A stretch of DNA of 26,960 nucleotides from Planctomycetota bacterium (GTDB lineage: Bacteria > Planctomycetota > GCA-002687715 > DRQF01): assembly GCA_036479435.1 (NCBI GenBank), contig JAZGFI010000023.1, positions 1 through 26,960 on the forward strand, written 5' to 3'. The notes under the pieces were generated by a model. That model saw nothing but the letters and a program-made list of their open reading frames with translations. It did not search any database and was not told the origin of the DNA. The position numbers were made by a program, and so were the translations under genes. Below are positions 1-26,960 of the stretch, piece after piece. Positions within the stretch are counted from its first letter, which is position 1; each line of letters opens with the position of its first letter.

Positions 1-127
1 ACTCCCGGCAGAGGTTTCTCTGCACGGCTGGAGAGTGGCGGTTCTGTCAGAAGCTTGAGGAAGCCGTCGGGGATCGCTTCACGGTGATGATGCAGGTTCG
101 CGTGGGTTCGATGCTTCGCTGCGACCC
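1..127 (+). repeat. Terminal direct repeat, copy 1 (assembly circularisation overlap)
   Basis: actcccggcagagg...cgctgcgaccc is identical to 26834-26960. Confidence 0.97.
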
Positions 128-467
128 GAAGGACTGGAATACCTGGGGACGTCAGGTTGCGCAGAAGAGCTTCGACTTCGTGCTCGTAGAGCGCGGGACG
201 TCATTCGCGGCCGCCGCAATCGAACTCGACGACAACACGCACTTGCTTCCAGAGCGTCGCAAGCGCGACAAGTTTCTAAACGAAGCGTGCAAGGCAGCAG
301 ATCTGCCGCTGATCCGCATCAAGACCGCTCAGCGCTACAAAGTGGGCGAGATCCGCGAGACGGTGAAAGCACATCTGTCGAAGGGTGCTTGCACCCTTCG
401 ACCAGGTGATGACCCTGCCCTTCGGGATGAGCGGCCGCCCGGATGGGTCTGGAAGCGTGCTCACTAG
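1..467 (+). CDS. DUF2726-family protein (PD-(D/E)xK/Vsr-like fold), 3' part; the gene begins before the circular junction
   Basis: Frame is open from base 3 (SRQRFLCTAGEWRFCQKLEEAVGDRFTVMMQVRV). Motifs KSFDFVLV, AIELDD..H, RRKRDKFLNEACKAADLPLIRI are typical of DUF2726. Confidence 0.85.
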   Translation, partial: SRQRFLCTAGEWRFCQKLEEAVGDRFTVMMQVRVGSMLRCDPKDWNTWGRQVAQKSFDFVLVERGTSFAAAAIELDDNTHLLPERRKRDKFLNEACKAADLPLIRIKTAQRYKVGEIRETVKAHLSKGACTLRPGDDPALRDERPPGWVWKRAH

Positions 468-647
468 CTAGCGCCTTCGCGCGCGCCCCCCACCGAGTTC
501 GGGGGACGGCGCAGGAACGTCCTGGGACAGAACGGCGTCGAGCTGGGATGCCCTTCGCTCGTCTAACCGTTCTCGAAACCGTGCGTCGTGAACTTCAACG
601 TGCGGCTGTTCTCGGTCACGGTGCGGATGACGTTATAGCCCGCTTGC

Positions 648-3188
648 TCAGGCCCTGTTGTAGCCCCCTTCCTCAGGGACGTTCTCATAGACCATCGCGG
701 CTTCGTCTCGTGACAACGCCGTGTCGTAGAGCCCGATTGCTTCGCCCTCGTGCCTGTCAATGCCGGCGTAGCTCAAGCTAGCGTCTTCGTATCGCTTGAA
801 CTTGTAAACCGCATCGTTCATCAGCGCGCTGTTGAAAACTCCGAGGCTGACCAGCGTCTCGAAGTCATTCTGGGTCAGCCCAGTCACCTTCTTGAACAAA
901 CCAGGCTCGAGCTGTGTGATGACATCCTTCAGCGCGACCTCCCGGAAGTCCGTGAGATACATGAAGATGGGGATGCGCGTGGCGAACTTGATCAGCTTCT
1001 CCTGGATCTGTTTCCGGAGTTTCTTGTACTCCCTCTCCTCCTCGGTCAGCTGCTTCCGTTCCTTCTCCGACAGATCCTTGTCGTTCGACTCCTTCCGGGT
1101 CTTCTTCACGGCATCGGATTTGTTGATGATGGTCTCGATCTCTTGATTGAGATTCCGAAAGCCCTCGATGTTCATCAGGGCATCGAGAGCATTCTGATCG
1201 GCCATCAACCGCCGGAGCGTGTCGTTGTCCACGTTGACCAAAAGGGCGCTCTCCCAACGGCGCGCCAGGAGCGTCGCAGTGGTGCCGCTCATCGCCATGT
1301 CAAGAATGCCAGCGGCGTCCACGTGCTTCATCGAACTGCCGTCATACGCCAACACGGGGAGGAAGCTAATGAACTCCGCCACCTTGTGTTCCGGACTGGC
1401 TCCACTCACGTTGAGTCTGCAACTATAGTCGGCGATCTGTCGCAGGGCGCGATCGGGCGCGAAGTCGAAGACGTAGCATTCTTCCTTGATGATCTCCTCG
1501 CTGTTCGGCGCGGATCCGTCCGGGTTCCGGACCGTCCACGGCGACTGCACGCGAAACGCCGCCTGGAAATAGGTCTCCGGACTCGACGAGTTGCGGAGGA
1601 TAAGGATCCCTGACCACGGCTTCACGGTGACGCCCGTCGTCAGCTTGCCGCAGGACAGCGTGATGGTCTTTGATTCCAGCGGATCTCCCATCGCGTCCTG
1701 GACTGGCGGTAGCGCTGCCGCGCCGATCCCGGCGTTGCTACCGGCCGCGACTAACGCCTTGTAGTCGTGCCAGAAGCGGTTCTGGCGCTTCGCCAAAAGA
1801 TTCCGCATCGCATGACAGGAAGCGACACTGGGCAGGAACCAGAACGTGTGCGAAAGGAGGTGCAACAGTCGCGCGTCAGAGAACGGCATCGGCGGCTTGC
1901 GCGCCCCGAGTTTCAGGTTATCGATCGTGGTCTCCGCGTAGGCCCCGCGAATCAGGTCCAACCACTTCTGCACTTCGTTCAGGTACTTGAACTTCGCGTC
2001 TGCGCCATCATCAATAGCCGCAAAGAAGACGTTCAGGTCGAACTCGTTGAACTCACCCTGTAAGGCAATCTCACGAATCTCATCCGGAAGCTGATAGGTC
2101 AGGAGCACCATGCGCGGGAGCATCGCGTAGGGATTCTCTCCCGGCCCCTCCCACTCTTGTTTGGCGCGCTGTTCGTCCGAGTACGTCCAGTTGAAGATCT
2201 GTTCCTCGATGAACTCACCGGAGGCGATGGCCCGAAAGGGTGTACCGGACAGGTACAGGTAGTGGTCGGTCGTGATGGGTAGGACGTCTTCGTCGAAGTC
2301 CTCGATACCCTCGCCCTCGCCGAACTTGGCTTCGTGCCGGTCCTCGGCCTCGAACAACTCCTTCGCGTTCTCCCGCCAGGCGCCGTAGTGGTACTCGTCG
2401 AGCACGACGCAATCCCAGTTGGTCGCGTGCACCCACTCGTTCTTGGCCTTGATGCCGCCGGTGCTGCGGTTCTTGCCGAGGTAGTCCTGGAACGACCCGA
2501 AGCAGACGATGGGCCTCCTAGGGTTGGCATCTTTCGGCGCCAAGCCACCCGGCTTAATGAACTGCCATCCTGTGAAGTCCGCGTGACGCGCGAGATCCTC
2601 CTCCCATGCGTTCTGGACGGCGGGCTTGAACGTCAACACCAGGATCTTCTTCCACCCATTCCTACGGGCCAGTTGGTAAGTCGCAAAGGTCTTGCCGAAA
2701 CGCATCTTGGCGTTCCAGAGAAAGTGCGGCGTCCTGCCCTTGTTCGACTTGTCCTTCCTGAAGTCCTCGAAGTAGGCGGCGGTTTTCTCCGCCGCCGCGA
2801 TCTGCTCCGGGCGCATCGCGAAGTCCTGGTCGCGGGCTCTTTCCAACTGCTCGCCGTGGCGCACCGCGACGATGGCGGCCCTGACCTCGTCCGCCGTGCA
2901 GGCGAACCACTCTCCGGCGGGGTTCGCGAAGCCTCCGCCTCTCAGGACGCGGTGCACCTCGTGGTCAGTGAAGGTGGTGCCGTCGCTGCGCATTGCGGAC
3001 TCTTCCAGCACGATGCGGAAGGTCGGCTCCCCAGGCCGCTCGATCGCGTACTGCTGCGCCACCCGCTTGGAAGCGCCGATCGTGGTGTACCCCACCTTGA
3101 GCAGGTCAGCGAACTGAGGGTGGCTGTCCTCGTAGGCGTAGATGTTGGGCCGCGCGTCAGGACGCGGCGGAAAGAACTCACGACTCAT
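648..3188 (-). CDS. Restriction endonuclease-like subunit: N-terminal GIY-YIG/T5orf172 nuclease plus SF2 (ResIII-like) helicase/ATPase
   Basis: N-terminal IYAY...LLKVGYT...RVAQQ...DHEVHRVL...GEWF; Walker A variant AKMRFGKT; Walker B VVLDEYH; motif III LSGTP; motif VI YFQAAFRVQ; overlaps the end of the MTase gene. Confidence 0.85.
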   Translation of the reverse strand: MSREFFPPRPDARPNIYAYEDSHPQFADLLKVGYTTIGASKRVAQQYAIERPGEPTFRIVLEESAMRSDGTTFTDHEVHRVLRGGGFANPAGEWFACTADEVRAAIVAVRHGEQLERARDQDFAMRPEQIAAAEKTAAYFEDFRKDKSNKGRTPHFLWNAKMRFGKTFATYQLARRNGWKKILVLTFKPAVQNAWEEDLARHADFTGWQFIKPGGLAPKDANPRRPIVCFGSFQDYLGKNRSTGGIKAKNEWVHATNWDCVVLDEYHYGAWRENAKELFEAEDRHEAKFGEGEGIEDFDEDVLPITTDHYLYLSGTPFRAIASGEFIEEQIFNWTYSDEQRAKQEWEGPGENPYAMLPRMVLLTYQLPDEIREIALQGEFNEFDLNVFFAAIDDGADAKFKYLNEVQKWLDLIRGAYAETTIDNLKLGARKPPMPFSDARLLHLLSHTFWFLPSVASCHAMRNLLAKRQNRFWHDYKALVAAGSNAGIGAAALPPVQDAMGDPLESKTITLSCGKLTTGVTVKPWSGILILRNSSSPETYFQAAFRVQSPWTVRNPDGSAPNSEEIIKEECYVFDFAPDRALRQIADYSCRLNVSGASPEHKVAEFISFLPVLAYDGSSMKHVDAAGILDMAMSGTTATLLARRWESALLVNVDNDTLRRLMADQNALDALMNIEGFRNLNQEIETIINKSDAVKKTRKESNDKDLSEKERKQLTEEEREYKKLRKQIQEKLIKFATRIPIFMYLTDFREVALKDVITQLEPGLFKKVTGLTQNDFETLVSLGVFNSALMNDAVYKFKRYEDASLSYAGIDRHEGEAIGLYDTALSRDEAAMVYENVPEEGGYNRA

Positions 3189-4710
3189 CGCGCGCCTCCA
3201 TTGGGCTCACGATAGATTCGATGAAGGCGATCTCGCCCTTTGTGAGCCCGTAGCGCTTGTAAAGCTTGGCGTCGGTCCACTCGAGATCGAGGGGTACGTC
3301 CGGGACGAAGGCGTACACCCCGCGAGCGGCATCCTGCGTCGCCTTGCGCAAGGAGATCAGAAAGCGCAGGAAGCGAGTCCGCAGGTAGGTCGTGTACCGT
3401 GTAGCTTCAGCCTCGCTCCCGAAGCGCCCTGCGACCAAGTAGGTCTCGGTGCATGCTTCGCCGGGGGCCGCGATGGTCGGATCGCGGAGGAACTTGGTTT
3501 CGACCGCGGCGCTCGTGCCTTGAACGCGGGTGACCAACACCTTCCAGTCGTCCACCCACGCCACGTTCGTCGAAATGTCGTCTCGTTCGACCCACGAGAT
3601 CCGCTGAGAGCCGTGGAGCTTCACCGGGTCCTTAAGCCCCGTAGCGGACTTGGCTCCGTGAAAGTTGGTGGGGAACCCGAATGGCTTCCTGCTCGACACG
3701 CGAGCATCGAGCGTCGGCTCGGGCTTCCCGCGCACGTTATAGGCGCGCACCTTGTCCAGAACCGACACCGCCTCGTTCCGGCGCACGAGCACGTCGTAGG
3801 CATCCAGGAACCGCCCCACCGGCGGTCCGAGCGGCTCACCGTCCCACATGGTCTGCACGGTGCACGGCCCCTCGTGGTCCCGGTCCCAGAGGAAGTAGGA
3901 GACGCCGCCTCGGATCTTCACGCCCGGGAAGCCGTCGTAGAGCTTGGGGTAGTCAACGAGGTTCTTGAGCCGCCGCTCGCTCAGCATCCGCGCGCGGAAC
4001 TCGCCAAGCCCCTTCCCGCCGGTGAACCAGCGCGACGGCGTGATCATCACCACGTACCGCGGCTTGAGCCCGATCGCGGCCTCGACGAACTTGTGGTAGA
4101 TCGGCGAGGCGCTCGCGCCGTGGCCGCCGTCGCTGAGCTGGTACGGTGGATTGCCCACCACGACGTCGAACTTCATGGGGAACTCCTCCTCCAGGGATGC
4201 GGTGTGAATGAACTGGTATGCATGGGTCTCCAGGTCGGCGCCGCGTTCGTAGCTCGCCTCGGGAGCACTACAGTACACGCACCGACCATTTTGCCACGTG
4301 TGCTCGGTCCGTCCGAACCGGATGTTGCCGTCCGCATCGTCGAAGTCCTCGCAGACCGAGTACTTGCCATTGGCGGTCTTCGAGCAATAGGCCGAGCGCC
4401 GGGAGAGCAGGGCCGTCAGCTCTGTGGTGGCGAGACCGAAGAGCTGGTTTCCCAAGATGTGGTTCAGCCGCGCCTGCCGATCTGGAATCTGTGACTCCAG
4501 CCCCGTGTCCAGCCGTTTCGCCATCTCGCGCAGAAACACGCCGGACTTGCAGCCGGGGTCGAGAAACCGAGCGCCCCGATCTCTCCAGATCTCTCCAGGG
4601 AGCAGGTCGAGCATCCGGTTCGCCATGGCGGGAGGCGTGAACACCTCGTCGCTGCTGAGGTTGGCCAAACATGTGAGGACATCCGGGTTGTAATTAGTGC
4701 TGTTGAGCAT
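3178..4710 (-). CDS. Eco57I-like N6-adenine DNA methyltransferase with C-terminal specificity domain
   Basis: EVFTP, FLDPGCKSGVF (motif I, degenerate), FDVVVGNPPY (motif IV), ITPSRW. Confidence 0.9.
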   Translation of the reverse strand: MLNSTNYNPDVLTCLANLSSDEVFTPPAMANRMLDLLPGEIWRDRGARFLDPGCKSGVFLREMAKRLDTGLESQIPDRQARLNHILGNQLFGLATTELTALLSRRSAYCSKTANGKYSVCEDFDDADGNIRFGRTEHTWQNGRCVYCSAPEASYERGADLETHAYQFIHTASLEEEFPMKFDVVVGNPPYQLSDGGHGASASPIYHKFVEAAIGLKPRYVVMITPSRWFTGGKGLGEFRARMLSERRLKNLVDYPKLYDGFPGVKIRGGVSYFLWDRDHEGPCTVQTMWDGEPLGPPVGRFLDAYDVLVRRNEAVSVLDKVRAYNVRGKPEPTLDARVSSRKPFGFPTNFHGAKSATGLKDPVKLHGSQRISWVERDDISTNVAWVDDWKVLVTRVQGTSAAVETKFLRDPTIAAPGEACTETYLVAGRFGSEAEATRYTTYLRTRFLRFLISLRKATQDAARGVYAFVPDVPLDLEWTDAKLYKRYGLTKGEIAFIESIVSPMEARDES

Positions 4711-5353
4711 CGGCGAGTTCCAGGAAGTGAACGGGCGGGTACTCCTTCTCGGGTCGGGGCACGAAAGCTTCGTCGCCCAAGTCCGAGAACAGCGGCGTCT
4801 CCTTGTAGCTCTCCTGCGCCAGAAGCTCGCGAAAGCTGAAGTCCCGTCGCTTCAGCAGGCTTCCGTTCACGGGGGACCACTCCGAGAAGATGATCGATCC
4901 GGCCTCGGGGCCCCCCACGGTCTTGAGCGTGAGGGCATCACCCCAGATCACGTTGCGTTTGAGAATGAAACGAACCGCGGCCAAGCACCTGTCTTTGACT
5001 CCCCCTTTGAAGAGGCGCGTGTAGGTCGCGTCGAAGACCCCGAACAGCCGCTCCTTGCACTGTCGGACGTTGTCTTCGAGGATGTCGATCCCGTAGACCG
5101 AGCTGACGGCAAGGACCGCATAGCGCTCGTACTCGAGTTGAGACTTGCCGTAGCGATCCTCAACAACACCGAGCTTCCGGGCCAAGACCTCCGCCAGGAA
5201 ATTTCCGTCTCCGCAGGCGGGCTCGAGGAAGCGGGAGTCAATGCGTCGGGTCTCCTGCTGCACAAGATCGAGCATGGCGTCGACCTCGCGCTTTCCGGTC
5301 AGCACCTCGCCGTGATCGGCGACCCGCTGCTTTGTCACAACTCGCGACTTCAT
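4694..5353 (-). CDS. Small SAM-binding methyltransferase-like subunit (motif I, no NPPY)
   Basis: RVADHGEVLT, FLEPACGDGNFL, YGIDI, NVIWGDAL. Likely start is ATG 5353 (MKSRVV). 3' end overlaps the next MTase. Confidence 0.8.
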   Translation of the reverse strand: MKSRVVTKQRVADHGEVLTGKREVDAMLDLVQQETRRIDSRFLEPACGDGNFLAEVLARKLGVVEDRYGKSQLEYERYAVLAVSSVYGIDILEDNVRQCKERLFGVFDATYTRLFKGGVKDRCLAAVRFILKRNVIWGDALTLKTVGGPEAGSIIFSEWSPVNGSLLKRRDFSFRELLAQESYKETPLFSDLGDEAFVPRPEKEYPPVHFLELADAQQH

Positions 5354-5527
5354 CGGCCCACCTTTTTCCAGAGGTCGGCCCACGGTGACGCCGCGAGGAG
5401 AGCATGGACCTTCAGGAACAGCCCCGGCACGCGCAAGGCGGCGTTCGGTTGAATTTGGTCGAGTGTGATCATGGACGAGCCCTCACGTATCGAATCCCCT
5501 GCCGCATCCTGTCGAAGAGGTTGGCCA

Positions 5528-5770
5528 TCAGGTCAAAGCCTCCAACTTCTCGAGGTCGAGCTTGGACTGCTCGAGCACGCCGACGAAGCAGTCCGCGCAG
5601 AAGCGCCGCGTTGCTGAGTGGGGCTTCTGGGGCTGCGGCACGTCGTAACAGTCCTCCCCTTTGGAGATCGGTTTCTTGCAGCGGCTGCACGGCGTTTCAC
5701 GCCCGCATGTTTCCTTGCGCGGGCGGCCGAGTGAGGAGCCGATGAGCGACGGCGTCTTACCTCTCGGCAT
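5528..5770 (-). CDS. Small Cys-rich putative zinc-binding protein (80 aa)
   Basis: MPRGK start overlaps the helicase 3' end; CSRC...C...FCADC motif; amphipathic C-terminal helix. Confidence 0.65.
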   Translation of the reverse strand: MPRGKTPSLIGSSLGRPRKETCGRETPCSRCKKPISKGEDCYDVPQPQKPHSATRRFCADCFVGVLEQSKLDLEKLEALT

Positions 5771-7787
5771 GCTGCACCTTCTTGATCTCGCGAACGAGTT
5801 GCTCAAGGACATCCGGGAGAAGGTCGATCGCTGCGGTGAACTCCTCGAACGTCCACTCCGGCCGCTTCTTGCCCTCCCCCACTCGCTTCGCGATGGCCCT
5901 GTTCACCATCATGAAGGCCGCGATGAAGTTGCTGATCGCCCCGATGTCGGGCTTGAGCTTGCGCGGAATCTCCACGCCTTCCGACTTCAGGTCCACGCGG
6001 TTGAGAAGGATCTTGGCCGTACGTTTTGACTGCTCGTCGAGTCGCCTCTTCGCTTCTTGCCACTGCCTCGCGGGGATCTTGCTGAATGGCTGTGCCGCCG
6101 CGGTGACCGCAGGACCTAACGCGTCAGAACGGCTCTTCTGAACCACCTGTTGGGCAAGCCGAGGATCGAGCCCTAACGCCTCGAGCTTCTTCTCAAGGTC
6201 GTGCTGGAGATCGGCGTCTTCGGCTGTCGCAAAGTCTTCTTCGAAGAGTTGATCGACGATCTCCCTTTGAACGACCATGTCCTCGCGAAGCTTCATGCGA
6301 GCGCTACCGTCAAGGACCTCCTTCGGCGGGTCAGGCTCCTCTCCGCCAGTCACCTCTTCCCAAAACTTCTGGTCGTCGTTCTCAAACAGCTTGAACTTAT
6401 TTAGGAGCTCGTCGAGGTTCATCCCGACGTGGGTCACGATGTGGCCGTAGTTGTCGGGGTGCGCTGGGTCGTTCTGAACCACGACGCGCAGGATGCGGCC
6501 GACGAACTGGATGTAGGGCGCGAGCGAACGGAAGGGCCGGAAGATCGCCGCAACGCTCAGTTTCGGGTGGTCAAACCCCTCCCCCAGCATCTGCACCTGA
6601 ACAATGCAGTCGAGGACACCGCTGTAGAGGTCGCGCATTACGTCCTCATTGGCCTTCTCGTCTTCCTCTTTGTCCTTGCTGCTGTGAACGATGGCGGCTT
6701 CGTAGCCCCGCTCTTGGTAGAGCGAGCGGATCCGCCGCGCGTGGTTGATAGAACAGGCGACGGCGATGATCTGGTGCTTGGTCCCGGTCTGGCGGAGCAG
6801 CTCGAGCTTCTCCAGGCTGTTGTCAACGATCGACACGTTGCACGGCTCCGAGAGAGCAACGCCTCGGCTGAACCACTCTTCCTCCTTCATCGCGAGAACT
6901 TCATCGAGGGTGAAGGTGCACTCCTCCCCCTTTAGCGTGAAGGTGAGCTCGCTCGGGGCTACGTAGCTGGCCTTCAGCTTCTTGACGTAGCCCTTGATGC
7001 TGGCACTCTTGAACGGGTAGCGAAAGATCAGCTCGCCCTCGAGCTCCTGCCGGTCGCTTCGAAATGGAGTTGCAGTCAGATTCGCGACCTTCGCGTTCGG
7101 GAACCGTGCGAAGACCCTCTGCCAACTCGCCGCGGCGCCATGGTGTGCCTCGTCGACGATGATCAGATCGAAGAAGTCATCGGCGAACTTCGTCAGCCAC
7201 TTGTCCGCGTTGGTGCCGAACTGCTGGATGTTGGTGAGGACGATGTGCGACTTCTCGCATACGGAGAGGTTGCCCGTGTCGAGCGTGCAGACGTAAGGCC
7301 CGCTCGTCATGTCCCGGGACTCCAACACACCACGCTGACGCCAGAAGCACTTCTGCCTATTGGTGATGTCGAAGGCCTTGAAGAGCTCATCTTTGATCGT
7401 GAGGTTCGGCGCGATCACGAGGACGCGGCCTTTGGCAATCCCAAACGGAAGGATGGCTGCGACACCGGATTTGCCACAGCCGACCGGGAGCTGGATCAGC
7501 GCCTTCTGGCCGCCGCGTTGGTAGTACGCCGCGGCCCGGGCGTGGGCCTCGCGCTGTGGATCGCGGAGGCCCTGATTGCCCTCGATGTTGGCCGGGGTGT
7601 CCTGGAAAAAGTCCTCGAGACGCTGGCTGGACTGCACCCAGTCGGCGAGCTCTGCGCGGTTGTACATCCACTTCTTCCCGACGCGCTTCGCGGGGAGACG
7701 ACCCTCTCGCGTGAGCTCGTAGAGCTTCGTCTTGCCTAAACCGAGGTATTCAGCGGCCTCGACTGTTCCAATCCACACGTCTTCCAT
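5757..7787 (-). CDS. Excisionase-type HTH fused to a DEAD/DEAH (ResIII-like) SF2 helicase
   Basis: N-terminal EAAEYLGLGKTKLYELTREGRLPAKRVGKKW (HTH_17); LRDPQ; PVGCGKS; IIVDEAHH; LTATPFRSD; MLGEGFDHP; QFVGRILR. Start ATG 7787 is supported by an extended -10. Confidence 0.9.
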   Translation of the reverse strand: MEDVWIGTVEAAEYLGLGKTKLYELTREGRLPAKRVGKKWMYNRAELADWVQSSQRLEDFFQDTPANIEGNQGLRDPQREAHARAAAYYQRGGQKALIQLPVGCGKSGVAAILPFGIAKGRVLVIAPNLTIKDELFKAFDITNRQKCFWRQRGVLESRDMTSGPYVCTLDTGNLSVCEKSHIVLTNIQQFGTNADKWLTKFADDFFDLIIVDEAHHGAAASWQRVFARFPNAKVANLTATPFRSDRQELEGELIFRYPFKSASIKGYVKKLKASYVAPSELTFTLKGEECTFTLDEVLAMKEEEWFSRGVALSEPCNVSIVDNSLEKLELLRQTGTKHQIIAVACSINHARRIRSLYQERGYEAAIVHSSKDKEEDEKANEDVMRDLYSGVLDCIVQVQMLGEGFDHPKLSVAAIFRPFRSLAPYIQFVGRILRVVVQNDPAHPDNYGHIVTHVGMNLDELLNKFKLFENDDQKFWEEVTGGEEPDPPKEVLDGSARMKLREDMVVQREIVDQLFEEDFATAEDADLQHDLEKKLEALGLDPRLAQQVVQKSRSDALGPAVTAAAQPFSKIPARQWQEAKRRLDEQSKRTAKILLNRVDLKSEGVEIPRKLKPDIGAISNFIAAFMMVNRAIAKRVGEGKKRPEWTFEEFTAAIDLLPDVLEQLVREIKKVQHAER

Positions 7788-7793
7788 GACCAA

Positions 7794-7802
7794 ACGATAG
7801 CA
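7794..7802 (-). promoter_or_regulatory. Extended -10 element (TGcTATCGT), probably a leaderless promoter for the helicase operon
   Basis: Minus strand reads TGCTATCGT-ttggtc-ATG; no Shine-Dalgarno. Confidence 0.5.
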
Positions 7803-7865
7803 AATGGCATCACGCGGTACCACTGTGTCGCGGGGGATTTTCCCAGGGATCCTCTGCCTGCGGAT

Positions 7866-9470
7866 CTATCCCATGGGGACAAGGTCGGAATTTGGCTGGT
7901 AGTCCTCGTCCTGCGCCCACCGACGGGCGTCCTTCTGGCAAAGCGAGATGTGGGCGCTCTCCCAACGTTCGAGCGTCCAGCCTTCCGGCAGGTGCCGCCT
8001 GGCACCCCTGAAGAGCTCCTGCGGAGTGCGGCCGGGGCAGGCCTTCTGGCAGCGCAGAACGATGGTTTCGTCCTCGGTGTAGTCCGGCATGGCGTTCTGG
8101 CGTTCTGGCCTGAACGAGCCTCCCCCATCACGGCTTCGTGTCGTCGGCCCATCCCTGAGCTCACGGAGCTGCGTTCGTGCCGTCTCCTCGTCAGCGATCG
8201 TGATGAACGCCCTTCGGTGCTTGGAGATCAGATTGAAGAACAGCGCAGGCGGGTTGGAGCCATTGCTCCGTGCCCGGTTGGCCAAGGCCAGGAAGTCCAG
8301 CTTCCCGCTCTCGCCCTCGAAGGTGAAGCCGAGCTCGAGGGCTTGGGGCCAGAGCTCGAGCAGAGCCTCGGGGCTCTTCAAGTCCTCTGCCGTGACATCG
8401 CGGATGTTCGGCCGGGTCGATCCCTTGCGGTGTGACGTCCTCCGTCTTGGGCCTTCTGGCCTTCCTTCCTTCGTGCAAACCCCAGATCGGTTTAGGGCGT
8501 TAGCCCTAAGCCTTCTGGTTTTAAGTTCCTTCGTAGAAGGAGAGATCTGTTTAGATGGGGTGTGCGACTGACCTGAGTTTTTGGCCGGAGGGGTGTGCGA
8601 TTGACCTGAGCCTCTCCCCTCCCCCACCGCGTCAGGGTCGGAGTTTTCCACAGCGTCATTCGCTGCGGCGTCAGGCTTGGCCGGAGCCCAATCGACGTTG
8701 ATCACGTCATGGGAGCCCCACTTGTTGAGCGCCCATTGCGGCGTCTCCACGGGCTTCAGCCAGCCGAGCTCGATCAAGTGCCGCCGTGCGGCGCGGATCG
8801 TGGCGAGATCGAACCCGAAGGTCTGGGCGACCCATGAGCAGCGGGTTCGACCGTCGGTCGTGTAGAGGCCGGTCTTCTTGCTCCAGAAGACGGAACGGAT
8901 CAAAGCGGCGATGATGAAGGCCGTCTCTGCAGGCCGGAAACCGGCCGCTAGGGCGCGCAGGGTGCGGCGCGGGACGGGAACTTTCCCTTTCGGGCGCGGG
9001 AGCGCGCTGAAGAAGGCCCAAAAACCTTCGAGATCGTCGGCGATGACGATCTGCTCTATGGAACTTGCGAAGGTGATTTCATGGGCCGTGATGGCGACCA
9101 GGCCGAGCTCTCTGAGCTGCTTGACGTCCGCCGATAGGTCGCGGTTCGCAGACTTCGAACCCCTACCCCCCACCAGAGCCTTGAGCTCTTGGAGTAGGAA
9201 GAGTGGCTCTGGGGCGTCGCCGTAGGCTCCTGAGCAAGCCTTGGCGGCTTCTCGCCGGGCAGCCATTTCATGGGCAGCGAAGTAGATCCGCTGTTGCCGC
9301 CGTGAGATGTGTCCGCTGCTTCGCAGCCAGGCCACGATTGCGAGTTCGTGGGTGGATATTGGTCGGTAGCCTCCGGCGATCGCCCGCTGTGTTGTGCGGG
9401 TGAAGTCAGTGGTTTGCTTCCGTCCCTGACCCCTCCCCGAGGTCTGTGGATGGATGATTGTCGTCGTCAA
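7866..9470 (-). CDS. Putative plasmid replication initiator (HTH-containing, family not recognised)
   Basis: 534 aa, divergent from parA; wHTH-like WVAQTFGFDLATIRAARRHLIELGWL; low-complexity linker with DNA repeats; GGAGG SD before a TTG start; no other Rep candidate on the circle. Confidence 0.65.
   Translation of the reverse strand: MTTTIIHPQTSGRGQGRKQTTDFTRTTQRAIAGGYRPISTHELAIVAWLRSSGHISRRQQRIYFAAHEMAARREAAKACSGAYGDAPEPLFLLQELKALVGGRGSKSANRDLSADVKQLRELGLVAITAHEITFASSIEQIVIADDLEGFWAFFSALPRPKGKVPVPRRTLRALAAGFRPAETAFIIAALIRSVFWSKKTGLYTTDGRTRCSWVAQTFGFDLATIRAARRHLIELGWLKPVETPQWALNKWGSHDVINVDWAPAKPDAAANDAVENSDPDAVGEGRGSGQSHTPPAKNSGQSHTPSKQISPSTKELKTRRLRANALNRSGVCTKEGRPEGPRRRTSHRKGSTRPNIRDVTAEDLKSPEALLELWPQALELGFTFEGESGKLDFLALANRARSNGSNPPALFFNLISKHRRAFITIADEETARTQLRELRDGPTTRSRDGGGSFRPERQNAMPDYTEDETIVLRCQKACPGRTPQELFRGARRHLPEGWTLERWESAHISLCQKDARRWAQDEDYQPNSDLVPMG
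8490..8652. other. Candidate intragenic replication origin (AT-richer patch, two 21-bp iterons, DnaA box)
   Basis: GGGGTGTGCGA(C/T)TGACCTGAG at 8557-8577 and 8590-8610; TTTTCCACA at 8644-8652; AT-richer 8490-8556. Confidence 0.5.
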
Positions 9471-9537
9471 GTGCGCCTCCTGTGTGGAGGGTCACGTCTG
9501 GGCACAAGTCTCCCTGGAGCCGGACGCACTCCAAGGG

Positions 9538-9567
9538 TTGACGGTCTCACTGCACAGGTGCTAGGTT
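9538..9567 (+). promoter_or_regulatory. Sigma70-like promoter antisense to the rep leader
   Basis: TTGACG (9538-9543), 18-bp spacer, TGn-TAGGTT (9562-9567). Confidence 0.5.
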
Positions 9568-9573
9568 GGAAGT

Positions 9574-9677
9574 CTCTAGTTTCCGCCTAGCCTGGCGCAG
9601 TGATCGTCCCCCCCCCCCAGAGAGATCGCCTACAAGGCTCAGAATTGAGGCCTCCCCTGACCGGGTGGCCTTTTTTC
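9574..9677 (+). ncRNA. Putative counter-transcribed antisense RNA (~100 nt) for copy-number control
   Basis: Bounded by the promoter above and an intrinsic terminator; lies upstream of and antisense to rep. Confidence 0.45.
9648..9677 (+). terminator. Rho-independent terminator
   Basis: AGGCCtCCC-ctgacc-GGGtGGCCT hairpin followed by a T run. Confidence 0.6.
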
Positions 9678-9819
9678 GTATCTAAGGGCGTCTTGGGTCC
9701 GTGCGCGCCTCCGCTGATCTGTGGTCCCCTGCCGAATGCTGAACGCGCCGACAAATGGGGTGCAGGGAATTCCTGCAAGCCCAAGATGTAGGGATTCTTC
9801 AGCTCAATCAAGTCTCGTG

Positions 9820-9825
9820 ATTATA
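9820..9825 (-). promoter_or_regulatory. Perfect -10 box (TATAAT) pointing toward rep
   Basis: ATTATA on the + strand. No consensus -35; that position is covered by the 34-bp palindrome. Confidence 0.4.
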
Positions 9826-9833
9826 CGGGTGGT

Positions 9834-10070
9834 GCGTTTTAGCGTTCTGGCCAGAACGCTAAAACGCCATCTTGGAATGGCCAGAACGCGTTCTGGCGTA
9901 AATGGTCTGGCTATTACGCCAGAACGCCCATTTCTGTGGGTAACCAGAAACAGGGCGTTGACCGGCGGTTTTGAGGCCGTTAGGGTGTTTCTGTCTGGCG
10001 AGAACGCTAAAACGCTAAAACGCCACCTTGAGATGGCCAGAACGCGTTCTGGCGTCTATATTCTGGCCAT
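9834..10070. repeat. Cluster of GCCAGAACGC/AAAACGC motifs in direct and inverted arrangement (parS-like or iteron/operator array)
   Basis: 34-bp perfect palindrome at 9834-9867; 18-bp palindrome GCCAGAACGCGTTCTGGC at 9880-9897 and 10036-10053; ~45-bp imperfect direct repeat (9855-9899 vs 10011-10055); single copy at 9918. Confidence 0.85.
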
Positions 10071-10111
10071 AACGGGATCATTCGACCCCAAAAAACCTGT
10101 GGAGAAGTGAC

Positions 10112-11062
10112 ATGCAAATAATCGGAACTGGGAACCACAAGGGGGGAACGGGCAAGACGACGACCGCAATTCACCTTGCAGCCGCTCTTGGGGAGCGCGG
10201 CCGGAGGGTCTTGCTGATCGACCTGGACGGCAATCTGGGGCTCACTAAGAGCTTTGATGTGCCGACCTTGGTGCAGGGCACCTACCACGTCCTAATGCGT
10301 GACCAGGCGATCGAGGATGTGATCCTGACCCCAGAGATGGAGCAGGAGCGAGCGAAGCATCCGGGCGAGGCAATCGACCTCCCTAAGAACGTGCATTTAC
10401 TCCCCGGGAACCGGCGGTTGGAGAACTTCGACGAAGACCACGCCGGGAGCAAAGGGAAGTACATCGCGGGCTTCGACACGCTGACAGCACCTCTGAAGGA
10501 GCTGGAGGATGCCGGGCTCTACGACTACGTCATTCTCGACACGGCTCCGGCGGCGGGGACGCTGACGATCGCCGCCTATAAGAACGCCGACTGGTTCATT
10601 CTGGCCACAACGGCCGAGAGCCTTGCCGTAGAGGCCCTGGAACGGTCTCTAGACGACATCATTGAGGCGCAGGAAGTGAATCCGAACCTTGAGGTGCTGG
10701 GCGTCCACATGTGCCAGGTTGATCTACGCAAGAAGCTCGAGGTGGCCTACGTCGAGCAGGTGCGTCGCAGCCTCTTGGGCGAAGACGGCGAGCCAGACGG
10801 CTTCGGCCTATTCGAGGCCATCGTGCCGATCCGCGCGGTGATTGGCCGCGCGTCAGCCCTGAAGGTGTCGCTCTTCGATTACGACCCCGAGCCGGGCGAA
10901 GTGAAGATGGTCAACGAGCTGCGCAACCTCTATCGGAAGCTGGCTGAGGAGGTCGAGGAGCGGATTGGGCAGGACGTCGTAGAAACGCCAGTCGTTGATA
11001 CCGACCGGAAGCCGCTGACAGAGCCGAGCACGGAAGAGAAGGAGAACGTCGCTCATGGCTAA
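10112..11062 (+). CDS. parA: ParA/Soj family partition ATPase
   Basis: Deviant Walker A NHKGGTGKTTT; VLLIDLD; YDYVILDTAP. Confidence 0.95.
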   Translation: MQIIGTGNHKGGTGKTTTAIHLAAALGERGRRVLLIDLDGNLGLTKSFDVPTLVQGTYHVLMRDQAIEDVILTPEMEQERAKHPGEAIDLPKNVHLLPGNRRLENFDEDHAGSKGKYIAGFDTLTAPLKELEDAGLYDYVILDTAPAAGTLTIAAYKNADWFILATTAESLAVEALERSLDDIIEAQEVNPNLEVLGVHMCQVDLRKKLEVAYVEQVRRSLLGEDGEPDGFGLFEAIVPIRAVIGRASALKVSLFDYDPEPGEVKMVNELRNLYRKLAEEVEERIGQDVVETPVVDTDRKPLTEPSTEEKENVAHG

Positions 11063-11615
11063 GGGAAAGAGAAGAAGTGCCGTGGACGAGGTTCAGGGGA
11101 GCGATAGCCCCGTTTCGTTGAAGATGCGGGCCCAGCAAGCAGCCGCACGCAAAGCGCGCGAAGAGGATGGTGTCGGGGAGACACCAGAAGTCAGCCCCGT
11201 AGCTACACAGCGGAAGCCGCTCACGGGCGAGGAGACAGCCGCTCCGCGCTCCGAAGAGCGCAGACCCAAGGCCAAGAGGCGCGTAATGGGTGCGGCAGGC
11301 AACGGCAAGGTCGTTGCTGAGCGGGGCAAGAAGAAGCAGAAGCCCGCGAAACGGATACCCGTGACCGGGAATGAAGGCGACGTCTGGGAAGGGGCTTGCC
11401 GAACCATGAGCGCCTGTGTGGGGGCGAAGGTGACCTTCGCCGCCGCAAGCCGCGCCATCTGGTCGATGGTGGTGGAGATCGAAGGCGACCTAGATCGCTT
11501 TGAGGCGCCGCAGCTTGAGAAGCCCGCACACGCGGACGCAGTGGCCAACGCAGACTTCGAGGACCAGCTTCGGGGCTTCCTGCTCGAGGTGCTGCAGAAG
11601 TCAAAACGCCACTGA
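11055..11615 (+). CDS. Hypothetical protein, putative ParA partner (centromere-binding protein)
   Basis: Overlaps the parA stop; long basic, low-complexity N-terminus and compact helical C-terminus; no ParB GxRR motif. Confidence 0.6.
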   Translation: MAKGKRRSAVDEVQGSDSPVSLKMRAQQAAARKAREEDGVGETPEVSPVATQRKPLTGEETAAPRSEERRPKAKRRVMGAAGNGKVVAERGKKKQKPAKRIPVTGNEGDVWEGACRTMSACVGAKVTFAAASRAIWSMVVEIEGDLDRFEAPQLEKPAHADAVANADFEDQLRGFLLEVLQKSKRH

Positions 11616-11651
11616 TGGCGTTCTGGCCATTTCGTTATAGCCAAAACGCCA
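11603..11651. repeat. Second cluster of the par-region motif
   Basis: AAAACGCCA (11603), GGCGTTCTGGCC (11617-11628), GCCAAAACGCCA (11640-11651). Confidence 0.65.
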
Positions 11652-11760
11652 CAATGACGCCGTAGCGCTTCCAGTAGGGCCCCATGAACGAACTACACAC
11701 ACCGAAGAGCTCGGGTGACTGCACCTGGAGCGCACCGGAAAACCTGACTGACGAAGGTCG

Positions 11761-13188
11761 GTGGGGGAGGGGAGTGTCGTGAGCAGATCAGGGAACAGGA
11801 CGAATGGGCTGGTTGCTGTGCTTGAGGGCTCTTCTGAGGATTTTGAGCCGTGGGTCTATCCCGGGAGCACCGTGACGCTCTCTGCAGCCCTTGGGAAATA
11901 CCAAGCACGGGTTGGAGACCGCGTTCGCGGTCAGGAGAGCGAGTTTGATCGGGTGTCGATCGAGATCCCCGATTTCGTGCCAGCCAACCTCGGTGAGTGG
12001 TGTGAACCCGACGGTGACGTGGTTCTCGAGTGGGAAGGAGTAAGTAGCTGCATGGGGGTCTTCGTTGAAGCCCGTGTTGAGCCGCTCTCTCCGTTGGAGT
12101 CGAGCCCCTTCTTGGCTTCGAGTTCACCGTACGGAGACAAGGTCATCCTAGATCTGAGGAGGGATGTCTTTAGTGCTTTGGATACACGCAGCGCGTGGGA
12201 AAGTCATCGAGAGCTTCTCGAGGCGGCGAGAGGCGGAGGGGTGTTGGGGCGTCGAGATCGCGCCCTTTGTGCACAGGCACTGAGCGGTAGCGTCGGTGGG
12301 TGGACAGAGAGCGCCGGAGCGGTCTTGAATGGAGTGTTTGCTGGGATCGCTTTTGATGGGGATGGAGAAGGCCGATTCTTTGACTACTTAGTCAAGATGT
12401 TCTCGTCTTCGAACACTTGGTTCGAGACCCCATGCAGTGGAATTTGGAAGAGAACCGCGCGGCTTTTTCCGTGGTTAGAGGGCGGCGAACCGGCCTTATC
12501 CGCCGCCGTGCAGGTTGGCCCTGATGGTGCGCGTAAGCACCTTACGCGCCTCTTTGGCGCGTGTGGGTTGACGAGAGCCTCCAGCCTCTGGGATGCCTCA
12601 CGCGTCTACACGTTGAACGACCTTCTCTCCGAGGAGGAGGAGGGGGCTAATGAGGCTGCTTTGGAGGCGTTTCTATATGTGTGGGGTGCCACTGAATTTG
12701 ACAAGCCCGCCCTTTCTGTGGCACGAAGGAGTGAAGCAACAGATGCGGGAGCCGGAGGCTCCGCAACAAGAGAAAGGGACGGGGCGATCACAGATGCACC
12801 CGCAGGAGTAAAGACAGACGTCGTAGTTCGCGAGCCATTCGCGGATGCAAGTGCTGTTGAGATCTTGGCGGCGTTGCAGCCTGAAGTCCCAGACGCAGCC
12901 GTGTCACGCCTCACAACCCTCATTCGGGGTGCTCAGACGTCTCCACCGGCCGACAGAGCGTCCTTCGTCGCCGAGTTCAATGAAGCGCTAGATGCGCTGA
13001 ACCTCCGCATCCGCATTGATGGAGGCGAGGAGCTCGCGCGTTTGAAGTTCATCAAGACCTCTAAAGCGGGAAGTATTCAGCTCGGCCTGTCGGGCCGGAG
13101 CCGGGGTTTACGCGGCGTCGAACTCGAGGTTGTTCGTGTGGCAGGGGTCTCGAGGCGGGTGACCCCGAGCCAAACAGCATCTCCGTAG
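11761..13188 (+). CDS. Hypothetical protein (~475 aa, start uncertain)
   Basis: Only long ORF filling the gap between par and the transfer operon; no motif recognised. Confidence 0.6.
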   Translation: MGEGSVVSRSGNRTNGLVAVLEGSSEDFEPWVYPGSTVTLSAALGKYQARVGDRVRGQESEFDRVSIEIPDFVPANLGEWCEPDGDVVLEWEGVSSCMGVFVEARVEPLSPLESSPFLASSSPYGDKVILDLRRDVFSALDTRSAWESHRELLEAARGGGVLGRRDRALCAQALSGSVGGWTESAGAVLNGVFAGIAFDGDGEGRFFDYLVKMFSSSNTWFETPCSGIWKRTARLFPWLEGGEPALSAAVQVGPDGARKHLTRLFGACGLTRASSLWDASRVYTLNDLLSEEEEGANEAALEAFLYVWGATEFDKPALSVARRSEATDAGAGGSATRERDGAITDAPAGVKTDVVVREPFADASAVEILAALQPEVPDAAVSRLTTLIRGAQTSPPADRASFVAEFNEALDALNLRIRIDGGEELARLKFIKTSKAGSIQLGLSGRSRGLRGVELEVVRVAGVSRRVTPSQTASP

Positions 13189-13219
13189 GTCCTTTCTGGA
13201 AAGTGCCGTAAGCGATCTC

Positions 13220-13249
13220 TTGCAATTCTAACCCGCAGGGTTAGAATTG
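13220..13249 (+). promoter_or_regulatory. Sigma70 promoter overlapped by a palindromic operator
   Basis: TTGCAA (13220-25), 16 bp, TAGAAT (13242-47); inverted repeat CAATTCTAACCC-gca-GGGTTAGAATTG (13223-13249); AGGAGA SD before ATG 13275. Confidence 0.75.
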
Positions 13250-13274
13250 GTTCTCCAACAAACAGGAGAACCCC

Positions 13275-13709
13275 ATGCAGCAAGAGATCCCCCAACAGAT
13301 CGCAGAGGACACGCTTCGCCGCGCCCGTGCGCTGCTAGAGCAGCCCGGACCGGACGCTAAGGCCGTCCAGGGGGCCAGAGAGAGCGTTCAGGCCTTGGCT
13401 CCGACTATCGGCGCGGCGGCCGTCAAAGACGCCCTGCGGGCGATGGAGGGGGCCGATCGACAGCTTCGAGAGCACAGGCTCCGCGAGCTCGGCGACGCCC
13501 TTGCCTCAGCCCTCAAACCCCTCGGCCTTCGCCTCGACGTCCACGTCCTCAAGCGTCAGCCGCGCAAGCGCAGCGCGAAGCCGGCTGCCCCCCAGGTAGC
13601 AGAGCAGGCGAGCGCGATGATGGGGGGGGAGAGCGCAAAGCCCACACCGACCGCGACCGAAGAGCCCGGTGAGCGAAGCTGCTTCCTCGGGCGGAGGAAG
13701 GCTCAATGA
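13275..13709 (+). CDS. Hypothetical helical protein, first gene of the operon
   Basis: Strong SD; ATGA overlap with the next gene. Confidence 0.75.
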   Translation: MQQEIPQQIAEDTLRRARALLEQPGPDAKAVQGARESVQALAPTIGAAAVKDALRAMEGADRQLREHRLRELGDALASALKPLGLRLDVHVLKRQPRKRSAKPAAPQVAEQASAMMGGESAKPTPTATEEPGERSCFLGRRKAQ

Positions 13710-14452
13710 AGCGCCCGATCTCCGTCTCTCGCGACGAGAGCGCCAAAGCGCTCACGGCACGTTGGATTCTTGTGCTGTTGTTGGCGCTCTTCGCCTCCGG
13801 CTGGTTCTACCACTCCTTCACGAGTGGGGATCGAAGCGGGCAAGACCTCATTTCGTTCATCTTGCTGGGTTTCGTCTACGGACTGCTGCTTGCGGCCTGG
13901 GGCCTGCGCGAACTACTTCGCGAGAAGCACCGCTTCGAGAGACTGTGTAGTGAGCTCAAAGGGGTAGAGCTCGGTGCGTTCCTGGCGGAGCGAGAAGGGC
14001 AACCAGGGCCGCTGCTCGCGTTGCTGCGCAAGCTCGATATGCAGGCGCGTCGCAGCCCTAACGCTGTTGATGCTGCGACGCTGATTTCGTTGCTTCACCG
14101 GCGGCTAAGCCGGACGGCGAAGCTCGTTCAGCGCGTTGGTGTTCTGCTGGTTGCGGGCGGGATGATCGGGACCTGCATCGGGATCGGGGGGATGCTCAGC
14201 GGCCTCACCGAAGTCGTCGGCTCATCGGATGGGAAAGGGGGACCGGAGTTCATGCAGGGCCTCTTCGCTCCGCACGGGGGCCCCCTATCCGCTTTGGCCA
14301 GCGCCTACAACACGACGTTGCTCGGCATTGGGTGCGGCGGGGTGGTTCTGCGCGCGCTTTCAAACGTTCTCCAGGACGGCGTCGACGTCCTTGCGGATCG
14401 GTACGAGGAGTTCATCTGCGTCAATTGCCGCCCGGCCTTCGGCAAGTCATGA
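13706..14452 (+). CDS. MotA/TolQ/ExbB proton-channel family protein
   Basis: Two N-terminal TM helices and a cytoplasmic region, then GMIGTCIG and ALASAYNTTLLG, matching the family GxxGTxxG...AxxTTxxG signature. Confidence 0.8.
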   Translation: MKRPISVSRDESAKALTARWILVLLLALFASGWFYHSFTSGDRSGQDLISFILLGFVYGLLLAAWGLRELLREKHRFERLCSELKGVELGAFLAEREGQPGPLLALLRKLDMQARRSPNAVDAATLISLLHRRLSRTAKLVQRVGVLLVAGGMIGTCIGIGGMLSGLTEVVGSSDGKGGPEFMQGLFAPHGGPLSALASAYNTTLLGIGCGGVVLRALSNVLQDGVDVLADRYEEFICVNCRPAFGKS

Positions 14453-15501
14453 GCCGCACCCGAACGAACACCCGCGAAGACGACGACGAAGGCATCTTCA
14501 ACGACGTCCTCTTCTGCACGATCGGCGTCGTGCTCTTGCTCCTGGTCGTTGCCCTTGTGCAAGTCGGCGTGCCCGAAGTCGCGAAGGGTGAACTCGAAGC
14601 GATGAATGGTGAGCTCGAGGCAATGAAGTCGCACCTCGTGGTCGAACACAGAGCACTCATCGCCGCCCAAGACGCAGCGGAGCAAGCGCAGCGACACAGT
14701 GCCGAGCTCACGCGCTCCCTTGATGATGAACGCGTGGCACGAGAAGGCCAGCTGCAAGCGAATGCGACGCTGTCTCGCCTTCTCGATGCTCAAGGTCGGG
14801 AGAGCAAGCGCCAGCAGCAAGCAGCCAAAGACGCCAAGATTATCCAACGCGATCTCGAGTTCCGCGACACGGACGTCGTGCTGTGTCTTGACGGCACCGC
14901 TTCGATGAAGGCGCGCCTGGAGACACTCCAAACAGGCGTATTGGCACTGAGCGAGATCAGCGCACGGCTTGTGAAGATCCGCGTCGGCGTCGTTATCTAC
15001 AGCGGTCGAGGCGTTCTCGAGTTCCCTCTGACGGAGATCGGCCCAACGGTAGACGGCAAACCAAGCGAGGGAATGAAGAAGCTCCGGGAGTTCATGGAAC
15101 TCCACGCGATTGCAGTGGAGGGACATGCATACGTCGAAGCCGGTGTGAACGCTGCTCTCGCCATGTTCGGTGCGCGCAGAAACGGCACCAGGCAACACCT
15201 TGTGGTGATGGGGGACATGGACCCGCTCGAGGCACACGGCGACGACACGGCAGGGGGAGACGCAAGCGCTCTGCGCGTGATCGCGAGCGTGCAGGAGTTC
15301 GCTCAACGCTACGAGGACACGGGCGTCTTGTCGCTGTTCACCGCGAACGGACGGCACACAAGGGACACAAATCAGCGCATCGCGCGCTTCTTCGAGGCAC
15401 TTGCGAGCAGAGGCAAGCGATCGAAATACACGAACGACCTTTCACAACTCACGGCGACGACCGTCGCAGCCCTCTTCACCCAACAAAGGAGAACCCAATG
15501 A
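14449..15501 (+). CDS. ExbD/MotB-like TM anchor plus coiled coil plus von Willebrand A (vWA) domain protein
   Basis: Likely start is ATG 14449 (ATGA overlap); TM IFNDVLFCTIGVVLLLLVV with Asp; coiled coil; MIDAS-like DVVLCLDGTASM, RVGVVIY, HLVVMGD. Confidence 0.8.
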   Translation: MSRTRTNTREDDDEGIFNDVLFCTIGVVLLLLVVALVQVGVPEVAKGELEAMNGELEAMKSHLVVEHRALIAAQDAAEQAQRHSAELTRSLDDERVAREGQLQANATLSRLLDAQGRESKRQQQAAKDAKIIQRDLEFRDTDVVLCLDGTASMKARLETLQTGVLALSEISARLVKIRVGVVIYSGRGVLEFPLTEIGPTVDGKPSEGMKKLREFMELHAIAVEGHAYVEAGVNAALAMFGARRNGTRQHLVVMGDMDPLEAHGDDTAGGDASALRVIASVQEFAQRYEDTGVLSLFTANGRHTRDTNQRIARFFEALASRGKRSKYTNDLSQLTATTVAALFTQQRRTQ

Positions 15502-15902
15502 ACGCCATCACAACTGAAGCCCCCCTCGAGGTCTGGATCGACTTCCCTGAGAGCGAGGCTAGAACATCACCGCCCAGTGAACCTTCAAGTGTTCCTGAGA
15601 GCACGGCAGACTTCGAGGTGGATTGGGCCGAGGTCGTCAACCAAGCCCTGCTTGGGATGGCGGTCGGGTTTGCCGTCGGGATGTTCCTGTACGCCACGAC
15701 CGAGATCGGCCCAGTGGCTTTCATCACGGTGGCTAGTATCGGTCTCTCTCATGCGACACAGCGCGTGCTACTCCTCACGGTTGTCCCTCGTATTTCAGAC
15801 AGGTGGGTGTGGCCTAGCCTCCTCGGATTCTTCCTTCTCCCCCCGCTCGGCGCGAACGCCGTCGTGATTGGGATCGCGCTCCTAATACAGGGAGCGATCT
15901 GA
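15498..15902 (+). CDS. Small membrane protein (~3 TM)
   Basis: AAGGAG SD; ATGA overlap; hydrophobic segments. Confidence 0.7.
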   Translation: MNAITTEAPLEVWIDFPESEARTSPPSEPSSVPESTADFEVDWAEVVNQALLGMAVGFAVGMFLYATTEIGPVAFITVASIGLSHATQRVLLLTVVPRISDRWVWPSLLGFFLLPPLGANAVVIGIALLIQGAI

Positions 15903-16279
15903 TGCGCACGAATAGCATCGCGGGACGTGTCCAAGGTTTCCTAGTAGGCACGCTCCTCATCAACCTCGCGGGCGCGGCCGCGTGTTGGGTCATCGCGACC
16001 AAGTACCTCGGCACGTCTGGCTTTGCGGGGCTGTGGGGGATGGGTGCAGTAATCGGCTTCCTGATGGCCAGCACTCAATCGCTGCACCTGTTCGCGCCAA
16101 ACAAGACCGGTGAGGGTTTCCTGGCGCAAGCAGGGACCGCGTTCATGGGGCTCGTGATGATCGGCTGGATGCTGGGCGTTGCCCTGAGCATGTTCGCCGA
16201 AGACAGCGAGAGCTTGATGGCTGACGCCAAGACGATCGCCACCCACGTCTGGCGTGGGATCGAGAGCCTCCTGTCCTGA
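15902..16279 (+). CDS. Small Gly-rich membrane protein (~3 TM)
   Basis: TGATG overlap with the previous gene; three hydrophobic segments. Confidence 0.7.
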   Translation: MRTNSIAGRVQGFLVGTLLINLAGAAACWVIATKYLGTSGFAGLWGMGAVIGFLMASTQSLHLFAPNKTGEGFLAQAGTAFMGLVMIGWMLGVALSMFAEDSESLMADAKTIATHVWRGIESLLS

Positions 16280-16308
16280 TCTTCCTGACGAACCTTCTGG
16301 AGACCCCA

Positions 16309-16767
16309 ATGCATCTGACACTCAAAGACCACCTCGACATGCGCCACGACATGGCGGGGGTGATCGACCGCTCAAAGCAAGCCACAGGAGAGGCCGCGTC
16401 GATCCTTCAGCGATCGGAGAGGTTCCGCAGCATCGCGGAGGCGCTGAGCGCCCGGTACGACCTCGCGCTCCTCCGGGCTGGCCCAGAGGGGGAGAACGCT
16501 GCGGAAGTCGTTGCTGCGCGCGCCGACCTCACAAGCCAGTTAGAGCTGTTCGTTCGTGCGACAGCGTTCGATGAATCCCGGTTTGCCGGGATCTTCAAGA
16601 GACTCGATGAGGACAAGCACGTCTTGGCCGCAACGGAACGCAGGCTTTGCGGAACTCCACCGCGCCGGTTCCTGCGCCTTGCAACACTCGTCGTCACCGC
16701 GCTGACCTTGGCGTCTATGGCAGGCTTCCCGGTCATCGCGACACTCGAAACCTGGCTTGGGCTGTAA
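16309..16767 (+). CDS. Helical protein with a C-terminal TM anchor
   Basis: GGAG SD; C-terminal LATLVVTALTLASMAGFPVI. Confidence 0.7.
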   Translation: MHLTLKDHLDMRHDMAGVIDRSKQATGEAASILQRSERFRSIAEALSARYDLALLRAGPEGENAAEVVAARADLTSQLELFVRATAFDESRFAGIFKRLDEDKHVLAATERRLCGTPPRRFLRLATLVVTALTLASMAGFPVIATLETWLGL

Positions 16768-16770
16768 GCC

Positions 16771-18414
16771 ATGGCGAACCAGCTCCAGAACCAACAAGGC
16801 CGCTCTGGCCTGTTCCTGTGGTGCGTCGCCGCTCTCGCGGCGCTCGGCACAGCCCGTTTCTGGGCGACGGGTCAACGTGGCGACGATCAGGCCTGCTTGC
16901 TTGCGGCTCTGCTGGCGATCGTCACCGTTCGCAGCTCATGGTTGGGTCTCGTTGCACACGACCAAAAACGCCTCCTGAAGAGGCTTCGACAGACATCAAA
17001 GGAGAAAAGCACCGTGCATGGATCAAGCGGCTGGGCAACACGAAAAGACATCAAGGACGCAGGGCTGGAGAAGCCTGGCGGGATCTTTCTCGGCGAGTTC
17101 GAGGGCCGGGAGATCTCGTACAAATCCGATCTATCGATGACGATCCTCGGCCCTCCCGGGTCAGCGAAAACCACAGCCTTCGCCACTCAGTTTTTGCTCC
17201 GAACCGATCACGACCTCGTAGTTTGCAACGACCCGAAGCTCGAATTGTGGCTGGTCACGCACGCTGACCTTGATCGGCGCGGCTACCGGGTCTTGTTGAT
17301 CTCGGCCTGGTTTCAGAGCTTCATCGATCAGTTTGACGGCCGCATTCAAACTCACGACGACGGGTTTGATCCGTGCTCGTTCCTCGACCCGAACGATCCG
17401 TGCATCATCGACGACACGCGCCTTCTTGCGACGCTACTGATCCCACCGGTAAGCGGTGGGAAGAGCGACGCGACGGGTGATTTCTTCAACGACTTTAGTC
17501 GGTCGATCCTCACCGCCTTCTCGTTGCTGATCCTGTCCGAGAAAGGAAGAGTGACGTTGCCGGAACTCCGTTCGAGGATCTTCGCGTCGGAAGGGCAGAT
17601 CATGGAAGACATCGCCGCGATGCTGGCCTCGAGCGCCTTCTCTGGCGTGCTTGCGGAGGAGGGTTCACGCCTCTACTCGCCGAAGGTCAACGCGCCCAAG
17701 GAGTGGTCGGGCGGTCTCAGCGGAGCTATGCGCGCTCTCAAGAGTTTCGATGCGCACGGGCCGCTCGGTCAAAGCGTCCAGAAGGGTGGTGTGGACTTCC
17801 GAAAGCTCGGCGATCAGAAGACCGTCGTGTTCTTCGCGCAGCCGCCCGAGAAGATCGAGAGCCATGAGGGCTATGCCTCGATGGTGTTGGTCCTCGCGAT
17901 GGAGATGATCGCCAGGAACCGGCAGAAGAAGCGCTGCGTGTTCCTGCTCGATGAGCTCCAGAACCAGCCCTCGGCTCTCTTGCCTGTGCTGAAAGGGATC
18001 GCTCTCTACAGGGGCTCGGGCATTCAGTTCATCTGTTTGTTCCAATTCCTCGCTGCGCTCAAGCGCCACATCGGTGATAGCTGGCGCGAGTATCTCTCTG
18101 TTGATCTGTTTGTCTCCTTGGCTGTGCCTACGGACCCAGAGACAGCCGACATCATCTCGCGCCTTGCGGGGCAAAGCACGGTGCGCGGCACGTCCTACTC
18201 GAGCGACGCCGAGGGGCTTGCCGGAGGCGGCCTTGGCGTAGGTGTTGGATCGCAGGACGTCGCACGTGCGCTTCTCACCGCCGACGAAGCGCGCCGGATG
18301 GGTCGAGACGAGGCCTTGGTGTTCATGTCGAACCTGCCTCCGATGCGCATCAAGAAGCAGTCCTACTTGGACAACCCGAAGCTGCGCGCAGGGAGCAACC
18401 CCTACTATGAATGA
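16771..18414 (+). CDS. virD4: Type IV coupling protein, VirD4/TraG family
   Basis: Two N-terminal TMs; HGSSGWAT; Walker A GPPGSAKT; NDPKLEL; FDP; Walker B FLLDE; RALLTADEARRM. Confidence 0.92.
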   Translation: MANQLQNQQGRSGLFLWCVAALAALGTARFWATGQRGDDQACLLAALLAIVTVRSSWLGLVAHDQKRLLKRLRQTSKEKSTVHGSSGWATRKDIKDAGLEKPGGIFLGEFEGREISYKSDLSMTILGPPGSAKTTAFATQFLLRTDHDLVVCNDPKLELWLVTHADLDRRGYRVLLISAWFQSFIDQFDGRIQTHDDGFDPCSFLDPNDPCIIDDTRLLATLLIPPVSGGKSDATGDFFNDFSRSILTAFSLLILSEKGRVTLPELRSRIFASEGQIMEDIAAMLASSAFSGVLAEEGSRLYSPKVNAPKEWSGGLSGAMRALKSFDAHGPLGQSVQKGGVDFRKLGDQKTVVFFAQPPEKIESHEGYASMVLVLAMEMIARNRQKKRCVFLLDELQNQPSALLPVLKGIALYRGSGIQFICLFQFLAALKRHIGDSWREYLSVDLFVSLAVPTDPETADIISRLAGQSTVRGTSYSSDAEGLAGGGLGVGVGSQDVARALLTADEARRMGRDEALVFMSNLPPMRIKKQSYLDNPKLRAGSNPYYE

Positions 18415-18715
18415 GCAAGGTTTTGACGCCGGGCTCTACCGCGCACAGCGGTGGCGTGCTGTTCGTCGTTGGTCACTCCTGCTAGGGAGTTTGCTTCTGT
18501 TCGTTGAATGGCATGGCGTGCCTTACCTACGGACGCAGTGGGAGGGTGCCGACCGCCAGAGAATGAGCACAGCACGGTACTGGAGCGTCACGGGCGGCCG
18601 TGTCGAGCGTGTGAACGGCATTGCGCCGCTCATCGCACTGTTCCCGCTCGAGCGCTCGGTCGTTAGCTACGGCAAAGAAGCGCTCGAGGACCTGCTCTCC
18701 CACCTGGAGCGATGA
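18407..18715 (+). CDS. Small membrane-anchored hypothetical protein (102 aa)
   Basis: ATG 18407 (MNEQGF) overlaps the virD4 end; hydrophobic WSLLLGSLLLFVEW. Confidence 0.6.
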   Translation: MNEQGFDAGLYRAQRWRAVRRWSLLLGSLLLFVEWHGVPYLRTQWEGADRQRMSTARYWSVTGGRVERVNGIAPLIALFPLERSVVSYGKEALEDLLSHLER

Positions 18716-18716
18716 G

Positions 18717-19022
18717 ATGGCGAACAAGCCTATAGACCGTGTGTCTGCCACAGAGCAGCTTCGCATTGAAGCCCATGAACGCCTCACCAAAGCGCAGCGA
18801 GGCATCACAGAGAAGCCCGCTGACCGTGAGGCGCGGGCGGTGTACGTCGAAGCACTGCAGAAGATGCGCGATGCGGCGGATCTGAAGGAGCGCGCCCCAG
18901 AGGTGGGAGCGGAGTTTGATCGTGCGCGAAACGGCGTGATCGCTAAGAGGGAGCCGAAGAAGGCGAAAGCTTCTCTATATCTCAAACCACCCGGCCCGTC
19001 GCCCATGGGGACGGCGCAATAG
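18717..19022 (+). CDS. Hypothetical charged helical protein (101 aa)
   Basis: ATG 18717 lies 1 nt after the previous stop, with GGAG upstream. Confidence 0.6.
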   Translation: MANKPIDRVSATEQLRIEAHERLTKAQRGITEKPADREARAVYVEALQKMRDAADLKERAPEVGAEFDRARNGVIAKREPKKAKASLYLKPPGPSPMGTAQ

Positions 19023-19053
19023 CGCCCGCCACTGGTCTCACCGCAGCTTCGCG

Positions 19054-19503
19054 ATGAAGAGCGAGACTACGAAGCCGAGAAAGCCCTGGCAGCGATGCGC
19101 ATGGCGGTGGAGTTCCGCAAAGCCTCGCGTGACGCCTTCGAGCGCTGAGGAATTTGACGCAAGCCGCCAATTCGTGCAACTATGGGCGATGGCGTTTGCA
19201 ATGAGACGAGACAACGAATTCGAGCACTGGCTTCAACCCTTTACGGGTGCGGTCATGCTGCCTGGATACCGTCGTCAGCTCCGCAAGACGACGCGCCTCT
19301 GGTTTGAGCTTTACTGGCAGTTGTTGGCTCTAGGGTTCACCGAACAACAACTCGCGGACCACGCCCTTGAGTGGCGATGGGTCTCAAAGCTGCCGGATGA
19401 TCTCGCCCTCGACCAAGCGGTCATGGATCTCGCACGTGAGTGGGGGATTGAGGTGCGGGACGAGTTCGACCCGTTCACCGAAGCCAACCATCCCCGGCAC
19501 TAG
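19054..19503 (+). CDS. Hypothetical protein
   Basis: Trp-rich helical ORF converging on the relaxase with a 4-bp stop overlap; start uncertain. Confidence 0.55.
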   Translation: MKSETTKPRKPWQRCAWRWSSAKPRVTPSSAEEFDASRQFVQLWAMAFAMRRDNEFEHWLQPFTGAVMLPGYRRQLRKTTRLWFELYWQLLALGFTEQQLADHALEWRWVSKLPDDLALDQAVMDLAREWGIEVRDEFDPFTEANHPRH

Positions 19504-20945
19504 CGCCCACGGTCTTCGTCTCGGCCTTCCTTGCGATCTTGGTCCCGCTGCTTCGCGGCTTCCCGCATCCGATCGAGGGCACTCAAGGCAGTCTTCGTCC
19601 GCTCGTCGGCCGCGATCATCTGAGCTCCGAAGCGTTTCTCCGGCGGCAGAGCCTCCATCGCCTTGCGGTGTTCTGTCCAGGCCTGCTCACGTTCAACCTT
19701 CCGTGTAGCCCACTTCTCGCGAAGGACAGCCGCTGCGGTGCGGTGCTTCAAGATCAGCTCAGCACGCTCACGAGTGAATCGATGGGTAAGGAGCGCTCTG
19801 TCGGCCTGCAGCTTCGCACGCTCAGCTTCAGCGGCACGGTCTCCGGCTGCACGTTGCCGTGCCGCTAGCTCACGCTCTTGACCCTTCTGCGCTTTCTCGA
19901 GCTGCATTTTGCGTGCGCCTCGAGACCACAGGACGTTGACGGGGGCCCGAAGCGAGAGCAACGCCTTCAGGGCGTTGATCGCCTGACCTGCGATGTGTTC
20001 TTCGCTGCGCTCGAAGGCTGTGGTTGCGACTTTGTGCTCGTAGTAGAGCGTGGCCCAGTCGTCCGTGAACGTGTTCCGAGCGCTGTGCGCCGCACGCGCG
20101 ATGCGCTCACCCGCGCCCTCACGGAGCTCCGCCTTGCGAAGCCTGTGAGCCTCTGAGAAGTCGACCCACTGCTGCTTCCTAGCGTCCCGTTCTTGCTTCG
20201 ATTGCTTGGCGAGCGCGGCGTCTTTCGCCCGCTGTTCCGTCCTGACCTCGAGGACAGGCGGTCGGTTGTCGTTCACGCCTGCTTCAAGCTCGTAGACGTC
20301 ACGAGGCGCGCGCTTCTGGCTCGGGACGCTCTCTCCGCGATCCCGCGCTGCGTTGTTGATCGCACGTTGGTCGACGATGATCCCACCGTTCTCCAACTCG
20401 TACTTCTCCGCCCATCTGCTGAGCATCTTGAAGTCATGCCCCGCAGGCAGCATGACGCCGTGTCCTGGATGGACACGGTTCACGACCACGTGAACGTGTG
20501 CGTTGTCGGTGTCTTCGTGCGACACCACGAGAACCTGGTGCTCACTCGCGAACTGATCCCGGGCCGCCACGCGCCCAGCTTTTTTATTCCTACCGCCCTT
20601 CTGCCCGGCCTTTTCACCGAGAACGGCAAGGGAACCGTTGACGGCCCGCATCATCTCTTCGCGGCTCACCTCCTGCCACTCAGCCCAGGAGAGTGTGTAG
20701 TGCAAGACGTGGTTCTTGGACTTCCTTCCGGCGTTCGAGATGCCCGCCTTGTCCTTCAAGCGGGCTTGATCGAGCGCCGTGGCTGCCATGACCTTGGCGG
20801 CCATCATGGGCCTACGTGTGGCGAGGTTCTGGGTCTCCGTCCAGCCCACGCGTTCGGGGTTCTCTTGGCCTTTGCTTCCCTCCATGAGGTAAGCCACGAG
20901 GCCCCGGAAGGACTTGCCTTGCTTGGTTTGAACGACACTAATCAT
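19500..20945 (-). CDS. Relaxase, MOBP/VirD2-like (relaxase/mobilisation nuclease domain)
   Basis: Motif I GKSFRGLVAYL (catalytic Tyr); motif II HYTLSW; HUH motif III HEDTDNAHVHVVVNRVHP; C-terminal coiled coil ending in a DRGR-type tail. Confidence 0.93.
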   Translation of the reverse strand: MISVVQTKQGKSFRGLVAYLMEGSKGQENPERVGWTETQNLATRRPMMAAKVMAATALDQARLKDKAGISNAGRKSKNHVLHYTLSWAEWQEVSREEMMRAVNGSLAVLGEKAGQKGGRNKKAGRVAARDQFASEHQVLVVSHEDTDNAHVHVVVNRVHPGHGVMLPAGHDFKMLSRWAEKYELENGGIIVDQRAINNAARDRGESVPSQKRAPRDVYELEAGVNDNRPPVLEVRTEQRAKDAALAKQSKQERDARKQQWVDFSEAHRLRKAELREGAGERIARAAHSARNTFTDDWATLYYEHKVATTAFERSEEHIAGQAINALKALLSLRAPVNVLWSRGARKMQLEKAQKGQERELAARQRAAGDRAAEAERAKLQADRALLTHRFTRERAELILKHRTAAAVLREKWATRKVEREQAWTEHRKAMEALPPEKRFGAQMIAADERTKTALSALDRMREAAKQRDQDRKEGRDEDRGR

Positions 20946-21483
20946 CGTCGATCATCACCCTCTCAAGGCAGCCCTCGATCTGGTCGCCGAGCTCGCGGAT
21001 GCGAGCGACGACGGCTTCCCACTCCACTGCCGCACGGCGGTTGGTGTGGGAGGCGAGGGCGAGCTGATTGGCGTTGTTTCCGACGCTACTAAGCTCGAGG
21101 CCGAGCGTGTTGAGCTCACTGATGAGAGCCGCTGTCTGCCTCTTGGCAGGCGGCGCGTTCGCGAAGTCGAGCATGCGGCGGACAAGGCCCGCCTCGCTCA
21201 GACCGGCTGCTTCCGCCTCTGTGCGGAAGTAGTCGCGGGAGAAGAGCTCGGCGGCATCGACGCCGCGCTTTTCGAGCGCTGAGATGAGCGCGGGAGTGGA
21301 CTGGGAGCGGGAAGCAGAGGCACCGAAGCCAAGGCGACGACGAACGAATTCCGCTTCGCTAACGCCGTTCAGGCGAGCCTCGTGGCCGAGAGCCTCCTTC
21401 TCGGCCATGGTGAGGTCGGCGCGCGTTGAAGCGAGGCGCTGTTCGTCGGGTAGCTTCTTCGGTCTGCCGGCCTTCCTGGTCAT
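20938..21483 (-). CDS. mobC: MobC relaxosome accessory protein with an apparently duplicated RHH-like segment
   Basis: GRPKK, EARLNGVSEAEFVRRRL, EAEAAGLSEAGLVRRML and ELSSVGNNANQLA; AAGGA SD before ATG 21483; overlaps the relaxase start. Confidence 0.85.
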   Translation of the reverse strand: MTRKAGRPKKLPDEQRLASTRADLTMAEKEALGHEARLNGVSEAEFVRRRLGFGASASRSQSTPALISALEKRGVDAAELFSRDYFRTEAEAAGLSEAGLVRRMLDFANAPPAKRQTAALISELNTLGLELSSVGNNANQLALASHTNRRAAVEWEAVVARIRELGDQIEGCLERVMIDDD

Positions 21484-21506
21484 TTCCTTTCCTACTACCC
21501 CCGCAT

Positions 21507-21747
21507 CCAACGCCGGTTGCGTTGGCCGTCATTCAAGGGGTGGAGCCCTTGACGCGCATCCAAACCGCGCAGGGTTGGGCCAGATCCACCGAGGAAGCGG
21601 TGGCCGTATCCAAACCGGAGGGTTGGTCGTCGCCAGGGTCGAAACCCATGGCGCTCATCCAATCCGCGCAGGGTTGGTCCGCTCCACCGGGACACGGTGG
21701 CCTCATCCAATCGGGACGGTTGGCTGGTTCCAAGGGCAGCGCCCTTG
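21507..21747 (+). repeat. Array of ten short stem-loops with ~25-nt period and ~100-nt super-period
   Basis: Hairpins start at 21507, 21533, 21560, 21586, 21610, 21633, 21659, 21684, 21707 and 21731; eight are closed by CCA...TGG. Confidence 0.85.
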
Positions 21748-21860
21748 CCTGACAAAGCATCCCTCGAGGGATGCGACTCAGGCCGTCGCACATACAACCG
21801 GCAGCCGAAGGCTGACCCGGTGATGCGACGGGGCTTCGTTCGGGGGGGCAACCCCGACCA
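21747..21860. other. Probable oriT region
   Basis: Non-coding and upstream of mobC; 18-bp perfect palindrome GCATCCCTCGAGGGATGC (21757-21774) inside GCCTGA...TCAGGC; nic site not identified. Confidence 0.4.
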
Positions 21861-22351
21861 GACGGCCGCAGGCCGCCGCGCAGCGGTATTTTTCGGTACG
21901 ATAAATATATCTGGCTCCTCGTTGATACTCGGAATTTGCCATAACGGGCTTCATATGTCAAATAGGGGCACCTAAGGGCCATGATCCGCCGCCTGAACCG
22001 CCCTGCTGTCGGGCTCTTACAGGCCGCTCTACCACTCACGGTTGCCGTGGTGTGGACGCCAGGCACCCGACGACGCTCTTCGCGTCTTGGTCGGGTTCGC
22101 ACTGGCGAACTTGCTCCCCTCTGACGCCCTGCAGTCGCAGGTCGGGGGAGCTCCATGAACAGAGCACGTCCGCGCTAGCGACGTCCAGCCCCGCCGTTCC
22201 TGCCTCCTCCGAAGGCTGTGGACAAGCCCGCCCGATCTTCTCGCGGAAAGAGTGACGGTTCGAAGCTCGTCGTACGTTCAGTGATCTGGAAGCGGGGCAG
22301 TAGGAGAAAAAGACGGCCCACCAGGTGGCGGCAGACCGTCAATCCCGGGGC

Positions 22352-22771
22352 CTAGTGCTCCGAAGGCAGGTAGAGGGTCCAACCCGCGCCATTGAAGCCC
22401 GCCCAGATGTCGATTTCCCGCAGAGGGAAGTCGGTGAACGGGATCTCTTGCGTGATGAAAGGCGTCTCGCCCTTGTCGGCTCGTGCCGTCAGCACAGCGC
22501 CCGGGTCCGTCACCTTGAGGTGCCAGAACTGGAGGGTCTCCAGCCGCTCGTCCTGAGCGATCGCGGCCCGCATCTCCGGGCTCCCGAAGTAGCTGGCGAT
22601 CGCATCGATCAGCCAGAACGCCCCGGCTTCTTCCGCCAAGTAGTGAACGCCCTCGGTGTAGACGACGCTGCGACTGAACGGGTGCCGGATGAACTGTTCC
22701 GAGCCCGTGAAGCGCTGCAGGTTCTCGAGAAGCTGCTCGGGTGTGAGGGTTTCTGTTGGTTCGTTCGCCAT
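22352..22771 (-). CDS. DUF6876-like conserved hypothetical protein
   Basis: FTGSE, YTEGVHYLAEEAGAFWLIDAIAS, QEIPFTDFPL, LYLPSEH; AAGGAG SD before ATG 22771. Confidence 0.75.
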   Translation of the reverse strand: MANEPTETLTPEQLLENLQRFTGSEQFIRHPFSRSVVYTEGVHYLAEEAGAFWLIDAIASYFGSPEMRAAIAQDERLETLQFWHLKVTDPGAVLTARADKGETPFITQEIPFTDFPLREIDIWAGFNGAGWTLYLPSEH

Positions 22772-22785
22772 GGTTTCTCTCCTTC

Positions 22786-22893
22786 GTTGGCAGTTGATAT
22801 GCCTGGGAGAGGGCATGGCCTGAGCGAAGGCGAACAAGGGTTTGGCGCGGCCCACAGCGCAGCGAGGACTCGGGCCCTTGTGAGAACCGCGCC
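22786..22893 (-). promoter_or_regulatory. Structured upstream element, copy 1 (ssDNA-promoter/Frpo-like)
   Basis: Homologous to 26494-26608; stems ACAAGGG/CCCTTGT and GGCGCGG/CCGCGCC. Confidence 0.6.
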
Positions 22894-22981
22894 CATGCGA
22901 CGATCAGGTCTTCTTCAACTCTGCCACCGAAGGAGGGAGCCGCTTAGCTGGCAAACAGAACGGCTCCATCACGAGACCGTG

Positions 22982-23989
22982 CTAGGCGGAAGGATTTCCG
23001 TCCGCAGGCCCAGCCTTCGGTGATGCAGAGGTCGCAACACGAAGAACGGTGAGCCCACCATATTCAAGATGGCGGAACACGGTCCGAGCAGCGTCGACTG
23101 TGACTGGCTCTTCTCGGCCTTGGAGATTCTTCAAGTACGTAGTTCGGTCGTACTTGGCACCACCCTCGCGGCTGGTGCCGTGGATCAGACGAAGATAGAG
23201 GTGGTAGTCAGCGATGCTCAGGTTGAAGGGCAGTCGATACACGACCTTCGTGTACTTCCCTCTCGTGAGCCCGCCTAGCGGCTCGTCCTGCTTCCCTTGA
23301 AGAGCCACCGCTCGAAGCATGTGGGCTGCGAACATGTTCGACTCTGTGCCTGTCGCCTGCATGATCCGTTTCCCACGGAATCGCACTGCGAAGCGCACCA
23401 ATGGTCCGTGCTTGCTCTGGACAAGGCCGACGCCGTCGTGCTGGTAGAGGTAGTGGAACTCAAGACCACCAGGAAGCATGTACCACTGGCTTCCAAACTT
23501 GGCGTCGAACTCCGACTTGGTGAAGTCCTCCACAAGTCGAAGCTTCCCTGTCTGCGCCAGAACATGCTCCGCTGAGAACAGCCCCCAGACGCCACGCTGC
23601 TTGAGGGCGAAGTAGAGAGGGAGCCCCAAATCCTCGGCCACCGCCATGCACTTCTTCACTCGACCGGTGCCCAGCTTGAGCAGATCTTTTTCGCTGCTCT
23701 TCACTTCGATGAGCAGCTTCTCGCCGGAGTGCAGCTGTACAAGGAGGTCTGGCGCTGCGGTCCCAGTCAACTGCGGGGCCCCTTCCTCGAACGGGATCAG
23801 GTGCTTGCAGGACCGCAGGAAGTGCAGGATGAGAACGAACTCGTCTTCATTCCGTAGTCCCTCGAGCCGCCGATCCAGATCAACGCCGTCGATGCCGAGC
23901 TCACGGGCAAGCTCTTCTTGCCGCTTCACATCGAGGTAGGGGCAGATGTTCTTGAAGGCCGTGATCTTCTCGATCTCGGGTACGCTCAT
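22982..23989 (-). CDS. PD-(D/E)xK nuclease-domain protein (Hjc/restriction-endonuclease-like)
   Basis: GLRNEDEF...APDLLVQ...LLIEVKS; TGATG coupling to the recombinase. Confidence 0.75.
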   Translation of the reverse strand: MSVPEIEKITAFKNICPYLDVKRQEELARELGIDGVDLDRRLEGLRNEDEFVLILHFLRSCKHLIPFEEGAPQLTGTAAPDLLVQLHSGEKLLIEVKSSEKDLLKLGTGRVKKCMAVAEDLGLPLYFALKQRGVWGLFSAEHVLAQTGKLRLVEDFTKSEFDAKFGSQWYMLPGGLEFHYLYQHDGVGLVQSKHGPLVRFAVRFRGKRIMQATGTESNMFAAHMLRAVALQGKQDEPLGGLTRGKYTKVVYRLPFNLSIADYHLYLRLIHGTSREGGAKYDRTTYLKNLQGREEPVTVDAARTVFRHLEYGGLTVLRVATSASPKAGPADGNPSA

Positions 23990-24963
23990 CAGAGAACGAT
24001 CCTCTCGACTTCGTCGAGCGTCGCCTCTTGGCGGCGTCTGTCGTAGAGCTTCGTCGTGCGCGGTGAAGCATGCCCCGCCATGAACTGCGCGTGCTCTAGC
24101 TGGCCGTCGTTCTTCAGATAGGCCGTGATCCCAGTCGCCCGAAAGGTGTGGTTCGTGAACTGATCGCCAAGGCCTGCGGCCTTGCAGCGTCTCTTGACCA
24201 TCGCGAGCGCTTCGTTCCGGTGGAGCCGGTTTTCAGTGAAGCCGTTCCGGCGTCGATTGATCGTTCGGAAGAGCGGGCCTTCGGTTTGACCGAGCGCCTC
24301 GAGGTAGGCCTCGAGGTATTCGATCACGGTGTGATGAGCGGGCATCTGCTGCTCGCGGCCGCCCTTCTCCTCAAAGCGAAACATCATCCGGCGACCGACC
24401 TGGAAGTAGTCCTCGAGGTCGAGGCCTACGACCGCGCTGACGCGGGCGAAGGTGTAGACCATCGTCCCCAGGAGGGCGCGATCGCGAAGACCGATCAGCG
24501 TGCTCGGGTCGATACTCTCGAACAGAGCACGGGCGTCGAAGCCCTCAAGAACCGGCGTCTTGCCGGTCGTCACGACGTGTTTCGGTCCGCGCACGTCGAG
24601 CGCAGGGTTCCGGGGTAAGACCTGGCGCACCACGAGGAAGCTTCCGAGCATCCTGATCGCGGCCAGGTGCTGCTTGATCGTCGGTGTGGAGTAGCCCTTG
24701 GGCGGCTTCGCCGCCGGGCTTCCCATCCACTCGACGTAGGCGGAGACGTGAAACGCCTCTACGGCCTCGAGCGTGGTTTCGCGCTCGTCGAGCCACGTCA
24801 AGAAGCTCCCAACGGCCCGCATGTAGGCCGCGCGGGTGTTGGAGTTCCTGATCTGGGCGGTGAAGAAGTCGAGGAAGGCCTTCTGGCCCTCGTTACCCAG
24901 TCCGGCTGCCGCCGGGGGCAGTAGGAAAGAAGAGGTGGGCTTCGCGGGCAGGTGTTCGGTCAT
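23989..24963 (-). CDS. Tyrosine recombinase (plasmid resolvase-type)
   Basis: RNSNTRAAY, LRDRALL...FARVSA (R), EKGG (K), HTFRATGIT (HxxR), AGHAS, TTKLYD (Y); likely start ATG 24963. Confidence 0.95.
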   Translation of the reverse strand: MTEHLPAKPTSSFLLPPAAAGLGNEGQKAFLDFFTAQIRNSNTRAAYMRAVGSFLTWLDERETTLEAVEAFHVSAYVEWMGSPAAKPPKGYSTPTIKQHLAAIRMLGSFLVVRQVLPRNPALDVRGPKHVVTTGKTPVLEGFDARALFESIDPSTLIGLRDRALLGTMVYTFARVSAVVGLDLEDYFQVGRRMMFRFEEKGGREQQMPAHHTVIEYLEAYLEALGQTEGPLFRTINRRRNGFTENRLHRNEALAMVKRRCKAAGLGDQFTNHTFRATGITAYLKNDGQLEHAQFMAGHASPRTTKLYDRRRQEATLDEVERIVL

Positions 24964-25025
24964 GAGGGCCTCTCGGTCTGTTGTGGCCGACCGGCACGTG
25001 TGGGCGTGCGATCGACCCCCCCCAC

Positions 25026-25055
25026 TGTATAGCATAAACGACGTTATGCAATACA
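25026..25055. other. dif-like tyrosine recombinase core site (12-6-12)
   Basis: TGTATAGCATAA-acgacg-TTATGCAATACA, one mismatch between arms, just upstream of the recombinase. Confidence 0.7.
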
Positions 25056-25103
25056 TTCAATCCCGATGGGGGACACACTATCCACAGGCCCTCAAGGAAG
25101 GGC

Positions 25104-25139
25104 TTGCTCCGAGCCGAAAAGGGTGCTATCGTGATATCA
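25104..25139 (+). promoter_or_regulatory. fitAB promoter/operator, probably leaderless
   Basis: TTGCTC (25104-09), 17 bp, TGn-TATCGT (25127-32), 6 nt, ATG; overlapping imperfect palindrome TGCTATC-gt-GATATCA. Confidence 0.6.
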
Positions 25140-25393
25140 TGGCTCAACTAATCGTACGCAACCTCGAAGACGACGTCCGCGACAAGCTCAAGCAGCTTGC
25201 CGGGGATCACGGTCGTTCTATGGAGGAAGAAGTGCGTGCGATCCTGCGCGAAGCTGTGCTTCGCGCGAGCATCGAGCCACAAGGCAAGCTGGGCTCACGC
25301 ATCGCGGCACGTTTCAAAGAGTGCGGCCTCGAGCCCGGCGAGATCACCGAACAGAAAGGCCAGGCCGCGCGCCCGGCTGAGTTCAAGCCGTGA
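25139..25393 (+). CDS. fitA: FitA-like ribbon-helix-helix antitoxin
   Basis: MAQLIVRNLEDDVRDKLKQLAGDHGRSMEEEVRAILREAV; GTGA overlap with the toxin. Confidence 0.9.
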   Translation: MAQLIVRNLEDDVRDKLKQLAGDHGRSMEEEVRAILREAVLRASIEPQGKLGSRIAARFKECGLEPGEITEQKGQAARPAEFKP

Positions 25394-25809
25394 TCATCCT
25401 CGACACCAACGTCATCTCTGAAGTGATGCGGGCCGAGCCCGACGAAGCCGTAGTGCGGTGGTTCGACCGTCAACCCGCAAGCTCGGTCTGGACGACGTCT
25501 GTCACCATCTACGAGATCGAGTTTGGACTTCGACGCATGGCCGAAGGCAAACGGCGCAACACCCTCGAACGATTGTTCCGGGAGCTCATCTCTGAGGAGC
25601 TAGGTGGCCGCATCCTCTCTCTCGACGCTGAAGCCGCGCTTGCTTCGGGCGCTCTCGGCGCGGCCTTGCAAGCCAGTGGGAAGAACGTCGATGTGCGTGA
25701 CGTGCTGATTGCAGGCATCGCCCGCGCACGTCAAGCGACGGTGGCCACGCGCAACGTCTCGGACTTCGAGAACTCTTGCCAGGTCCTCAACCCCTGGGAA
25801 GACGCCTGA
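25390..25809 (+). CDS. vapC: FitB/VapC PIN-domain toxin
   Basis: MIILDTNVISE, EIEFG, DVLIAGIA, VATRNVSDF, NPW. Confidence 0.95.
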   Translation: MIILDTNVISEVMRAEPDEAVVRWFDRQPASSVWTTSVTIYEIEFGLRRMAEGKRRNTLERLFRELISEELGGRILSLDAEAALASGALGAALQASGKNVDVRDVLIAGIARARQATVATRNVSDFENSCQVLNPWEDA

Positions 25810-25958
25810 TGGAAGACAGCGAAGAGCAGAAGGTTGAAGCGCTACGCGCTGCATTGATCGAAGGCGAAGAGAGCGGCGGCGCAGGCCCTCTCGATACGGA
25901 GAAGATCAAGCGTGACGCTCAAGTCCTGGCTGGTCTCCCCCCCACCATGGACGAGTGA
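25809..25958 (+). pseudogene. Truncated ParD-type antitoxin (C-terminal half only, 49 aa)
   Basis: EQKVEALRAALIEGEESG..PLD matches the C-terminus of ParD1-type antitoxins; RHH N-terminus is missing and no parE is recognised; TGATG coupling to vapC. Confidence 0.6.
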
Positions 25959-26217
25959 AATTTGACAGACGGCCTCGATATGTCGTATCGGTGTCGGATG
26001 TACGGAACACTCGAAGGAAGAACAAACGGCTCCACGCTCTCGATGCGTTGGAAGGCGGCAACGAAACCAACCGCGCCAAGGCGCGGGGGTCCTAGCAACC
26101 GTCCCGGCCACAAGCCGAAGTTCAGACCAGCAGCGCGGCCGAAGTTCCGCCGCCGCTTCGCGCGGCCGAAGCGCTGAGGACCCGGCATCCCGGTCGAGCC
26201 CCCAGGCTCACCCTCTC

Positions 26218-26478
26218 TTATGCAGCACCGCCCTTCTCGAGGTCAGTCTTGTCGGTTTGACGTAGATCGCTGACGCGGTCGTAGGCGCGGGTGGCGAGGT
26301 GCGCGATCCGAAGGAGCTCGGAACCGCTGAAACTGTCGCTGTCGTGGTAGTTCCCGCCGTCGTCCTTGTAGGTGCGGGTGAGACTGACGGTGTAGAAGGC
26401 GCCCTTCTCGCCGAAGTTGCTCCAGATCGTTGCCTTGAGGCTGCCGTCTCTGAGTGTGTCGATGGGTTTGTTTGTCAT
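26218..26478 (-). CDS. Small conserved protein, possible PC4-like ssDNA-binding fold (86 aa)
   Basis: KPIDTLRDGSLKATIWSN...FYTVSLTRTYKD..GNYHDSDSF...ELL; beta-strands plus C-terminal helix; AAAGGA SD before ATG 26478. Confidence 0.7.
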   Translation of the reverse strand: MTNKPIDTLRDGSLKATIWSNFGEKGAFYTVSLTRTYKDDGGNYHDSDSFSGSELLRIAHLATRAYDRVSDLRQTDKTDLEKGGAA

Positions 26479-26493
26479 GCCTAGTTTCCTTTT

Positions 26494-26608
26494 GTTGGCG
26501 GTTGATGTGCCTGGACGAAAGGCGCGGCTTCGAACGATCAGCGCAAGGGTTTGGCGCGGGCAGGAGCGCAGCGACAACGCGGGCCCTTGCGCTGTGAGTG
26601 ACCGCGCC
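26494..26608 (-). promoter_or_regulatory. Structured upstream element, copy 2 (ssDNA-promoter/Frpo-like)
   Basis: Homologous to 22786-22893; stems AGCGCAAGGG/CCCTTGCGCT and TGGCGCGG/CCGCGCCA. Confidence 0.6.
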
Positions 26609-26790
26609 AGGATCAGCACGAACTCAATCCGCCATTCGATGAAAGGAACGGCCATGACGCTCCCCCATCACGGGCCACCTCAGAAGGCCCCCTCTTCGAT
26701 CTGCCGCAACGCGGCGCGGACCGCAGGTTCGCAACCGCCTCACCACGAGCACATTTGACGAACGGCGGTGTTCTGTGCCATCAATGGACG

Positions 26791-26960
26791 ATGTTCAAAG
26801 GACGAAACAAGAGAAGCGCGAAGCGCGCCCCCTACTCCCGGCAGAGGTTTCTCTGCACGGCTGGAGAGTGGCGGTTCTGTCAGAAGCTTGAGGAAGCCGT
26901 CGGGGATCGCTTCACGGTGATGATGCAGGTTCGCGTGGGTTCGATGCTTCGCTGCGACCC
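26791..26960 (+). CDS. DUF2726-family protein, 5' part (continues across the junction to 467; ~169 aa in total)
   Basis: ATG at 26791 gives MFKGRNKRSAKRAPYSRQRFLCT..., in frame with ORF 84..467. Start codon is tentative. Confidence 0.7.
   Translation, partial: MFKGRNKRSAKRAPYSRQRFLCTAGEWRFCQKLEEAVGDRFTVMMQVRVGSMLRCD
26834..26960 (+). repeat. Terminal direct repeat, copy 2
   Basis: Identical to 1-127. Confidence 0.97.

Follow-up and report, generated by a model that had tools for sequence, protein, structure and literature searches.

A predicted MotA/ExbB-type motor with a vWA subunit linked to the coupling protein VirD4 in VirB4-less mobile elements of Planctomycetota

On a planctomycete plasmid, a motor pair of the MotA/TolQ/ExbB type, whose second subunit ends in a vWA head, is encoded just upstream of the coupling protein gene virD4. 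The same pair occupies this position, 0.2-1.3 kb from virD4 and on the same strand, in six of the eight readable loci of one VirD4 clade (loci of kin are not independent, and four of the six come from one family). The remaining two loci have a 3-4-TM protein and an exported vWA protein in the slot before virD4, so that what stays constant is the vWA head and not the motor. We infer, with a probability of about 0.35, that the module serves T4CP-relaxase transfer as an accessory for docking or force, along a route other than an Mpf. The function of the operon is predicted from gene content, folds, conserved residues, linkage, the module swap and the absence of VirB4, and the module may belong to a hitherto undescribed mechanism of DNA transfer between cells.

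The plasmid and its operon

The window, by which we mean the whole 26,960-bp stretch analysed, carries a 127-bp terminal repeat and therefore closes to a circle of 26,833 bp, in agreement with the first-pass annotation, which had regarded the circle as complete. Contigs of a sequencing run from another study (X7) covered all 30 bins of positions 7500-26960, 44 of 50 contigs being at least 99% identical. The circle encodes Rep, ParA, a MOBP relaxase and VirD4, and no VirB4 was found on it by profile search (Table 1). Rep is probably a replication initiator, a function suggested by its position opposite parA. The relaxase (PF03432, NF041893) lies on the minus strand and converges with the operon, as had been supposed, and the motif array upstream of mobC is a candidate oriT/relaxosome region. 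Defence cargo of other kinds is also present on the plasmid. The C-terminal domain of the 475-aa ORF ahead of the operon is found in the same place in locus L018 (E 3e-6, 5 sequences), with weak recurrence in three further loci.

Table 1. Features of the window, with positions counted from its first nucleotide
Feature	Position	Strand	Remarks
Probable replication initiator (Rep)	7866..9470	-	41% identity to its counterpart on Planctomycetes plasmid pPla133_1
ParA and small partner	10112..11615	+	preceded by palindromic repeats at 9827-10074
475-aa ORF ahead of operon	11761..13188	+
Promoter-like -35/-10 under perfect 12-bp inverted repeat (putative operator)	13220..13249	+
o1, 144-aa soluble protein	13275..13709	+	no family match
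MotA/TolQ/ExbB-type A subunit, 248 aa	13706..14452	+	conserved G152, G155, T156, T204
B subunit	14449..15501	+	transpore helix with Asp19, coiled coil, vWA head
m1, 134-aa membrane protein	15498..15902	+	no homologue found in other elements
m2, 125-aa membrane protein	15902..16279	+	mostly conserved in close relative, run X9
m3, 152 aa, coil and C-terminal TM	16309..16767	+
VirD4/TraG coupling protein, 547 aa	16771..18414	+	PF02534, E 1e-32; two N-terminal TMs
s1, 102 aa, probable single-pass protein	18407..18715	+	motif GVP...Y-S-V-T-G...P
s2, 101-aa soluble protein	18717..19022	+
s3, RHH_4-like small protein	19054..19503	+	start probably 19189 or 19201
MOBP-type relaxase	19500..20945	-	PF03432 and NF041893; convergent on operon
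MobC/NikA-like relaxosome accessory protein	20938..21510	-	MobC-like family match
Five copies of ATCCAA-N6-8-G(C/G)TTGG, ~50-bp spacing	21504..21725	.	upstream of mobC

The first-pass annotation had described a packed operon of nine genes. The nine ORFs are present on the plus strand, with junctions of -4, -4, -4, -1, +29, +3, -8 and +1 bp, a packing that suggests co-transcription, but a tenth gene had been missed. This gene, s3, is homologous to the RHH_4-like gene at the end of the operon in other elements (a profile from which the window was left out gives E 1.8e-4). The predicted transcription unit accordingly reaches 19503, where it overlaps the stop codon of the relaxase gene. As for the proposed promoter/operator, the promoter match (TTGCAA-16-TAGAAT, one found against 0.9 expected) is by itself not above chance, whereas the inverted repeat over it (13223-13249) is, as none of 2000 shuffles gave one. 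The repeat was searched for in the other loci and was not found there.

Homologues of o1 occur in loci L018 (first in the operon) and L020 (near mobC), and s1, of no known family, follows VirD4 in all eight clade loci. In each of the other five motor loci, coil-plus-TM proteins reminiscent of m3 are encoded close to the motor, a likeness of architecture that sequence comparison does not extend to a match. No match to Pfam, NCBIfam or PDB was obtained for m1-m3, s1 and s2, a result that very divergent Mpf subunits could also give. Recognisable VirB subunits among the small ORFs were rejected in the absence of a VirB family match in Pfam and NCBIfam, so that the earlier view of these ORFs as non-VirB stands at profile level. 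Profiles of s1 and s3 had no match among solved structures, and the sole lead for s1 in the Atlas scores 0.77.

Positional counterparts of s2 carry a C-terminal basic tail of the F-N-R-A-A type; the window s2 is the most deviant copy, and a leave-out profile fails to recover it. Basic tails of such a kind serve as substrate signals for T4CPs, and those of the s2 counterparts resemble the tails of MOBP relaxases. VirD4 might then hand over substrates such as s2 or relaxase-DNA for release by host secretion or in vesicles, with no mating involved and with the vWA module organising the site. This seems very improbable to us, as the resemblance of the tails was seen by eye only, the tail of the window s2 is atypical, and a secretion channel is not encoded.

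The motor pair and known 5:2 motors

The A subunit matches PF01618 with an E-value of 1.5e-4 (22.0 bits, slightly below the cut-off of 22.9). By VIA, the best fold matches of its AlphaFold model (pLDDT 93) are TolQ (Z 14.6, rmsd 3.6, 197 aligned) and ExbB (Z 13.8), and the top Foldseek rows are all ExbB/TolQ, though with an E-value of just 3.8e-3. Its profile also matches MotA chains (E 4e-6). T156 is invariant and T204 conserved in at least 90% of an alignment of 53 rows; in an alignment of 18 rows, T204 is invariant and T156 nearly so. Judged by its motif, T204 is probably the counterpart of the second ring Thr of 5:2 motors. In the B subunit, a coiled coil of ~90 residues runs to about residue 135, a VWA_2 match exceeds the cut-off, and the vWA head has the MIDAS residues D148-x-T-x-S152 and D256. 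Asp19 is aligned in five of six B-subunit rows; in the remaining one, an Asp directly precedes the TM but is aligned out of register. The TolQ/ExbB fold and the Thr pair on one side, and Asp19 and the VWA_2 match on the other, confirm the earlier recognition of a MotA/TolQ/ExbB-like protein and of a partner with an Asp-bearing TM, coiled coil and vWA domain. The two subunits would be expected to form an A5B2 (5:2) assembly that conducts ions.

In common with ExbBD, TolQR, MotAB and ZorAB, the pair has the A-subunit fold, the G-x-x-G-T and T-T motifs and an Asp-bearing partner helix. Unlike in these systems, the partner ends in a coiled coil and vWA domain and not in an ExbD/TolR or OmpA-like domain, and the window locus is without TonB/TolA, FliG or a Zorya effector. 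Putative 5:2 motors of TolQ-like and TPH-vWA proteins have been predicted (Williams-Jones et al., 2025, PMC12204202), and according to that study such pairs are widespread on chromosomes. As described there, a tolQ-like gene is followed by one for a TM-anchored vWA protein with a conserved Asp, a separate tolR/exbD and the SHLS motif are absent (the window TM has no His), and the A subunit has a Thr pair. The motors of that study, in Proteobacteria and Verrucomicrobia, have predominantly heterologous vWA pairs, whereas the window has a single vWA gene, as do all six motor loci, and unlike them the window pair is found on mobile elements and coupled to virD4. The first-pass annotation had held the architecture to be undescribed. 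This no longer applies to the motor pair itself, predicted in 2025, but we found no publication that ties the pair to DNA transfer, and the main text of PMC12204202, supplements aside, makes no mention of conjugation, plasmids, VirD4 or mobile elements. The linkage would give a first functional context to TPH-vWA motors, which that text predicts without a known job (PMC12204202).

The PADLOC Zorya models did not match any of 15 window proteins at E-values up to 1. ZorA has a long cytoplasmic tail and ZorB an OmpA-like domain. The A subunit ends at 248 aa with no such tail and its partner ends in a vWA domain, and membership of Zorya was rejected on these grounds. In the fold comparison, ZorA scored Z 10.7; the TolQ and ExbB scores are above that of the best unrelated row (Z 10.2). 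Exclusion genes are typically located within tra operons and diverge fast. A ZorAB-like motor-vWA pair, co-regulated with the transfer genes, might accordingly sense envelope contact (a mating pair or phage) or block entry of sister elements; the variable slot, the presence of a ZorA-type fold among the A-subunit matches and the other defence cargo on the plasmid would be in keeping with such a function. We nevertheless regard it as unlikely, since neither motor subunit matches PADLOC, the ZorA-like tail and OmpA-like domain are missing, no effector gene is conserved in the six loci, and a motor of two to three genes is large for exclusion.

Linkage to virD4 and replacement of the motor

In a quick tree, the window VirD4 is a member of a well supported clade. 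Its Walker A motif carries Ala132 at a position occupied by Gly in at least 90% of 21 aligned relatives. The eight readable clade loci comprise plasmids and integrated elements with MOBP or MOBF relaxases, and the link of motor and virD4 persists across changes of relaxase type and between plasmid and integrated state, with identities of 15-30% (15-23% by alignment) for the motor and vWA proteins across loci. Three of the vWA genes and all five MotA genes outside the window were found with profiles that had not been built from those loci. The tie of the motor to T4CP and relaxase, postulated from the window, was thus recovered in six of eight loci on independent, very diverged elements. Integration at tRNA genes was assigned from an integrase adjoining a tRNA or tmRNA gene in three loci; an exact-repeat search for att sites found none, and the element ends are undefined.

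The reverse search agreed with the linkage, as all five vWA-profile matches in 251 genomes adjoin a VirD4, one of them new. None of 25 other VirD4 loci matched any of seven profiles (motor genes and these vWA types), a count that omits six distant VirD4 places and includes three loci with less than 5 kb upstream. Not every planctomycete T4CP element therefore requires the module.

The two loci with an anchor-type module lie on separate branches of the VirD4 tree, and a module of this type is also found beside one more distant VirD4 outside the clade. The vWA domains of motor and anchor modules are homologous (hhalign 97.7%, E 1.9e-12), whereas the MotA family and the 3-4-TM anchor have no profile similarity. 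The motor is not obligatory, because two of eight clade members replace it with a non-motor membrane protein and an exported vWA protein. A relative in run X9 is ~90% identical across m2-virD4-s1-s3 but shows nothing that matches o1-motA-vWA-m1 at 80% or above, though its contig continues; together with the replacement in two loci, this indicates that the module is variable. The natural swap of motor and passive anchor on the same vWA head separates docking from force.

Plasmid pPla133_1 (CP036288) of the cultured strain Planctomycetes bacterium Pla133 is a sister plasmid with the same backbone: Rep (41%), ParA, o1 (43%), VirD4 (38%), s1, a convergent MOBP relaxase (37%) and MobC. Its slot, from which MotA is missing, is filled by a multi-TM protein (432 aa) and an exported protein with a vWA domain (482 aa). 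These proteins and the backbone counterparts are all annotated as hypothetical.

Among matches of the wider MotA family other than its own, 2 of 14 lie beside a VirD4 and 12 elsewhere, i.e. the family is mostly not transfer-linked. A host-useful envelope motor (for adhesion or surface remodelling) could therefore have been captured once before virD4, with no role in transfer, and gene order inherited among kin and the widespread chromosomal TolQ-like/TPH-vWA pairs in the main text of PMC12204202 point the same way. We think this improbable: the relaxase, the replicon, the integrase and all other cargo changed, yet order and tight coupling persisted down to 15-30% identity, and two different vWA modules share one slot, one of them also beside a VirD4 outside the clade.

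Further relatives were few. A PLSDB search, suggested earlier for co-occurrence of motor and transfer genes, gave no match to the MotA or vWA protein, a word-based homologue search with the vWA protein returned only itself, and no MotA was found in 60 relatives of the window's genome. Three poorly sampled collections were searched with the VirD4 alignment, yielding a single distant locus, from metagenome contigs, and nothing from the genome and viral contigs. Run on two other classes (201 and 161 genomes), the VirD4 profile added one distant, short locus. A MotA relative (49%) and a VirD4 relative (68%) are on contigs of equal size in two sources (14,861 and 6,778 bp), the one pair matched in this way, with none for the other 19 VirD4 relatives.

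Absence of VirB4 and the route of transfer

The question behind these findings is by what means relaxase elements spread in lineages where VirB4 is almost absent. In one planctomycete family, VirD4 was found in 25 of 251 genomes and VirB4 in at least three (6 candidates per genome scored), never together in one genome. None of the three VirB4 matches is on a contig longer than 21 kb; one is split by a stop and one has a foreign GC content of 31-37%. Six genomes with weak PF19044 matches were rejected, the 4 scanned proteins being HerA/TrwB-type or HAD ATPases. Three profiles (PF19044, PF03135, TIGR00929), whose positive controls matched, found no VirB4 in the circle or in its genome bin, which is possibly not the true host of the plasmid; the original report of a missing VirB4 is upheld to this extent. 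VirB4 was likewise not found in six carrier genomes, two of them single-contig, or near the 25 other VirD4 loci within the stretches read. A planctomycete Mpf may lie beyond the three profiles, or a helper may be missing from the assemblies.

Relaxase and T4CP are present as in self-transmissible conjugative systems, but unlike in those, a VirB4/TraU ATPase was not found. Relaxase, MobC and VirD4 with no VirB4, in plasmid and integrase-bearing forms, are instead reminiscent of mobilizable plasmids and IMEs with their own T4CP, of which CloDF13 is an example. The present elements differ from these in that a conserved envelope module of several genes, with a vWA head, precedes the T4CP, and in that no helper VirB4 was found in carrier genomes. 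PMC3158045 defines an element as mobilizable when its relaxase cluster lacks VirB4; elements of this kind are normally more numerous than self-transmissible ones and rely on an Mpf in trans (PMC3158045). PLSDB indeed classes pPla133_1 as mobilizable. The elements might thus rely on a borrowed Mpf, that of a conjugative element present transiently, with the vWA module (with or without motor) docking VirD4 on the foreign channel or stabilising the mating pair, and being swapped as the helper changes; a variable slot would suit a specificity adaptor, and at least three VirB4-family genes do exist in the 251 genomes. We are rather doubtful of such borrowing, given the lack of VirB4 in the six carrier genomes and in the 25 VirD4-bearing genomes of the family and the state of the three matches. 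In addition, the known contact of T4CPs with the Mpf is through VirB10 and requires no motor.

We therefore return to a docking or force accessory acting by a non-Mpf route. The operon would be the transfer region of a VirB4-less family of mobile elements of Planctomycetota. Relaxase and MobC (with s3) would process oriT, and VirD4, with s1 as a small fixed partner, would pump the relaxase-ssDNA substrate at the inner membrane. The slot before virD4 would provide a membrane-anchored periplasmic vWA head, docking through its metal-dependent MIDAS on an outer-envelope partner or a recipient contact site. On the window plasmid, this head would sit on a 5:2 ion-driven motor of five MotA-like subunits and two Asp-bearing helices with a coiled-coil shaft, and ion flux would serve to pull on the docked partner, to twist it or to let it go. 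Sister elements would dock without a motor, by means of a passive 3-4-TM anchor and an exported vWA protein. The way out would be a host envelope route; the elements would not encode an Mpf for it, and a resident helper would most likely not supply one either. The earlier interpretation of the operon would thus hold for the link to T4CP and relaxase, but not for an undescribed motor pair or an obligatory motor.

A bolder version, which we put forward only tentatively, is self-transfer without VirB4 or Mpf, in which VirD4 and s1 act as the pump and the rotary motor with its integrin-like vWA head opens or grips the envelope route or the recipient. If true, this would be the first relaxase-based transfer system partly powered by a MotA/ExbB-type motor, and would account for the many T4CP-relaxase elements in Planctomycetota alongside almost no VirB4. 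The compact elements, which measure about 13 kb from integrase to relaxase, offer a short, complete parts list for gene-by-gene study.

The motor pair and the operon

The window is one entire contig of bin G000, and its 127-bp terminal repeat closes it to a circle of 26,833 bp, in agreement with the first-pass annotation. Besides the operon, the circle carries a probable Rep, ParA with its partner, a MOBP-type relaxase and MobC, restriction-modification and helicase genes, a tyrosine recombinase, an Hjc-like nuclease and a FitAB-type pair. Run X7, which comes from a separate study, has cover in all 30 bins across 19.5 kb of the window, so misassembly does not account for the sequence. Two Planctomycetes plasmids were the best PLSDB matches of the window's VirD4 and Rep. 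They point to Planctomycetota as the probable phylum, as do 73 PSD1 matches in a genome assigned to that phylum, such an expansion being typical of planctomycetes. Eight contigs of the bin, including the window, are circular, and because the seven others are phage-, plasmid/satellite- or retroelement-like, the bin is contaminated with non-host circles. The window contig ranks 6 of 103 as a composition outlier, and the bin may not be the true host of the plasmid.

Nine tightly packed ORFs were present as originally described, but the unit has a tenth, s3 (19054/19189-19503), recovered with a profile from six other elements (E 1.8e-4); two members of the s3 family weakly matched RHH_4. Of the proposed promoter/operator, the putative operator, a perfect 12-bp inverted repeat spanning the promoter-like site, is above chance (0/2000 shuffles), but the promoter-like match by itself was at chance level.

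The 248-aa A subunit scores just below the PF01618 cut-off. Its predicted model (pLDDT 93), searched against 48,161 chains, was closest to TolQ (Z 14.6) and ExbB (13.8); ZorA (10.7) ranked next, just ahead of a helical bundle that is unrelated (10.2). Foldseek also placed ExbB/TolQ at the top, with weak E-values. The modelled fold, together with the conserved T156 and T204, supports the predicted MotA/TolQ/ExbB-like identity. The 350-aa partner has the expected architecture: a single TM bearing Asp19, about 90 residues of helix, and a vWA domain in which MIDAS residues D148, S152 and D256 are invariant among six homologues and the Thr position is variable. The ExbD/MotB-type topology places the C-terminal head in the periplasm, so the vWA head should be periplasmic. 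Motor assembly, ion use, binding partner and phenotype are what we infer for the pair; that it serves as an exclusion or sensing device is unlikely. By the PADLOC models the pair is not a Zorya system.

Features of the window and of related loci
Feature	Location	Description	Reading
Seven other circles in G000	C171, C292, C293, C286, C34, C76, C132	Three resemble phages, three resemble retroelements and one a small plasmid or satellite	
Palindrome blocks	9827-10074	Two related 92-bp blocks in the rep-parA interval, rich in GCCAGAACGC palindromes	Candidate origin or centromere
475-aa orphan ORF	11761-13188	C-terminal domain recurs ahead of the pPla133_1 transfer operon and, weakly, ahead of that of three integrated elements	Candidate regulator of the operator
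VirD4 Walker A, residue 132	16771-18414	Reads G-P-P-G-S-A-K-T; Ala where nearly all relatives have Gly	
ATCCAA...TTGG motif	21504-21725	Five spaced copies upstream of mobC	Candidate oriT or regulator array
Small genes common to L020, L018 or L110	26218-26655 and 22352-22855	145-aa ORF (several copies in L110); protein that is DUF6876-like, judging from its similarity to L110	Probable leading-region set of these elements
Anchor-type two-gene module	L018:31690-34429, L040:9773-12580, L110:8069-10757	3-4-TM coiled-coil protein and exported protein	

Linkage to VirD4 and the two kinds of anchor

A MotA profile (53 rows) had matches in 14 of the 400 other phylum genomes searched. Two matches adjoin VirD4 (L020, L024); the other 12 had no VirD4 in the sequence read around them, several of these stretches being short. 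The VirD4 profile matched 9/401 genomes of the phylum, 25/251 of one family, and 1/201 and 2/161 in two classes, these sets being overlapping. In a quick tree, the window VirD4 fell in a clade with 100% SH-aLRT, eight members of which have readable DNA: the window, L020, L024, L074, L075, L076, L040 and L018 (pPla133_1, counted together with a match at the same coordinates). The motA-vWA pair lies 0.2-1.3 kb upstream of virD4 in six of these eight loci, upholding the proposed linkage to a coupling protein and relaxase. The vWA genes of L074-L076 were recovered by a three-sequence profile that excluded them (E 6e-73 to 5e-22). All eight loci have s1 after virD4. Three have a convergent MOBP relaxase and five a co-oriented MOBF relaxase.

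Conversely, a search with the vWA profile matched 5/251 family genomes, four from its training set and one new (L110), where the match adjoins VirD4, is of the anchor type and accompanies an integrase at tmRNA. None of 25 other VirD4 loci (three with less than 5 kb upstream; six further VirD4 places lie outside the count) matched any of seven profiles at E 0.01. The association is real and conserved, and the module being mere cargo is improbable. One more motor-type case is suggested by a MotA relative and a VirD4 relative on equally long contigs in two sources.

In L018 and L040, which lie on separate branches, the position in front of virD4 is occupied by two genes. One encodes a 432-aa 3-4-TM protein, the other an exported protein of 480 aa whose N-terminal domain is conserved (GSP motif) and whose C-terminal domain is vWA. 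This uncharacterised module was found only beside VirD4 among the loci read. The vWA domains of both module types are homologous, whereas profile comparison revealed no homology between the two anchors. The constant unit is thus a periplasm-facing vWA head with VirD4, s1 and s3, and the motor is one of two alternative mounts for the head. A relative in run X9 shares about 90% identity across m2-virD4-s1-s3 and Rep and lacks cover of 13341-15936. The 6.6-kb contig of this relative continues with other sequence; its slot holds sequence less than 80% alike.

VirB4, transfer and novelty

PF19044 had no match in G000 and five other motor-type hosts, and PF03135 none in the 5/5 tested, in line with the annotated lack of VirB4; TIGR00929 gave one 46-residue P-loop match in one of five. 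Positive controls were detected in each case, and two of the hosts are single-contig genomes. The small ORFs of the operon matched no VirB family in Pfam or NCBIfam; any Mpf subunit among them would have to be very divergent. L074 and L075 have about 13 kb of genes between integrase and relaxase, leaving no room for an Mpf, with element ends that are not fixed.

Across the family, PF19044 matched 9/251 genomes, three over the cut-off. These three are real VirB4-family genes, and no genome is shared with the 25 of the VirD4 set. Their contigs (2-3 kb; 3.0 kb with the gene split by a stop; 21 kb at 31-37% GC) suggest that they may be misbinned or transient. That the module is an adaptor to a helper Mpf appears rather unlikely. 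In this planctomycete family, T4CP elements without VirB4 seem to be the norm.

We favor, with a probability of about 0.35, a vWA module that would be the docking part of the transfer apparatus, energised by the motor in six of eight cases, and would link the site of the coupling protein to an envelope route other than an Mpf. Some role of the module in transfer, taken together, has somewhat better than even odds. Transfer that needs the motor but no Mpf is doubtful; if true, it would be categorically new. Export without mating is very improbable.

The claim that no such system had been described held for the combination: full-text literature (main texts, few subscription papers) yielded no MotA/ExbB and vWA with a coupling protein or relaxase. 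It did not hold for the motor pair, which matches the 'TPH-vWA' motors predicted in PMC12204202, although a pair of vWA genes occurs there and one here. The terms Planctomyc, proton motive, ExbB, MotA and von Willebrand are all absent from the available text of the 2025 T4SS review PMC12857230. Passages of PMC3158045 define the elements and report fewer conjugative than mobilizable ones, and planctomycetes are unmentioned in those passages. What is new is the combination of two known or predicted kinds, a TPH-vWA motor and a VirB4-less T4CP element; the swap of motor and anchor modules is unreported.

Other elements of the family

Another, larger group of VirD4 elements from planctomycetes (L042-L045, L077-L093; 21 loci in one tree branch) often has a MOBF relaxase. 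In this group a ParB-like gene and small membrane proteins of other kinds lie next to virD4, and the 20 kb read contain no VirB4. HerA/TrwB-type ATPases of 740-760 aa (L097, L100, L101, L103, L104) are found in several genomes of the family, at most three in each, and are possible further coupling proteins. The integrated element L020 carries cargo beside its motor (10501-15324): a GlpX-like ORF (by eye), a two-copy ArdC anti-restriction gene and a cupin-like ORF.

Follow-up and report, generated by a model that had tools for sequence, protein, structure and literature searches.

Hairpins near the nick site (nic) are general among transfer origins (oriTs), as stated in the main text of an oriT survey (bioRxiv 10.1101/2024.01.30.577996). 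In RP4, the traJ-II motif is the oriT (PMC6206304, in part); the outer stem of the traJ-II consensus is laid out like that of the core described below (PMC2864571 supplement, in part), and the nick consensus of the MOBP class is (C/T)ATCCTG(C/T) (PMC3772185, in part). In most rolling-circle plasmids, the single-strand origin (sso) lies upstream of the nick, so that it is opened last; structure can matter more than sequence in such origins, and the upstream position has been argued to be risky for integrating elements (PMC4595007, in part). The mobilization cassette of pMV158 is flanked by ssoU and ssoA (PMC5737340, in part), and Frpo single-strand promoters sit in the leading region, ahead of genes (PMC11541004, in part).

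The window analysed here, i.e. the whole stretch of DNA of 26,960 nucleotides, carries an array of ten short hairpins between mobC and a predicted nick. Compared with the systems above (the oriT survey by its main text), the locus is a MOBP-type transfer origin extended by hairpin modules, most likely acting as DNA. In the literature covered, which includes few subscription journals, no description of the hairpin array or of its oriT family was found, and Planctomycetes and Alphaproteobacteria are absent from the main text of the survey (10.1101/2024.01.30.577996).

The hairpin array and the predicted transfer origin

The 27 proteins of the plasmid that were scanned include ParA, a coupling protein, a relaxase, a MobC-like protein, an integrase, a FitA/PIN pair and restriction-modification proteins, and no mating-pair-formation families were found among them (Table 1). 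The window MobC is 44% identical to the annotated MobC of plasmid CP036288 and has a duplicated ribbon-helix-helix segment, both copies of which are matched by the 125-aa MobC of CP036288; long MobC proteins (172-203 aa) also occur in the related loci L008, L010 and L011.

Table 1 Features of the mobilizable plasmid and of its predicted transfer region (positions in the window).
Feature	Position	Strand	Remarks
Entire circular contig, mobilizable plasmid	1-26960		127-nt terminal repeat
Type IV coupling protein	16771-18414	+	PF02534, E 1e-32
Relaxase, MOBP type	19500-20945	−	PF03432; homologous plasmid CP036288 typed MOBP by PLSDB
mobC/NikA-like gene, 181 aa	20938-21483	−	PF21983, E 7e-5, below cut-off
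Shine-Dalgarno-like tract ahead of mobC	21484-21492	−	
Ten-hairpin array	21507-21747	+	period ~25 nt; unit AT-[CCA(A/G)...loop...TGG]-YCG-NN; ~99-101-nt internal duplication
Array hairpins 1-5	21507-25, 21533-52, 21560-78, 21586-603, 21610-26	+	
Array hairpins 6-10	21633-51, 21659-77, 21684-700, 21707-23, 21731-47	+	
Further hairpin (21757-21774) and long interrupted stem (21785-21829)	21757-21829	+	predicted fold; C[GAA]G triloop in the long stem; joins array to oriT core
oriT-proximal hairpin	21840-21857	+	relatives hold an array-type unit at the same position; 5/6 pairs changed on both sides
oriT core	21858-21914	+	CCAGA (21858-62) pairs with TCTGG (21910-14); traJ-II/RP4-like junction
Two small hairpins inside outer stem of core	21863-75, 21876-86	+	
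nic-proximal inverted repeat inside outer stem of core	21887-907	+	
Predicted nick region	21907-21915	+	predicted cut between 21914 and 21915
Predicted sigma70-type mob promoter	21933-21961	−	−35 at 21956-61, −10 at 21933-38; reads via core and array to mobC

Elsewhere on the plasmid, a second cluster of repeats and palindromes (9760-10090), with repeated GCCAGAACGC / TTCTGGC and AACGCTAA words, lies between a putative replication gene and parA and likely comprises partition or replication sites. A 534-aa protein without a Pfam match (7866-9470, − strand), divergent from parA and with Atlas neighbours that have helix-turn-helix families, is the probable replication initiator. A MotA/ExbB-like gene followed by a VWA-domain gene occupies 13706-15501 (+ strand), and a DUF2726 region spans the assembly junction of the plasmid, with a second copy (78-85% identical) at about 3100-3590 of contig C242 of the host genome, G000.

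Each of the ten stem-loops that the original prediction placed between mobC and the probable oriT was located with its arm pair where claimed; GGA was recounted in five of the ten loops, and the proposed repeated unit of ~100 nt was recovered as a ~99-nt repeat. The stem positions all stood, with two corrections: there is an A·G mismatch in each of hairpins 3 and 5, and an A is bulged out in hairpin 6. The array is not a chance product: under one hairpin rule, a single one of 43,265 overlapping 250-nt windows of the host genome holds at least 8 hairpins, namely the array, with 10, the runners-up being three windows with 7. The array is single-copy, at one locus in this genome, and the structured tract extends beyond 21747, reaching the oriT core through further hairpins. 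The excess of folding stability over shuffled sequences that had been anticipated (21495-21760) is weak for global RNA folding (z = −1.66 on the + strand and −1.26 on the − strand) and clear for short-range folding with a span of at most 30 (z = −3.8 and −2.7 for RNA and −5.3 and −4.5 for DNA, + and − strand, respectively). A search of the array region against Rfam gave no meaningful match, either at gathering scores or at E ≤ 10; RF01760 (traJ-II), likewise, had no cmscan match at the gathering score or up to E 10. As proposed, the array is not a CRISPR: its linkers are conserved 6-8-nt words and its stems are variable, no cas family was found among the 27 plasmid proteins, and no Rfam CRISPR repeat matched.

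The inverted repeat of the core lies immediately 5' of TATCTGG. Of the 145 related loci with enough upstream DNA for the search, 100 had a nic-like motif among the matches listed, 355-1010 nt upstream of the relaxase and on the strand opposite to it, a count that takes in the window and some duplicate records; later analyses refer to the motif-bearing loci. The partner word of the outer stem is present and predicted to pair in 74 of 77 intervals, the control stretch having the word in 7 of 78, and CAAGA replaces CCAGA in 7 of the 8 loci ending in TCTTG. The nick words of the family, ATCTGG-C or ATCTTG-C, are one or two changes away from the MOBP consensus. By analogy with this consensus, the relaxase is predicted to cut the + strand at 21914/21915; with this cut, the + strand would be the transferred strand and the array its trailing end, on the relaxase side, in agreement with the rule that relaxase genes usually lie in the lagging region (PMC11541004, in part). 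The orientation of the first gene beyond nic (33 vs. 31 loci) gave no confirmation of the transferred strand.

Several genes adjoin nic on its far side. ArdC anti-restriction genes are close to the predicted nick in L091, L098 and L089; a DUF2958-RadC fusion is found directly beyond nic in L011 (1603-2691) and L092 (1890-2996), distant elements sharing a similar array; and in the window, a DUF6876 gene (22352-22855, − strand) lies just past nic, its cluster occurring in 10 loci, each with an interval of at least 315 nt, with kinship uncontrolled.

Related loci, structural selection and exchange of arrays

A blastn search of the region against PLSDB showed that the MOBP plasmid CP036288 (strain Pla133) and its near twin CP036297 have an array of this kind upstream of mobC. 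Alignment of 55 relaxases retrieved at least 79 metagenome loci and at least 77 genome loci; 13 loci in which the start rule found no mobC start were left out, and 84 distinct mobC-to-nic intervals remained. In at least 79 loci after dereplication, the mobC-to-nic interval measures 45-504 nt and holds 0-12 hairpins; these loci are kin, and locus counts overstate independence. The hosts of array loci are Planctomycetota, Alphaproteobacteria and others, and long arrays are also found on chromosomes (L096, L104, L105). Hairpin density is 2.2 per 100 nt in the mobC-to-nic gap vs. 0.61 on the far side of nic. Across the family, array units share the feet AT-CCA…TGG-YCG, a period of 23-27 nt and recurring unit types.

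In a quick tree of 78 relaxases, for which the careful search is unfinished, long arrays fall mostly in a 59-row clade (support 99), within which the array was lost in L027, L029 and L113 and is shortened in L033 and L028; intervals of 45-150 nt prevail in the remaining 19 rows. Relatives with intervals of 45-84 nt and no array (L043, L041, L113, L029 and L027) keep an intact oriT core, and the existence of array-less relatives indicates that the array is dispensable in some settings. A primase fusion making up for array loss was considered and rejected, as a scan of 24 proteins, either neighbours or long relaxases, gave no primase family. L113 carries, shortly downstream of its relaxase, a HamA gene followed by a DEAD-box helicase gene (5406-9031), a Hachiman-like defence pair. 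Roseobacter-group and Agrobacterium plasmids typed as non-mobilizable (L164, L167, L165) have a minimal core with a variant nick word and lack the array.

Of 401 genomes of the phylum, two (G000 and G397) had a match to the pattern of a single unit; of 150 searched with a covariance model of the core, two had matches, G000 and, at two places, G137. All these matches adjoin mobC and a relaxase, and no orphan arrays or cores lacking a relaxase were found in the genomes and plasmids searched; the viral contigs searched contained no relaxase relative and no match to the unit pattern. In G137, two related elements coexist (on contigs C5 and C6; L173 and L171), each with its own array, mobC and relaxase.

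The idea that structure, rather than sequence, is preserved by selection is borne out by compensatory changes in the array hairpins of relatives next to related relaxases. Among three close arrays (the window, L008 and L010), 11 of 81 pairs, in a structure taken from the window, changed on both sides (shuffle mean 4.0; 0/500). Among 26 distinct copies of one unit type, chosen by a pattern favouring pairing, 5 of 7 pairs changed on both sides, and so did 13 of 19 pairs in the oriT core and its adjacent hairpin. Contigs of a related strain, which cover the hairpin tract in part, contain two substitutions (21545 and 21869), both in loops; contigs of four sequencing runs, with incomplete cover, showed no joints and no unit deletions. 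The array is real, conserved and under structural selection.

The Spearman correlation between array similarity and relaxase identity is 0.08 (1,176 pairs, 49 loci). Thus, L023 and L118 share 82% array identity over 255 nt, against 38% for their relaxases and 45% for MobC, and L011 and L092 share 86% over 165 nt, against 44% for their relaxases; the relaxases of L109 and L110, in turn, are 90% identical and their arrays are dissimilar. Since arrays resemble each other with little regard to their relaxases or MobC proteins, they seem to be passed on as cassettes, probably with a partner that is neither the cognate relaxase nor MobC. Polarity is fixed between arrays (1,018 same-strand vs. 4 opposite-strand matches), and internal duplication was found in 3 of 49 arrays. 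Among the 151 pairs with relaxases less than 50% identical, the level of 80 bits is attained by six same-host-group pairs, all of them Alphaproteobacteria, and by no cross-group pair; Planctomycetota array pairs score 17.4, below the cross-phylum pairs at 21.5. General tracking of hosts by arrays was rejected, the permutation result (p = 0.004) being driven by Alphaproteobacteria and the host labels being partly inferred; tuning of arrays to hosts is only partly supported.

An 86-aa protein (26221-26478, − strand; no Pfam or PHROG match), with four strands and a long helix, is common near array-family relaxases. Its model has a pLDDT of 90.6 and weak likeness to YbaB-, Pur-alpha- and PC4-type folds, with no Foldseek match at E ≤ 0.001 and a best VIA Z of 5.5. 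It was rejected as an array-specific partner: within 4-kb flanks, it occurs in 17 loci, all with intervals of at least 178 nt, but it is also found with short intervals: four of five genomes with short-interval loci have it, as do four of five with long-interval loci, and it is therefore no specific partner of the array.

Folded strand and proposed function

Wobble pairs and loops across the family favour the + strand as the folded one, as had been suggested for the window. With a strand-symmetric hairpin finder, there are 45 internal G·T vs. 10 A·C pairs on the + strand (8 vs. 16 in the control) and 124 G…A vs. 9 T…C loops (5 vs. 14 in the control); the splits of individual loci toward the + strand are 31 vs. 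9 for wobbles and 49 vs. 3 for loops, counts that kin inflate, and the strand comparison for GCGAA is 88 vs. 7. Shuffle z-scores were rejected as a strand test since they do not discriminate the strands: shuffle-normalised folding gave 27 of 53 loci with RNA parameters and 32 of 53 with DNA parameters, without strand separation, and the two strands of the window have z-scores of −5.42 and −5.45.

With respect to the molecule, GNA makes up 15 of 48 triloops among unique hairpins (the reverse form 1), and cGNAg accounts for 25 of the 47 triloops of core hairpins; on the + strand, GNRA makes up 5 and UNCG none of the 83 tetraloops. With GNA triloops common and RNA tetraloops rare, folded single-stranded DNA is likelier than RNA. 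Loops closed by G·A stabilise RNA as well. The array probably acts as single-stranded DNA on the transferred strand; among the options of the original prediction, a single-stranded DNA structure acting during transfer is the one supported, by strand bias, loop types and position by nic. As DNA, mini-hairpins with such loops far exceed their RNA counterparts in stability; they withstand nucleases, have little affinity for SSB and are found at the G4 and ssiA priming sites (PMC13037366, in part).

We tentatively propose, as a suggestion to which we give slightly less than even weight, that the array is a single-strand-origin-like site priming the second strand at the trailing end of the transferred strand. 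The relaxase would cut at the predicted position and lead the 5' end out, so that the array, within the last ~400 bases of the transferred strand, would be unwound and transferred last. The array would fold into short G…A-capped hairpins resisting SSB and nucleases, the 3' end of the transferred strand would fold back into the oriT junction, and a non-cognate factor (neither the relaxase nor MobC), probably the RNA polymerase or primase of the recipient, would start the second strand at the array, so that copying would begin only once transfer is nearly complete. Like sso/ssi sites, the array comprises several hairpins with a bias toward the strand that would become single-stranded, strand identity being taken from the predicted nic. 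The primosome-site and CS-6 words, which we take to be the known priming consensus of sso/ssi, are not conserved (8 and 0 of 53 long loci, respectively), and the literature consulted gave no confirmation of the primosome-site word.

It is possible, with a lesser probability, that the folded transferred strand is a runway for termination or protection without priming, which would slow unwinding or export, shield the trailing end from SSB and nucleases, or dock the relaxase, MobC or the coupling protein for the final cut and rejoining. The array is contiguous with the oriT junction and has the same strand bias and the same GNA loops, the fold-back of the 3' end is predicted in nearly all intervals, the oriT-proximal hairpin is an array-type unit, and mini-hairpins resist nucleases and SSB (PMC13037366, in part); however, the array does not track relaxase or MobC identity, which argues against these as specific partners, and the core is intact in relatives without the array. 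It is unlikely, if conceivable, that the array is an exchangeable single-stranded DNA hairpin cassette that is swapped independently of relaxase and MobC, is tuned to recipient or helper factors and sets the range of conversion and establishment. In a bolder version of this reading, the folded-back 3' end itself might prime synthesis into the array; in 56 of 75 loci, the base restored by such extension would be the first one beyond the nick.

A sigma70-like site beyond nic, pointing through the array toward mobC, is found in 33 of 78 loci compared with 5 of 478 control windows, and therefore the − strand of the array is probably the mob mRNA leader as well. Inside the array, a looser match on this strand occurs in 12 of 53 long loci. 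That the array exists as a structured 5' leader of the mobC-relaxase mRNA, controlling its stability or translation, we consider doubtful. The end of the array adjoins the ribosome-binding tract, CGNA loops (22 of 83 tetraloops) are UNCG on the mRNA strand, and traJ-II was originally proposed as a cis-regulatory RNA (PMC2864571 supplement, in part). On the − strand, however, the wobbles turn into A·C and the loops into U…C, the C-G closing pair is present in only 1 of the 22 UNCG loops, GNRA is absent (0/83), and for 43 of 53 loci this strand gives the weaker raw RNA fold.

The units could, quite improbably, be double-stranded or cruciform binding sites for MobC or for an accessory protein of a helper element, like the accessory repeats of other oriTs. 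Conservation of the outer half-sites and linkers with the 23-27-nt period, the invariant A-T pairs, the G fixed at one stem position and the duplicated DNA-binding segment of the window MobC are in line with such sites, whereas the inner stems change on both sides, spacing varies, the one-strand bias of wobbles and loops would be unexpected, and arrays do not follow MobC identity.

A separate + strand RNA, either a sponge of the CsrB/RsmZ type, as originally envisaged, or an antisense RNA against the mob leader, is very unlikely. The GGA loops of the window and the better folding of the + strand fit such an RNA, as does a terminator-like score for a hairpin followed by T residues (21872-87), but the T run forms one arm of the oriT inverted repeat. 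Moreover, ANGGA, the loop motif of CsrB/RsmZ sponges, is present in 3 of 365 unique loops, GAA loops (116) are twice as common as GGA loops (57), no CsrA (PF02599) turned up in the host assembly, which is 92% complete, Rfam gave no match, and a promoter-like site for a + strand RNA ahead of the array was found in 1 of 53 long loci, which disfavours a discrete structured RNA from this strand. Equally remote is the explanation of the array as a largely neutral by-product, in which recombination close to the nick would have duplicated and shuffled oriT-proximal hairpins, for which the variable copy number (0-12), the repeated loss and the internal duplications (3/49) speak, against the compensatory changes in orthologous hairpins, the fixed polarity and the confinement of the related strain's two tract substitutions to loops.

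Implications and comparison with known systems

The finishing of the transferred strand and the making of its second strand are poorly defined for mobilizable elements without a primase. The array family constitutes a natural series of 0-12 hairpins on one oriT core and includes the cultured carriers Engelhardtia mirabilis Pla133, Labrenzia sp. PHM005 and Sphingobium AntQ-1, so that a trailing-end role is directly testable. It serves to define an oriT family of Planctomycetota and Alphaproteobacteria. Of 18 plasmids carrying a related relaxase, 13 are typed as non-mobilizable in PLSDB. The array family also calls for caution, in that covarying, RNA-like hairpin arrays next to relaxases may be DNA. 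If the cassette reading above is true, the swapped cassette would act as a modular determinant of host range, encoded in DNA structure, and offer a first candidate for second-strand start in MOBP elements without their own primase.

Like the CsrB/RsmZ sponge RNAs, the array is made up of numerous short hairpins, some of whose loops contain GGA; it differs from them in the rarity of ANGGA, in a host assembly in which CsrA was not found and in the near absence of promoter-like sites on the + strand. REP/BIME elements beside RAYT (HUH) transposases are imperfect, strand-polar DNA hairpins with a conserved foot, next to a gene for an HUH-family nuclease. The array hairpins share all of these features but, unlike REP/BIME, are not dispersed: they occupy one locus in the host genome, and in the genomes searched, matches lie only beside array-family relaxases. 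Like Frpo promoters, the array is a folded element on the transferred strand (as predicted from nic); unlike Frpo, it is placed on the lagging side, that of the relaxase, with no gene between it and nic on that template.

Single-strand origins and initiation sites, such as the sso of rolling-circle plasmids, sso1 of ICEBs1, ssoU/ssoA of pMV158, the G4 origin and ssiA of RSF1010, resemble the array in having several stem-loops over 200-400 nt, a one-strand bias and mini-hairpin loops and, as in most rolling-circle plasmids (PMC4595007, in part), in a position upstream of the nick; sso1 of ICEBs1, unlike the array, is downstream of oriT. The array is set apart from these sites by its regular ~25-nt units, shared feet and exchangeable modules and by its occurrence in Gram-negative MOBP elements.

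With the oriT of RP4/RK2 (traJ-II, RF01760), the locus shares a multi-branch junction with the nick sequence in the outer stem, an inverted repeat next to nic, and an intergenic site directly upstream of a traJ/mobC-type gene and a PF03432 MOBP relaxase. It differs from the RP4 oriT in the nick word, which in the array family is ATCTGG or ATCTTG, not ATCCTG, and from the traJ-II consensus (about 115 nt, as given in the excerpted source) in that up to 12 modular hairpins lengthen the region to 500 nt.
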